From the NCBI GenBank assembly GCA_965212025.1, contig OZ243039.1, positions 1,018,983 through 1,082,982 on the forward strand: a stretch of 64,000 nucleotides of DNA. The letters are read 5' to 3'. A program made the translations under genes and the position numbers. The stretch comes from Candidatus Oxydemutatoraceae bacterium (lineage in GTDB: Bacteria > Pseudomonadota > Gammaproteobacteria > Poriferisulfidales > Oxydemutatoraceae). Positions 1-64,000 of this stretch are shown piece by piece; positions within the stretch are counted from its first letter, which is position 1; each line of letters begins with the position of its first letter. The notes beneath the pieces were generated by a model that worked only from the letters and a program-made list of their open reading frames with translations, did not search any database and was not told the DNA's origin.

Positions 1-466
1 GTTCAATTCAGGATTGCGGCCTGCGCTTGATGTCGGACTGTCGGTGTCACGGGTAGGCGGCGCTGCGCAAAGAGAAATCATCAAAAAGCTGGGCGGCGGT
101 ATTCGTCTGGCGCTTGCCCAGTATCGCGAGTTGGCTGCTTTCTCACAGTTTGCTTCTGACCTTGACGAGCAAACCCGCAAGCAGCTGGAACGTGGGGAAC
201 GCATTATGGAATTGATGAAACAGAAACAATACATGCCGCTCAGTGTTGCGGATATTGCGGTATCCCTGTTCGCGGCAGACGCCGGATACCTCGATGATTT
301 GGCCGTAGGGAAAGTGACCACCTTCGAGTCCGACCTGCATGCCTACATGAAGAAAAACCACGCGGAGCTGATGGCGGAGATTAATGAGAGCGGCGAATAT
401 AACGACGAGATCAAAGCGCAGTTCATAAAGGCTCTGGACCAGTTCAAGTCAGAAATGCCCTTGTAA
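1..466 (+). CDS. atpA: ATP synthase F1 alpha subunit, C-terminal ~155 codons (gene starts upstream of the window)
   Basis: The frame is open from nt 2. The translation ...[12 protein letters not shown]...[25 protein letters not shown]...KQKQY matches the conserved AtpA C-terminus. atpG-atpD-atpC follow. Confidence 0.95.
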
Positions 467-501
467 GTGGCACTGGCTGCAACAGATAGGGAAGACTGCT
501 G

Positions 502-1371
502 ATGGCGAACGAAAAAGAAATCCGCTTAAAAATTACCAGCGTCCAGAACACGCGCAAAATTACCAAAGCCATGGAAATGGTGGCGGCAAGTAAAATGCGC
601 CGTGCGCAAGACCAGATGTACGCCGCGCGCCCCTATTCGGAAAAATTAAGTGAAGTGGCGCAGCACCTGGCGGCTTCCTCGCTCAAGTATCGGCACCCTT
701 GGCTGCTTGAGAGGGAGAAGGTTCGGAATGTCGGTTTTATCATTGTTGCCACTGACCGTGGCCTGTGCGGCGGGCTGAACAACAACGTGTTCAATCTCGC
801 GGGCAAAGAAATTTCCCAGTGGTCCAGGCAGAAAGTCGAGGCCAGCTTGTGCGTGTTTGGCAAAAAGGGCATCAACTTCTTCAAACGGCTTTTCAAGTTG
901 GTGGCGACTGCCCGGCATTTGGGTGACCGACCCGCCATGAAAGACCTGATCGGTCCCATTCGCGTCATGCTGGATGCCTTCAACAGTCAGGAAATAGATC
1001 GCCTGTTCCTTGTCGAGAACGGCTTCGAGAACACCATGAGGCAGACCCCCAGAGTCAGGCAGTTGCTGCCTATTCCCCAGCCTGTCCGTTCAGAGGCTGA
1101 GGAATCAGGCAGAAGCTGGGATTACATTTATGAGCCGGACAACATGGGTCTTCCCGACATCGTGTTGGGGCGTTATGTAGAGGCTCTGGTCTATCAGGCT
1201 GTTGTCGAGAACGTGGCGTGTGAAATGGCAGCCAGGATGGTTGCCATGAAAAGTGCTTCGGACAATGCCGGCGAGATGGTGGACGAATTGCGTCTTTCGT
1301 TTAACAAAGCGCGGCAGATGTCTATTACTCAGGAAATTTCGGAGATCGTTGGCGGTGCCGCGGCGGTTTGA
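502..1371 (+). CDS. atpG: ATP synthase F1 gamma subunit
   Basis: 289 aa. The N-terminus [31 protein letters not shown] and the C-terminus [15 protein letters not shown] are typical gamma-subunit termini. The gene lies between atpA and atpD. Confidence 0.95.
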
Positions 1372-2808
<1,437 letters not shown>

Positions 2809-2823
2809 GCGCGAGATGAAGCC

Positions 2824-3243
2824 ATGCCGACCATAGAAGTACGCATAGTCAGCCAGAAGGGCGAGGTCTATAACGGCAAGGCGAATGTCGTCAACGCGGA
2901 TGCGCAAGAAGGCGGAGTCGGAATTTATCCCGGGCACGCACCACTCCTGGCCTTGCTCCGACCCGGTGAAGTCAAAGTGCAAACCGAGGGAAAGGAAGAC
3001 CTGAGCTTTTTTGTTGCCGGCGGCATGCTCGAAGTCCAACCCGACTTGGTGACAGTTTTGGCAGACACTGTTGAACGCAGCGAGGACTTGGACAAAGACC
3101 GTGCCGAAGCGGCAAAGAAACAGGCAGAAACGTTCTCACAGAAAGGCGATATCAGCCCTGAGGACAGAGCCAGAGCCGTTGAGCAACTGGCCGAAGCGGT
3201 TGCCCGCTTGCGCCTGATCGAAGAGCTTCAAAAAAGGCATTAA
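2824..3243 (+). CDS. atpC: ATP synthase F1 epsilon subunit
   Basis: 139 aa, starting 16 nt after atpD. Size and layout (beta-sandwich followed by a helical hairpin) are epsilon-like. Confidence 0.92.
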   Translation: MPTIEVRIVSQKGEVYNGKANVVNADAQEGGVGIYPGHAPLLALLRPGEVKVQTEGKEDLSFFVAGGMLEVQPDLVTVLADTVERSEDLDKDRAEAAKKQAETFSQKGDISPEDRARAVEQLAEAVARLRLIEELQKRH

Positions 3244-3795
3244 CCCCACCCCACCCGGGGACAGATCCCCCAAGACCCCAAGGTCTTTCAAGGGGCACGG
3301 CGGCTATCTTCTGTGATGTGCCTGGCTGTTGCTGCCATCACAGCTTGGATCATATTGCCAGGCAATAATTCAGTGTTGGTTTTTTGCGCACAGTGTGAGC
3401 TAATAGCATTTACGTTATTTTTGCCGCAAAATTGCTTTGATGTAAAATAGCATTATAAATGAAAAATAAGTCTTTTATCAAGTAATCACGTGTAGTTATT
3501 ACGAAAACAGCAAAACACGCCTCAAATTTCTGGTACAATTGATGCGCAACCTCGAAAGCACGCTGTCTAAAGCCTAAGATGCGGCTTTCTTCGAGCTAGC
3601 GGGTTAATTGTAAAATGTTTGACTTATGCGTAAATTGTGTTGATGATTTTTTATTGGTCTCTGTTTTCAAAATAAAGTAAACATGTTTTGGTAGTTATTC
3701 CAGAGCTTTTGACAAATCGTTCTGCCACCTTCAGTTAATTGGTGCAAACATCTACAGTTGCCGCTATCAATTTTTGCTGATTAGTCCACAAGGCA

Positions 3796-3824
3796 TTGAC
3801 TTAGCGACAACCATTACATACAAT
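3796..3824 (+). promoter_or_regulatory. Near-consensus sigma70-type promoter candidate (TTGACT - 17 nt - TACAAT)
   Basis: TTGACT lies at 3796-3801, followed by a 17-nt spacer and TACAAT at 3819-3824. The element sits about 270 nt upstream of the ATG at 4093 in an AT-rich spacer. AT-rich DNA produces such matches by chance. Confidence 0.35.
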
Positions 3825-4092
3825 TTAAAGAATCAGAGAAGGATTTAGTCGAGAAAAAATAGAAAAAACAAAAGTACATTTTGTGTTTTGATGGTTCTTT
3901 TTCTGGAAAGTATTCACGTACCGTCTTGAGATTATTCCTATCCGGAACATAAGCCCTGGCCGTTGGATTTCCTTATTTTTCCAAATAAATGCGTCTGATA
4001 AATAAAAAAGGCATCCGTGTGCCATGCATCAAGTTAGTAAAACACTGTCTCTGCACTGTCACTTTATCTAAAGTCACCGGAATTTCTGCACC

Positions 4093-5838
4093 ATGCCTAT
4101 CCTAAAAGAGATTGAAGAATTATTTCAGGTGCTGGCAGCCCATGCAGCGGGAGAAAGAAATTTAGAAACTTTGGCAGGTGCCCTGCCTACAGCATTGGAG
4201 GAGTGGCCACCTGAAATCAAACAGTTGTGGAATAGGCTTGGTCAAGTCAATTGCAGTCAACTGGAAAGCAAACTTTTTAGGCGCTACTCGTTTTTGGAGA
4301 ATGTTTCGCAACTTCAGGAGCAAATTGATGACAGAGTTCGTGAAATCTTGACACTACGCACTTTCGCCACTGGAACAGGCGAAACACTACAAGAATTAGG
4401 GGACAGATACGGCGTAACAAGGGAGCGAATACGGCAGCTTGAGAAAAATTCAGTTCAGAAACTCAAGTCACTTCGCAACGAAAAAATGTTCGGAGTAATA
4501 ACCCGGAGAGCAGCGGCATTGCGTAAGCGCTTAGGGTCAGCCGTGCCTCGGGGAGGTACCACAGTTGAGAAGGAACTGGATTGGGCTTGTGAAGACCTGA
4601 ATGGCAGCGACAATATCGACTTGCCCTTCATTAGAGCATTAGTACTTTCGCTGGCAGGCCCCTACAAACTATCCGAAAACTGGTTGCTCGCGAAAAATAA
4701 ACTTCCCAAGTTAACATTTGATGAGCTATTAAAGCGCCAAGATGGCCGTGGGCTGATATCACAAGCAGAAATCACCGAAATCCTTAACAATTTTGAATTG
4801 AAAGAGGAGTACCACGAAAGATGGATTGAGAGCTTGCCAGGTTTGTTTCCCGTTGAAGGAGGCGTTCTTCATTCTCGCAAGAGTCAATCGGATAAAGTCC
4901 ACGCGCTCTTGCGCTATTACAACCAACCTGTGGGAATTGAAAAGCTGGCTGAAGAAGTTGGGGAATGCTCTGAACGGAGTTTAAGGCAACGCTTGATATC
5001 TGACTCAAGGTTTATGCGAATAAACAAGAAGTGCGAATTCGTAATCGCTGGTACAACAGACCACAAAGAGTACACCCACATCGTCGATAAGATTATTCAG
5101 GAAATTGATGCATCTGGAGGCAAGGCATCTTCTGCCCACCTGGTTGAAAAAATATCAAATACATACGGCGTTAAAGGGAGTTCGGTTCTCGCCTATCTCA
5201 AAACGAAAAAATTCACGATAGACGAAAATAACATGGCGAGTATCCGCGACATGAGTGACGGCATCATCATCCCTACAGACATTAGCAAGTCGACCTCATG
5301 CTATCGAAGTAACGGAGAAATATGGGCCTGGCGGCTTTTAGTCAATAAAGACATGTTACGAGGAAGCGGGATGTTTGTTCCGAACGCATTTGCGCGAATC
5401 TTGGGTTGCAAGCCCGGAAACAAAATCCGACCCGAGACAGAATTTGGCTCCGTAGCTGTGAGCTGGCGACTTGAAGCAATTGGTGGGGCGTCAATTGGCT
5501 CGCTTCGTCATGTGGCTGAATTTTACAAAGCACAACTGGGTGACTATATTTTCGTCAAGGCGACCAAACCCAAAATTACTTTTGTGCACCTTAGCCGGTC
5601 ATCCTTGGATGAGGCAGAAACTAACCTCATTCGTTTGAGTCTTCTTCTTGGGTGCGGTCTCCAGGAAAACGATGCACAAGCCAAAACAAGTATTTACAGG
5701 ACTTTGGGCATCTACGCACTGTCTGACCACGAAAGTCTGGTCGAGGCAGTCCGCTTGCTTCAAGCGCGCAAGGAAACCGAGTTGGTGAAATTGATTACAC
5801 TCCAGTCCTTTCCCTCAATGGATCTATTGCTAACCTAA
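4093..5838 (+). CDS. Hypothetical 581-aa protein with a sigma-70 region-4-like HTH near the N-terminus
   Basis: Long ORF. The segment TLQELGDRYGVTRERIRQLEKNSVQKLKSL reads like sigma-70 region 4.2. Downstream segments (HALLRYYNQPVGIEKLAEEVG...SRFMRINKKCEFVI and ASSAHLVEKISNTYGVKGSSVLAYLKTKKFTID) look like further winged-helix units. Function is unknown. Confidence 0.6.
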   Translation: MPILKEIEELFQVLAAHAAGERNLETLAGALPTALEEWPPEIKQLWNRLGQVNCSQLESKLFRRYSFLENVSQLQEQIDDRVREILTLRTFATGTGETLQELGDRYGVTRERIRQLEKNSVQKLKSLRNEKMFGVITRRAAALRKRLGSAVPRGGTTVEKELDWACEDLNGSDNIDLPFIRALVLSLAGPYKLSENWLLAKNKLPKLTFDELLKRQDGRGLISQAEITEILNNFELKEEYHERWIESLPGLFPVEGGVLHSRKSQSDKVHALLRYYNQPVGIEKLAEEVGECSERSLRQRLISDSRFMRINKKCEFVIAGTTDHKEYTHIVDKIIQEIDASGGKASSAHLVEKISNTYGVKGSSVLAYLKTKKFTIDENNMASIRDMSDGIIIPTDISKSTSCYRSNGEIWAWRLLVNKDMLRGSGMFVPNAFARILGCKPGNKIRPETEFGSVAVSWRLEAIGGASIGSLRHVAEFYKAQLGDYIFVKATKPKITFVHLSRSSLDEAETNLIRLSLLLGCGLQENDAQAKTSIYRTLGIYALSDHESLVEAVRLLQARKETELVKLITLQSFPSMDLLLT

Positions 5839-6252
5839 ACCTAAGGGTACTCGCCAAGAGGCAGGGTTGAACTCAAAAACCATGATTGGATTGCTGCCAG
5901 TAAGTCCTTTGAGAATCACCAAGCGATGGCACTTGGTCAGTTGTCTCAAACCTGTAAACAATGTCATTTTTAATTTTCGTACCCCTTTTTCGGGCAACGT
6001 TCAAGAATTTTTGAGTCCTCCAACGAAACGAGCGAAGCTATAAATGGTGTGGTATAAATAAAGTGTTGCTTAATGAAAGATAACGGCAACATCCGACGTT
6101 CAGTAGAGACCTGTTAATTTGTCAGGAAGCCACTTAAAAAAATCTTACGGTACGAATATCGCAGATGCTGTTTTGCGGTTGCTCAAACAGGGCGCAAGAA
6201 CTAACGCTGAATTTTTGGCAATCCTGTGTAAAATAGCGACTAAGCTTTATAA

Positions 6253-6684
6253 ATGAGGAACATTATGGAGTCTAAACAACCACAGCCAGTTATGGAAATA
6301 AATCTTCATAGCTTGGATGACATTCTGAGAAAACTCCCATCTGAATTTCAACAAGTTACCAAAAACTTGCCGGAGCTGAAAAAATTGGCGGCGTTGGCTA
6401 AACTTGAAAGTTATACGATTAAGGCTCGTTTGTACAACGAAATTAAAGTTACAGATTTGCGCGGTACAGAAAATTCCATAGACGCAGAAATTCGAGTTAA
6501 TCCGGAATACATAGAGGCTCACAAACATTATTTGGATATCCGGGAAAACTATGACCGTGCGTATACTGTGAAAGAACAATTTCTCCAAAAAGCAAGCGCA
6601 TTGAAAGGATTGATATCCTTATTTGAATCTCGATATTGGGACATTAACTCAAACATTGATACAGCCACATTGAAGAAAGAGTAA
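6253..6684 (+). CDS. Hypothetical small helical protein (139-143 aa)
   Basis: The ORF has a helical, heptad-like composition. A GAGGA Shine-Dalgarno precedes the internal ATG at 6265, which is the more likely start. No domain recognised. Confidence 0.5.
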   Translation: MRNIMESKQPQPVMEINLHSLDDILRKLPSEFQQVTKNLPELKKLAALAKLESYTIKARLYNEIKVTDLRGTENSIDAEIRVNPEYIEAHKHYLDIRENYDRAYTVKEQFLQKASALKGLISLFESRYWDINSNIDTATLKKE

Positions 6685-6710
6685 TTAAAGCCGGTCAAAG
6701 GCTGACTGCT

Positions 6711-6800
6711 AATATGCAAACTTACCTCATTTGTTTTCAACCGTCCTTTGCGTTTCCTAAAGTCCGAAATCACGTGCTCAACGTGCCGGCAGCATCTTGG
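6711..6800 (-). pseudogene. 3'-end remnant (about the last 30 codons) of a second DUF45/YgjP-type gene
   Basis: The minus-strand translation ...RHVEHVISDFRKRKGRLKTNEVSLHI parallels the C-terminus of the intact DUF45 gene (...RHVENVISDFRECKEWLKTNGTSLHI, 7644-7740). The DNA is alignable by eye and the stop codon has been lost. Confidence 0.6.
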
Positions 6801-6929
6801 TAGATGTAAAAGCCTGGCGGCGCGGGTCTCGTTTTTCCGGGTGCAGCAGCTTTTTTATCCGTTTGGTCTGGAATTTGGGGTACAGACCAGGAATGAGGTT
6901 ATTCTTCAGAGTGGTCGCCGATGTGTTTT

Positions 6930-7556
6930 CTAGTCTTCAGACTCCATGCGAACCCGTCTCTCAGATAAGGTCTCGTTTTCAAACACCCAAAAGTCTGGTC
7001 CCCTTACACTGCTCCGCGTTTTTCCGAAATCCCGATTCAATATTGACAGTGCTGACTGGGAAAGAGATACGCGCTCACCTTCAAACCATACTTTTTGGTT
7101 ATCAGCCACAGTGACCTGGATTTCTTCGTTTTGGACGAATGACAGCGTTGCCCCAACGTCTATACCAACCATTGAAAACCTGAAGTTTCTTTTTCGTCCT
7201 TTGGTGGGAGTTAGTCGGTCTTCCTGACTACCAACGATATCTTTTCTAAGGGTGATGTTCTCAATTTCAAACTGTTTAAAGACTTTCAGCACATGTTTTG
7301 GATTCACCTCAAAGAATTCTCGTTCTGGACTAACCCTACAATCCTCAAAGTAGCTGTGTAAGCCTTTTTCCACTTTTTTGGAATCTGCAACGGGGCGCGC
7401 GTAATAGACTTCAAACGCAACTGGGACTTCCTCGTGTAAAGACAACCGCTTAACTAGCTTCTCCAAGTTTGGAGTCCGGCCAATTTTTACAATACACGGC
7501 ATGGCTGGGTTTCTAAGAATGTAGACTGTTTCGTTCATGTAGCTGTTCTCCGTCAC
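6930..7556 (-). CDS. T5orf172 (GIY-YIG-like) domain protein with an extra C-terminal domain
   Basis: 208 aa. The N-terminus VYILRNPAMPCIVKIGRT...LEKLVKRL...PVAFEVYYA...VEKGLHSYFEDCRV...REFFEV follows the T5orf172/MUG113 pattern. The gene lies downstream of the hsdR-DUF45 pair. Confidence 0.6.
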   Translation of the reverse strand: MTENSYMNETVYILRNPAMPCIVKIGRTPNLEKLVKRLSLHEEVPVAFEVYYARPVADSKKVEKGLHSYFEDCRVSPEREFFEVNPKHVLKVFKQFEIENITLRKDIVGSQEDRLTPTKGRKRNFRFSMVGIDVGATLSFVQNEEIQVTVADNQKVWFEGERVSLSQSALSILNRDFGKTRSSVRGPDFWVFENETLSERRVRMESED

Positions 7557-7643
7557 TTTTGAAAGCAGGAGTGTATCAATTTTTCGGCAAAAGGCGCTAC
7601 GTATGCTCCGAACGCCTCGGATGCCTGCTGGGGGGGTACCCCA

Positions 7644-8345
7644 TTAAATATGCAGACTTGTCCCATTCGTTTTAAGCCACTCCTTGCATTCCCTAAAGTC
7701 TGAAATCACGTTCTCAACGTGCCGCCAGTACCGTGGCGAGTGGTTAAGCTCCAATATATGGCACAGCTCGTGCACCACGACATAATCGACTATGCGGTGT
7801 GGTGCCATGATGATCCGCCAGTTGTAGGAAATGTCACCTGAAACTGAACAGGAACCCCATTTCGACTTGTAGTCCTTCACCCGCACGGGCTTCGGCTCAA
7901 CCCTTATGGCTGATGCGTAGCGCTCGGTCTTCTCATGCAGGCGAAACAGTGCCTGCGACTTGTACCATTGAGCCAAAGAGGCTTTTACGGAACAGCCCAC
8001 ATCGCCTTCTGAAAGACCCGGTGGGACAGGTACCTCGATATATCCATTTTTGAACCCGACCTCGCCAGAGCCTCCTGCAACCTTTTTAAGGCGGTAGTTG
8101 CGTCCCAGAAAGAGGAAGGCCTCTCCGTTGACGTATTCCTTGGCCTTGGGCGGCGGGGTTTCCGCCTGAATCTTGAGTTGCTGCTGTATCCATCTAGACC
8201 TTTTCTGGATAAGGTTTTGAGCCCACCGGTCAGACAGGTTTTTCGGCATGGTCAGCTTGACCGTTTCCCCATCAAGCTGAATGGAGGCAGACCGCTTGCG
8301 GTTGGTACGCACGATCTTTACGCGGAAATCAAAATTGGCTGTCAC
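7644..8345 (-). CDS. DUF45/YgjP-type zinc metallohydrolase
   Basis: 233 aa with the HExxH motif VVHELCHILELNHSPRYW. The GTG start overlaps the hsdR stop (GTGA), which is the usual partner arrangement for type I hsdR. Confidence 0.8.
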   Translation of the reverse strand: MTANFDFRVKIVRTNRKRSASIQLDGETVKLTMPKNLSDRWAQNLIQKRSRWIQQQLKIQAETPPPKAKEYVNGEAFLFLGRNYRLKKVAGGSGEVGFKNGYIEVPVPPGLSEGDVGCSVKASLAQWYKSQALFRLHEKTERYASAIRVEPKPVRVKDYKSKWGSCSVSGDISYNWRIIMAPHRIVDYVVVHELCHILELNHSPRYWRHVENVISDFRECKEWLKTNGTSLHI

Positions 8346-11320
8346 TTGAACTTTCTCTTTGCCAGTTCCATAAAGCGGTCGCTCACTGCTTTAACGGGCG
8401 ACTCGTCAAAATGCTCAATCAGGGCTCGCCTGATAATCTTCCTGACTCTTTTCTGTTCGTCCCATTTTTCCCAGAACCCCACAACGTGGGTTGCTTCCTC
8501 TATTTTGGAGACCAGAGACCGAGTCAGCATTTTGAGTTTTTCTGCTCTTTCCTCATCAGGGCTTTCGCCAGCTTGGGGTTTCTGGATTTCTGCTTCCAGG
8601 ATGTTGTAGAAAGGAGACTCTTTCATGGAAAGGCCGAGGTCATCCGCTTTCTTTTTGTGGTCGGCTTCCATGTTGTCACCTAAATCTATGAGGCCTTGAA
8701 CCAATTCATCCCACTTTTCTCCGTGTCTGCGAATGATGTCTTCCAAACGCTCGGAGAGAGACTTGTAATATTCAGGGTCATCGTCGAAGTTAACCTTGAT
8801 GTGACTCCGGATTGCGTTCACCATTTCAGATGCCCTTGATCTGGATGACTTGTACTGTCCTAACCGCTCTTTGAGGTCTTTTCCAAACAAGTCAACAGGG
8901 GCGATTCTGGTGGCAATTCCGGTTGAGTCAACATGCTCTTCAATCAGTCTCCTAACCTTCTCGCCTGCTGCCGTGATATCCAACTGTTCGTCCCGATAAC
9001 GATTTTTCGCACCAAGAGTAATTTTTCCCAGGTTCTTGAGATCGTGACAAAATGGGGCAGCCGCAGGGTTGGGGAGAATAATGTCCATTTGCCTTGCAAA
9101 GACCTGAAAATCTGCCTGGAAGTTCCGTCTTTTGACTGCATCTTCCAATGCCAAAATACATTCTTCCCAATCATCCATATCCAGCCCTTTGAAGTATTGA
9201 ATAACACGAGTGTGGGAATTCTTGAGTTTCGGAATTTCGTCCTTTAGTTCTATCAATGCACCCTGAACATCGTCCGTTGAAAACATGCTCAACGCTTCAT
9301 CGATGTAGTCGCTTAGGCCATAGTAGTCAACGATGTAGCCTCGGAACTTTTGCCTGTTTGGACGGTTCACCCGCGCGATTGCCTGCAGAAGGTTGTGGTC
9401 AGAGAGCTTACGGTCCAGGTACATAACCTGTGCGATGGGTGCATCAAAGCCGGTCAACAGCATGTCTTTGACGATAAGGAAACTCAGGTCTGACTGACCT
9501 TCACCTGTCCCGAAAGGTTTCTTGAAATCTTCAATCTGCCGTTTGTGTTTATTGCCGTCTGTATGTTCCCGGAACCGTTTCGGGTCGTTCTGTTCGCACG
9601 AGATGATCACTGCTGACTCAGGCGCTTCTAACCTATCCAGCTGCTCCTTGTAGGTAATCGCCGCTTTGCGGGATGAGGTGGCAATCATCGCCTTGAAGCC
9701 ATTGGGCTGGATATGTTCACAGTAATGTTCGAGGATATCTGCGCACACTTCGCGAATGCGGAGAGGTGCCTCCAGAATCGCCTTTTCAGTTCCGTATTTC
9801 TTTTTGACTGCCGCCTTTTCCTCGGCAGGACTGTCCGATAAGTAGTCCTCGAAGAGATTATCAAGCGAGCCTCCTGCCACTTGAAGCTCTGCCTCCCTGC
9901 CTTCATACACAATCTGGATTGTTGCTCCGTCTTTTACGGCTTCTTCGATGGTGTAGGTGTCGATATAAGACCCAAACTCGCGACTGGTCTTCTGCGTTTT
10001 GATAAGAGGCGTCCCGGTGAAGGCGATCTTTGGGGCATTAGGGAGCGCCGAGTTTAGTGCTGCGCCTAGGGTGCCATACTGAGTCCGGTGCGCTTCATCT
10101 GTCAGAACAATGATTTTTTCCGATTCATTGAGAACCGGAAATTCATCGCCATTTGTCCTCTCTTGGAACTTCTGAACTGTGGCTATGACGATATTTGAAG
10201 AGTCTGTCATCAAGAGTTCCTTCAGGGACTCTATCGAGTCTGCGTGTTGGACTGTCTCGCTTTGCGCACGGGTGAAAGTAGCGTTCAATTGGGTGTCCAA
10301 CTGGGTTCTGTCAGTGAGAAAGACGAGTTTACGGTCTCGCAGCTCCGGGTCTCTGCGCATCTTTATAGTCAAGAAGACCATGGTCAGCGACTTGCCCGAA
10401 CCTTGCGTGTGCCAGATGACACCGCCTTTTTCTCTGCGACTTGAGCCTGCCTTGATGCGTTTAATGGTCTTGTGAACTGCGCGGAACTGCTGATATCGGG
10501 CAATTTTCTTAACGGTACGCCCATCAACCGGTTCGAAGACCGTGAAGTTCTGCACAATGTCGAGGAAGTTGGCCTTGGAGAACAGACCTGCAATCAGTAT
10601 CCCCTGGGAATTTGCTTCTGAACCCACCTGCTCAACGTTTAGAGGGTAGGGGTCTTTCCACTCCAAATAATGTTCCATGCGGGACGTGATCGAGCCAAAC
10701 CGTGCCTTGCTCCCACAGCTGGAGACCATCATCTGGTTGTAATAAAAGAGCTTCTCCGCACCCTCGTCATCAGATGGGCTTCTGCGATTTGCATAACGCA
10801 GAAGCTGGTTAATGCCTGCCTGCATCGGATCGGTGATGTATGGAGATTTACATTCAATGACTGCCAGAGGAAGTCCATTCACGAATAGAACAATGTCGGG
10901 GATGATGTTTTGATGAACACCGGAGACCTTGAACTGGCTGGTACAAAGGAACTCATTACTCTCTGGGGTTTGAAAATCTATGATACGGACTGTCTGACCT
11001 TTGTTCCCCTTACCCAAGTCCTGCATCACTGAGACGCACCGGTTGAGGGCATTCCATATGAACTGATTTGCTTCAATCAGATTGCTGTGAGGGGTTTTGA
11101 TGAGATCACGCACCACTTTGCTGAGGTTCCCGGCATCTATCCACGGATTAATGCGTTTGATGCTTGCGGCAAGTCGTTTCTCAAGAACCACATCCTTGAA
11201 AGACCCCCGTTCACCAAACCCATCGGGGGAAAGTTCTGCCGCTTCGACATACGACCACCCCAAAGACTGGAGTTGTTTCAGTGCGGGAAGTTCTACGCTG
11301 TCACGCTCGTCCGTACTCAC
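8342..11320 (-). CDS. hsdR: Type I restriction enzyme, R (endonuclease/translocase) subunit
   Basis: 992 aa, intact. Walker A HTQGSGKSLTM, DEAH box VLTDEAHRTQ, and an N-terminal nuclease-like region. The GTG start overlaps the stop of the upstream DUF2513-like gene. Confidence 0.95.
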   Translation of the reverse strand: MSTDERDSVELPALKQLQSLGWSYVEAAELSPDGFGERGSFKDVVLEKRLAASIKRINPWIDAGNLSKVVRDLIKTPHSNLIEANQFIWNALNRCVSVMQDLGKGNKGQTVRIIDFQTPESNEFLCTSQFKVSGVHQNIIPDIVLFVNGLPLAVIECKSPYITDPMQAGINQLLRYANRRSPSDDEGAEKLFYYNQMMVSSCGSKARFGSITSRMEHYLEWKDPYPLNVEQVGSEANSQGILIAGLFSKANFLDIVQNFTVFEPVDGRTVKKIARYQQFRAVHKTIKRIKAGSSRREKGGVIWHTQGSGKSLTMVFLTIKMRRDPELRDRKLVFLTDRTQLDTQLNATFTRAQSETVQHADSIESLKELLMTDSSNIVIATVQKFQERTNGDEFPVLNESEKIIVLTDEAHRTQYGTLGAALNSALPNAPKIAFTGTPLIKTQKTSREFGSYIDTYTIEEAVKDGATIQIVYEGREAELQVAGGSLDNLFEDYLSDSPAEEKAAVKKKYGTEKAILEAPLRIREVCADILEHYCEHIQPNGFKAMIATSSRKAAITYKEQLDRLEAPESAVIISCEQNDPKRFREHTDGNKHKRQIEDFKKPFGTGEGQSDLSFLIVKDMLLTGFDAPIAQVMYLDRKLSDHNLLQAIARVNRPNRQKFRGYIVDYYGLSDYIDEALSMFSTDDVQGALIELKDEIPKLKNSHTRVIQYFKGLDMDDWEECILALEDAVKRRNFQADFQVFARQMDIILPNPAAAPFCHDLKNLGKITLGAKNRYRDEQLDITAAGEKVRRLIEEHVDSTGIATRIAPVDLFGKDLKERLGQYKSSRSRASEMVNAIRSHIKVNFDDDPEYYKSLSERLEDIIRRHGEKWDELVQGLIDLGDNMEADHKKKADDLGLSMKESPFYNILEAEIQKPQAGESPDEERAEKLKMLTRSLVSKIEEATHVVGFWEKWDEQKRVRKIIRRALIEHFDESPVKAVSDRFMELAKRKFK

Positions 11321-11691
11321 AACGCCTCTAACATCTTTAAGACCGCTTGTTTAAGTAAAGTTTCCAGGGCGCCAAAACTAACGGAGCTCCATTTGCTACC
11401 GAGCTCTTTTTTTACAGTCTGCCAGATGGAATCATCTCTTGCATTGTCAAGAAACTCATGCCCTCTCCAAGCAAGATTTACTTGAAGATAAAATCCAACA
11501 GGTGAGTTTATGGTTTTCAGATGTTTTCCGGCAACAAAACCTGCATCAACGAGTAAGCCCACGTGCTGCTGGATACATTTGGTACTATGTTCTCTAGTCC
11601 GAATACCCCTGCTATCCCCCATCCCTTGGGGATCGTCGCAAGACTCAATCTCCAGTAAGATTTTTCTGATGAGGTCAAAATCTCTGATCAT
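11317..11691 (-). CDS. DUF2513-like winged-helix protein (copy 1, canonical length)
   Basis: 124 aa: MIRDFDLIRKILLEIESC...QQHVGLLVDAGFV...LAWRGHEFLDNARDDSIW, which is the pattern I associate with DUF2513. It is translationally coupled on both sides (ATGA upstream, GTGA with hsdR). Confidence 0.6.
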   Translation of the reverse strand: MIRDFDLIRKILLEIESCDDPQGMGDSRGIRTREHSTKCIQQHVGLLVDAGFVAGKHLKTINSPVGFYLQVNLAWRGHEFLDNARDDSIWQTVKKELGSKWSSVSFGALETLLKQAVLKMLEAL

Positions 11692-11870
11692 ACCGACACT
11701 CGTACTTTGCCCGTCAACAGACCTTGCGTGAGAGTTTTTTTGAACTCGAATTGCCTTAATTTTTTCATAACTTCTCCATTGATAAAATTAAAAATGCTCT
11801 TGTGAACTGGGTGGTGTGTCTGCATATTTATGGATACAGAAGTCATAGCTACTTCAACAATGCACCCCAC
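11688..11870 (-). pseudogene. hsdS 3'-end remnant (copy 1)
   Basis: The 60-codon ORF ends ...MKKLRQFEFKKTLTQGLLTGKVRVSV, which is the conserved C-terminal helix of HsdS (compare the intact end LKKALMQDLLTGKVRVAV). There is no target-recognition domain. Confidence 0.55.
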
Positions 11871-12210
11871 TCTGCATACTGTAGAGAGATTCTACTTCAT
11901 TTCATAAGTGTATGTAACAAATATGGGTGACTGCACTTGATGCTTCGGGTAGCTATTGTTTTTATTTTCGTTCGATATTCCGGCTTATCATTGGTTAAGT
12001 GAGGCTAGCTATATCTCTGGGAAGTTTTAGCTGCTTCAATATACGACCGTCCTTAAGATCGGTGCTATCTCAAAGAGATAGTTCCGTCTTGCTCATCTGT
12101 ATTCACATTTTTGCAATTATGTCACTGGCAAGACTTTTTAACCACCCCAAATTCCGCTTTCTTTTTTCTTATGTTTTTCCTTCAATACTTCGACTTCGTT
12201 TTTTAACACT

Positions 12211-12545
12211 TTAACTTCTTCTTTCATTTTGACTTCCTCTTCGTACTCCTTCAATTTTGCTTTTCATCTCTTTAAATTCTTCTTTTGCTTCTTTAGCTAT
12301 GTTAGTCATTTCATCGAGATAATCGTGGCCTGCATTAGTAAGTTTCACGTAAAAATAGGGGTTAATTATCCCTATTTGCTTTGACCTTTCACCTACAATA
12401 AAACTTTCATCAATAAGTAAGCCCACGTGGTATTGGATAACGCCAGTACTGGCCGGTTCATATTTAATCGTGTTGTGTGTAGCCCCTGCCTAACAGGGCA
12501 GGACTCAGCTTCTAGTAAAGTTTTTCTGATGAGGTCAATATCTCT
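12211..12545 (-). pseudogene. DUF2513-like gene copy 2, frameshifted, with a degraded coiled-coil tail
   Basis: MKRDIDLIRKTLLEAESC starts at 12545 in one frame. ...EPASTGVIQYHVGLLIDESFIVG...VKLTNAGHDYLDE continues in another frame (ORF 12211-12426). K/E-rich codons continue past the stop. Confidence 0.5.
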
Positions 12546-12717
12546 TTTCATGCCGGCACCTGTACTTGTCTGTCAACAGGCCTCCCGTTAGAGTTTTATT
12601 GAGCTCCGATAGCTTTAATGTTTTCATACCTTCTCCGTTGATAAAATTCAAAATGCCCTGGTGAGTTAGGGAGAGTGTCTGCATGTCAACGGATACACGG
12701 TTCGTAGTTGTTTTCAT
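12535..12717 (-). pseudogene. hsdS 3'-end remnant (copy 2, further degraded)
   Basis: ...NFINGEGMKTLKLSELNKTLTGGLLTD is followed by a frameshift. The alternative frame reads QVQVPA-stop with the stop overlapping the ATG of DUF2513 copy 2. Confidence 0.45.
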
Positions 12718-12960
12718 CCTGCTAATGGTTGTAAAACACTACTCTTTTTTATCAGAGTGTGCCGCAATAGATAAGCAAAATGTGATTAATACCTCTAATT
12801 TCGGTATTTATTTTGGCTTTTGGCTGGTATTTCAACTTTTCCATATTTATGAAGTGAGCTCCGACTCATCTGTGCCAGTTTCGCCGCTTTGGCATACAAC
12901 CATCTCAAAGATCGGCTCCACACCAACATGAAGTAGTTTCACCATACTCATTCACGTTCA

Positions 12961-13662
12961 CTAATCGGGAAACAGAGAACGGCGGAAAAATTCTGCCATC
13001 AGTTTGAAAGTAAATTTTCCTCCTTCTAATTTTCCGATTTCTTTTCTTAATTTCTTAATCTCTTCCTTCATTTTATCTTCATCTATCTTTTTAACTTTTT
13101 TTGCTAATTTTTCGAAGTCGATTTTTAGTTTTTTAATATCATCTTTGATTTTTTCTTCACTCTTTTTTCTATCTTTCTCTTCTAATATTTTGATTTCTTT
13201 TTTTAGCTCATTAATTTCTTTATCTTTCATTCCAACATCTATTGCCCTATCTTTTGCTACTCGTTTAACTGACAAGCTATGGTATGGAAGAATACCCCTC
13301 GAATTTATTCCCCTGTATTTTCTTTCAGCTTCCATTTGCATTTTATATTCATCATTTAACTCAGGGTTCACCTCTAACTCTTTAATTGCTTTCTTTAACT
13401 CTTCAGCGCTAACCTTTATAACTCTCTCTTTCATTTTATATTCATCATTTAACTCAGCTTTCTCCTTTAACTCTTTAATTGCTTTCTTTAACTCTTCAGC
13501 GCTAACCTTTATAACTCTCTCTTTCATTTTATATTCATCATTTAACTCAGCTTTCTCCTTTAACTCTTTAATTGCTTTCTTTAACTCTTCAGCGCTAACC
13601 TTTATAACTCTCTCTTTCATTTTATATTCATCATTTAACTCAGCTTTCTCCTTTACACTCAA
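12961..13662 (-). CDS. Lys/Glu-rich coiled-coil repeat protein, probably the detached C-terminal part of DUF2513 copy 3
   Basis: 233 aa containing KEKAELNDEYKMKERVIKVSAEELKKAIKEL three times. It has a TTG start, and the same repeat continues into the 3' end of the upstream gene. Confidence 0.55.
   Translation of the reverse strand: MSVKEKAELNDEYKMKERVIKVSAEELKKAIKELKEKAELNDEYKMKERVIKVSAEELKKAIKELKEKAELNDEYKMKERVIKVSAEELKKAIKELEVNPELNDEYKMQMEAERKYRGINSRGILPYHSLSVKRVAKDRAIDVGMKDKEINELKKEIKILEEKDRKKSEEKIKDDIKKLKIDFEKLAKKVKKIDEDKMKEEIKKLRKEIGKLEGGKFTFKLMAEFFRRSLFPD
13375..13653. repeat. Three tandem 93-bp (31-codon) units, identical by eye
   Basis: The motif tttaattgct recurs at 13381, 13474 and 13567 (period 93) with identical intervening sequence. 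Diverged extra units flank the array on both sides (about 13333-13374 and 13665-13760). Confidence 0.9.
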
Positions 13663-14135
13663 TTCACCCCAAACTCTTTAATTTCTTTCTTTAACTCTTT
13701 AGCGCTACCCTTTATAACTCTCTCTTTCATTTGATATTCATCATTTCTCTTGGCTTTCTCTTTTAACTCTTCAATTTTGTTTTTTATCTCATAAATTGAG
13801 TAATTTATTCTTTTAATTACATCTTTTTCCCCATTCCCTTCTTTCACTTCTTCAACTTTGTTTCTCATCTCTTTATATACTTCTTTTCTTAGATCAAGAT
13901 AATCGTAACCTGCTGTAGCAAGTTTCACGTTAATGTAAAAGTCAATTCTCACTACCTCGTTTGATTTTATCCCTGAAACTAAACCTGTATCAACTAGTAA
14001 GCCAACGTTGTATTGGGTAAGTTCAGCACTATATCCTTCAATCTGGATGTCTCGGCTATCCGATATTCCTTGGGGGTTATCACAAGATTTAACTTCCAAT
14101 AAAATTTTTCTGATGAGGTCAGGATCTCTTTTCAT
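13659..14135 (-). CDS. DUF2513-like winged-helix protein (copy 3) with a coiled-coil tail
   Basis: 158 aa: MKRDPDLIRKILLEVKSCDNPQG...YNVGLLVDTGLVSG...VKLATAGYDYLD, then a K/E-rich tail ending in a diverged copy of the 31-aa repeat. The ATGA start overlaps the upstream hsdS remnant. Confidence 0.6.
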   Translation of the reverse strand: MKRDPDLIRKILLEVKSCDNPQGISDSRDIQIEGYSAELTQYNVGLLVDTGLVSGIKSNEVVRIDFYINVKLATAGYDYLDLRKEVYKEMRNKVEEVKEGNGEKDVIKRINYSIYEIKNKIEELKEKAKRNDEYQMKERVIKGSAKELKKEIKEFGVN

Positions 14136-14386
14136 ACCGACACCTGTACTTTGCCCGTTAACAGACCTTGCGTGAGAGTTTTATTGAGATCCGATTGCTT
14201 TAATTTTTTCATAACTTCTCCATTGATAAAATTCAAAACGCTCTTGTAAACTGAGTAAGGTGTCCGCACATCTACGGATACAGTGGTCGTAGTTGCTTCA
14301 GCGGCTGATCCTGCCCACAGCGTCGGAATGCTACTCCTTTTTATCAGTGCGTGCAACTTTGCTCGGGATTCTAGTTTTTCAGGCAT
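14132..14386 (-). pseudogene. hsdS 3'-end remnant (copy 3)
   Basis: Ends ...NFINGEVMKKLKQSDLNKTLTQGLLTGKVQVSV. The DNA is about 85-90 percent similar by eye to remnant copy 1, and only about 70 percent similar to the 3' end of the full-length hsdS. Confidence 0.5.
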
Positions 14387-14419
14387 TGATGAAGGGGGCT
14401 TATCTCTTCGAAGGTAAGT

Positions 14420-14508
14420 TTCGGTGCTTCGTTAGGCGGTCACCCCAAAGACTAGAGTTGTTTCAGTACGGGAAGCTCTACACTGTCTGGTTCGTCAGAT
14501 GCCGTAGT
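14420..14508 (-). pseudogene. hsdR 5'-end remnant directly downstream of hsdS
   Basis: The minus-strand translation ...ASDEPDSVELPVLKQL*SLG*... parallels the HsdR N-terminus MSTDERDSVELPALKQLQSLGW. The DNA is alignable with 11255-11320, and there are two in-frame stops. Confidence 0.6.
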
Positions 14509-14544
14509 CTCTTCTTATTCCTACACCGCCACCCTGACCTTACC

Positions 14545-14685
14545 TGTTAGCAGGTCTTGCATGAGGGCTTTTTTGAGAGATTGGAGTTTATTGACTTGTG
14601 CTCCGGTGTTCTCAGTCACTTCATCAACAGAGGTGAGAATAGATGCGATTTTCTTTTGTTCGAGGAGGGGAGGAGTCAACGCAGA
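14545..14685. repeat. hsdS conserved region, distal copy (direct repeat with 15145-15280)
   Basis: An approximately 135-nt direct repeat, roughly 85-90 percent identical by eye, encodes EQKKIASILTSVDEV.EN..AQ.NKL.SLKKA.MQDLLT. This is normal HsdS architecture. Confidence 0.8.
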
Positions 14686-15144
14686 AAAAGTTGCCAAATC
14701 TTTCCATGATGTTCTTGGCATGATATTCCCGGCGGAACCCTCAACTGCGTTCGCAACAAATTTATCTGATGAGCAGATGTAATAAAGAAAGACAGGATTT
14801 GTAGTCTTGCTCGGTGTGATAACTAGTATATCGGTAGAACAAATCCCAACACAGTCAGGAAACGCAACCTTGTGCAAATAAGGGCGGAGTTTTCCGAAAA
14901 GCGTATCCTCTTTAAGAAATTTTGTCTTAGCGGAAATAATTTCCGAAGAATTACCAAATTTCTTTATGGATCTTGCTTCAGAGGCTAAATGTTCCAATCC
15001 TAAATATAATGTTTCAGTCATTCTTGGTTCTGGAATAAATCTAGTGGTTCGGTTGGAGGCTATGTCGGAGAATCTTCTTATATTCCAGCTTTCCGGGATT
15101 CTCCCCAATTCGCTGTTTTTGAACTTTGTGTGACCAATGCCTTT

Positions 15145-15280
15145 GGTCAACAGGTCTTGCATGATGGCTTTTTTGAGGCTTTTGAGTTTATTGATTTGTG
15201 CCCGGGTGTTCTCAATCACCTCATCAACAGAGGTGAGAATGGATGCGATTTTCTTTTGTTCAGGGAGGGGGGGGAAGAGG
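15145..15280. repeat. hsdS conserved region, central copy; contains a C8 (coding-strand) homopolymer at 15267-15274
   Basis: Partner of 14545-14685. A run of 8 G on the plus strand encodes FPPL. Confidence 0.8.
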
Positions 15281-15726
15281 CCAAGAATTCTCGACATTTT
15301 ATCTTTGTTAAGAGTTGCGCCCTTTACTGCTTGGTCAACTTCTGCCAACAAATCCCAAGACTGCAAACCGTAATAAAGGAAATCTCTGTCTATGCTCGTA
15401 TTATCTTTTGCTATGAATCCTACAATCGCCTCGTTTGTGTAAAGAGGAGATTTGGTGATGCTCAATCGACCAATTGTGAGTTTGAAACTCATAATGACTG
15501 TCCCCGAGGGGATGAGTTTTACATTACTATTTTTAACACCTCCATCGCTTATGTATTCTCCTGTATCGTCAATGTATTTACCTTTCAGGTCTTTGATTGA
15601 ACCCATTTATTTTTCCGAATTCCCCCAAAGTCCCAATAAGATTCATTATTTCTGCTCGGGGTTCCACCTATCGAAAAGTCAAAGAAATCACTCACATACG
15701 ACTCTACCCACCCTTTTGGAACTTTC

Positions 15727-17450
15727 TCACTCATACCCAAGCTCCTTCAAATATCCCCACATCACTTTTTCTGATTGTTTTTCCTGTGCGTCTATTTCGT
15801 GCAGAGAAACTCGATACTTGTCCCACCATCTTTCAAACTGCTTTATGACGGGTTGCTCAACTTCGCCTAAGTGGTCTCGTATCTGTTCTTTGTTCTCAAT
15901 TTCTGGTTTGAAATCGTAGTACTCGCTGTCCCTGCGCACAAAGACGCAGGAGACGTCCATGCCGTTTAGGGTCTCTTGAATGTAGTCATCTTCAATCTCG
16001 GAAACGGGAATGCCTCCTTTCAGAATGGCACGACTGTCAAAGGGTTCGGGTGGGGGTGAGGTGTCTGCGTATCTGCGGATATTGAGGTTGTAGTCATTTT
16101 CGCGGATTTCATCCATCTCAACTACTTTGGCATACCGCCTTTCGTCAGTGTATGCATCGTATGCATTCAAGATGTGCCGATATCCTCATCACGTAATTTG
16201 TTCTGGTTCTTGCCTTCCTGGTATTCCAATTCGCCGTTGATGAAGAGAACCTTGCCTTTTCGTTCTTTGGCTTTGTTCTTGTCGATGATCAACAGCGCCG
16301 CTGGAATGCCTGTGCCGTAGAACAGCGCCGGGGGAAGGCCAATCACCGCTTCCAACAGATCATCCTCCAGTATGCCTTTGCGGATATTCTTTTCGCTTGC
16401 TCCCCTGAACAGAACACCATGGGGAACCACCACACCCATTTTCCCTTCGGCATTCAGTGACGCAATCATGTGTTGAATGAAGGCAAGGTCACCCTTGTCT
16501 TTGGGAGGTGTCCCGTAGGGGTATCGCCCATAGCTGTCTGTGTCTGCCACTTCCTTTCCCCATCCTTTTAAGGAGAAAGGGGGATTTGCAATAACCCTGT
16601 CAAACAACATTAACTCACCATCTTTGATGTGTTGTGGGTCGCGCAGAGTGTCCCCTTTACGGATGTCTGCATTGAGCAGACCATGCAGGAACATGTTCAT
16701 CTTGCAGATTGCCCAAGTGTTGAGGTTCTTCTCCTGCCCATAAAGGGACAGGTTTCTCCGATTTTCATCCCGTTTAATGAGATAGTTGCGGCTCTGTATC
16801 AACATGCCACCGGAGCCTGCTGTCGGGTCGTATATCTTCATGCCTGCTGTAGGTTTCAACAGTGAGACCAATAGCCGTACGACTTCACTGGGTGTGTAGA
16901 ACTCGCCTCCTTTCTTGCCCGCAGAATCTGCAAACTGTTTAATGAGGTATTCGTATGCACTCCCCAACAGGTCCGGAGAGTCAAAGTCTTCATTGCGCAG
17001 TCGATATTTGGAGAAGTGAGAGAGAAAGTCTTGTAACGCATCGTCAGAGAGTTTTTCCTTGATGTTGAAGTCTATGGAACTCAACACACCTTCGAGTGAT
17101 GGATTGTGTTCCTCAATCGCCCCGGTTGCTTTGTTCAGTTCTGCGCCAATGTCGTGCTTGAGGTCTTTGAGCTTTGACCACCTTGCTCTTTCCGGGATAA
17201 AGAGGGTTTTATCGTACTCGACCTCATCAGATGCGAGTTTTTCCGCCACTCCTTTGGGTTTCTTAATTGAGCGGTAGTGATTGACAACCTTTTCGTGTTC
17301 CTCTTCAAATGTGTCCGAGAGCCGTTTCAGGAATAACATGCCGAATATGTAGTCTTTGTATTCGGACGCGTCCATGTTTCCTCGAAGGATGTTTGCCGAA
17401 CCCCAGAGAAAGCTTTCGAGCTCTTGCAGGGTGATTTTTTTGGTCTTCAT
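15727..17450 (-). pseudogene. hsdM: Type I R-M methyltransferase (M) subunit, split by a 1-nt frameshift
   Basis: The 427-aa N-terminal ORF carries the NPPF motif ([12 protein letters not shown]) and ends ...[11 protein letters not shown]-stop. The C-terminal 147 codons ([18 protein letters not shown]...ENDYNLNIRRY) continue in another frame from about 16175. Confidence 0.85.
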
Positions 17451-17632
17451 GGTGCAGGTTTTAGTGTGTGACCCTTTGACTGAGTTATTTCACGGTAACG
17501 GAGTCGTTTCGTTCGAGGGTCAATTTTGTCCGTATGGAATTTTTTTTAGCCTCCATGGATTTGGTCGACTTGGCTCTTTTCATCTTTATAGCCTACTTTT
17601 GCTCGTTTTGTCTTTAAGGAGAGAAGAAAAAA

Positions 17633-18193
17633 CTAGAAGCTTGAGCCAGGCTCTTTCAAGAAAGCCTCTTCCTGTGGTGTACTGACGCGTCTCATGACGG
17701 TGTTGCGGTGAGGATAGCGACCGAAGCGTTCGACGATGACACGATGACGATGCTCGAAGTCCAAGGTCATGGCGAAGTGTTCGCCCTCTCTCGCCAAGGC
17801 TTCAAACAGAGGAAGGGCTGCGTCGTGGATTGCAAGCGATTCACTGTGCATGTAGGGCATATAGACGAATATGCGTTGCGAGGGCGACAGCGCTTTGTCC
17901 GCTTCTGTAGCGACTGCTTCCTGCGCCAGGCACAGTGCCATGCCGTCCTGTGCGAAGGCTGCAGGCTGTCCGCGATGAATGTTGCGTGAAAACTGGTCCA
18001 ACACGACGATTTCTGCCAAGCGTCCCGCCGCTGCCGTGCGCCAAGCGAACAACTCGCCGCGCGAGGCTTGAGCATGCACCGCGCTGAACCGTGTCCTGAT
18101 CACCCCATCGAACTCGTGGTTCACATCGAAACGCTGCCTGCCTTCCAGCTCTTCGAACCAGAAGGCCAGGACTTCTGAAAATTCTACCGACAT
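17633..18193 (-). CDS. DUF924 family protein
   Basis: 186 aa: VLAFWFEE...RFDVNHEFDGVIRTRF...AEIVVLDQFSRNIHRG...HSESLAIH. This is the typical DUF924 pattern, and the GC content is core-like. Confidence 0.7.
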   Translation of the reverse strand: MSVEFSEVLAFWFEELEGRQRFDVNHEFDGVIRTRFSAVHAQASRGELFAWRTAAAGRLAEIVVLDQFSRNIHRGQPAAFAQDGMALCLAQEAVATEADKALSPSQRIFVYMPYMHSESLAIHDAALPLFEALAREGEHFAMTLDFEHRHRVIVERFGRYPHRNTVMRRVSTPQEEAFLKEPGSSF

Positions 18194-18226
18194 ACTCAGG
18201 GTTTTTTTATTTTGTGATTTTTGGAG

Positions 18227-18382
18227 ACCAACACACCTTCGAGTGATGGATTGCGTTCTTCAGTCGCTCCGGTTGCCTCGTTCAGGTATTCACGAATGTT
18301 GTGCTTGAGGTCTTTGTGCTTTGTCCATTGAACTTACTCTGGGACAGAGAAGCTTTTGACTTACTTGTCCTCATCAGATGCC
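18227..18382 (-). pseudogene. Internal hsdM fragment (about 50 codons) with stops
   Basis: The DNA aligns by eye with 17083-17235 of the hsdM above. The translation [49 protein letters not shown] parallels [51 protein letters not shown]. Confidence 0.65.
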
Positions 18383-18525
18383 ATTTTTAGGTCAGAGCAT
18401 GGTGGATAGGAATTCATTAACCGAATCTGACGCTTCGGCCATTTAAAATGCGCTTAGATCGAAAAGTAAATTCTCGAAGGAGGTAGGTCAGAAATTACTA
18501 TATTCATTGGGAAAGCCCCGATCTG

Positions 18526-18951
18526 TTAGTTGCGCAAATCACGGGAACGAGATGACCTCAGGTCTATTCTTGGAATCATCTTCAATATGACGTTGTCTCG
18601 TTTTATGGGGCAAAGATATCCATCTACCTGCATGTTTGTGTACCCACCACCGGCACTGGTAGTAGTTAGAGTAGGCACGTAACTGTTACCACCCATTTCC
18701 GCCACAGTGTTCCGTATTTTGTTTAAAACGTTTCGCCTACCATCGACCTCTGTCAAAGAGAATCTTTCTTCTTCCTCCACCACACCTAAAAACTCGCATG
18801 GGGAGGTTGATTCTGGTGGTATTTGTCTCACGAATGTACCTGCACCGGTAAGGTTGACCGGAGCCATACACCCCATCAACATACTGAAGAGCACAGCAGC
18901 AATAGCCAATTTCAAAACGTCAATGGTGGTTGCTTGATTTTCTTTTTCCAT
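18526..18951 (-). CDS. Putative lipoprotein (DUF4156-like)
   Basis: 141 aa with a lipobox-like LMGC after a hydrophobic segment. The central C..LG and NKIRN.VAEMGGN pattern resembles DUF4156. The N-terminal region is atypical. Confidence 0.5.
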   Translation of the reverse strand: MEKENQATTIDVLKLAIAAVLFSMLMGCMAPVNLTGAGTFVRQIPPESTSPCEFLGVVEEEERFSLTEVDGRRNVLNKIRNTVAEMGGNSYVPTLTTTSAGGGYTNMQVDGYLCPIKRDNVILKMIPRIDLRSSRSRDLRN

Positions 18952-19057
18952 TCCGTCCTCCGGTTGTGTCGTGTTTCAAGTCTTTGGAATCACATCACAG
19001 CGCAAAGCACTTGTCAATAATTCCCGAAAAAATCCTCTGTGAAAATCTCTCTACAGA

Positions 19058-20887
19058 CTATTCCACGGTGACGGATTTTGCGAGGTTGCGTGGTTTGTCG
19101 ACGTCGGTGCCTTTTTGCAGCGCGCAGTGGTAGGCGAGGAGCTGCAGGGGCAGGGAGAAAATGATGGGGGAAACCGCATTTTCCGGTGCATCCACTTCGA
19201 TCAGGCGGGTGTTTTTTTCGTTGCCGAGCCTGACGCCGCGGGCGGCGAAAACCTGGAGCTGTCCTCCGCGGGCGCTCACTTCTTCAAGGTTTGACTTGAG
19301 TTTGTTCAGCAGGTGGTCATTGGGGGCGACGGCAATGATGGGCATGTCGGTATCGACCAGTGCCAGTGGCCCGTGTTTCAGTTCACCGGCGGCGTATGCT
19401 TCTGCGTGCAAGTAGGAGATTTCTTTGAGTTTCAGCGCGCCTTCCATGGCGATGGGGTAGTGCAGGCCACGCCCGAGAAACAGCGCATGGCTTTTTTGGG
19501 ATATTTGTGCGGCGACTTCGGCGATCAGGGGTTCCAGTAGCAGGGCGCTTTGCAGGCGTGCGGGGAGGTTGCGCAGTTGTTGTATGAGCGAGTAAATGAC
19601 TTTTTCCTGGTGAGGCTTTCTTTTGGTCAGCAAAATGACGATCAGCATCAAGGCGACGAGTTGCGTGGTGAATGCTTTTGTGGATGCGACTCCGATTTCC
19701 GGACCGGCATGCGTCAACAGCACAAATTCTGCGCTTCTTGCCAAGGTGCTGTGCGCGACGTTGCACAGTCCGAGTGTGGCAAGGTAATTTTCACTTTTCG
19801 CTTTTTCCAGGGCGGCCAGGGTGTCGGCTGTTTCTCCGGATTGGGAGATCGCAATGAACAGGGAGTCGCTGTGCCGTGCTTGTTTTCGGTAGCGGAACTC
19901 GCTTGCTATTTCTGCCTGGCATGGAACCCCGGCAAGTTCCTCACACCAGTATTTCGCTACCAAAGCGGCGTGGTAGCTGGTGCCGCATGCGACTATGTGT
20001 AGTCCTCTGGTTCGATCCAGGACTGGTTTCGCCTTGTAGCCCAGGATTTCGTCCGGGACAGTGTCTACGTGCAGTCTTCCTTCGAGCGTGTCGGATACCG
20101 CGGTGGGCTGTTCGTGGATTTCCTTGTGCATGAAGTGTTTGAAGCGTCCGAGCTTGGGAAAGCCGACGTGGAGGTCAATCTGCTCCTCACGATGCGGCAT
20201 TTTGCGGAGTTGCTGGTCGTAGACCTCAACTTGGTCGCAATCCAGGATGACGAGTTTTTGGTCTTCCAAGATGTGGAAGCGCTTCGTGAGACCTGCCAGA
20301 GCCTGCACATCGGAAGTCAGGTAGTTCACCTGATCGCCCAGCCCGATTGCCAGGGGGCTTCCGCTGCGTGCGCCGACCAGCCTGTGTGGTTCGCGTTCAT
20401 CAAGCACTGCGAGTGCCCATGAGCCTACGAGGTCTTGCGCCGCTTCCCGGACTGCCGTCAACAAGTCTCGTCCCCGCTCAAGGTAGTAGCAGATCTGGTG
20501 TGCAATCACTTCGCTGTCGGTGTCAGAGGAAAAATCAAAGCCCAGCTTCTTTTGCTGTTTTTTCAGTTCGAGGTAGTTCTCGATAATGCCGTTGTGGACA
20601 ACCACAACGCGCCCGGAGGAAATTTGTGGGTGGGCGTTGTGTGTTGCCGGTACTCCGTGAGTCGCCCAGCGGGTATGCGCCACACCAATGTGGCCGGAAA
20701 TGGGTTCCTTCAGCAGTAATTTCGCGAGTTCATTGACGCGTCCGGCGCGCCGCCGTATCTGTATGCCGCCGTTTTGTAGCGTCGCGATGCCACTGGAGTC
20801 GTAACCTCGGTATTCCAGCTTGCGCAGTCCGTCCAAAAGCATCGGGCAGACATCGTGTTTTGCGGCCGCTGCGACTATTCCACACAT
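19058..20887 (-). CDS. glmS: Glutamine--fructose-6-phosphate aminotransferase
   Basis: 609 aa with N-terminus MCGIVAA and C-terminus ...DVDKPRNLAKSVTVE. GlmS hallmarks are present throughout. Confidence 0.97.
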   Translation of the reverse strand: MCGIVAAAAKHDVCPMLLDGLRKLEYRGYDSSGIATLQNGGIQIRRRAGRVNELAKLLLKEPISGHIGVAHTRWATHGVPATHNAHPQISSGRVVVVHNGIIENYLELKKQQKKLGFDFSSDTDSEVIAHQICYYLERGRDLLTAVREAAQDLVGSWALAVLDEREPHRLVGARSGSPLAIGLGDQVNYLTSDVQALAGLTKRFHILEDQKLVILDCDQVEVYDQQLRKMPHREEQIDLHVGFPKLGRFKHFMHKEIHEQPTAVSDTLEGRLHVDTVPDEILGYKAKPVLDRTRGLHIVACGTSYHAALVAKYWCEELAGVPCQAEIASEFRYRKQARHSDSLFIAISQSGETADTLAALEKAKSENYLATLGLCNVAHSTLARSAEFVLLTHAGPEIGVASTKAFTTQLVALMLIVILLTKRKPHQEKVIYSLIQQLRNLPARLQSALLLEPLIAEVAAQISQKSHALFLGRGLHYPIAMEGALKLKEISYLHAEAYAAGELKHGPLALVDTDMPIIAVAPNDHLLNKLKSNLEEVSARGGQLQVFAARGVRLGNEKNTRLIEVDAPENAVSPIIFSLPLQLLAYHCALQKGTDVDKPRNLAKSVTVE

Positions 20888-20910
20888 TTTTCGTGTTCCT
20901 GCGCGCCTTT

Positions 20911-22311
20911 CTACGGGGTGGTGCGGCGGGGGCGTTTCCAGCCGGGCACCGTATGTTGCTTGCTGCGTGAGAGCGTGAGCTGCTTTTCTTCTGCGTCTCG
21001 GGTAATCGTGGAACCTGCGCCGATCGTGGCGCCTTTCCCGATGCGGACGGGCGCAATAATCTCGGTGTTTGAGCCGATAAAAACGTCATCTTCTATGGTC
21101 GTCCGGTGTTTGCTTTTGCCATCGTAATTGCACGTGACGGTTCCGGCTCCGATGTTGACGTCCTTTCCAGTCGTGCTGTCACCGACATAGCTTAAGTGCC
21201 CGACTTTGGTGGCCTCGCCGATCTTGCTGTTCTTGATTTCCACGAAGTTGCCGACCTTTGCTGTGTTGGCAAGCACTGTTTCGGGTCGGATGCGTGCATA
21301 AGGTCCCAGAACGCAGCGTTCGCCACATTGCATGGTGTCTAGGTGGGAAAAGGCTTTGACTTGTGTGCCATCTCCCAGTGACACGTCTTTCAGATAGCAG
21401 TAGGGGCCAATCTCCACATTGTTTCCGAGTTGTACCTTGCCGGCAAAAATCACGCCGACATCAATGCAGGCGTTTTTCCCTGCTTTGACTTCGCCGCGAA
21501 TATAGAGGTTGTTTGAGTCTCTCAGGCGTACCCCGGACTTGCGCAAGGCGGCACTGCGATTTTGGTAAATTCGGTGCTCTGTGGTTTCCAGTTCTTCCAG
21601 GGTGTTGACGCCGTGTGCTTCATTGGTATTTTCAAGTTGGCAGGTTGCCACTCGGTGGCCGTTCGCAACGGCAAGGCCGATACAGTCTGTCAGATAGTAC
21701 TCAGACTGCTGATTGTCATTGCCGATTCCCCGGATCCATTCTTGCAGTTTGCCGGCCTGCGCCGCCATTACCCCGACGTTGACTTCCGAAATGGCTTTTT
21801 CTGCGACCTCGGCGTCGGCTTCTTCCACGATGCGCCGTACTTGTCCCGTGTCATTGCGCACAACTCTGCCATAGCCGTGTGGGTTATCAAGGGCAGCCGT
21901 TAGGAAGGCCAGGTCGGCGTGTGGGATCTCGTCGAGCACCGAGGCGCATGTTGCTGCGGACAGCAGTGGCATGTCGGCATAGAGGACGAGTACCGGAAGA
22001 TCTGTTGCAATTTCTGGCAGCGCACAGGCAACAGCGTGCGCCGTGCCGCGTTTTTCATCCTGGATGTGCCAGTGGATGGGCATCTTTTCGCACCAGTTGG
22101 CGTTGTCGTTCTCGACTGCTTCCCGCACCCGGTCAGCTTGGTGGCCGATGACCAGATGTACGGAATCAGGTGTGAGCTGAGCGATGGTGTCAAGCGTGTA
22201 TGCGAGCATGGGCTTTCCGGCCAGTTCGATCAAAGGCTTGGGCACGTTGACGCCGCTTCGTTTGCCTTCACCGGCGGCCAATAAAATGATGGCTTTTTTT
22301 GTTTTAGGCAT
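20911..22311 (-). CDS. glmU: Bifunctional GlcNAc-1-phosphate uridyltransferase / GlcN-1-phosphate acetyltransferase
   Basis: 466 aa with N-terminus ILAAGEGKR and C-terminal left-handed beta-helix hexapeptide repeats. It is immediately upstream of glmS. Confidence 0.95.
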   Translation of the reverse strand: MPKTKKAIILLAAGEGKRSGVNVPKPLIELAGKPMLAYTLDTIAQLTPDSVHLVIGHQADRVREAVENDNANWCEKMPIHWHIQDEKRGTAHAVACALPEIATDLPVLVLYADMPLLSAATCASVLDEIPHADLAFLTAALDNPHGYGRVVRNDTGQVRRIVEEADAEVAEKAISEVNVGVMAAQAGKLQEWIRGIGNDNQQSEYYLTDCIGLAVANGHRVATCQLENTNEAHGVNTLEELETTEHRIYQNRSAALRKSGVRLRDSNNLYIRGEVKAGKNACIDVGVIFAGKVQLGNNVEIGPYCYLKDVSLGDGTQVKAFSHLDTMQCGERCVLGPYARIRPETVLANTAKVGNFVEIKNSKIGEATKVGHLSYVGDSTTGKDVNIGAGTVTCNYDGKSKHRTTIEDDVFIGSNTEIIAPVRIGKGATIGAGSTITRDAEEKQLTLSRSKQHTVPGWKRPRRTTP

Positions 22312-22608
22312 TTTGTTGGCCGGGGCAGGATGTTCTGGAGGTTTCGGGCATTCCTGGTATTTTTGGCATTGAGGTTCGGCGACCGTTTGCTCCTGTGTTG
22401 TCGGGGCGAGACACCGGCTTTTGATGCCGGCAGGCGACGCCGTGTTCAGGCATCGCGCGCACCCGGCCGGTCAAGTGTACGGCGTTCAAGTGTACGGAAT
22501 TTGATGTCAGATGCGCGATGGTCGCCAAGCGGCCGGCAGGGGCTTCCCCGTCAGCCCGACTTCCCGGAGGATCCCAACGGCCGGAAAGTGGTTCCTTCAT
22601 ATCGTGAT

Positions 22609-23469
22609 TTACAGAAAACGCAATGTGTCTTCGCAGATGTTGGCAAGCGTTTTGGCCGGTGTCATAAAGTGTGACATGAAGGGGACTTCAACCACTGCCG
22701 GGTCACCGACCCTGCGTGCTTCATTGCTGACCACGAAGTCTACTCCCGAAACCTGCTTCATGGTGGCAATGACTTCTTCCACGGTATAGCTTTTGCCACT
22801 GCCAAGGCACTCGTACTCTCGTTTGGAAGCGGCTTGTTCAACCGCCATTGTCACCGCGTTTGCGACGTCCGAGACGTGGATGTAATCACGCACGCAGGTT
22901 CCGTCCTTGGTTTCGTAGTCGTTGCCGTAAATGGCGACCTGTGGTGCTTCGCCGCGAACGGCCATGGCGACTTTGCGTAACAGGTGCGTGGGTTCGTTAA
23001 AGTTCTTGAAGCCGTTGGAGCCGCCGACGTTAAAAAAGCGCAATATGGTTCGTGCCGGACACAGTTCCCTGATGATTTCCTCGGCGGCTATTTTTGATTT
23101 CGCGTAGGGCGAAACCGGGGCGAAAGCTCCGCCGGTGGACGCGAATATAAATTTCTTGAACCGAAGCTCGCGAATCACGTTCAGGGTTCCAAATGTATTG
23201 CTCAGGTAATAGTCGCTCGGCTTTTTCATGGATTCTTCAACGGACACCAGCGCGGCGCAGTGAACCACGCTGTCGTACACGTGATTCCGGGTTTCGGATG
23301 CGGGCAGACTTTTTCGGATGTCCCAGGGGAAAAAACGCTGGCTGTACGCCTGGATGTTGTTGCCAAAATCTTCCAGGTCTGTTGTCACCACGGTGTGACC
23401 GTTTCTGCTCAGCGCCTGGACAATATGCGAACCAATATAGCCTCGCGCACCGGTGACCAGAACTTTCAA
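22609..23469 (-). CDS. NAD-dependent epimerase/dehydratase family protein
   Basis: 286 aa with the Rossmann motif MKVLVTGARGYIGSH. The start overlaps the trmJ stop. Confidence 0.8.
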   Translation of the reverse strand: MKVLVTGARGYIGSHIVQALSRNGHTVVTTDLEDFGNNIQAYSQRFFPWDIRKSLPASETRNHVYDSVVHCAALVSVEESMKKPSDYYLSNTFGTLNVIRELRFKKFIFASTGGAFAPVSPYAKSKIAAEEIIRELCPARTILRFFNVGGSNGFKNFNEPTHLLRKVAMAVRGEAPQVAIYGNDYETKDGTCVRDYIHVSDVANAVTMAVEQAASKREYECLGSGKSYTVEEVIATMKQVSGVDFVVSNEARRVGDPAVVEVPFMSHFMTPAKTLANICEDTLRFL

Positions 23470-24350
23470 AATTCCTTTCCTGCGAGTGGTTGCGTCTCTG
23501 CAAGACCCTGACTTCCTTCATCAGCGGCTTTGACGGGCGGGGGCAGGCTCGGACGCTCACTTCGTGATCTTGCTTCCAGACCCAACATTTTCTCTGCAAT
23601 TGTCCGCTCGCTTGAATTGGAGAACGCGCTGAGCGCCCCGCGCAATAAATTGACTTCACGAACGCTTAAATGGAGCCGTTGGAAAATCTGGCGAAATTTC
23701 CGCATCACGGTTACGGATTCGCGCCCGCTGAAAAAAAGCTTTTCGTCAAGAGAGGCTTCAAGGTGGGCATACAGTCTTTCTATTGCCTGCCCGCTCGCGG
23801 GCTCGTCCATCTCGTGCTTTGTCCTTATTTCCTGAGGCACGTGTTTCTCCACGCTCAGATGCCACTCGTATGCGATTACCTGCGCCGCGGAAGCCAGGTT
23901 TAATGAGCCGAACTGTATCTGGCACGGAATGCGCAGCTGGTATTGACACAAATCCATTTCGCGGTTGCTAAGTCCGGCGCTCTCCCGACCGAAGACGACG
24001 GCAAAATCATAGTGGTGGTGAGCGATGGTTTGCATGGCTTCGCGCGGTGTCAGGCATGGCCACCTGGCATGGCGAGGCCGGACGCTGGTGCCGAGCACCA
24101 CCTGATGATCCTGGAGCGCTTCTTCCAGGGTGGCAACGACTTTTGCCTGATCCAGAATTTCATCCGCTCCGGCTGCCCTGGCTGTCGCTTCCGGAGATGG
24201 AAAGTATTTCGGATTGACCAGGGTCAGGTGTCGGATACCCATGGTTTTCATGGCTCTGGCGACTCCTCCGATGTTTCCCGGATGCGTGGTTTCGACCAAA
24301 ACAAAAGTGGGAGGCTTTGAAGCGGGAATGTCGCTCCGGAGTTTATGCAT
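23466..24350 (-). CDS. trmJ: SpoU-class tRNA 2'-O-methyltransferase, TrmJ-like
   Basis: FVLVETTHPGNIGGVARAMKTMGIRHLTLVNPK is typical TrmJ. I chose the ATG at 24350 (MHKLRS...), which overlaps the hemE stop (ATGCATAA). The longer ORF extending to 24575 would run inside hemE. Confidence 0.8.
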   Translation of the reverse strand: MHKLRSDIPASKPPTFVLVETTHPGNIGGVARAMKTMGIRHLTLVNPKYFPSPEATARAAGADEILDQAKVVATLEEALQDHQVVLGTSVRPRHARWPCLTPREAMQTIAHHHYDFAVVFGRESAGLSNREMDLCQYQLRIPCQIQFGSLNLASAAQVIAYEWHLSVEKHVPQEIRTKHEMDEPASGQAIERLYAHLEASLDEKLFFSGRESVTVMRKFRQIFQRLHLSVREVNLLRGALSAFSNSSERTIAEKMLGLEARSRSERPSLPPPVKAADEGSQGLAETQPLAGKEF

Positions 24351-25470
24351 TTCCGGTGGGTGGCAGCTCTGCAGGTTCGGAAACAGCGGTGCTGTACTGC
24401 GTTCCGCATTCATGTACGGTTTCAACCAATGCGGCCACGCTTTCCAGCTCGGCTTGCGGGGTAATGCCATGACCGAGGTTGAAAACGTGTCCGGCGCCGG
24501 CTCCGTAGGAGGCGAGAACCGCTTGTGCCTCACTGCGCACCACTTCTGGAGAAGCGAGCAGGATTTGCGGGTCAAGGTTGCCTTGCAGTGCCACTTTCTG
24601 GCGTGTCATACGGCGTGCGCGCCCCAGATCGACAGTCCAGTCCACTCCCAGCGCGTCGCTGCCGCTGTCGGCGAGGTGGTCGAGCCAGGCGCCGCCCCCT
24701 TTGGTAAACAAAATGACCGGAATGCGTTCTCCGTTCCGGCTGCGAGTGAGCTTTGCCATGACCCGCTGCGATGGAGCCAGCGAAAAACGCAGAAACTTGT
24801 TTTCTGCGAGCAGCCCGCCCCAACTGTCAAAAATCATAGCCACACGGGCACCAGACTCTATTTGCGCGTTCAAAGATGAAGCAATGCTGTCGCACAGCAT
24901 ATCGAGCAACATGTCCAGCAGATCCGGGCGCTCAAACATCATGCGCTTGGCGTACGGGAAGTTCTGTTTTGAAGAGCCGTCAACCATGTACGCCGCCAGT
25001 GTCCAGGGGCTTCCGCAGAAGCCGATGAGTGGCAATCTTCCATTCAGCTCTGTGCAGACGGAACGGATTGCCGTACATAGGTAGTCGAGGTCTTCTGTCG
25101 CGTCCACTGTGCGCAATTTTTTCAAATCTCTCTCGCACCGTATCGGTTCCGGGAAAAACGGACCACTTCCTTCCTTGAAATCCAGCGTCATCCCCATGGC
25201 TTCAGATACGACCAGGATGTCGGAGAAAATAATCGCGGCATCCAGAGGGAACCTTCGCAAAGGCTGAAGGGTTGCCTCACACACAAACTCGGGGGTTTTG
25301 CACAGTCGCAAAAAAGAACCCGCCTGTTCTCGCAACTTGCGGTATTCGGGGAGGTAACGCCCTGCTTGGCGCATCATCCAGATCGGAACGGTTGGACAGG
25401 GTTCCTTGAACAGGGCATGAATCAGGAGGTCGTTTGGAGTGCTCCTCGCCTGCGTATCGGTCGGGGACAA
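24343..25470 (-). CDS. hemE: Uroporphyrinogen decarboxylase
   Basis: 375 aa with VPIWMMRQAGRYLPEYR near the N-terminus. Confidence 0.95.
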   Translation of the reverse strand: MSPTDTQARSTPNDLLIHALFKEPCPTVPIWMMRQAGRYLPEYRKLREQAGSFLRLCKTPEFVCEATLQPLRRFPLDAAIIFSDILVVSEAMGMTLDFKEGSGPFFPEPIRCERDLKKLRTVDATEDLDYLCTAIRSVCTELNGRLPLIGFCGSPWTLAAYMVDGSSKQNFPYAKRMMFERPDLLDMLLDMLCDSIASSLNAQIESGARVAMIFDSWGGLLAENKFLRFSLAPSQRVMAKLTRSRNGERIPVILFTKGGGAWLDHLADSGSDALGVDWTVDLGRARRMTRQKVALQGNLDPQILLASPEVVRSEAQAVLASYGAGAGHVFNLGHGITPQAELESVAALVETVHECGTQYSTAVSEPAELPPTGNA

Positions 25471-25499
25471 ACTTTAGGCGGGTCTTGAGTTTCCAGGCA

Positions 25500-26936
<1,437 letters not shown>

Positions 26937-26943
26937 TCAGACC

Positions 26944-27174
26944 TTATATCCTGCTTGGGTTGGAGGTACCCCCTGTCCAGGATTCAGAACCCACGTGCCT
27001 TTTTCGGCTACGTTTGCGAGCGAGTATCAGCTTGCGCTTGCGAGCCTCCGCAGGTTTTTCGTAACACTCCCTACGCCTGACTTCCGCCAGTATGCCGGCC
27101 TTTTCACACGAGCGTCTAAAGCGACGCAGCGCAATATCAACGGACTCGTTATCCCTTAGTCTTATGCTCGGCAT
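26944..27174 (-). CDS. rpsU: 30S ribosomal protein S21
   Basis: [41 protein letters not shown]... is the conserved S21 core. The C-terminal tail is atypical. Confidence 0.85.
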
Positions 27175-27410
27175 TTCCCCCTCGGTTGGTTAGCAGTCTT
27201 GGTTGAAGACAACCCTGTCATTCTATATCGGCTTAGACCCTGTCGGCAAGCTCATTGGATCACGCGGACGGCTATGACGCCGTCTGCCAGCAACAGGGTT
27301 GTGGTACCGTGATGACGGTGCCTGCCCAAGTGTTCCGCATGGTTTTCGTACCCCGTACATATAAGTATGGTGCATCATGCAGCATCGCTTTGGATGCCAA
27401 CGTGAGGGTT

Positions 27411-30400
27411 TTACCTGACCAATCCTCCAAGAAACACTTTCAGGCGGAGTCTCGTAATGAGGTTGGCACTGCGCGTTATTTTGAGCTTGTGGTCGCGGCT
27501 TTGACTGCCGGCAGCCACGCGTATATTGAACGTCGCTTCATTGTGGGCTTTCGGAATCGTCAGTTTCAGCTCGGCTTGACCGGAACCGTGGTGTTTAGCG
27601 AACTTTGCCGAGACTCCTGGTGGCAGGTCGCCAACCAGGCTCCAGGCTAATCCGGCACGCGGAAGCAGGGTGCTCAGTAGCACCGTCAGCTCTTGACTGC
27701 GGAATGGGATGGTTTTTTCCAGGAACTGGTCTTGGGCAAGCGCTGGTAAAGTACGATCGCTTAACATGCGCACAACCATCTGGTCTGTTTTGTCGGGGTC
27801 GGCCGCATCACTGACTTTGACCAGGAAACTGGTCCCATCTAACGGGAATTCTCCAAGCATCCCGTAGTACACCAGCATTTCAGATCTGCCTGGGTACGTT
27901 AATACGTTGCTTTCGCTGTCAGCACTTATAAGTTGCGCCATCACGCGGTTGTCATGGGGATTGACAAGTTCCCATTTCAAAGCCTGCCCGACGCTCCCTT
28001 GGGCAACCAAGTGTATAACCACTGCCTGTAATTCCTGGGCAAGGTAGATATTTATTGAGTCAGCGTCTAAAACGCTACTGCCAGAAATTTGGATGATTAC
28101 CGGCGGTGAATTTACTTGGCGAACGATAAGTCGTATTGAGGTAGTGCTGCCCAGTCTGTCTCTGGCTGATACTATGAATTGCCCTGTTGACCTTGATCCT
28201 TCCGGGCGCATGAACTGCACTTTGGCTATAGGACCCTTGGCAGTGGCAACTTGGTTGTTGACAAGGAAGTTGAGCGTACTTTCTTCAGGCGTACCTGTAA
28301 CCCGCTTTGCGGTCCACTCCAGCGAATCCAAATCCTCCGGGTAGTGGGTGTCGGCATATAACTGAAGGGATACTTGACGTTGGTCTGCCAGAATTTCCAA
28401 ATACTGCTCTTTATTCCCTGATATGGTCGGGGGATTGCTCGGTTTTAGAAAAACTGCGATTGTGGAAAATCCATTTTCCCCTATGGCTTCCACGGAGAAA
28501 TCGTCATTTTCCTGAATTTCTTCGCCTGGCTGATACACCACGGTGATCTGGGTGCCCATCCCCTGGGTGGCACAGATATCCCTGTCTTCCTCCGATAGGA
28601 AACATGCCCATCCTTTCCGTGGGGCGTGGTTTGGTGAAATCCGCCATGTCAGGGAATCTGCTGTGGGAGCCAAGGCGCTTAAAACCAATCGCAGTTCCGA
28701 GCTCTCGCCAGAAGTCACCTGCAGTTCTGTTTTACGATCAGCCAGGATCCGTGGTTGCGAGTCCGACGAAAGTCCCGTGACAAAGCTCCGCTCTGTTACC
28801 GTGTCTCCTTCTTCGTTGGAGAGAGTGATCCTGTAATAGGCATTACTGATCAAGTCTGAAAATATTGTTCCTGCCGACTGTATCCCGTTGCCCACACTGA
28901 CAGAGCGCGTTGCGACCGGCTCAGGATTTTCCTCCTGAAAAATACGAATGAGGTATTTCGCCTGTACGTTAACGGCGTCGCCAGAAACGGCCACGGTAAT
29001 ATCTGCTTCCGTCACACCTGCCTGAATCTGGATTTCAGGTTTTTCCGGTGGGTTCGGCAAACGAAAATGGCTGTTGGCCGGATGACTGGCAACCCCCATA
29101 ACGTGTGTGCGAACAGAATAGCTGACCGTGCTGCCATCTCCGTGCCTATCGCGGAGCCTAACCAGGTGTTCATCGGGGACTGTGGCGTATGTGGAGGTGA
29201 TGTTCCGGGTCAGTCCCGAGATTTCCAGCTCGTGAAAGTCCACCAAAGGCTCTGAGCTTTGCCACTCCAGCATCAGGCTGGTGAAAGACGCAAAGCTGGC
29301 TGCCAGACCTGTTGGTGCCGCAGGAATCTTTGTCAGCTTTTCGTGGCTGTGCAGAGGAAGCGTGCTACCGCTTCCAAAATGCCAGGAGTCTGTATCCCAG
29401 CCGGAATACGTCACGGCTCCAGCACACGTCTTGCCTGGCTCCGTTGGGCATTTTAGTTGTGTCAGGGTGCGCGGAAAGCTTCTCCGAATGTCTCCAATAT
29501 TTATGTCTCCGATATTTGTCCCGGAGAAATCGTTCACCCTGGTGTCTCCGGCCACTTTGCCTGCCGTGTAGCTGTTATGGATGCCCCCCACGTTGTAACC
29601 CGCAAAGCCGCCTACCCAACTTGTTCCTTGTATGGAGCCGGACGCGTAGTAGCTGTATGCAACAGTGGAAGGGTGATGATTGGTTCCCACGAAGCCGCCT
29701 ACCCACTTCCGCCCTGAAACCTTGCCGCTTGCGTGACTGTTGCTGATGTGTCCGCTGTTTGAACCGGCAAAACCACCTAAGTCATTATTTCCCGAGACTG
29801 AGCCAGTTGCGTAGCTGTGGGTGATGAAACCAAAGTTACTGCCTGTATGGCCACCCATACTACTGTTGGCAAAATCGTTTCCGGGGTCGCCCGTTCCGCT
29901 AACCGAGCCAGTTGCGTAACTGTAGCTGATAGTTCCGCTATTGGCTCCTGTGAGTCCCCCCGTGGCGCGATTTCCTGCGACTGTCCCTGTGGCATGGCTA
30001 TGGGTGATGGTTCCACTTGTCCTGTTTTCCCCCACCAGACCGCCAATAGCCCGGGAAGAACCGACCACCTGCCCGGTCGCGTAGCAATTCAGAATGTGAC
30101 CCTCGTTTTTGCCTGCGAAGCCCCCTACTTGGGCGGCATTGCCACCGACCCGACCGGACGAGTCACTGTTTCTGATCGTACCGGTATTGAATCCAACGAA
30201 GCCGCCAAGGCTGTAGGAAGCGAACTGATTGCGAGCTTGTACTTCCACATGGCTGTGACTGTTACTGATCATGCCATCGTTCTGTCCCACCATGCCACCA
30301 ATGCTGCCAGCCAGGAGGCTTCCGTTGAGAACCCCTCCTCTCACGGTACTATTTTCTATGAGCCCTTTGTTGTTATGTCCTGCCAGGGAACCTACGAGGG

Positions 30401-30902
30401 ATTTGCCAGTGGTTTGTGAATCTGCCAAGATGATTTGTTGCAAAGAGCTTTCTTCTTCAAGGCTGGAAAACATACCCACCTTACTTTCTTCGGGAAGGTT
30501 AATGAACAGATTGCTGATCGTGTACCCGAACCCGTTAAAAGAACCGAAAAAAGGGCCGATGGGGATAAAGCCACGCCCATCGTTCCATTCGCGGGTCTGT
30601 TTCGCTTCAATGCTGTTTGCCAGTACGTAGTGTGCTCGTGGTCTTGAGCACATTGCCTGTAACTGGTCAAGCGTGGTGATTGTGTAAGGCTCGGCTTCGG
30701 TGCCCTCGCCCACCCAAACTGCTTGTCCAGAGACCGAAGAAGTGCATAGGTTCTGTGATGGATCAGGATCATTCTGCAAGGAGAGACTGTCCTGTGCATA
30801 AAGATTGCAAGACATGCCAAAGCAGAAGGGCAGCAGCACGGCGTAGAGCCGTGCTGCTGCCGCCCACCCCCAGAAGGTTTCTTTATTATTATTATTATTC
30901 AC
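27411..30902 (-). CDS. Large secreted surface protein with GLUG-motif repeats and Ig/FN3-like C-terminal modules
   Basis: 1163 aa with a GTG start and a signal-peptide-like N-terminus ending LYA-QD. About 10 repeats of the type GGLVG.N.G.I..S.A.G.V.G occupy aa ~170-470. The remainder is beta-rich. Confidence 0.75.
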   Translation of the reverse strand: MNNNNNKETFWGWAAAARLYAVLLPFCFGMSCNLYAQDSLSLQNDPDPSQNLCTSSVSGQAVWVGEGTEAEPYTITTLDQLQAMCSRPRAHYVLANSIEAKQTREWNDGRGFIPIGPFFGSFNGFGYTISNLFINLPEESKVGMFSSLEEESSLQQIILADSQTTGKSLVGSLAGHNNKGLIENSTVRGGVLNGSLLAGSIGGMVGQNDGMISNSHSHVEVQARNQFASYSLGGFVGFNTGTIRNSDSSGRVGGNAAQVGGFAGKNEGHILNCYATGQVVGSSRAIGGLVGENRTSGTITHSHATGTVAGNRATGGLTGANSGTISYSYATGSVSGTGDPGNDFANSSMGGHTGSNFGFITHSYATGSVSGNNDLGGFAGSNSGHISNSHASGKVSGRKWVGGFVGTNHHPSTVAYSYYASGSIQGTSWVGGFAGYNVGGIHNSYTAGKVAGDTRVNDFSGTNIGDINIGDIRRSFPRTLTQLKCPTEPGKTCAGAVTYSGWDTDSWHFGSGSTLPLHSHEKLTKIPAAPTGLAASFASFTSLMLEWQSSEPLVDFHELEISGLTRNITSTYATVPDEHLVRLRDRHGDGSTVSYSVRTHVMGVASHPANSHFRLPNPPEKPEIQIQAGVTEADITVAVSGDAVNVQAKYLIRIFQEENPEPVATRSVSVGNGIQSAGTIFSDLISNAYYRITLSNEEGDTVTERSFVTGLSSDSQPRILADRKTELQVTSGESSELRLVLSALAPTADSLTWRISPNHAPRKGWACFLSEEDRDICATQGMGTQITVVYQPGEEIQENDDFSVEAIGENGFSTIAVFLKPSNPPTISGNKEQYLEILADQRQVSLQLYADTHYPEDLDSLEWTAKRVTGTPEESTLNFLVNNQVATAKGPIAKVQFMRPEGSRSTGQFIVSARDRLGSTTSIRLIVRQVNSPPVIIQISGSSVLDADSINIYLAQELQAVVIHLVAQGSVGQALKWELVNPHDNRVMAQLISADSESNVLTYPGRSEMLVYYGMLGEFPLDGTSFLVKVSDAADPDKTDQMVVRMLSDRTLPALAQDQFLEKTIPFRSQELTVLLSTLLPRAGLAWSLVGDLPPGVSAKFAKHHGSGQAELKLTIPKAHNEATFNIRVAAGSQSRDHKLKITRSANLITRLRLKVFLGGLVR

Positions 30903-31452
30903 GCTCCTTTCCTGGTGGAATTGACATTAGGCATGGGGCTTAATGTCATCGTGCACACTGCTTTCACAGATACGCACTTGTCAGCAGCAGCAAGTACATT
31001 ATCTTTTGAACAGCAAATCAATAGTCCCTTTGTGGTATTCATGAGGTTCTCCAACGCGCTGCCTGCAACTTGTGCGCGCATCTAATCCAACAAGGACTTT
31101 TCTCCGGTATTTAAGCCACGTCGTAGTTGTATGGCTTCGTCAATTCAAGGTAGGTGCTATGTTCATTGGTGTCGTATGGTACGCCCGGCTGATCCTGCTC
31201 CGAATCTCGTGCTGCCATGTAGCCTGAACGGCGTTGGATACTGGTTGCTCCTTCGCGTTGCCTTCGCGCTCGCGTATAGCGATGGCGACTTGCTTTCCGT
31301 TGCCACTGTGGCTCGTGCGCAACTTTTTGGTCATCGGGTGGGCGCTGAACGGCTCAGGAAACTCGAACAAGTCGATTGTTTACTTCGTGGTGTATGCTAT
31401 GGCACCGAAGCTCAATAACAGCAAAGGACAAACGCAGTGCCTGTAATTTTTT

Positions 31453-33741
31453 GTGTATCCAGGTGTATACCAGGTCGAGGTTGGCTCGGGCTTTTTCCCC
31501 GGTTCGATGGTGCCCGGTCTCGGGAAGCAGCTTCGGCTGCGTTCCCTCTGCCACAGCGGTGCCCCCTTGCTTGATACGCTGAATGACCAGCAGAAAAAGG
31601 CGGTTACGGTTCCGTCTTCCCGGTCGGCTATGGTTTTTGCCGGTGCCGGCAGTGGCAAAACGCATGTGTTGGCGCATCGCATTGCCTGGTTGTGTGAAAG
31701 CGAAAAATTCTCGCCCAGAGATTTATTGGCGCTGACTTTTACGAACAAAGCTGCCCGTGAAATGCGTACCCGGGTTGAGCAAACTTTGGGACGTAGCGTT
31801 CAGGATCTCTGGATTGGAACTTTTCATGGGATTTGCCATCGCCTGCTCAAGCGGCATCGGGAAGACCTTGGTCTGGCGAGCCATTTTCTGATTCTGGACG
31901 CCTCGGATCAGAGACGGTTTTTGCGTCGGGTGATGGCGAACCTAGGCGTGGACACGCAGCAAGATTACGTTAAGGAAGTGCAGTATTTTATTAACGGTTG
32001 CAAAGAGCAGGGGTGGCGAGCGAAGTCAGTGCCGCAGGAACACCTGGCGCGCCGACGGGAACATTTACGCATATACGCAGCCTATGAAAATGGCTGTCGC
32101 CAGTCCAACCTTGTCGATTTTGCAGAACTACTCTTGCGCAGCTATGAAATGTTTTCGGATTGTGAAGGGATTTTGCGCAGTTACCGCTCGCGTTTTCGTT
32201 GTCTGTTGGTCGACGAATTTCAAGATACGAACCAGATGCAATACAAGTGGTTGCGCAGACTTGCCGGTGAAGAAGTGCCTTTATTTGTAGTGGGGGACGA
32301 CGATCAGTCGATCTACGGCTGGCGAGGAGCCGATGCCGAAAACTTCAACAAATTCCGACGCCACTTCAAGGATGTGTGCGTGCAAAAGTTGGAGCAGAAC
32401 TACCGCTCTACGAAAATGATTTTGGATGCGGCGAATCATTTGATTGAAAATAATCAGAATCGGAACGGGAAAAAGCTTTGGACTGACGGAGATAGGGGCG
32501 AGCCGGTGATGGTTTTTACTGCCCGTAACGAAGGAGAAGAAGCGGCTTTCGTGGCTTCGAAAGCCCAGGAGTGGGTTGATTCGGGTCGGAAGTACACCGA
32601 AGCTGCGGTGTTGTATCGCTCCAACGCGCAGTCTCGGGTGTTTGAATCGGAACTGCTCAAGCAAAATATTCCGTATCGCATCTATGGTGGCCTACGGTTT
32701 TTTGAGCGTTCTGTCATCAAGGATGCCCTTGCGTATCTGTGTTTGCTTTGTAACTTCGAAGGCGATCATTTTTTGGTCAGGATCATCAATACCCCGGCGC
32801 GTGGGATCGGGCTGCGCAAACTCAGTGATTTGCGTGCGGTCGCCGAAGAGCGCGCTTGCAGCTATTGGAAGGCGCTGGAAATTTTGGCCACGCAAAGCGG
32901 CGAGTCGAAATACAAAGTGCTTACAGGCTTCCGTCAACTGATGACGGGTTTGCGTGACGCTGTTCAAAACCAGCCGCTTGTTGAACAGGTCAAACTGGTG
33001 ATTGAGAAAAGCGGCTTGTTGGCGCATCACCGTGCTGATTTGTCCGAAACAGGAAGGTCGAACGTGGAGTATCTGCGGGAATTGGTCAATGCCGCACGGC
33101 AAGCGGCGTTCGATCATTCTGCCTCTGAGGACAACCTGTCTCCGCTGGAGAATTTCCTGGCACAGGCGACTTTGGAGTCCGGCGGTGCCCAGAATGAGGG
33201 GCATGAAGACTGCCTGAGTTTGATGACTTTGCATTCCGCCAAAGGTCTGGAATTTCCTTTGGTGTTTCTGGTTGGGATGGAAGAAGAGCTGTTTCCGCAC
33301 AGGCGCGCGCTCAATGAGCACGGTGGTCTGGAAGAAGAGCGTCGTCTTTGTTACGTGGGAATGACACGGGCAAAGGAAAGTCTGTTTATGAGCTATTGTG
33401 AAGAGCGTTATGTTTTTGGATCCAGATCCAAAAACCATCGCTCACGCTTCATTGCGGAAGTCCCTGAGGAATGCATACGCGATCTTTGCCCTGAACGCCG
33501 GTATGCTCGGGGTTCGGTTGTGGGTAGCGGTAAATTTGAAGCAGGTGAAACTTTTCGCGTTGAGTTGCCATTGCAGCGTGGCATGATGGTTCGTCATGCC
33601 AGCCTGGGAGACGGCTGGGTCACCGATTTTTCAGGCCATGGCGAGACTTTGCGTGCTCTGGTGCGTTTTCGGAACGGTCCCAGCAAATGGGTGTTGTGGA
33701 GCTATGGCGGCCTGGAAATCTTGGAACATGGACTCGACTGA
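31453..33741 (+). CDS. UvrD/Rep-family ATP-dependent DNA helicase
   Basis: Motifs AGAGSGKT, DEFQDTN, QNYRS and VGMTRAKESL are present. The true start is probably internal (ATG 31507 or TTG 31567, the latter giving MLDTLNDQQKKAV). Confidence 0.9.
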   Translation: MYPGVYQVEVGSGFFPGSMVPGLGKQLRLRSLCHSGAPLLDTLNDQQKKAVTVPSSRSAMVFAGAGSGKTHVLAHRIAWLCESEKFSPRDLLALTFTNKAAREMRTRVEQTLGRSVQDLWIGTFHGICHRLLKRHREDLGLASHFLILDASDQRRFLRRVMANLGVDTQQDYVKEVQYFINGCKEQGWRAKSVPQEHLARRREHLRIYAAYENGCRQSNLVDFAELLLRSYEMFSDCEGILRSYRSRFRCLLVDEFQDTNQMQYKWLRRLAGEEVPLFVVGDDDQSIYGWRGADAENFNKFRRHFKDVCVQKLEQNYRSTKMILDAANHLIENNQNRNGKKLWTDGDRGEPVMVFTARNEGEEAAFVASKAQEWVDSGRKYTEAAVLYRSNAQSRVFESELLKQNIPYRIYGGLRFFERSVIKDALAYLCLLCNFEGDHFLVRIINTPARGIGLRKLSDLRAVAEERACSYWKALEILATQSGESKYKVLTGFRQLMTGLRDAVQNQPLVEQVKLVIEKSGLLAHHRADLSETGRSNVEYLRELVNAARQAAFDHSASEDNLSPLENFLAQATLESGGAQNEGHEDCLSLMTLHSAKGLEFPLVFLVGMEEELFPHRRALNEHGGLEEERRLCYVGMTRAKESLFMSYCEERYVFGSRSKNHRSRFIAEVPEECIRDLCPERRYARGSVVGSGKFEAGETFRVELPLQRGMMVRHASLGDGWVTDFSGHGETLRALVRFRNGPSKWVLWSYGGLEILEHGLD

Positions 33742-33753
33742 GGCGGGAGAAAA

Positions 33754-34863
33754 GTGAAAAGAAGAAAATTTTTAGCGACGCTGGGCAGTGGAACCTTGTT
33801 AGGAGCTACGGTTGCCCAACCACTGCACGCGGCATCAGAGGATCTGCGACCCCGGTCATGGGACTGGCGCATGGTGACGACCTGGCCCAAAAATTTCCCC
33901 CTGCTGGGAACCGGGGCAGAGGAACTGGCGAGACAGATTACGGGCATGTCAGGCGGGCGTTTGCGGGTCAAAGTCTACGCAGCTGGCGAACTGGTGCCTG
34001 CTTTTGGTGTTTTTGATGCAGTCTCTGACGGAGCCGCACAAATGGGTCACGGTGCTGCTTATTACTGGAAGGGAAAAAATCCTGCTTTCCAGTTTTTCTC
34101 GACCGTTCCTTTCGGCATGAATGCCTTGGAATCCAGCTCTTGGTTACTGGAAGGGGGCGGTCTCGATTTGTGGCGGGAAGCCTACCGGCCGTATGGCTTA
34201 ATCCCGATGATAGCGGGCAATACCTCCATGCAAATGGCGGGCTGGTTTAATCGCAAAATTGAGTCTCTTGGGGATTTCAAAGGTCTCAAGATGCGCATAC
34301 CGGGTCTGGGAGGAGAAGTATTGAGACGCTTGGGCGGCACACCGGTGAATTTGCCAGGTGGCGAATTGCTGACAGCGATGCAAACCGGCGTCATAGACGC
34401 CACAGAGTGGATCAATCCCTACAGCGACCTGGCTTTTGGTTTACATAAAGTCGCCAAGTATTACTACTACCCGGGCTGGCATGAGCCAGGAACCGTTCTG
34501 GAGTGCATGGTGAACGCCGAGGCGTTTGCAAAGCTTCCGGAAGACCTTCAGGCGATCGTGAAAAACGCGGCTACGGCTGCGTGCCTGAGGATGCTCGCCG
34601 AAAATGCCGCGCGTAACCGCGGTGCCTTACAGTCTTTGGTGCAAAAGCATAAAGTGCATTTGCTGCGTTTGCCAGACTCGGTGTTGATGCAACTCGGAAA
34701 AGTTTCTCTTGAAGTGGTTGACGCACTTGCCAAGGAGAGCGATTTTGCCAAGCGCGTTCATGACTCCTACCAGAAATTTCATCAGAGCGTACTGGCATGG
34801 CATGAAATTTCGGAGCGTGTCTATTACGAAATGGAGGCATTTCAGGCAGAGAAGCTTCCCTGA
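33754..34863 (+). CDS. TRAP transporter substrate-binding protein (COG4663-type) with a Tat-like signal
   Basis: MKRRKFLATLG...HA signal. The motifs WPKNFP, YYWKGK, GNTSMQMAGWF, DATEWINPYSD and YYYYPGWHEPG are typical of this TRAP SBP family. Confidence 0.85.
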   Translation: MKRRKFLATLGSGTLLGATVAQPLHAASEDLRPRSWDWRMVTTWPKNFPLLGTGAEELARQITGMSGGRLRVKVYAAGELVPAFGVFDAVSDGAAQMGHGAAYYWKGKNPAFQFFSTVPFGMNALESSSWLLEGGGLDLWREAYRPYGLIPMIAGNTSMQMAGWFNRKIESLGDFKGLKMRIPGLGGEVLRRLGGTPVNLPGGELLTAMQTGVIDATEWINPYSDLAFGLHKVAKYYYYPGWHEPGTVLECMVNAEAFAKLPEDLQAIVKNAATAACLRMLAENAARNRGALQSLVQKHKVHLLRLPDSVLMQLGKVSLEVVDALAKESDFAKRVHDSYQKFHQSVLAWHEISERVYYEMEAFQAEKLP

Positions 34864-34882
34864 GGGGGGTCGCGAAATGTTT

Positions 34883-36253
34883 CTAAAAAAGGACTCCAGG
34901 CAGCCATGTCGCCAGCCCGGGCCAGACGACGAGTATGCCGATCATCAGCAGTTGCAGCGCCACGAATGGCACGCTTCCCCGGTATAAATCCTGAGTTCTG
35001 ATGCTTGGCGGCGCGACACCTCGTAAATAAAACAAGGCAAACCCGAAAGGTGGTGTTAAAAAAGAAGTTTGCAGGTTTATTGCCATGAGGACGCCAAGCC
35101 AAATTGGGTCAGCACCCATCACCAGCAGTGCGGGAGCCACGATGGGAACCACGACCAACGTGATTTCAATGAAGTCCAGAACAAAGCCCAAGACAAACAT
35201 GAGCAGCATGACGAAAGCCAGTGCTGCGAAGTAGCCTCCCGGGAGATCGGACAAAAAGCTGTTGATGACGGTGTCACCACCGTAGCCACGGAATACCAGA
35301 GAGAAAAAAGTGGCTCCTATCAGGATCATGAATACCATGCAGCTGATTCGCGTGGCTTCCCTGACAATCTCTTTTAGCAGCTTACCGGACAGTTGCCGTT
35401 GTAGCCACGCCAGCAGCAGAACGCTGGTGGCACCGATTGACGCCGCCTCGGTCGGAGTTGCGACACCGAAAAAAATTGATCCCAAGACCAGGAAAATCAG
35501 ACCCAAAGGTGCGAACAGGGTTTTGAAGGTTTCGCCGAAAGAGGGATGTTCCTGTTGGTCTGAATTTCTGGTTCCGCTCGCGGGGAAGGCATCCGGGTTC
35601 AGGTACGTGTAAATAAACAGGTAGACCAGATACAAAGCCACCAAGCCCAGTCCAGGGATCAGGGCGCCGGCAAACAGGTCTGTTATGGAAACGGATTCGG
35701 GAGAAAAAATTCCCTGTTCTATTTGGGATTTCTGGTAGGCGGAAGAAATCGCGTCTCCGAGCAAAATCAAAGCGATCGAGGGAGGGATGATCTGACCTAG
35801 TGTCCCGGACGCGCAAACGATTCCCGCAGCCAGACTCGGCTTGTATCCCTGCTTCAGCATGATTGGCAGGGAGAGCAATCCCATGGTGACGACCGTGGCA
35901 CCGACGATACCGCTGCTGGCAGCAAGCAGTGCTCCGATCACCACCACCGCAAAGCCCAGGCTCCCTTTGTGGCCTGCCATCAGCATGCTGGTTTTGCTTA
36001 GCAGATTCTCTGCGATACGGCTTTTTTGTAGCGTGACTCCCATGAAGATAAACAAAGGGATCGCCAGCAAAGTCGTGTTGGTGATGATGCCGTAAACCCG
36101 ACCATTGACTGCCGACATGATGGCGGCGTCAAAGTCTCCGCTGAGAATTCCGAAAAACGCGAAAAGCAGAGAAGCACCGGCCAAGGTAAACGCGACCGGA
36201 AAGCCCAGCAAAAGCAGCAGGATGACGCCCGCGAACAGGGCGAGGGCAATCAA
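34883..36253 (-). CDS. dctM: TRAP transporter large permease subunit
   Basis: 456-aa polytopic membrane protein of the DctM type. Its start overlaps the stop of the small subunit gene. Confidence 0.88.
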   Translation of the reverse strand: MIALALFAGVILLLLLGFPVAFTLAGASLLFAFFGILSGDFDAAIMSAVNGRVYGIITNTTLLAIPLFIFMGVTLQKSRIAENLLSKTSMLMAGHKGSLGFAVVVIGALLAASSGIVGATVVTMGLLSLPIMLKQGYKPSLAAGIVCASGTLGQIIPPSIALILLGDAISSAYQKSQIEQGIFSPESVSITDLFAGALIPGLGLVALYLVYLFIYTYLNPDAFPASGTRNSDQQEHPSFGETFKTLFAPLGLIFLVLGSIFFGVATPTEAASIGATSVLLLAWLQRQLSGKLLKEIVREATRISCMVFMILIGATFFSLVFRGYGGDTVINSFLSDLPGGYFAALAFVMLLMFVLGFVLDFIEITLVVVPIVAPALLVMGADPIWLGVLMAINLQTSFLTPPFGFALFYLRGVAPPSIRTQDLYRGSVPFVALQLLMIGILVVWPGLATWLPGVLF

Positions 36254-36765
36254 CGGTTTTTAAGCAGTACGCCGGTGTTGCCGATGAATGAGGCGAGGCT
36301 TTGTAGCAGCAGCAGAGCAGCCATGAGCGGCAGCAAGGATTTTAATAAAAACACCAGAGGAAGACCGCCCGCTTCGGGAGAGCCTTCCAGGACACTCCAG
36401 GAGCGTGCTACATAGCTGAAACTCAGAACCAGCGTGGTGATGCAAAACGGTATCAGCAGAACCAGCAGGCCAAAGCAATTGACCCAGGCTTGGTGTCGTG
36501 GACTCATGTCCCGATAAAAGATGTCCACCCTGACATGGCGGTCTTCCTTCATCACGCCTGCCATGCACAAAGCCAATAGGGTGGCGTGCAGATACACGCT
36601 TATTTCTTGCAAGTCGATGCGGCCGTAATCAAATGCATAGCGCAGTACGGCTACTGCGAAAGTCAGGAGGGTCAGAGGCAGAATAAGCCAGACGGCAAAG
36701 CTTTCGGTGCGAGAGATGAAAGCTTCCAGACCTGCGCGGATCGCGTCCAGCTTCCGCATGCTCAC
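36250..36765 (-). CDS. dctQ: TRAP transporter small permease subunit
   Basis: 171 aa with four hydrophobic segments, located immediately upstream of dctM. Confidence 0.8.
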   Translation of the reverse strand: MSMRKLDAIRAGLEAFISRTESFAVWLILPLTLLTFAVAVLRYAFDYGRIDLQEISVYLHATLLALCMAGVMKEDRHVRVDIFYRDMSPRHQAWVNCFGLLVLLIPFCITTLVLSFSYVARSWSVLEGSPEAGGLPLVFLLKSLLPLMAALLLLQSLASFIGNTGVLLKNR

Positions 36766-36778
36766 CCCGCTTCCCGCC

Positions 36779-37738
36779 TCAGGATCGCATTTTTGCGGAT
36801 TCTGTTACGGCGGTGGCACAGTCCCTGTGAAAGCGCAAAACATTTTTGAAGTAATCGGGGTCTTTGATTTGTGTCAACTGTCCCGACTTGGGGAACAGTT
36901 TGCTCTTCAGGCGCGAGATCCAGAAGCGCAGTGCGGCGCGGCGCAGCGCGTCCCGCCAGACACGTTCTTCCCCGTCATCAAGCACCCGCCTGTTACAGTA
37001 GCTTTGCATCAGGGCATGGAGCCGCTGTTCATACAGCTCTCCGCGGTCATCGAAACACCAGGCATTGATGGTGACCGCAAGGTCATAAACCAGTGCGTCG
37101 TCGCCGGCATAATAAAAATCCAGTATGCCGGTCAGCGTGTGGCCGGAAAACAGCACATTGTCCGGAAACAGATCCGCGTGAATGGTTCCCTGTGGCAACA
37201 TGCCCAGAGACAGTTTTTGCTGATGGGCCAGTTCACTGTGTAACAGCGTGCTGTCTTCGGGTGCCAACAAAGGCAGAACCTGGTTTCCGCTTTTTATGCA
37301 CCAGGCGAGTCCGCGAACGTTCTCACAGCGATGCATAAAATTTTTCATTGCCAAGTGCATTGCTGCGAGCGCGTCACCCACCAGGCGGCAGTGCGAAACG
37401 GTCGGGGAGTTAACGGTATGGCCGGAGAGGTACGCCACCAAAACCGCAGGTTTTCCGTTTAATTCTTGCAGGTAGTGGCCGTCCACATCGGCAACCGGGT
37501 ACGGTGCCGGCAACCCCGCCCGCGCGACATGCGCCATGAGTGCCAGATAGTAGGGCAATTCATGGTGTTCCAACCACTCAAACAGGGTCAACACGTACCG
37601 ACCGTTGCTGGTTTCGACACTGTAATTGGTGTTTTCTACGCCTTCGCTGATGCCATGCAGGCTGACCAGCTTGCCGACGGCGTAACGGTCAAGATATTTC
37701 TCGACCTGGGTTTCAGTGAGGTGGGTATATACAGACAC
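36779..37738 (-). CDS. thrB: Homoserine kinase, ThrB type II (APH-fold, Pseudomonas type)
   Basis: 319 aa: MSVYTHLTETQVEKYL...ISEGVENTNY...IHADLFPDNVLF. It is divergent from polA, as in many gammaproteobacteria. Confidence 0.85.
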   Translation of the reverse strand: MSVYTHLTETQVEKYLDRYAVGKLVSLHGISEGVENTNYSVETSNGRYVLTLFEWLEHHELPYYLALMAHVARAGLPAPYPVADVDGHYLQELNGKPAVLVAYLSGHTVNSPTVSHCRLVGDALAAMHLAMKNFMHRCENVRGLAWCIKSGNQVLPLLAPEDSTLLHSELAHQQKLSLGMLPQGTIHADLFPDNVLFSGHTLTGILDFYYAGDDALVYDLAVTINAWCFDDRGELYEQRLHALMQSYCNRRVLDDGEERVWRDALRRAALRFWISRLKSKLFPKSGQLTQIKDPDYFKNVLRFHRDCATAVTESAKMRS

Positions 37739-38118
37739 AAATGACCTTACACGCGTAATATATCAAAGTAACGGTCGCTTCTGCACTCGGGAGACATAAG
37801 ACCAAGTGTTATGTGCTGTTTTGCGACTGTCCCTCACCGTCCGCGATACGGCGAGGTACGGTCTGAAGTGGTGGGGCAGGCGGCGGGACGGTTGCCAATG
37901 AGGGTGAGATTTGGGGAAGTTCGGGAAGTTTCGGGGCATTCGCTGTCCGGCCTGTTGGATCTGTCCGACAGGATTGGGGTGGTATTGGCAGGCGTGCGGC
38001 AGGCGTGCGGCAGTCGGAGAGCGGGGACAAAGGGCAGGAGCCATCGTTCCTTGTATTGTGAACCCTCAACTTTGGAAGTACGATTACTGGCACTTTACAG
38101 CAGTCAACCCCAAGCTGC

Positions 38119-38343
38119 ATGGGCGATAGAAAAATAGAAAATCAGAGCAGAGGAAGTGGTGCTCTTGTGCCCGCTTCATCTGCCTATTGGACTGAGAAGT
38201 TCAAAAGTGCTGGCTTTCTGGAATTAAATGATGTCGCGGCTCCATGCCAATCGGAGCAGTCCAGCGCGCAAAATTCGCTTGTAACCGAGGTGCCAGTCAC
38301 CTTTACCCAAGACGCCATGGACACGGTGAAGGTGGAAATCTGA
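38119..38343 (+). CDS. Candidate 74-aa ORF translationally coupled (TGATG) to the ATPase gene
   Basis: The stop TGA at 38341-38343 shares one nt with the ATG at 38343. The composition is more protein-like than the in-frame 5' extension of the ATPase ORF. There is no recognisable domain and no clear SD. Confidence 0.25.
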   Translation: MGDRKIENQSRGSGALVPASSAYWTEKFKSAGFLELNDVAAPCQSEQSSAQNSLVTEVPVTFTQDAMDTVKVEI

Positions 38344-39344
38344 TGGCACGAGCAGATTTGCTGGTGAAAATGTTCAAGAGCGTCAGCACAGACGACCAAT
38401 TGGCGTTTCGCAGGTTTGCCGAAGCCGTGATACAGGAAGAAAAAGCCAAAGGGCATCAGATTCTGGCGGAACGCCTGACCAAAGCGCTGAGGCCTAATTC
38501 GCGTCGAGCCGGGCGTGACCCTGGGCTCAGGGAAAGCAGAAGCAATGGGCAGTGTCAGGATTTGTTCCATGAAATCACACCCGAGCGTACGCTGGACAGC
38601 CTGGTTTTGTCGGACGCAACCCGCAGTCTGATCACCGGTGCAGTGGAAGAACAGCATCGCGCCGAGTTGTTGCACTCCCACAATCTTCGCGCCTGCAACC
38701 GGATTCTGCTCGCAGGGCCACCAGGCAATGGCAAGACGAGTCTGGCTGAAGCTTTAGCCTGTGAGTTGATGTACCCCATGGTGGTGATTCGCTACGAAAC
38801 CTTAGTGGGCAGTTATCTGGGCGAAACGTCGGGACGCTTGATGCGCGTTCTGGACTATGCGAAAACGCAGCGATGCGTACTGTTTTTCGATGAATTCGAG
38901 ACGCTTGGCAAGGAGCGTGGCGACACTAACGAAACGGGTGAAATAAAGCGTGTGGTGAGCTCGCTTCTTTTGCAAATTGATGCGCTGCCAGATTACGTTG
39001 TGATCGTTGCCGCCAGTAATCATCCGGAGTTGCTCGACAGAGCGGTATGGAGGCGTTTTCAGTTGCACATTGAATTGCCTGTTCCGAGTCGTCGGCAATT
39101 GACACAACACATTGAGGCTATCGGCAAACGCTGCCGGATTCACTTTGGTTATGCCTCGGAGACCTTGGCAAAACAGATGAAAGGCGTGAATTTTGCAGAG
39201 GTGGAGGAGTTTTGCCTAAGCATAGTGCGCCGAGCGGTTCTTGACAGAAACACAGACAACGCGAAATCCATAACCAAGCTGAAGCTGGAGCAATGGCAAG
39301 GTCGCTTAGGAGCTCTTTCAAGCAGGCAGAGTGAAGGCGAGTAG
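38343..39344 (+). CDS. AAA+ ATPase (classical AAA module), IetA-like
   Basis: The ATG at 38343 is preceded by AAGGTGGA. Walker A GPPGNGKT (38715-38738), Walker B VLFFDEFE, and SRH AASNHPELLDRAVWRRF are present. 333 aa. Confidence 0.8.
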   Translation: MARADLLVKMFKSVSTDDQLAFRRFAEAVIQEEKAKGHQILAERLTKALRPNSRRAGRDPGLRESRSNGQCQDLFHEITPERTLDSLVLSDATRSLITGAVEEQHRAELLHSHNLRACNRILLAGPPGNGKTSLAEALACELMYPMVVIRYETLVGSYLGETSGRLMRVLDYAKTQRCVLFFDEFETLGKERGDTNETGEIKRVVSSLLLQIDALPDYVVIVAASNHPELLDRAVWRRFQLHIELPVPSRRQLTQHIEAIGKRCRIHFGYASETLAKQMKGVNFAEVEEFCLSIVRRAVLDRNTDNAKSITKLKLEQWQGRLGALSSRQSEGE

Positions 39345-39347
39345 TTC

Positions 39348-41945
39348 TTGGCTGCCCATTTGCCTCTTTTGCTTTTTCCCTCGGTACGGACGGTTGAGCC
39401 TTCGCCCGGGAAGGGGTTTCCACCAGACAGATCTTGGTGTTTTCCTGGATTCGACAGGCAAAAGGAGAGGCTTGATGGGCAGATTAAAGGCCTGAAAGAG
39501 CATCTTTATAAGGCAAGCCTGGATGGCTCTCTCGCAGGAATGGAGCCCGAGATGGTGCTGGTCATAGAGATTGTCGGGATGGTTGAAGGGTTTAAGCAGG
39601 CAATTGACAGGGTCGACGGGTGGGAGTGGCTTGGGGAGTGGGATCTTGAAGGCATCAAAGCAGATGCAGACTTTTATAAAAAAACCACCAAGGGGGAGCA
39701 CAGCGGAAAACCACTGAAGGGAATGGCTTTCCTGTCTGTCAGCAATGGAAAGGGCTACAAGGAGTTGCTGAGGTTATGGGAGACCCACAAGTCGGGGAAT
39801 CTGCCGCGTGGGGAAAAGAAGTGGAGAGACGTGTTTACTCAAGTCAGGAATATACGCCCTTGGGGGATTCAGGAGGTTCTAGACGAGACTGGCATGCTGG
39901 ACCACTGGAAATGGGATTCGGAAAGAGCCTTCCAGATCGAATTGTTCTACCGACAGGATGCATCGAAGCGGAAAGAAGCCGAAGAAGTGGTTCGGAAGAA
40001 GTTGGAGGATGCAGATGGTAAGACTCTTGATGACTTCCTTGATATGGAGGAAATTCGCTTTCATGCGGTCAAGGCTCAATTGCCTGGTGCCCGGATAGCA
40101 GACCTGATCGAAAAGCTGGGTAGCGACGACTCTGAAAGCAGCATCCCGTTATTCAATTTCTCTGCTGTAATGTACGTCCGACCGACAGGCCAAAGCATGG
40201 TGAGTACTGAGGGGGAGGAGGGCGTTGAAGGAGAATTTTCAAAAATACCGTCAGATCCCGAATTGCCCCCGGTAGTAGCGATTCTGGACGGTGTCCCCAA
40301 CCTTCAACACGAGGCACTACGCGGTCGTCTACGCCTTGAAGACCCCTTTGACCTGGAGAAAGGATACCAGCCAGGCCAAAAACGTCATGGCACAGCAATC
40401 GCTTCACTGGTGGTGCATGGGGAGAATCCAGGCGGACAATCCACTCCTTTGGTGAGACAGGTTTATTGTTTTCCGGTGATGCAGGCTGACGCCAAAGACA
40501 GTCAAAACGAGTGTCTCCCGGACGAGGTTTTTTATGAAGATCGTACGGAAAGAGCTGTCCGACTCATGTTTGAGAGCCAAGGGGACGAGCCTGTAGCACC
40601 CGACATTAAAGTTATAAATTTTTCGCTGGGCGACCCGTCTCGTCCCTTTATCCGTACGCCAAGTTCATGGGCGAGATTGTTGGATCATTTGTCATGGAAA
40701 TACAGGGTGTTGTTTTGCGTGAGTGCGGGGAACTTCGGTGGCAGTATAGAACTCGAGATCACGAGCGATGAGTTTGCCAGGTTGCCCGATGAAGACAGAA
40801 TCTGTCTCACTATGTCAGCCATCACAAGGCAGTTAACCAAGAGGCGCCTGATTTCCCCGGCGGAGTCGTTAAATGCGTTGACTGTTGGTGCTCTGCACGC
40901 CGACAAATCCGTGGGCTATTCTTTGAGTGGTCTTGTAGATTTGTTGCCGGGTGACTCGCTACCCGGCGACTTGCTGCCCAGTCCTGTCTCCCGCTTTGGT
41001 CATGGATTTAGGCGCTCAATAAAGCCTGAGATTTTGTTTCCGGGAGGTCGTCAGCTGTACATGGATCAGCCCCAGCGGAGTGGACGGTCTTTTAAAATTT
41101 CAAAAATAATTTCTGTGCCTCCCGGGCAAAAGGTCGCTTGGGATAGCAGAGAAGAAGGAACCCTTAATAAAACCGTCTACTCCAGGGGTACCAGCTACGC
41201 GGCCGCGCTGGCGACTCACAGCGCGGCCAGAATTTATGAAGTATTGACAGATTTGCGTGCAGCGGACGGTGAAGGAATTCCGGATGGGCTGATGTCAGTA
41301 CTCATAAAAACCTTGCTGGCGCATGGTGCGCAGCAAGACGCCCGGGTTCGGTCTGTGCTTGAAGCTCAGTTGAAACGCTCGGGGGGCTCGCGCCGACTCA
41401 AGGAGGGTGTTGCGCGGTATATCGGCTATGGTTCGGTGGATATTGAACGTGTTCTGTCGTGTGCGGAGCATCGCGGTGCGATCCTGGGGTTTGGCGAAAT
41501 TCAAGAAAAAAAGGTGCACGAGTACGACTTCCCTCTGCCACCCGCCCTGTCTGGAAGCAAAGAGTGGCGTCGCATGGTGGTTACGTTGGCGTGGGTTTCC
41601 CCGATCAACATGAGCCACCGTAATTTGCGCGAGGCGAAGCTTGACTTTAGCTCCACCCAGAAATGGAGGGAAACGCCTTTGGGACTGAAGAGAACAGATT
41701 TTGACCACCATCAGGTAAAGCGCGGCACAGTACAGCACGAGATTTTTGAGGGAGAAGGAGAAGTGTCACAGTATGTGGAAGACGGCAACATCAAGTTGCA
41801 GGTTACGTGTAAGGCGGATGCATGCGAGAACTTGAGCGACAGTATTCCTTATGGTCTGGCCGTCACGCTGGAAGTGGCAGAAGGTGTGCAAATCCCTGTT
41901 TATCAGCAAATGCGCGCCAGAATTCGTGACAGGGTTCATGCCTGA
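39348..41945 (+). CDS. S8 (subtilisin-like) serine peptidase with large N- and C-terminal extensions, IetS-like
   Basis: 865 aa. Candidate triad D314 (VAILDGV), H347 (RHGTAIASL) and S616 (GTSYAAA), with oxyanion N462 (SAGN). It starts (TTG) 3 nt after the ATPase stop. Confidence 0.8.
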   Translation: MAAHLPLLLFPSVRTVEPSPGKGFPPDRSWCFPGFDRQKERLDGQIKGLKEHLYKASLDGSLAGMEPEMVLVIEIVGMVEGFKQAIDRVDGWEWLGEWDLEGIKADADFYKKTTKGEHSGKPLKGMAFLSVSNGKGYKELLRLWETHKSGNLPRGEKKWRDVFTQVRNIRPWGIQEVLDETGMLDHWKWDSERAFQIELFYRQDASKRKEAEEVVRKKLEDADGKTLDDFLDMEEIRFHAVKAQLPGARIADLIEKLGSDDSESSIPLFNFSAVMYVRPTGQSMVSTEGEEGVEGEFSKIPSDPELPPVVAILDGVPNLQHEALRGRLRLEDPFDLEKGYQPGQKRHGTAIASLVVHGENPGGQSTPLVRQVYCFPVMQADAKDSQNECLPDEVFYEDRTERAVRLMFESQGDEPVAPDIKVINFSLGDPSRPFIRTPSSWARLLDHLSWKYRVLFCVSAGNFGGSIELEITSDEFARLPDEDRICLTMSAITRQLTKRRLISPAESLNALTVGALHADKSVGYSLSGLVDLLPGDSLPGDLLPSPVSRFGHGFRRSIKPEILFPGGRQLYMDQPQRSGRSFKISKIISVPPGQKVAWDSREEGTLNKTVYSRGTSYAAALATHSAARIYEVLTDLRAADGEGIPDGLMSVLIKTLLAHGAQQDARVRSVLEAQLKRSGGSRRLKEGVARYIGYGSVDIERVLSCAEHRGAILGFGEIQEKKVHEYDFPLPPALSGSKEWRRMVVTLAWVSPINMSHRNLREAKLDFSSTQKWRETPLGLKRTDFDHHQVKRGTVQHEIFEGEGEVSQYVEDGNIKLQVTCKADACENLSDSIPYGLAVTLEVAEGVQIPVYQQMRARIRDRVHA

Positions 41946-42091
41946 TTAACGACGAGGCTATCGTTCCAGCACAATGCGCTGTTCATTGGTTTTTATGATT
42001 TTCCGGGCTCAGTCCTGAGCTCTGCCATACTTTGTGTTGGTTTCCGGGTGACTGAGCCTTGTCCGGACTCAATTGATGCAGGCGCATTTTC

Positions 42092-44872
42092 ATGATGAAG
42101 AAAAAATTTTTACTGGTTGACGGATCGCACTATCTTTTTCGTGCTTACTTTGCGTTGCCGAGACTGACTGCCCCGGACGGGCATCTGACGGGCGTGGTCT
42201 ACGGCGTCATTTCGATGCTGAAAAAACTGTACGAGTCTGAGAAGCCGGATTATTTCGCGGTGATTTTTGATGCGCCCGGGCGCAATTTTCGCCACGAGAT
42301 TTTTCCGGAATATAAGGCCAACCGGCCGCCGGTTCCGGAAGATTTGTCACAGCAGTTCGCTCCGACTCTGGAGATGGTATCTGCGATGGGCTATCCCGTG
42401 CTCCAGGTTCCGGACGTGGAGGCCGACGATGTGATTGCGACTTTGGCGCGGCAGACACAAGGTCAGAAAGTGTCGGTGGTCATTGCCACGGGGGACAAGG
42501 ATTTGACTCAGCTGGTTGATGACGGGGTCATGGTTTACGAGGCGATGAAGAATGCGCGCCTCGATGCGGCTGCCGTCGAAAAGAAAATGGGTGTGCCCCC
42601 GTGTCTGGTGGGTGATTTGCTTGGGCTCACCGGGGATAGCGTAGACAACGTACCCGGAGTTCCGGGAGTGGGGCCTAAAACAGCGCTTGCCTGGTTGGGT
42701 CAGTTTGGAAGCCTGGAAGGGGTCGTGCAACACGCTGCGCAAATCAAGGGGAAGGTCGGTGAAAAACTGCGACTGGCAATAACAGATGGAAGTCTTGCGC
42801 TTTCCAGGCGGCTTATCGCTTTGCGTACCGACGTGGAGCTGGAACACGGATACGAAAGTATGCAGGTGGAAGTGGCAGATGTGACGCGTTTACGTGAGCT
42901 GTATCAAAGGCATGGCTTCAAGAGATGGCTGTCAGAGCTTGAGAGGACTGCTGCTGTTGCTCCTGCTGAGGGGAAGCCCGTGAGTACTGTTTCTGTTGTT
43001 TCTTCCGAGGAAGAATCTGAGAGCACCGTTGCTGCCGGGAAAGAGTCCGCGAACTCTGCCCCGGAATGTCATTACGAAACGATATTGACGGAGGCTGAAC
43101 TGGAGGCATGGATCGTGCGGTTACGGGAAAGTGCCTTGTTTGCCGTGGATACTGAAACCGACAGCCTGGATTACATGAGCGCGCAACTGGTTGGCATGTC
43201 CTTTGCCGTCGCTCCGGGAAGAGCGGCTTATGTACCGTGCGGTCATGATTATCCAGACGCACCCAGGCAGATTACGCGCGACAATTTGTTACGACTGATC
43301 AGGCCGGTGCTTGAGGATCCCGGCATCAGCAAGGTCGGACATAACCTGAAATTTGATCGCAATGTATTGGCTTCTTGCGGGATCAGTCTCGCCGGCATTC
43401 GCTCGGACACGATGCTTGAGTCTTATGTCTATAATTCGGTGGCGACAAAGCATAGTCTGGACAGCGTTGCACACCATTATCTGGGACTGGCTGCCATCCG
43501 CTTTGAAGACGTCGTCGGCAGCGGTGTCAGGCAAAAAACCTTCAATCAGATTGCCTTGTCGGAGGCGGCTCCATACGCCTCGGAGGACGCGGATTTCAGC
43601 TTGCGCCTGCACGAGTCTTTTCAGCCGAAGTTTGCAAATGAAGCGGGCTTGCGAACCGTGCTGCACAAGATTGAGCTCCCTCTGCTGCCCGTCCTGGCGG
43701 ATGTTGAGCGCACCGGAGTGTTGGTGGATTGCGAAGCGTTGAAAGCGCAAAGCGAGCAGCTGCAAAAGGAACGATTGCGCATCCAGCAGCTTGCCTACGA
43801 AGCAGCCGGTCACGAGTTCAATTTGAATTCACCGCAGGCTACCGCGCAGGTACTGTTTCAGGAAAAGCAGTTACCGGTGATACGCAAAACTCCCGGGGGG
43901 CTTCCTGCTACTTCCGAAGAGGTGTTGCAGGAGTTGGCGAAAGACCATGTTTTGCCGAACTTTATTCTGGAGCACCGTCTGCTCAGCAAACTGAAGTCCA
44001 CGTACACCGACAAGCTGCCACAGTTGGTGTACCCCGCGAGCGGTCGGGTGCATACGCAATATCACCAAGCCGTCACGGCGACCGGAAGACTGTCTTCTTC
44101 CCACCCCAATCTGCAAAACATCCCCATCCGCACCGGGGTGGGGCGCCGGGTTCGCGAAGCCTTCGTTGCCCCGCCCGGATATTGCCTGCTCGCCGCAGAT
44201 TATTCACAAATAGAGTTGCGGATCATGGCTCATTTGTCCGGTGATGAGAAATTATGCGCGGCTTTTGCGCGCAAAGAAGATGTTCACGGAGCCACCGCGG
44301 CTGAACTTTTTTCCATCCCTATTGAGTCGGTGAGCCCTGAACATAGGCGGGTTGCGAAATCCATAAATTTTGGCTTGATTTACGGGATGACCGAGTTTGG
44401 TCTGTCTCGGCAGCTGAAGCTCAGTCGCCGTGAGGCTGCGGATTATCGGGAGCGTTATTTTGACCGTTACACAGGTGTGCAGGCTTATATTGAAGCGACG
44501 CTACAGACAGCCAAGAGGCTGTGCTACGTGGAAACAGTGTTTGGTCGCAGGTTGTCCTTGCCGAACATCAATGCCAGAAATTACCATGTCAGGAGTTATG
44601 CGGAGCGAAGCGCGGTCAACGCTCCGATGCAAGGCAGCGCGGCAGACATCATTAAAATCGCCATGATCGATTTGCATCGCCACCTGCTGCAAAGCTCCCT
44701 GGATGCGAGAATCATCATGCAGATCCACGATGAGCTGGTGCTCGAAGTTGCTTTGGATGACGTAGAAGAGACGGCTGGCAAGTGTCGTGAGCTGATGGTC
44801 GCGGCTGCGTCTTTGAAAGTGCCTCTGGAGGTGGCGATTGGCTGGGGTAAAAACTGGAATGAGGCGCACTGA
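42092..44872 (+). CDS. polA: DNA polymerase I
   Basis: 926 aa with a 5'-nuclease N-terminus (LLVDGSHYLFRAYFALP), a 3'-5' exonuclease (AVDTETDSL) and polymerase motifs (ADYSQIELR, QIHDELV). Confidence 0.97.
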   Translation: MMKKKFLLVDGSHYLFRAYFALPRLTAPDGHLTGVVYGVISMLKKLYESEKPDYFAVIFDAPGRNFRHEIFPEYKANRPPVPEDLSQQFAPTLEMVSAMGYPVLQVPDVEADDVIATLARQTQGQKVSVVIATGDKDLTQLVDDGVMVYEAMKNARLDAAAVEKKMGVPPCLVGDLLGLTGDSVDNVPGVPGVGPKTALAWLGQFGSLEGVVQHAAQIKGKVGEKLRLAITDGSLALSRRLIALRTDVELEHGYESMQVEVADVTRLRELYQRHGFKRWLSELERTAAVAPAEGKPVSTVSVVSSEEESESTVAAGKESANSAPECHYETILTEAELEAWIVRLRESALFAVDTETDSLDYMSAQLVGMSFAVAPGRAAYVPCGHDYPDAPRQITRDNLLRLIRPVLEDPGISKVGHNLKFDRNVLASCGISLAGIRSDTMLESYVYNSVATKHSLDSVAHHYLGLAAIRFEDVVGSGVRQKTFNQIALSEAAPYASEDADFSLRLHESFQPKFANEAGLRTVLHKIELPLLPVLADVERTGVLVDCEALKAQSEQLQKERLRIQQLAYEAAGHEFNLNSPQATAQVLFQEKQLPVIRKTPGGLPATSEEVLQELAKDHVLPNFILEHRLLSKLKSTYTDKLPQLVYPASGRVHTQYHQAVTATGRLSSSHPNLQNIPIRTGVGRRVREAFVAPPGYCLLAADYSQIELRIMAHLSGDEKLCAAFARKEDVHGATAAELFSIPIESVSPEHRRVAKSINFGLIYGMTEFGLSRQLKLSRREAADYRERYFDRYTGVQAYIEATLQTAKRLCYVETVFGRRLSLPNINARNYHVRSYAERSAVNAPMQGSAADIIKIAMIDLHRHLLQSSLDARIIMQIHDELVLEVALDDVEETAGKCRELMVAAASLKVPLEVAIGWGKNWNEAH

Positions 44873-45124
44873 TCGTCAAGGGGAATGGTTCGCGGCTTAG
44901 GCGAACTCCCCGATAGTTCCGAGTCGTGGGGCCGTCAGGGGTGGTTTTTCCGGGCGACAGGCCTGGTGCCTGATGCCTGATGCGCTCAGGTTTCCGGGCA
45001 TGCCGAATATGCCTACACAGGAGCCTCTGGGGTAGAATGCCGGGTCATCCGCCATCTTGCAGCAGAGACAAGGTCTGTACGGTATCCGGGTTCGCGGTTT
45101 TGTTGATTCACTGATAGTCTTTTA

Positions 45125-47032
45125 ATGGAAAAAGTCGTTTTTTACCGCCGCTTGATTGCTCATCCTGTGTTGCGGCCGCTGGTTCGGAAACTGGCGCGCA
45201 CAGATACTTATGAAGTCTTCCGCCGAGTCAGGCGCCTGTTCCGTGTTTTACATGTCTCGGCACGCCGCCAACTCATGCTGGCGCAATTGGCTTATGTCGT
45301 ACGCGATGTCGCCGCCACGCTTTCCGTGGGCGGATTCGCGTTGCTTTTGATCTTGCTTAATGCACCCGAGCTGATCGTGCAACAGCCGCAACTGGCGTAT
45401 GTGTATCACTTGTTTGGCTTTGGCTCCGAAAAGGATTTCCTGTTGGTTGCCTGTGCGTTTTTTGTCTTCTTTCTGATCTGCGAGAAAGCGTTTTTTCTGT
45501 TTGCCACTTGGTACAGCCAGCGTGCAGTGGAATACCTGATGCGCGTCTGCTCGGTGGATCTGTACCGCTACTACATTTCCCTGGATTACGAAGAGCATCT
45601 CAGTTTGAGTCAGGCCGAAATGTTCACCCGCAGCATGGACAGCCTGGAGTCGTTTATCCGCACCAATGTTCTGATGTTGATTACGCTGTTTTCGGCGACG
45701 GTCAATGTATCTGTGGTGTTGGTGTTTCTCGGTAGTTATTACCCCGTGGCGACTGTGGCAATGGCGGGAGGGATTTTTTTCACGTACTACGTGGTTTATG
45801 GCGCTTTGCGTAAGAGGATGATTCGCTACGGCAAGGCACTGCATATTGCCAAATCCAAACGGTACAAATTTCTACGTGAGGGGGTGTCTGGATTTCTTGA
45901 GGTGTTGTTTCACGGCAAGGCGCGGGAGTTTTGTGACGAAATTGATCAGATCATGGCTCACACCGGCCGACTCAAGGTGAAGTTGGAGATATTTGGCATT
46001 GCCGTACAGCCGGTTATTGTTGCTTTTGGAATGCTGTTTGTTTTGGGCGTGATCGGTTATTTCGTGTTTTTTGACAGCCCGGGACGTGTTTTTCCGGCCT
46101 TGGCGTTTTTTGTGGCCGGTGGCCTCAGGCTTTTGCCAGCCGTGCAATCGGTCTACAAAACCATGCACAGTGTGAGCCATACGACCTATCAATTTCACTT
46201 GGTGATGGGCGATCTGGAAAAAGCGCAGAGACGGCGGGAAAGCGATCAGAAACTGGGTTTGGTGGAAGGACAAAAGGTCGTTCTGGAAAAAGGAGTGCGG
46301 TTTGAAAACGTCAGTTATGGCTACCAGGGTCAGGCTCAACAAGCAGTTCAGAACATCAGTCTGGACATTCCGGCCGGAAAAGTGGTTGCCTTATGTGGCA
46401 GATCGGGGAGTGGAAAAACCACACTGGCACGGCTGCTCGGCGGTCTGCTGCTCCCTTCAGAAGGGGCAGTGACCGTTGACGGTGTTGACATCAAAGTGGA
46501 TAAGAGTTTTTGCCGAGGTTGGCAAACTTCTATCGGATACATGACGCAGAATCCTTATTTTATGGACGATACGGTAGCGGCGAACGTCAGCTTTGAATTG
46601 CGAGCGGAAGCGATTGACCGGGAAAAAGTCTGGGAGGTTTTGCGTATCGCCCAACTGGATGATTTTGTGAAAGCACTTCCTGGTGGCCTGGATGAAATGA
46701 TTGGCGAGGAAGCCCAGAAGATCAGTGGCGGGCAGATGCAAAGAATTTCTGTTGCCAGGGCGCTGTATAGAGACGCGACTTTGCTGTTGCTGGATGAAAC
46801 CACCAGTTTCCTGGACGCGGTTACGGAGAAAAAAATCATTGACAACGTGTTGTCCATGCGTGGCAAAAAAACGATCGTGATCATTGCGCACCGCCTGGAT
46901 GTCATGCGCAAGGCAGATCTGATCTTTCTGATTGATGCCGGTCAGGTGAGTGCCTGTGGTACTTACCAGGAACTGCTGGACAGCAGCAAAGAGTTCCGAA
47001 AATTGGCCAGGCAGTATGCAGAAGAGCCCTGA
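45125..47032 (+). CDS. ABC transporter, fused permease/ATP-binding protein (exporter type)
   Basis: 635 aa with an N-terminal 6-TM-like domain. Walker A GRSGSGKTT, signature ISGGQMQRISVARAL, and Walker B LLLLDETTS. Confidence 0.85.
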   Translation: MEKVVFYRRLIAHPVLRPLVRKLARTDTYEVFRRVRRLFRVLHVSARRQLMLAQLAYVVRDVAATLSVGGFALLLILLNAPELIVQQPQLAYVYHLFGFGSEKDFLLVACAFFVFFLICEKAFFLFATWYSQRAVEYLMRVCSVDLYRYYISLDYEEHLSLSQAEMFTRSMDSLESFIRTNVLMLITLFSATVNVSVVLVFLGSYYPVATVAMAGGIFFTYYVVYGALRKRMIRYGKALHIAKSKRYKFLREGVSGFLEVLFHGKAREFCDEIDQIMAHTGRLKVKLEIFGIAVQPVIVAFGMLFVLGVIGYFVFFDSPGRVFPALAFFVAGGLRLLPAVQSVYKTMHSVSHTTYQFHLVMGDLEKAQRRRESDQKLGLVEGQKVVLEKGVRFENVSYGYQGQAQQAVQNISLDIPAGKVVALCGRSGSGKTTLARLLGGLLLPSEGAVTVDGVDIKVDKSFCRGWQTSIGYMTQNPYFMDDTVAANVSFELRAEAIDREKVWEVLRIAQLDDFVKALPGGLDEMIGEEAQKISGGQMQRISVARALYRDATLLLLDETTSFLDAVTEKKIIDNVLSMRGKKTIVIIAHRLDVMRKADLIFLIDAGQVSACGTYQELLDSSKEFRKLARQYAEEP

Positions 47033-47239
47033 AAACATGGAAGCTTCTCCGCGCATTCAGAGCTTTCGCGCCACTCGTCTGTCCGCATTCATGATGATTT
47101 CGAGTTGCTCGGCAGGTTTTCATGTCTGGTTTGTGGGTGGTTTGTCTGGCTTGGCAGCTTTGGCAGGAAGTGCCGTCTTTGCGGGGAAAAAGGTTTGCCA
47201 CCTTGTGATTCACAGCTTTGACCCCACATATTGTTGGGT

Positions 47240-47854
47240 ATGACAGCAAGCAGTCACCGTTGGTTACATGAGCGATCTCGGGATCCTTATGTGAAATCAG
47301 CTCGCGAGCAGGGCTGGCGCTCACGTGCGGCCTTCAAGCTGAGGCAGTTGGATGAGAAAAAATATTTGTTTCGCTCGGGCATGCGGGTGATTGACCTCGG
47401 TGCCGCGCCGGGGGGATGGAGCCAGTATGCCGCTTCCCGCGTTGGTGGTTCCGGCACCGTGGTGGCAGTGGATTTGGTGCGGATGGCTCCTTTGCCTGGT
47501 GTGCATTTCGTGCATGGTGATGGTGCCCAGGCGCAAGCGCGCAGCACGGTGTTGGCGCTGCTTGGGGGGAAGAAAGCAGAAATCGTGATGTCTGATATGT
47601 CGCCGCGCTGGTCGGGGAACGCGGTTGTGGATATGCCGAAGGCAGTCGCCTTGGCCTGTGCCAGTCTGGACTTTGCCAAGGCATGCCTGGTTCGGGGGGG
47701 GGACTTGTTGCTAAAGCTGTTCCAGGGGGAAGGCAGTGATGACTGCTTGGCGAAGCTGGACGCAGCGTTTTCCGAACTGCGTATCATGAAGCCTGAAGCA
47801 TCACGGGCGAGGAGCCGTGAAGTATACGTTTTGGCTGGGAAATTTAACTTATAA
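47240..47854 (+). CDS. rlmE: 23S rRNA (U2552-2'-O)-methyltransferase
   Basis: WLHERSRDPYVKSAREQGWRSRAAFKL...VIDLGAAPGGWSQY. It lies immediately upstream of ftsH, as is usual. Confidence 0.9.
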   Translation: MTASSHRWLHERSRDPYVKSAREQGWRSRAAFKLRQLDEKKYLFRSGMRVIDLGAAPGGWSQYAASRVGGSGTVVAVDLVRMAPLPGVHFVHGDGAQAQARSTVLALLGGKKAEIVMSDMSPRWSGNAVVDMPKAVALACASLDFAKACLVRGGDLLLKLFQGEGSDDCLAKLDAAFSELRIMKPEASRARSREVYVLAGKFNL

Positions 47855-47890
47855 TGCTTGGCATTCAGTAATCAGGAGGTTTTGTGGTTG

Positions 47891-49837
47891 ATGGGTGATT
47901 TGATGAAAAATTTACTTTTATGGGGTGTGATAGGGATCGTGCTGATGACGCTGTTCAGCAACTTTGTTTCGCACGAAGAAAAACTCAGGTATGTGAACTA
48001 CTCACAGTTTGTTGAGGACGTGCGCGGCGGGCGCGTAAAAAGTGTCGAAATAGGATCAGATGATCGTACGGTCAACGGGGTTTTTACTGATGGGCAAACC
48101 TTTCAGACTTTCAATCCAGGCGACAGTGCGTTAGTGGACGATTTGCTGAACAATAAAGTAGAAATTCGGACGGTTGCGGAAAAACAGCCATCACTGTTGC
48201 TTGATATCTTCATCAGCTGGTTCCCGATGCTGCTTCTGATTGGCCTTTGGATATTTTTTATGCGGCAGATGCAGGGTTCGGGCGGAGGGCGCGGGGCTGT
48301 GTCTTTTGCGAAAAGCAAGGCGCGCCTGATGAGCGAAGGTCAAATCAAAGTGACTTTCAAAGACGTTGCCGGCGTGGAAGAAGCGAAAGAGGAAGTTGCG
48401 GAGCTGGTCGAGTTTTTGCGCGATCCTGCCAAGTTTCAAAAACTTGGCGGCAGAATTCCCAAAGGTGTGCTGATGGTCGGTCAGCCGGGAACCGGTAAAA
48501 CGCTTTTGGCGAAGGCCATTGCCGGCGAAGCGGAAGTGTCGTTCTTTTCCATTTCCGGTTCGGATTTTGTGGAAATGTTTGTGGGTGTCGGTGCCTCCCG
48601 GGTGCGCGACATGTTTGCCCAGGCCAAAAAACACTCGCCCTGTATTGTGTTTATCGATGAAATTGACGCGGTAGGCAGGCATCGGGGAACCGGTCTTGGT
48701 GGTGGACACGATGAGCGTGAACAGACGTTGAACCAATTGTTGGTGGAAATGGACGGATTTGAAGGGAGCGAAGGAATCATCGTGATAGCCGCCACTAACA
48801 GGCCAGACGTTCTTGACCCGGCCTTGTTGCGTCCGGGGCGTTTTGACCGCCAAGTAGTGGTGCCGTTGCCCGACGTGCGTGGCAGAGAGCAGATTCTCAA
48901 GGTGCACATGAAGAAAGTCGTGCTGGACAAAAAAGTGCGTCGGGATATTCTGGCGCGCGCCACACCAGGCTTCTCTGGTGCTGACTTGGAAAATCTGGTC
49001 AATGAAGGGGCTTTGTTTGCGGCACGCGGCGACAAGAAAGCCGTGGAAATGGAAGATTTCGAGAAAGCGAAAGATAAAATCATGATGGGCGCTGAGCGAC
49101 GCTCCATGGTCATGACTGAGGACGAAAAGAAGCTGACGGCCTACCATGAGTCGGGGCACGTCATTGTTGGTCGCTTGGTGCCGGAACATGACCCGGTCTA
49201 CAAAGTGACGATTATTCCGCGCGGTCGCGCTTTGGGGGTGACGATGTTTCTTCCCGAAAGGGATATGCTCAGCCATAGTCGTTGCAAGTTGGAAAGTCAG
49301 ATTTCCAGTTTGTTTGGCGGACGTGCGGCAGAAGAACTGATTTTTGGAACGGACGCGGTTACAACCGGTGCCGCCAACGACATCGAAAGGGCAACGGAGA
49401 TTGCCCGCAATATGGTGAAAACCTGGGGCTTGTCAGATCGGCTTGGCCCGCTGGCTTATGGCAAAAAAAATGAGTACCCCTTTCTTGGACACAGCCTGGC
49501 GAGCAATGAGGATGTGTATTCACAGGAAACTTCCAAAATAATTGATGAGGAGATACGCAGAATTGTCACGGAAAACTGTGAGCGTGCCCGGTCTTTGCTG
49601 AAGGAAAATGTCGACACGCTCCACCTGATGGCGGATGCATTGATGAAATACGAGACGCTTGGCAGCAGCCAGCTTGACGAAATCATGTCAGGTAGCGAGC
49701 CAAGCCCGCCAGAAGGATGGGACGACAGTGAGGATACGGACGACACGGATACTCTTTCAGGTTCGAAACAGGTGGATAGTCCGGGTGTCTCCGATTCCGA
49801 GCTGGACGGGGCGGCTAACGAGAACACCAGGGCTTAG
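47891..49837 (+). CDS. ftsH: ATP-dependent zinc metalloprotease FtsH
   Basis: Walker A GQPGTGKT, zinc site HESGH, and SRH are present. The ATG at 47891 is 11 nt after AGGAGG; the ORF track start at 47858 is unlikely. Confidence 0.95.
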
Positions 49838-49903
49838 CGACTCTGCAGTTTACAGGCACCAGTCTTTCCATTTAAGTCTCGTGAATTCCAGGGAACACTC
49901 CTG

Positions 49904-51244
49904 GTGAAAAACCCATTCGGAACTGACGGATTACGCGGCAAGGTCGGTCGCTATCCGATGACCCCGGACTTTGTTATGAAGCTCGGCTGGGCCATAGGCC
50001 GTGCCTTTACCACCCCGGACAGCAATATGGTTGTGATTGGCAAAGATACCCGGCTGTCCGGCTATATGTTTGAGTCAGCTCTGGAGGCCGGACTTTCGGC
50101 GGCCGGGGCGTCGGTTTTGTTGCTGGGTCCCTTGCCGACTCCCGGGGTTTCCTTTGTCACGAAAAAAGAAAAAGCGATTATGGGAATTGTGATTACGGCT
50201 TCCCACAATCCCTACGATGACAATGGCATCAAATTGTTTCGTGGGGACGGGCGCAAGCTTTCACACGAAAGCGAGGCATTGATCACAGAATGGCTCGAAA
50301 AACCCATACAGACCGTGGCATCCAATTCCCTTGGGCGAGCCTGGCGCGAGGATCGGGCTGCTGACATGTACGTCGACTACTGTCTGGAAGTTGCAGGAAA
50401 ACTGGATCTCAGTGGCATGAAACTGGTTTTGGATTGTGCGAATGGTTCTGCTTACAGTGTTGCCCCTCGGGTTTACCAGCGCCTGGGTTGTGAGCTGACC
50501 GTGATCGGTGGGCATCCGGACGGTCTGAACATCAACCGCAAGGTTGGCAGCATGCATCCACAGCAGTTGCAGCGTGTCGTGTGTGCCCAGGAAGCAGACA
50601 TGGGTCTGGCAGTGGATGGAGATGGTGATCGTTTGCTCATGGTGGACGATCGAGGAGAGTTGGTTGAAGGTGACGAGTTGCTGGCGATTATCGCCTGCCA
50701 CCGTCAGGAGACTGTCGGGCTTGATGGTGTTGTGGGAACTGAAATGAGCAGCGTGGGGTTGGAGCGGTCAATGGCTGAGCGTGGAGTTGCTTTTGAACGG
50801 GCTGCCGTTGGTGACCGGAACGTATCGCAGCTAATGGACAAGCTGGGCTGGAACCTTGGCGGTGAGAGTTCGGGACACATTATTTGTTTTGATAAAGTGG
50901 ACACCGGTGACGCCATCGTTGCCTCACTGGAATTGATGAAGGCGTTGCGGGACAGAAAGGCAAAACTGAGTGAGCTGAAAAAAGTCATGAAAAAGCTGCC
51001 TCAGGTCATGGTGAACATTCCCTTGAACGGAACGTTTGATGTTGGTAACGAGCTTTTGCAATCTTTGATATCCGAAGCGCGAGGGAGCCTTGGGGACACG
51101 GGGCGTGTACTGGTGCGCAAATCGGGTACTGAGCCATTGCTCAGAGTGCTGGTAGAAGCGGAGCTTTCTACAGATTGCGATTATTGGTGCAAGCGCATCA
51201 CGGATTGCATCAATGGTGCAAGTCAATCAGTAAAGTTCGGGTGA
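49904..51244 (+). CDS. glmM: Phosphoglucosamine mutase
   Basis: 446 aa with FGTDGLRG at the N-terminus and the active-site TASHNPYDDNGIK. GTG start. Confidence 0.95.
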   Translation: MKNPFGTDGLRGKVGRYPMTPDFVMKLGWAIGRAFTTPDSNMVVIGKDTRLSGYMFESALEAGLSAAGASVLLLGPLPTPGVSFVTKKEKAIMGIVITASHNPYDDNGIKLFRGDGRKLSHESEALITEWLEKPIQTVASNSLGRAWREDRAADMYVDYCLEVAGKLDLSGMKLVLDCANGSAYSVAPRVYQRLGCELTVIGGHPDGLNINRKVGSMHPQQLQRVVCAQEADMGLAVDGDGDRLLMVDDRGELVEGDELLAIIACHRQETVGLDGVVGTEMSSVGLERSMAERGVAFERAAVGDRNVSQLMDKLGWNLGGESSGHIICFDKVDTGDAIVASLELMKALRDRKAKLSELKKVMKKLPQVMVNIPLNGTFDVGNELLQSLISEARGSLGDTGRVLVRKSGTEPLLRVLVEAELSTDCDYWCKRITDCINGASQSVKFG

Positions 51245-52032
51245 ATCGTTTTCTGGTTATTGCCAACTGGAAGCAAAACGGCGAACGTGCCTCAAACCAG
51301 AAATTTCTGAGTACCGCGCTTGCGGCGGAACCTTGGGAGGGAATTGAGGTTATAGTTTGTCCCCCGCTCGTGTACATTGCACAGCTTTCCGCTGCTTTGG
51401 CAGAAAGCTTCATGGCACTTGGGAGCCAGCAGGTAAGCGACCAGCGCGGGGGTGCTTATACGGGGGAAGTATCCGCTGCCATGCTGGCCGATTTTGGCTG
51501 CAAGTGGGTGGTGGTCGGTCATTCGGAACGACGTTTGCATTATGGTGAGAATGAAGGACATATTGCCAGGAAGCTCCAGGCTGTGTGTGATTCCGGGATG
51601 ACTCCGGTTTTGTGTGTGGGAGAAACGCTGGAGCAGCACAGTTCCGGTGAGGCGATGGAAGCAGTCGATCGGCAGTTGCAGGTTTTACAAACGCTGTCCT
51701 CCAACAGCGAAGAAGAACAGGCGGGTGAGGTGGTAATCGCTTACGAACCAGTTTGGGCAATCGGCTCTGGACGGCTACCGACGCCAGACGATATCGAAGG
51801 CATGCATGGTTTTATCAAGTCTCGTTTGGAACAGTTGCCGGGAAAAAGGGGGCGAGAAAGCAGGGTAGCGTATGGCGGTAGCGTCAATTGTGCGACCGCG
51901 CCGGGTTTGCTGGCTTTGGATCATGTCGCCGGTGTTCTGGTGGGTGGCGCATCGTTGCAGGCGGATAGCTTTATCGAACTTTGTTCTCTGGCGGCGCAGA
52001 CCGTCTCCGGACGTGGTTCACGTACACAGTAA
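51241..52032 (+). CDS. tpiA: Triosephosphate isomerase
   Basis: The GTG at 51241 overlaps the glmM stop (GTGA) and gives VNRFLVIANWKQNG. Motifs VVGHSERR and AYEPVWAIGSG are present. The longer ORF from 51175 overlaps glmM. Confidence 0.9.
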   Translation: MNRFLVIANWKQNGERASNQKFLSTALAAEPWEGIEVIVCPPLVYIAQLSAALAESFMALGSQQVSDQRGGAYTGEVSAAMLADFGCKWVVVGHSERRLHYGENEGHIARKLQAVCDSGMTPVLCVGETLEQHSSGEAMEAVDRQLQVLQTLSSNSEEEQAGEVVIAYEPVWAIGSGRLPTPDDIEGMHGFIKSRLEQLPGKRGRESRVAYGGSVNCATAPGLLALDHVAGVLVGGASLQADSFIELCSLAAQTVSGRGSRTQ

Positions 52033-52051
52033 TTTTGCATAGGAGTATTTA

Positions 52052-52462
52052 GTGTTATACGGAGTTTTGGTTGGCATAGATGCCATTCTGGCTGTGATCC
52101 TGATCACGCTCATCCTGATCCAGAGGGGTCGGGGAGCGGAAGTCGGTGCTGCTTTTGGTGCTGGCGCGTCCGCGTCCATTTTTGGTGCGCGGGGCGTGGT
52201 GTCGTTTCTGACCAAACTGGTGGCAGTGCTTTCCGCGGTGTTTTTGCTGAATAGTCTGCTCTTGACTTATGTGGCGAATCGGGACTTTGTTTCCCAAAGC
52301 GTGGTCGAGAGAAGTGTTGAGGAAAGAAGTGAGATTGATCAGAAAATTGACGCCGAAATAGAATCACTACACCCGGAAGTAGCCCCTGATGCTAATGTAA
52401 CTGCGACAGATAAGGATGTTTTTGGTTCGGCACCATCCACGGTTCCCGAGGTTCCTGATTGA
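52052..52462 (+). CDS. secG: Preprotein translocase subunit SecG
   Basis: 136 aa: LITLILIQRGRGAEVGAAFGAGASASIFGARG is the typical SecG core. AGGAG lies 7 nt upstream of the GTG start. Confidence 0.85.
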   Translation: MLYGVLVGIDAILAVILITLILIQRGRGAEVGAAFGAGASASIFGARGVVSFLTKLVAVLSAVFLLNSLLLTYVANRDFVSQSVVERSVEERSEIDQKIDAEIESLHPEVAPDANVTATDKDVFGSAPSTVPEVPD

Positions 52463-52466
52463 TGAA

Positions 52467-52551
52467 GCCGATGTGGTGGAATAGGTAGACACGCTGTCTT
52501 GAGGGGGCAGTGGCGAAAGTCGTGCCGGTTCGAGTCCGGCCATCGGCACCA
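52467..52551 (+). tRNA. leuU: tRNA-Leu (anticodon GAG), CCA encoded
   Basis: The 85-nt sequence folds as a class II tRNA. Acceptor stem GCCGATG/CATCGGC, anticodon stem CTGTC/GGCAG with loop TTGAGGG, a long variable arm, and T-arm GGTTCGAGTCC. The position right after secG matches E. coli. Confidence 0.9.
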
Positions 52552-52892
52552 GGTTCAGAAACGTGATTATGCGAAGTCAGGTGGGTAATCAGTCGTATTC
52601 ATCCATTTTCAGATTGTTTAATACCAGGAAGACGTACAGTCACTGGCATCCCTGCAACGAGCCTTTTACGAGCCTTTTGTGGAGCAAACCGGACTATTTA
52701 TATTCAGGCAATACCATTGGACGTAGCCTTGTTGCGCCCAATGCACGGCTTGTTTATTCTTTCCCTCCGGTAAGGCGTATTTTTCCTGAGGCGCGTTCCC
52801 GCGTATTTTGATGGCGCGTTGGAAAGGAAATCCCCAATGGCGTGAGTGCGTGAAAAGCATTTTCGCGATTTCACCACATAAGGATCAATGAC

Positions 52893-54362
52893 ATGCATGA
52901 ATTTCTAGAATTCTCAATTTGGGAATATTCGCTGATTATTTTTACCGTCGTACTGGTTTCCAAGCTGTGTAGCAAGAAAACACGCACTGTCGATGTGCTG
53001 TGGTTTATTGTGGCAGGAGCCATTCTCACGAACATCGGTCTGCTGCCGAGCCATGACCCATTTCTTGAGACCATTGGCGAGTGGGGAATCGTGTTCATCA
53101 TGTTCGCCTTGGGTCTCGAAGAGGATCTGGGGCGTTTCTCGCAGGGGTTGAAGCGATGCATGGGCATTGCTTTGATCGGTGCGTTATTTCCGTTTATGGC
53201 GGGCTACTTTACTGCCACCACGTTTGGTTACGACCACGGTCATGCCATGCTTTGGGGATTGACGATGACCGCAACTGCGGTCAGCCTGACCATGATGAGC
53301 CTGCGGGGCGACTTGATGCACCGGTCTACGGCGGCAACGGGAATTATGACAGCTGCCGTGGTGGACGACGTGCTAGCCCTTATTGGCGTCGCGATTCTGA
53401 TCCCAATCATTGTCGTAAGTTCTGCCGGTGACGGCACCGGTGCGATAAGTGTTGCGGGGGTTCTGTGGATCATCTTCAAAGTCGTCATCTTTTTTGCCAT
53501 CACTTTGTTCATGGGGCTGATCGCCTTTCCTGAGCACACTCCAAGGGAATTACCCCAGAACCCCAGCTTGTACCAGAAGCTCAATTACCGGGTCAGCCGG
53601 GTGATAGGCTTGGGAGCAAGACGGTTCTTAATGGTGCATAGCGGTGAGTTTACGCCGCTTATCATGCTTTTTATCGCAATGTTCCTTGGTGTTACGGCGC
53701 ATTTGCTCGGGTTCCATCCAGCCATCGGTGCCTACTTTGCCGGATTGTTTCTGCACTCCGACTATTTTGTGAACTCGAAAATCAGAAAGATTCGCAACGA
53801 GGAAGGAGAAATCATTGAGGAAGAAGTGAGGGATGACCAGTTCAGTAAGGCAAAACATGTGATTGAGCACTTGGCCTTCACGATTTTTGGCCCAATCTTT
53901 TTCGTTAACCTGGGTGGCAAACTGATATTTGACGTCGACGTGATGCTACAGGCACTGCCGGCGGTGTTTGTTCTCTATTTAGCGGTCGTCATTTTCCAGG
54001 TTCTCTCGGCCGGTTTGGCGGCGCGCTTTACAGGTGGGTACAAATGGCACGAGGGTGTGATGATTGGCTTGGGCATGCTTGGTCGGGCAGAATTGGCTTT
54101 TATCGTGATTGATATCGCTTTTGACGATCATGGGGTCATTGACACCACCCAATTCTATATCTTGATGATTACCGCGTTTTTGTTGAACATTACGGTGCCG
54201 CTTAGCCTCAAATGGTGGAAACCGTATTACCTGGGCTTCAAGCAGCTCAAGGTTTTTGGTATCAGTCTGTCCCGTCCGGAGCCGGCACCCGTTCCGTCTG
54301 ACATGCCTGACTACAGCGACATGATGGCCGCAGAGAGAGAGCGATATCTGAAAAAAGACTAG
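52893..54362 (+). CDS. Cation:proton antiporter (sodium/hydrogen exchanger family)
   Basis: 489-aa polytopic membrane protein with CPA-type composition and a soluble insert around aa 290-320. Confidence 0.75.
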   Translation: MHEFLEFSIWEYSLIIFTVVLVSKLCSKKTRTVDVLWFIVAGAILTNIGLLPSHDPFLETIGEWGIVFIMFALGLEEDLGRFSQGLKRCMGIALIGALFPFMAGYFTATTFGYDHGHAMLWGLTMTATAVSLTMMSLRGDLMHRSTAATGIMTAAVVDDVLALIGVAILIPIIVVSSAGDGTGAISVAGVLWIIFKVVIFFAITLFMGLIAFPEHTPRELPQNPSLYQKLNYRVSRVIGLGARRFLMVHSGEFTPLIMLFIAMFLGVTAHLLGFHPAIGAYFAGLFLHSDYFVNSKIRKIRNEEGEIIEEEVRDDQFSKAKHVIEHLAFTIFGPIFFVNLGGKLIFDVDVMLQALPAVFVLYLAVVIFQVLSAGLAARFTGGYKWHEGVMIGLGMLGRAELAFIVIDIAFDDHGVIDTTQFYILMITAFLLNITVPLSLKWWKPYYLGFKQLKVFGISLSRPEPAPVPSDMPDYSDMMAAERERYLKKD

Positions 54363-54478
54363 ATTGTCGTTCGGTGAGCCGAGCCGAAATCGGCTTTATC
54401 AGGTTATTTGACTCACCATAGCCAGATCTCCCGATTACGGGTGACCATGCCATGGTTGTGGAGCTTTCTCCGTCTTCC

Positions 54479-55681
54479 CTAGTTGTTTTCTGGCGTGGCT
54501 TTGACGCTTGCCTGGCGGAGTATTCCCCGATAGATCTCGCTGTCCCCGACTACCCCAACCATCTTGCCGTTATCAACAATCACGACTGGTGTTCCGGTCA
54601 GGTGGCGAATCTGTATCGCCTCATGCATGCGTAGCGTTTGAGGTGCGGTGACGACCATTTTGGATCCCAGAGAATCCAGATCCAAGTCGGGTGTGTAGGG
54701 AATGAGTTGCATCTCTTTTCCCTCAACCCGGACGTTGATGACATGCCCGTGATCGTCCAATAACACCCTGTTGTGGCCAGTCCAGTCCAGCAGGTGTTCG
54801 TCTCCTTCTTTTTCGAGTTTTTCCACACCGTTCATTAAGGTGCTACACCTGAGCACCTGCAGTGGGTTCATATTGGCGACGAAATCAGCGACGTATTGGC
54901 TGGCCGGCCGCAGCACAATCTCCTCTGGTTTGCCGTACTGGACGATGCGCCCGCCTTCCATGATGGCAATGTGCGTCCCGATTTTGATGGCTTCGTCCAA
55001 GTCGTGGCTGACAAAAACGATGGTCTTCTTGAGTGCGCTTTGCAGTTCCAGCAATTCGTCCTGGAGGTGACAGCGAATCAGTGGGTCAAGTGCGGAAAAT
55101 GGCTCGTCCATAAGCAATACTTCGGCATCGATGGCAAAGGCGCGCGCAAGTCCCACGCGCTGTTGCATGCCGCCAGAGAGCTCGTGGGCAAAATGGTCTT
55201 TCCAAGGTGACAGATCCACGAGCTTTAACTTTTCCTCCACAATCGCCTGGCGCTCTTTTTTCCCGACTCCGCGAAGTTCCAGCCCGAGGCCGACATTTTC
55301 TTCTACGGTACGCCATGGCAACAGACCAAAGTGCTGGAATACCATGGCGACCCGATTCATCCGGAACAGTCGCAAGGTTGCGGCGTCGCAGCTCGCCACA
55401 TCAATGGTTTCGTTCTTGGTGGTTACCAGCACTTCCCCGCGCGTGACCTTGTTGAGGCCATTGATGGCGCGTAGCAGGGTCGACTTTCCCGACCCGGAAA
55501 GACCCATAAGCACACAGATCTCCCCTGGTTCGATGGCCAGGGAACATTTTGAGACGCCCAGAATACTGCCAGTCTGCTCGTTGATTTCTTCGCGCGTCTT
55601 GCCAGCGTCGGCGAGCTGCAATCCAGTTTCCGTATCACCTCCGAACATGATGTTGACATCCTTGAATTCGACCGCAGCCAT
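54479..55681 (-). CDS. proV: Glycine betaine/proline betaine ABC transporter ATP-binding protein with tandem CBS domains
   Basis: Walker A GLSGSGKST, signature LSGGMQQRVGLARA, and Walker B LLMDEPFS. The ATG at 55681 (MAAVEFKDV) lies 2 nt after the proW stop; the longer ORF overlaps proW. Confidence 0.9.
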   Translation of the reverse strand: MAAVEFKDVNIMFGGDTETGLQLADAGKTREEINEQTGSILGVSKCSLAIEPGEICVLMGLSGSGKSTLLRAINGLNKVTRGEVLVTTKNETIDVASCDAATLRLFRMNRVAMVFQHFGLLPWRTVEENVGLGLELRGVGKKERQAIVEEKLKLVDLSPWKDHFAHELSGGMQQRVGLARAFAIDAEVLLMDEPFSALDPLIRCHLQDELLELQSALKKTIVFVSHDLDEAIKIGTHIAIMEGGRIVQYGKPEEIVLRPASQYVADFVANMNPLQVLRCSTLMNGVEKLEKEGDEHLLDWTGHNRVLLDDHGHVINVRVEGKEMQLIPYTPDLDLDSLGSKMVVTAPQTLRMHEAIQIRHLTGTPVVIVDNGKMVGVVGDSEIYRGILRQASVKATPENN

Positions 55682-55683
55682 GG

Positions 55684-56532
55684 TTATTGCCCCCTCTGCA
55701 TGGTTTCTCTTTGCCGGCAAATGCGATCCAGCAATATGGCAAGCACCACGATCGCGATTCCTGCCTCTACACCGTTTGCGACATTGACTGTGTTCAGTGC
55801 CCTGACAACCGGGCTACCCAGGCCGCCCGCACCAACCAGTGTTGCGATTACGACCATCGACAGAGACAGCATGATGCACTGCGTCACCCCCGCCATAATC
55901 GTAGGCATTGCGTGTGGAAGCTCAACTTTCCAAAGCAGTTGGCTACCTGTTGCCCCGAAGGACTCTGCTGCCTCCGTCAAGTTTTTGGGGACGGAGGAGA
56001 TGCCGAGGTGGGTCAACCGGATCGGAGCTGGAATGGCAAAGATCACGGTGGAGATGAGACCAGGAACCACGCCAAGGCCGAACAGAACCAAGGTTGGAAT
56101 CAGGTAGACGAAAGTCGGGATCGTCTGCATGAGGTCGAGAACCGGACGCAAAGCGGTCCATAGCCACGGCCGGTGGGCAGCGGCGATTCCAATGGGTACG
56201 CCGACCAATACGCAGAAGGTTGTCGCAAACACGATAAGGGCAAAGGTCTCAATCATCTCTTCCCAATACCCAAGGTTCAGGATTAGGAGGAGGGAAAGAA
56301 TGACCCCAATGGCCAGCGCCAACTTTCGGTGAAGCAAAAAAGCGAGGGCTGCCACTAGCAAGATCAGGAAAATGGGATTGGCAGAGAGCAGCAGATTGGT
56401 CAGTCCTTCCATTACCCATTGCAACGAGTCTGATATCAAGTCGAAAAACCAGGCGAAGTTGTTATCGATGAATTCGATAAAATTTTCAGCCCACTTTCCT
56501 ATGGGTATTTTGTGATTCACAATCCATTCCAT
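55684..56532 (-). CDS. proW: Glycine betaine/proline betaine ABC transporter permease
   Basis: 282 aa: KIPIGKWAENFIEFI...TLVLFGLGVVPG... This is the ProW/OpuAB type. Confidence 0.9.
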   Translation of the reverse strand: MEWIVNHKIPIGKWAENFIEFIDNNFAWFFDLISDSLQWVMEGLTNLLLSANPIFLILLVAALAFLLHRKLALAIGVILSLLLILNLGYWEEMIETFALIVFATTFCVLVGVPIGIAAAHRPWLWTALRPVLDLMQTIPTFVYLIPTLVLFGLGVVPGLISTVIFAIPAPIRLTHLGISSVPKNLTEAAESFGATGSQLLWKVELPHAMPTIMAGVTQCIMLSLSMVVIATLVGAGGLGSPVVRALNTVNVANGVEAGIAIVVLAILLDRICRQRETMQRGQ

Positions 56533-57108
56533 GACGTTCTCCTTTTTGATTAACTGAGGTGTGTCACCTCAAATTCCTTTTCTTTTATAGTGACGACCTG
56601 GCCGTGGGGTGCAGGGCTTAAAGGGGAACTGAATCCCGCCTCTTTTTGTCTGTGGCCAGAAGCGCCTGGTGTGACAGGATTCCGTTCACAAGAACGTCGT
56701 TGCCAACCTTTGTCCCGCTCCAGGAGGTCGTGAGCCAAGAATTTTTGGGCAGTCTTTTGGCCAGGTGGCAGCTGAACCTTGGATTTCCTTTCCCCAGAGC
56801 CGCTTTCACGCTCTCGTCTTCTCCAGGGCTACGCGTACGGGACAGCACTCGGCAAATGTCTGGTGCTCGGGTCGCCGTGCTCTTCGGCGAGACGGTCAAG
56901 GCAGCCAAGGCATTCGCCAAACCGTACTCCTTCCGCGAGTGACCTAAACAAATCATCCACAGGCCTTGCTCTTTCCGTTAAATGGACCCGCAGGGTTCAG
57001 TTTGCGAGCCATTGTTGCTCGGAACCTTTCGCTTATGTGGACGCGAACGGATGAGCAGCCTGGGAAAGAAGTTTTGCAGGTTTTGCTTCTCTCTGTTTGT
57101 GAACCAGT

Positions 57109-58074
57109 CTAAAGTCCCAAGTGTGTCCGGACTGCCGCCAAGCCGTCCTTGCCGTCTTTGCCATCAAAGGTTTTGACACCTTCAAGCCAGCCGTTCAGAG
57201 CGTCGGGATTGTCTTTTAGCCAGGTAGTGGCCGACTTTCCGGGTTCCCATCCCTTGTCCAGAATTCCTGCCATAACTTCATTTTCCATGGCCAGAGTGAA
57301 CGAAAGATTATTCAAAAAGCGCCCAACATTCGGGCACTCCTTCACGTAGCCCTTGCGGACGTTTGTGTAGACGGTTGCACCCCCGAAGTTCGGGCCGAAC
57401 CAATCGTCACCGCCTGTGAGGTAGACCATGTCGTAGTTTGCGTTCATTGGGTGTGGCTCCCAGCCGAGAAATACGATCCACATGCCTCGCCGCACGGAAC
57501 GTTTGACTTGTGACAGCATGCCTTGCTCGGAAGATTCAACGACTGAGAAATCTTTCAGTCCAAAGGCACCGCTATCAATCATTTCCTGGATCAGGCGATT
57601 GCCATCATTACCGGGTTCGATTGCGTGAATCTTGTTCTCGAGCTTTCCGCTAAACTTGGCAATGTCGGCAAAGTCACGGAGCCCAGCGTCCGCGACAAAC
57701 TTTGGGACGGCAAGGGTGTATTTGGCTCCCGCAAGGTTGGCTCGAAGGGTTTCGACAGACCCCTCATCACGATATTTGGCAATATCTCCTTCCATGGTTG
57801 GCATCCAGTTCCCCAGAAAGACGTCCACATCTTTGTTTTTGAGGCTGGCGTAGGTTACGGGAACCGCCAAAAAATGGCTTACGGGATCGTAGCCCAGCCC
57901 CTCCAGGATTGTCATGGCAATGGCGTTCGTAGACGTGATATCAGACCACCCGACATCCGAAAAAGTGACTTTTTTGCATGATTGCGGGTCACCTGCCAAC
58001 GCCAATTGCGTCATGGCGGCCAGTGCCATGGTGGCGATGACACACTGGAACCCTGGTTTTATGAATTTGAACAT
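57109..58074 (-). CDS. proX: Glycine betaine-binding periplasmic protein
   Basis: The ATG at 58074 (MFKFIKPG..., signal ending ALAG) is preceded by AAGGA. Motifs FSDVGWSDIT and GNWMPTMEGD are ProX-like. Confidence 0.85.
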   Translation of the reverse strand: MFKFIKPGFQCVIATMALAAMTQLALAGDPQSCKKVTFSDVGWSDITSTNAIAMTILEGLGYDPVSHFLAVPVTYASLKNKDVDVFLGNWMPTMEGDIAKYRDEGSVETLRANLAGAKYTLAVPKFVADAGLRDFADIAKFSGKLENKIHAIEPGNDGNRLIQEMIDSGAFGLKDFSVVESSEQGMLSQVKRSVRRGMWIVFLGWEPHPMNANYDMVYLTGGDDWFGPNFGGATVYTNVRKGYVKECPNVGRFLNNLSFTLAMENEVMAGILDKGWEPGKSATTWLKDNPDALNGWLEGVKTFDGKDGKDGLAAVRTHLGL

Positions 58075-58310
58075 GTTTCTCATCCTTGTTTGTAAAGATT
58101 TGTGCGCCAGACTTGTGCGCCCAACCTGAAAGCGCAAGACTAGCCAAAAGCAGCAGTAGAAGCAACATCTTAAGAACGCACTTGGGCTCTTGGCTCCTTG
58201 CAGAAGTGCCAGTTTTTTGGCCGCTTGCATCACCTCCAGGCAAAGTTTTTTGGCTTGCACGGGAATGAATCCGGTGTAACCATGCGAGTCACGGGGAAGG
58301 GGCTACCAGT

Positions 58311-59774
58311 ATGGAAAAATCGCATCCGCAAAGACTCTATATTGGCGGGCGCTACGTCGATAGCAGCTTGCCGCAAACGTTCGAGTCTGTAAATCCGGCA
58401 ACCGGAGAAACGATCTGTTCGCTCCAGGTCGCGTGTCCCGAAGACGTAGATCTTGCCGTTGCCTCTGCACAGGAAGGGTTTGAGATGTGGTCGCGCATGT
58501 CCGGCACGCAACGGGGTCGTGTTCTCATGGAAGCGGTTCGTTTGTTGCGTGCACGCAATCGCGAACTTGCCGAACTTGAGGTTCAGGATACCGGCAAACC
58601 CATTCGGGAAGCCGAAACGGTTGATGTGGTTACCGGGGCGGATTGCGTTGAGTACTTTGCCGGACTCGCGGCGAAGTTGGAAGGAAGTCATGCGGATCTG
58701 GGCAGTGCGTTCTTTTATACGCGCCGCGAACCACTCGGGGTGTGTGCGGGCATTGGAGCTTGGAACTACCCGATTCAGATTGCCTGCTGGAAGTCTGCGC
58801 CAGCTCTCGCGTGTGGAAACGCGATGATCTTCAAGCCCTCTGAAATGACGCCGTTGACGGCGCTGAAGCTGGCGGAGATCTATAGCGAGGCAGGACTGCC
58901 AGACGGTGTGTTCAATGTCGTGAACGGGTTTGGTGCAACGGGTGAGGCGCTCGCCAGCCATCCGGGAGTCGCGAAAATCTCTCTTACCGGATCAGTTGCC
59001 ACTGGCAAAAAGATCATGGCAATCGGTGCCAAAACCTTGAAACATATCACCTTGGAGTTGGGCGGCAAATCGCCCTTGATCATTTTTGAGGACGCGGATC
59101 TTGACCAGGCGGTTTCAGCTGCCATGACGGCAAATTTCTATACGCAGGGACAGATCTGCACCAATGGAACCAGGGTCTTTGTGCAGGAGGACATTCACGA
59201 CGACTTCATGAGGCGACTGATCGAGCGAACCCGCAAGATTCGCATCGGAGATCCCATGGATCCCGAAACGCAAATGGGCTCTCTGATCTCTCATAGGCAT
59301 TTGGACGTTGTGATGGGCTATGTTGAGGCTGGAAAGGCAGAAGGCGCCAAGCTGGTCAGCGGTGGTGAACGGGTGCATTCCCGGACTTTGTCAAGAGGTT
59401 TCTTTGTTGAGCCGACGATATTCGACTTTTGCACCGACGACATGACCATCGTGCGCGAAGAAATTTTCGGACCGGTCATGTCGGTGCTCACGTTTCGGAG
59501 CGAGGATGAGGTGGTGCCGCGCGCGAATCACACGGAGTTTGGTCTTGCTGCAGGTCTCTTTACGGGTGATCTGAAGAGAGCGCACCGGGTTGTCGCTCAG
59601 TTACAGGCGGGCGTTTGCTGGATCAACAACTACAACGTTACCCCGATTGAGATGCCCTTCGGTGGCTACAAAGAATCGGGCTATGGTCGCGAAAACGGTC
59701 TTGCTGCGATTGAGCATTACACGCAACTCAAGAGTGTTTATGTCGAAATGGGGACTGTGGAGTCGGCTTTCTGA
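58311..59774 (+). CDS. betB: Betaine-aldehyde dehydrogenase
   Basis: 487-aa ALDH fold with ELGGKSP and the catalytic region [10 protein letters not shown]. It is followed by betA. Confidence 0.92.
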
Positions 59775-59808
59775 AAGGGATGGTGTGGCAAGCGTGGCAA
59801 GCGTGGCA

Positions 59809-61491
59809 ATGAAAGCGTTTGACTACGTCATTGTTGGTGCCGGTTCGGCAGGCTGTGTTCTGGCGAACCGTCTGAGCGAAGACCCGGATGTGAGCGTGCT
59901 GCTTCTGGAGGCAGGAGGCAGTGACCGGAGCATTTTTATCCAGATGCCGACAGCCTTCTCGATACCAATGAATCAGGAACGCTACAACTGGCACTTCGAG
60001 ACGGAGCCGGAGCCGTATTGCAATGGCCGCCGGATGCACGTTCCGCGCGGCAGGGTCATTGGTGGCTCCTCCTCGATCAATGGCATGGTTTATGTGCGCG
60101 GTCATTCCTGCGATTTCGATGACTGGCAGGAGCGGGGCGCGAAGAACTGGGACTATCGTCATTGCCTGCCTTATTTTCGCCGTGCCGAAAAATGGATTGG
60201 TGGTGCAGACGAGTATCGTGGTGACCACGGGCCACTCGGTGTTTGCAATGGCAATGAGATGAAGCTCAGCCCGCTTTATCAGGCGTTCATCGACGCCGGT
60301 TCCGATGCGGGATATGGCACTACAGAAGACTACAACGGTTATCGCCAGGAAGGCTTTGGTCCCATGCATATGACCGTCAAGGACGGGGTGCGAGCCTCTA
60401 CTGCCAACGCCTATCTCAGGCCGGTCATGCGCCGACCCAATCTGAAGGTGGTCACAAAAACCCTGAGCACTCGCATTGTTCTGGATGGCAGGAAAGCGAC
60501 TGGTGTTGAATATATCCGTGGTGACGTGACGACCATCGTTCATGCAAGCCGGGAAGTTCTCCTCGCGGCCGGATCGGTTGGTTCGCCTTGTCTGCTCCAG
60601 CTTTCCGGCGTCGGTCCCAGACGGGTTCTTGAGCAAGCAGGTGTTGAAGTCAGGCACGATCTCCCGGGGGTTGGAGAGAACCTGCAAGACCACCTGGAAG
60701 TCTATTTTCAGTATCGTTGCAAGCAAGCAATCACGCTCAACGGTAAGTTGGGGTTGGTCAGCAAAGGATTGATCGGAGTGCGCTGGCTGCTTTTCAAGGA
60801 CGGGCTTGGGGCGACGAATCACTTTGAGTCCTGTGCCTTTATCCGTTCCCGGGCAGGGGTGAAATGGCCGGACATCCAATATCATTTCGTGCCTGCGGCA
60901 ATGCGCTACGACGGTCAGGCCAACTTTGATGGCCATGGCTTTCAAGTCCATGTCGGTCCGAACAAGACCAAGTCCCAGGGCAGGATTCAGATTAAGTCAG
61001 CTGACCCGTATGAGAAGCCAAGCATCCTCAATAACTACATGATGTCTGCAGAGGATCGGGCAGATTGGTGCAGGGTGATCAGGCTCACGCGGGAAATCAT
61101 CATGCAGCCATCGCTGGATTCTTACCGCGGTGACGAGATTCAGCCGGGTAAGGATGTTCAAACGGATGACGAGATCGTTGCGTGGGCTCGCGAAAATGTG
61201 GAAAGCGCCTACCACCCTTCGTGCACCTGCAAAATGGGCTCAAGTGATGACCGCATGGCAGTGCTTGATTCTGAGTGCCGGGTTCGCGGGATACAGAACC
61301 TGCGTGTCGTTGACTCGTCCATATTCCCGACCATCACAAACGGAAATCTCAACGCACCTACGATTATGGTCGCCGAAAAGGCGGCGGATCTGATTCGGGG
61401 ACGCGAGCCCTTGGCGCCATCGACTGCGCCGTCATGGATTGACCCGGAGTGGCGAACGCGGCAAAGGGAAGGCGAGCCCAAGCGGCAGTGA
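59809..61491 (+). CDS. betA: Choline dehydrogenase (GMC oxidoreductase)
   Basis: The ATG at 59809 gives [25 protein letters not shown], with [14 protein letters not shown]. The ORF track start at 59590 overlaps betB. Confidence 0.92.
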
Positions 61492-62081
61492 GAGCCAGTC
61501 GGGAGGTGGTCGAAAGCTAGCCGCTTACTCTTGGTGGCTTGCAGCCGACGATTCACCGCGAAAGATTTCGTCGTACTTTTTCTCAATGTCCTGCACTTCA
61601 GGCTCGGTTAACTGCCTGAACTCTTTGTCACGCGCACGCTTTGAAAGCTTGCCGTCATTTTGATTGAAAAAACGTATAAGCAGATCAACCAGCCTGTCCG
61701 GCATGTCGATACGGTCTTTAATGAAGCGACTCAGCAAATCATACTTTCTGAGGTAATGATTGACCCGGGGTGGCGAACGCGGCAAAGGGAAGGCGAGCCC
61801 AAGCGGTAGTGAGCGGTAGTCGGGAGGTGGTCGAAAGTAGCCGCTTACTCTTGGTGGCTTGCAGCCGACGATTCACCGCGAAAGATTTCGTCGTATTTTT
61901 TCTCAATGTCCTGCACTTCAGGCTCGGTTAACTGCCTGAACTCTTTGCCACGCGCACGCTTTGAAAGTTTGCCGTCATTTTGATCGAGAAAACGAATCAG
62001 CAGATCAACCAATCTGTCCGGCATGTCGATACGGTCTTTAATGAAGCGACTCAGCAAATCATACTTTCTGAGGTAATCCAC
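61441..62081. repeat. Tandem duplication, 2 x about 321 bp (61441-61761 and 61762-62081)
   Basis: The copies align end to end, with about 15 differences counted by eye (about 95 percent identity). Each copy holds the last ~50 nt of betA, the spacer, and the last ~86 codons of the Fic gene. Confidence 0.85.
61525..61785 (-). pseudogene. C-terminal Fic gene fragment (duplicate of the last 86 codons)
   Basis: YLRKYDLLSRFIKDRIDMPDRLVDLLIRF.NQNDGKLSKRARDKEFRQLTEPEVQDIEKKYDEIFRGESSAASHQE is nearly identical to the C-terminus of the 522-aa Fic protein. Confidence 0.7.
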
Positions 62082-63413
62082 TTCTTCAGGCAGAGTCTTG
62101 TTGACAGTCTCTGCGACACATTCGAAGAGAAACTCCGCTTGCCTTGTCGCGTCAAAATAGCGGTAAAGGTCAATGGTTTCGTTCAAGACCTCAATGTTGT
62201 TTTTTACGGTCGGTCGCCACTTTACCAGCTCAAGTCGCGGCTTTGAGTGGTGCTCAAGCGTTTGTCGATATTCATCGATTCGCTTCAAAATAACGGCGGA
62301 TATCGGAAAGGCAAGACCTTTGGGAACAAATCCTTTTTCAGCCAGCACATGATGAAAAAGGTAACGGTGAATTCGGCCATTCCCGTCTTCAAACGGGTGA
62401 ATAAAGACAAATCCAAAGGCGATTAACGCAGCCATGAGCACGGCGTCATAGTCGCTTTTGCCAAGAAGCTGGCAAGTTTCAATTAAACCGGAGAGGAGGC
62501 TTTCCAAGTCTTCTGGACGCGCGCTGATATGTGCGGGAAGCGGCAAGCCTGTTACACGGTTGTGGGAGCCGATAAAGCCACCTTCAACGCGACATCCAGG
62601 CATGATAAAGCGGCTATCGGTGATCACAATCGTTTGAAGATATGCAAGCTCTTCGACGCTTAACTTGCGCTGCCCTGCCCCACCGACAATTTTTGCCCAT
62701 CGTTCAATGCGGTTATGAGGAGGTCTTTCCCCCTCTATGACGTAGGATGCCCTTGAGTCTTCGAGCAGAAGAAATGCGGCAGCACGGCTTATCAAATCCG
62801 CATGGGTTTTGCCAATATTATCTACCGCTACCTGCGAAAGATTCATGGCAATAAATTGATCGAGCTTTTCGGTGCGCCTGATCAATGGACAGAATTCTCG
62901 CGTGCCCGGCAAGTTGTTGCAAACAAGGTGGCGGCTAGAGTTACGGGGCAACCCGGCGTACTGCAAAGAGTCATTGATGAGGGGAACAAACTTCAAACGT
63001 TTGGTATCTTTGAGGTCAAGCTTCTCCCCGCGGAGCCACTCGTATAAAAACCAGGTTCGTCTGCTGTAGGCTCCCGTAGGCTCTGACCGAACAATCTCGG
63101 TGATGTCCTGAGACCCAACAGCTTCAAACAGGGCTTTGAGAACGGCGAGGTCGATGCCTTCGTGCTTGAGCGCAAAGTAAAGGTGACCTTGTAGCGTATC
63201 TTCCGGTTTGTAACGGGGCGTGAATATGCGCCAGCGATCTTCGTCATACCTTTTGTGCTTTGTGCCTATGACACAAAGGTAGTCCGGTGCAGGTACGGAT
63301 AACTCATGGCCTGCGATCAGTGCAGCGTATCCGACAAGGTTAGTACCTTTCTCCAGTGCCGGAAAATCATAAAAAGCACTTATTAGTCTTGATTTCTGGC
63401 TGTATTTTGTCAT
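61845..63413 (-). CDS. Fic family protein (canonical AMPylation motif, N-terminal inhibitory-type motif)
   Basis: 522 aa. The Fic motif HPFEDGNGRIHR is present. A SYVIEG (S/TxxxEG/N-like) motif lies about 120 aa upstream of it. Confidence 0.9.
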   Translation of the reverse strand: MTKYSQKSRLISAFYDFPALEKGTNLVGYAALIAGHELSVPAPDYLCVIGTKHKRYDEDRWRIFTPRYKPEDTLQGHLYFALKHEGIDLAVLKALFEAVGSQDITEIVRSEPTGAYSRRTWFLYEWLRGEKLDLKDTKRLKFVPLINDSLQYAGLPRNSSRHLVCNNLPGTREFCPLIRRTEKLDQFIAMNLSQVAVDNIGKTHADLISRAAAFLLLEDSRASYVIEGERPPHNRIERWAKIVGGAGQRKLSVEELAYLQTIVITDSRFIMPGCRVEGGFIGSHNRVTGLPLPAHISARPEDLESLLSGLIETCQLLGKSDYDAVLMAALIAFGFVFIHPFEDGNGRIHRYLFHHVLAEKGFVPKGLAFPISAVILKRIDEYRQTLEHHSKPRLELVKWRPTVKNNIEVLNETIDLYRYFDATRQAEFLFECVAETVNKTLPEEVDYLRKYDLLSRFIKDRIDMPDRLVDLLIRFLDQNDGKLSKRARGKEFRQLTEPEVQDIEKKYDEIFRGESSAASHQE

Positions 63414-63433
63414 GTCTGTAATTCGTTAGTTTC

Positions 63434-63700
63434 GTGAAAAGCGATTGTAGCTCATGAAAAGCGATTGTAATTCAGTAGTTCCGCGCAAAACGATTGTTGT
63501 TCATAAAAAGCAATTATGAATCGAAAATTCTTTGCAAAACGATTGCTTCCCATGAAGAAAGATTGTAGATTCGTAGTTCTGTGTAAAGCAATTATGAATC
63601 GGTAATTCTGCGCAAAACGATTGCTACCCATGAAAAATGATTTTAATTGTTGCATTCTGTGAAGAGTGTTCGCTGCTCATGAAGGGCAGTTATGGGCGTA
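63434..63700. repeat. Degenerate direct-repeat array upstream of the Fic gene
   Basis: GCAATTATGAATCG occurs at 63510 and 63588, and GCAAAACGATTGCT at 63534 and 63612 (78-nt period). Further 19-29-nt subrepeats with an AAARCGATTG core lie on both sides. Confidence 0.7.
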
Positions 63701-64000
63701 TAGGCGGCCAGAAAGCAGCCGTTAGGCAATAGAGTCAACTTGGTCGGCCAAGGGTACCTCTCGGTTCAAAGCGCAGCCTTTTCGCGCTTCAAACTGAACC
63801 CGGTGCTTCGTCTCAAGTTTGGCGGCGGTCGGTGCTGCCTTGCCGTTGGTGCTTGTATTTAAGGTGTGACCAAGTCCATGCCCCCCCGAAGCTCGTCTCA
63901 GCTTTTCCAAAGCGATGCATAAATTTCAGATTTCTTAGCCGTCACGACCGATGGGTACTCCTGGTCCGTTTTGTTCGTTGGGGATGGACGATCCTTTTCT

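Follow-up and report, generated by a model that had tools for sequence, protein, structure and literature searches.

Background

Two-gene IetAS modules are reportedly among the defence systems of Gao et al. 2020. The family was first reported as a toxin-antitoxin system conferring plasmid stability (PMC13069673, PMC5006074), and pairs of an AAA ATPase and an S8 protease act as toxin-antitoxin modules in SGI1 (PMC5006074) and in Mycoplasma, where deletion of the antitoxin ATPase alone was lethal (PMC8562856). In ietHAS (PMC13069673), too, the ATPase serves as antitoxin to the protease toxin, and PMC5006074 cites the same for the pair of pTiC58. In B. cereus, ietAS works through abortive infection, with SPbeta yosG as its trigger (10.1101/2022.08.27.505566), and protection against phage by ietAS systems was observed experimentally (10.1101/2022.08.27.505566, 10.1101/2022.08.21.504612). 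The original prediction for the locus described here, that such pairs have no known trigger or mechanism, is thus partly outdated: toxin-antitoxin behaviour and the yosG trigger have been published (PMC5006074, PMC8562856, 10.1101/2022.08.27.505566).

Organization and classification of the ietA-ietS locus

In the 64-kb stretch of DNA that was analysed (the window), two + strand genes, ietA and ietS, lay between thrB and polA with a spacer of 3 nt, as seen from the ORF listing and the sequence (Table 1). The original prediction was exact as to gene coordinates, sizes, spacing and a Shine-Dalgarno sequence before ATG 38343, and had correctly given thrB and polA as flanks, with no mobility gene nearby. 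The ietA frame is also open further 5′ (a longer ORF starts at 38244), and a Shine-Dalgarno-like motif, AAGGTGGA, was located 6 nt 5′ of the ATG; this start was backed by 71 homologous IetA sequences, which aligned from residue 1. The ietS start was backed by its N-terminus, MAAHLPLLLFP, resembling the family consensus MAxxLPLLVFP. The junction of the two genes had the same layout in four relatives, and translational coupling is likely. Across 68 loci the gap between ietA and ietS was mostly −11 to +25 nt, including TGATG overlaps (n = 11) and three-nt spacers (n = 14).

Table 1 Features of the locus, in positions of the window
Feature	Position	Strand	Remarks
thrB-type homoserine kinase	36779-37738	−	APH fold
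171-nt unit, ietA 5′ region	38131-38299	+	one copy here; tandem 2-3 copies in relatives
ietA	38343-39344	+	333-aa classical-clade AAA+ ATPase; ATG 38343, TAG 39342-39344; presumed antitoxin/restraining partner
IetA Walker A, GPPGNGKT	38715-38738	+	residues 125-132, K131; 71-homologue alignment
IetA pore-loop-1-like motif, S157-Y-L-G-E161	38811-38825	+	conserved in 71 homologues
IetA Walker B, VLFFDEFE	38877-38900	+	residues 179-186, D183/E184; 71-homologue alignment
ietA stop/ietS start junction, TAG-TTC-TTG	39342-39350	+	same layout in four relatives
ietS	39348-41945	+	865-aa S8 subtilase, TTG start; presumed toxin/effector
IetS N-terminal arm and long helix	39348-39533	+	residues 1-62; conserved PLLxFP motif
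IetS N-terminal alpha/beta module	39534-40193	+	residues 63-282; ends with invariant RPTGQ (278-282); secondary structure from model
IetS variable acidic linker	40194-40271	+	residues 283-308; pLDDT 75-83, sequence variable; joins N-terminal module to catalytic domain
IetS S8 catalytic domain	40272-41447	+	residues 309-700; D314 40287-40289, H347 40386-40388, N462 40731-40733, S616 41193-41195
IetS C-terminal all-beta domain	41448-41942	+	residues 701-865; strands only in model
polA	42092-44872	+	

No mobility genes turned up in the surroundings of the pair, from roughly −19 to +14 kb, and a defence-island or mobile-element context was absent in the window; a UvrD-type helicase gene at 31453-33741 was a syntenic core gene. 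No promoter or terminator signals above chance were found for the pair. A 74-aa ORF (38119-38343) overlapping the 171-nt unit showed no coding signal.

IetA matched the PADLOC IetA model PDLC04232 (E = 2.9e-138; residues 1-324 on profile positions 1-322 of 330) and IetS the IetS model PDLC04233 (E = 6.7e-280; residues 1-864 on profile positions 1-849 of 855), in agreement with the IetAS-type identity first proposed for the pair; the remaining PADLOC IetS models matched IetS weakly (E = 1e-29 or worse). The elements of the PADLOC IetAS definition, namely hits to an IetA and an IetS HMM and adjacent co-directional genes with the ATPase first, were all present, and ietA was immediately 5′ of ietS in all informative loci of 80. 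As judged from profile matches, the pair belongs to the known IetAS family and is intact. The scores against the NCBIfam equivalogs IteA (NF042959, 224.3 bits) and IteS (NF042956, 96.8 bits) were below the cut-offs of 510 and 900 bits, respectively, indicating at the sequence level that the pair belongs to a related distant clade and is not an IteA/IteS equivalog. The window proteins were ~25-35% identical to plasmid-borne relatives; given this identity and the missed equivalog cut-offs, function can be transferred by family, not by orthology.

The IetAS family was spread patchily across many phyla in unrelated contexts and is a widespread, horizontally moving two-gene module. A Pseudomonas ICE carries members of the same clade as the window pair within a defence island, where HmaB/PglX-like, BrxH/DrmD-like, PD-T7-3 and GmrSD genes are their neighbours. 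By analogy with the homologous systems, we consider it quite likely that the pair is an intact, expressed-looking IetAS-type module, acquired once and long ago, in which IetA would restrain IetS and release of IetS would lead to growth arrest.

History of the pair in the sponge-symbiont lineage

The pair was present at the same thrB/polA site in four relatives (Ca. Porisulfidus-like sponge-symbiont genomes). A fifth relative (L167) contained only a C-terminal ietS remnant, without the IetS N-terminal module and without D314, H347 and N462; ietA was gone, as was the 5′ half of ietS, indicating that the pair is dispensable. The L167 remnant and the four relatives formed one clade (50/50 bootstraps). 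These results, together with a G+C content equal to that of the flanks and the lack of flanking repeats around the pair, indicated that it is an old resident and not a recent insertion. Of the proposed insertion between thrB and polA, the recent event was therefore not supported, but the accessory, non-core nature of the pair was, by the loss in L167 and by relatives elsewhere in unrelated contexts across phyla. The sole unusual feature of the pair is that one chromosomal site was kept throughout the sponge-symbiont lineage.

Both genes were under purifying selection (dN/dS of ~0.2 in ietA and ~0.35 in ietS), and frameshifts were absent from the pair in the four orthologues. Among the relatives, dS was 0.18-0.25 for ietS versus 0.02-0.05 for the flanks, i.e. 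a ~5-fold higher synonymous divergence of ietS than of the flanks between close relatives, and the gene was mosaic by domain. Residues 1-62 of IetS were the fastest-evolving segment in the lineage (48-60% identity between window and relatives, omega 0.5-1.2), and the C-terminal domain had the lowest omega (about 0.23). The locus is an example of a defence/toxin-antitoxin module that a symbiont lineage has retained at a single core-genome site and that outpaced its neighbours in evolution.

A single site in four genomes and purifying selection could also be expected of a domesticated housekeeping ATP-dependent protease, core to the lineage and serving quality control or regulated proteolysis, and, in combining an AAA+ unfoldase with a protease, the pair is similar to Lon, FtsH and Clp. 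We regard such a role as very improbable, since ietA and half of ietS were deleted in L167, the family is distributed patchily and horizontally across phyla in unrelated contexts, ietS evolved much faster than the adjoining core genes, and a bona fide FtsH is encoded 6 kb downstream of the pair.

Alternatively, the pair might be a selfish addiction (toxin-antitoxin) module, hard to lose from a reduced symbiont genome and without a role in phage defence. Consistent with this, the pair has persisted at one chromosomal site while the lineage diverged to the species level, its surroundings contain neither a defence island nor a mobile element, and the family was initially reported as a toxin-antitoxin system for the stability of plasmids (PMC13069673, PMC5006074). 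However, the ~5-fold excess of ietS synonymous divergence over the flanks and the mosaicism fit an arms race better than passive persistence, clade members occur in defence islands elsewhere, and ietAS systems protected against phage in experiments (10.1101/2022.08.27.505566, 10.1101/2022.08.21.504612), making pure addiction unlikely.

The IetA ATPase

Pfam AAA (PF00004) matched IetA at residues 121-246 with 101.4 bits (gathering threshold 21.2), and the nearest solved structures by sequence were D2 domains of p97/Cdc48 (E about 1e-37). In an alignment of 71 homologues, the Walker A, Walker B and second region of homology (SRH; AASNHPELLDRAVWRRF, residues 223-239) were at the positions originally given for them. 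Seven of the eight Walker A positions were invariant, and the second, P126, was 70-90% conserved; K131 (K164 in long-ORF numbering), D183/E184, the sensor-1 N226 and the Arg fingers R234, R237 and R238 were conserved as well. IetA thus had all the hallmarks of a classical AAA+ protein: Walker A and B, sensor-1 Asn, an SRH with Arg fingers, and the Pfam score. The motif S157-E161 matches the pore loop (aromatic-hydrophobic-Gly) with which AAA+ unfoldases thread their substrates. IetA probably assembles into a hexamer that serves as a remodeller or unfoldase.

The IetS protease and its predicted architecture

Pfam Peptidase_S8 matched IetS at residues 309-681 (68 bits, cut-off 21.8). Aligned with subtilisin BPN', D314, H347, N462 and S616 corresponded to D32, H64, N155 and S221, and S426-L-G to S125-L-G. 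H347, N462 and S616 were invariant in three alignments (43, 132 and 47 sequences); D314 was invariant in those of 43 and 47 sequences and at least 90% conserved in that of 132, and the catalytic positions were kept across a family of >850 clusters. The triad and oxyanion Asn proposed at the outset thus fell on subtilisin catalytic positions, and the Pfam score, the D-H-S order and the Asn at its canonical position were all those of a peptidase S8. IetS appears to depart from the PROSITE subtilase patterns in having D-G instead of D-x-G and GTSYAAA without a Pro.

No solved structures with detectable sequence similarity to IetS were found. An AlphaFold model was obtained with a pLDDT of 92.7 and a pTM of 0.95, and its top Foldseek match was pro-Tk-SP (3afg, E = 1.1e-17), followed by PCSK9 and furin. 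The match to 3afg was a whole-chain one, with 691 aligned columns for a chain of 507 residues. The N- and C-terminal regions of IetS, at first considered not assignable to any domain, could now be assigned by these structure predictions. From the order of strands and helices in the model, residues 63-282 are read as two ferredoxin-like units resembling a propeptide; ACT/ferredoxin-like matches of this module were weak, and no Pfam family matched it. The linker (283-308) is a candidate autoprocessing or tether segment. Residues 701-865 of the model are read as beta-jelly-roll/P-domain-like, in view of the full-length matches to pro-Tk-SP, whose C-terminal part is a beta-jelly roll, and to furin, where it is a P domain. 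We regard IetS as a probable cytoplasmic protease of the subtilisin family, with the overall fold of a pro-convertase.

This predicted pro-convertase-like architecture, with its propeptide-like module and variable linker, as well as the pore loop of unfoldase type in IetA and the resemblance of its sequence to p97 D2, would suit the opposite logic, in which IetS is a self-inhibited zymogen and IetA a phage-sensing activator instead of a constitutive restraint. IetA might then unfold or strip the N-terminal propeptide-like module, or, as in Lon or ClpXP, feed substrates to the protease. In four homologous systems, however, the ATPase is the antitoxin, its loss being toxic or lethal and its co-expression neutralising the protease (PMC5006074, PMC8562856, PMC13069673), and L167 lost ietA only along with the catalytic half of ietS. 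An activator role of IetA therefore seems improbable.

Proposed mechanism and significance

In the favoured reading, with IetA as the restraining partner, the genes would be translated as a coupled pair, antitoxin first and then the toxin from a weak TTG start. In uninfected cells an ATP-dependent action of IetA would keep IetS proteolytically silent, as suggested by the distant homologues. A phage-encoded trigger, or loss of IetA, would free IetS, which could then cleave cellular (or phage) proteins and stop growth, resulting in abortive infection or post-segregational killing; these steps, too, are modelled on the distant homologues. Acquisition of the module between thrB and polA would have been a single, ancient event, followed by vertical inheritance and quick diversification in the lineage, partly by recombination, and its loss would be possible only when the antitoxin goes along with the catalytic half of the toxin. 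Counting against this reading are the lack of a defence-island or mobile context in the window and the long vertical residence, which is atypical of defence genes. A more elaborate version is put forward tentatively and is rather unlikely as a whole. In it, IetS would be a cytoplasmic zymogen of pro-convertase type whose large, fast-evolving N-terminal module, made up of the arm, the helix and the alpha/beta units, is at once intramolecular inhibitor and phage sensor; IetA would be a dead-man's switch driven by ATP and acting on this module; and the pair, usually mobile, would have become in this lineage a domesticated, long-term immune gene of the chromosome, diversifying through intragenic recombination.

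The classification of the pair is unchanged by these results. The locus provides a confident, though predicted, structural assignment for two previously unassigned IetS regions, and L167 is a natural experiment in which the ATPase was lost only together with the protease catalytic half. The gain lies mainly in testable hypotheses, for instance an autoprocessing linker, an N-terminal inhibitor/sensor module and specific mutants.

Comparison with known systems

The window pair shares with IetAS (Gao et al. 2020, PADLOC-DB) the operon of an ATPase followed by an S8 protease, full-length model matches and complete catalytic motifs; it differs in belonging to the clade of PDLC04232/PDLC04233 and in falling below the NCBIfam cut-offs. 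In IetA/IetS of Agrobacterium pTiC58, SgiA/SgiT of Salmonella SGI1 and TA132/133 of Mycoplasma, the antitoxin ATPase comes first and the protease toxin second (PMC5006074, PMC8562856), an order shared by the window pair, and the genes are close or overlapping and of the same domain families. Those pairs are on a plasmid, a genomic island and a mycoplasma chromosome, respectively, and were studied for stabilisation; plasmid relatives were at most 35% identical to the window pair, and a match on an A. tumefaciens plasmid covered only 26% of IetS.

Other systems that carry IetAS are ietHAS (Liu-DS4) and Hma/BREX-like DUF499-MTase-SNF2 operons; the IetA/IetS embedded in the operons of Pseudomonas, Dyella and Citrobacter belonged to the same clade as the window pair (~54% IetS identity). 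When the proteins of the Pseudomonas operon were used as tblastn queries, the window gave no match to DUF499, the 333-aa protein, the methyltransferase, the 165-aa protein or the SNF2 helicase. A composite ietHAS or Hma-like system, in which an SNF2 helicase shares the operon and a DUF499 ATPase and an N6 methyltransferase may be present, was thus rejected, the window pair standing alone without operon partners.

The predicted IetS resembled Tk-SP, PCSK9 and furin in whole-chain fold at a sequence identity of 11-18%. Unlike them, it has a far larger N-terminal module (~280 residues), to which an arm and a helix are added, no signal peptide-like N-terminus, and an AAA+ ATPase partner. TRIP13/Pch2 of CBASS, AAA+ remodellers that switch off an effector of abortive infection, offer an analogy only: the profile similarity of IetA to PADLOC TRIP13 was weak (E = 1e-14), and, unlike TRIP13/Pch2, the window pair lacks a HORMA partner and has a protease for its effector, with IetA being nearer to the p97 D2-type AAA.

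Identification of the ietAS gene pair

As shown in the table below, two adjoining genes, ietA (AAA+ ATPase) and ietS (S8 subtilase), lay between thrB and polA. Their layout in the original prediction was borne out exactly by the ORF table and the raw sequence, with 3 nt between the ietA stop and the ietS start on the same strand. A Shine-Dalgarno-like motif (AAGGTGGA) preceded the ietA ATG, and this start was backed by 71 IetA homologues aligned from residue 1. The database gene caller placed the ietS start later, giving 797 aa; the longer form was backed by an N-terminus fitting the family consensus MAxxLPLLVFP. TTG was the ietS start codon in the window and all close relatives; at 68 other family loci ATG was used in 51 and TTG only in L144. 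The TTG start may hold translation of the toxin low. Junctions between the two genes across the family included TGATG overlaps and 3-nt spacers and were typical of translational coupling. The common frame of ietA and ietS in the window suggested a stop-codon read-through fusion, but this was rejected because the relative frame varied freely across 68 loci. Promoter and terminator scans gave signals no better than shuffled sequence.

Features of the ietAS locus (window nucleotides unless IetS residues are stated; identities, window vs three nearest relatives; dS, among three closest relatives)
Feature	Position	Strand	Description	Protein identity	dS
Flanking genes			identity for dctPQM, thrB and ABC	91-94%	0.02-0.05
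GLUG-motif protein	27411-30902	-	1162 aa, beyond UvrD		
thrB-type homoserine kinase	36779-37738	-	flank of pair		
171-nt unit	38131-38299		one copy, ~40 nt upstream of ietA ATG		
ietA	38343-39344	+	333 aa, ATG start, TAG stop	88-89%	0.07-0.10
ietS	39348-41945	+	865 aa, TTG start	68-75%	0.18-0.25
polA	42092-44872	+	flank of pair, 926 aa	84-86%	
IetS N-terminal arm and long helix	residues 1-62		from model		
IetS alpha/beta module	residues 63-282		from model; ends in invariant RPTGQ		
IetS variable acidic linker	residues 283-308				
IetS S8 core	residues 309-700				
IetS C-terminal beta-jelly roll	residues 701-865		read from model and Foldseek matches		

IetA and IetS matched the PADLOC IetA and IetS models end to end (E 2.9e-138 and 6.7e-280), and Pfam AAA (IetA residues 121-246) and Peptidase_S8 (IetS residues 309-681) were well over threshold, supporting the predicted IetAS-type identity. 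The clade placement needed correcting: the NCBIfam IteA/IteS equivalogs matched with scores far under their cut-offs and, for this reason, the pair is assigned by sequence to IetAS as a broadly defined family, where its clade is not the one described by the equivalog models. The family is large: clustering at 50% identity gave 2272 clusters at E<=1e-3 and 852 at E<=1e-30.

Conserved motifs and predicted structure

Walker A (K131), Walker B (D183/E184), a pore-loop-like SYLGE (residues 157-161), sensor-1 N226 and the SRH arginines of IetA were conserved in 71 homologues, and the nearest solved relatives by sequence were p97/Cdc48 D2 domains. The triad (D314, H347, S616) and oxyanion Asn (N462) proposed for IetS aligned with D32, H64, S221 and N155 of subtilisin BPN', and S426-L-G with S125-L-G (MAFFT --add); hhalign against a single subtilisin sequence had aligned the His region alone, and MAFFT --add was used instead. 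H347, N462 and S616 were invariant in all three alignments (43, 132 and 47 sequences), and D314 was invariant in two of them and >=90% conserved in the third.

No Pfam family covered the N- or C-terminal parts of IetS in any of 47 diverse members, and PDB sequence searches with IetS, its profile or the S8 region alone gave nothing useful. An AlphaFold model from a shallow 43-sequence alignment was unusable (pLDDT 49.8; Foldseek hits meaningless) and was replaced by one from a diverse 132-sequence alignment (pLDDT 92.7, pTM 0.95). Its best Foldseek PDB match was pro-Tk-SP (3afg, E 1.1e-17, 691 aligned columns), with PCSK9 and furin also among the top matches. The subtilisin domain of pro-Tk-SP comes with an N-propeptide and a beta-jelly roll; PCSK9 has a prodomain and a C-terminal domain besides its catalytic domain, and furin has a P domain besides its own. 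On the basis of these matches, the terminal regions left unassigned in the original prediction could be read by domain. The strand-helix order of residues 63-282 in the model is read as two ferredoxin-like units, and we infer from the whole-chain matches that this module is propeptide-like.

History at the thrB-polA site

A single sponge metagenome supplied the nearest relatives, three contigs (L001-L003), and one of these is also on record as an uncultured Candidatus Porisulfidus sp. chromosome (PMC12988363). They shared with the window the order dctPQM - thrB - ietA - ietS - polA - ABC. A more distant relative, L167, had the same synteny and flanking genes 78-88% identical, and its thrB-polA interval held a single 384-aa ORF (8559-9713) corresponding to IetS residues 459-865 (62% identity). 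This ORF lacked the N-terminal module, D314, H347 and N462, and ietA was absent at the locus. The fragment was still open, with a GIRAGIRAGIRA repeat at its end. A neighbour-joining tree built on 81 C-terminal sequences placed the L167 remnant in one clade with the window and the three relatives (50/50 bootstraps). From the common synteny, the remnant and the single clade, we conclude that the pair was acquired once, long ago, and descended vertically, with a later partial deletion.

The pair had been predicted to be an insertion between genes that are direct divergent neighbours in many gammaproteobacteria. thrB and polA were arranged in this way at the two outgroup thrB loci of highest similarity, which partly supports the statement on synteny. 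Given the partial deletion in L167, the pair is taken to be accessory; its age was misjudged, the pair being an old resident of the site and not a recent insertion. In agreement with this, the pair had no G+C anomaly relative to its flanks and no flanking direct repeats or insertion scars around it, and housekeeping genes lay on either side.

Some differences were seen nearby. PolA was less conserved than its neighbours and differed in length, from 926 aa in the window to 937 aa in L167 and 978-991 aa in L001-L003. At the position of the GLUG-motif protein, L001-L003 carried an N6_N4 methyltransferase gene with an IS1595-type zinc ribbon, and L167 a GLUG protein, as in the window. The 369-aa dctP ORF of the window probably starts too early, since 330 aa is called in the relatives; a second copy of the region matching its first 67 codons lay just upstream of dctP in the relatives (81-84% identity; L001 4157-4357, L002 3442-3642, L003 3719-3919).

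Divergence of ietS and the ietA 5' region

The dN/dS of ietA was ~0.2 between the window and the relatives and 0.06-0.10 among the three closest relatives; that of ietS was ~0.35-0.40. Among these close relatives ietS was mosaic, which suggests intragenic recombination: between L001 and L003, IetS residues 1-62 were identical and the S8 domain had a dS of 0.26 (flanks 0.02-0.05). When the window was compared with the relatives, divergence was greatest in the N-terminal arm and helix (omega 0.5-1.2), and the jelly roll was the most constrained segment (~0.23); indel hot spots fell in three loops, near window residues 113, 537 and 833. This pattern fits recombination and diversifying pressure on a functional gene.

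The 171-nt unit upstream of ietA was also single in L001, and was tandemly repeated in L003 (2 copies, 8582-8952) and L002 (3 copies, 8311-8816; TRF period 171, 92% match). On the + strand an ORF ran uninterrupted across the copies (74, 131 and 176 aa) but had no coding signature. The unit is a possible promoter or leader repeat. The 74-aa ORF (38119-38343), whose TGA overlaps the ietA ATG, was considered as a third gene and dropped as unsupported, because its dN/dS (~0.4-1.0) was no better than in other frames, the minus strand was open too, and neither a Pfam match nor a homologue at the other ietAS loci was found for it.

Distribution of ietAS

Of 80 genome loci, all those with sequence upstream of ietS had ietA immediately before it; the wider contexts were otherwise unrelated, across many phyla, indicating horizontal spread of the pair. 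Full-length relatives on plasmids were distant (<=35% identical), and no close relative was found in phage or E. coli genomes. At ~14 loci the pair lay inside a conserved operon, HTH - DUF499 - 333 aa - IetA - IetS - methyltransferase - 165 aa - SNF2 helicase, in which the IetAS clade of the window was embedded; its products included HTH_17, a DUF499 ATPase, an HmaB/PglX-like methyltransferase and a BrxH/HmaA/DrmD-like SNF2 helicase. It was found at L165 (5221-22302, P. paraeruginosa CP109657.1) and also at L086, L089, L093, L095, L098, L099, L102, L112, L124, L132 and L142. PD-T7-3 and GmrSD often came after the operon; the Pseudomonas paraeruginosa example was on an ICE, next to genes for both. 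The operon may be a composite restriction-like and abortive-infection system. None of its partner genes (DUF499, 333 aa, methyltransferase, 165 aa, SNF2 helicase) lay within the window.

Proposed mechanism and comparison with known systems

In the proposed mechanism, IetA would be a hexameric ATP-driven remodeller keeping the pro-convertase-like IetS silent, and a trigger or loss of IetA would free the protease. A toxin-antitoxin relationship predicts that ietA is lost only with the catalytic half of ietS, and this is what had happened in L167. A reversed scheme, in which removal of the propeptide-like module by IetA would activate IetS, has structural appeal, but the genetics contradict it. 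The chief value of the locus lies in the structural assignment of IetS and this natural deletion experiment.

The original prediction regarded ietAS as having no known trigger, substrate or mechanism. Its anti-phage mechanism was indeed still given as unknown in 2026 (PMC13069673), but a trigger and toxin-antitoxin behaviour have been published, in experiments on distant homologues of the window pair. In SgiAT of SGI1 the protease is toxic and is neutralised by the ATPase (PMC5006074, where pTiC58 IetAS is cited), as also in ietHAS (PMC13069673). In Mycoplasma TA132/133 the protease is the toxin and the ATPase the antitoxin, and deletion of the antitoxin only is lethal (PMC8562856). Defence by ietAS acts by abortive infection, its toxicity being set off by expression of SPbeta yosG (10.1101/2022.08.27.505566).
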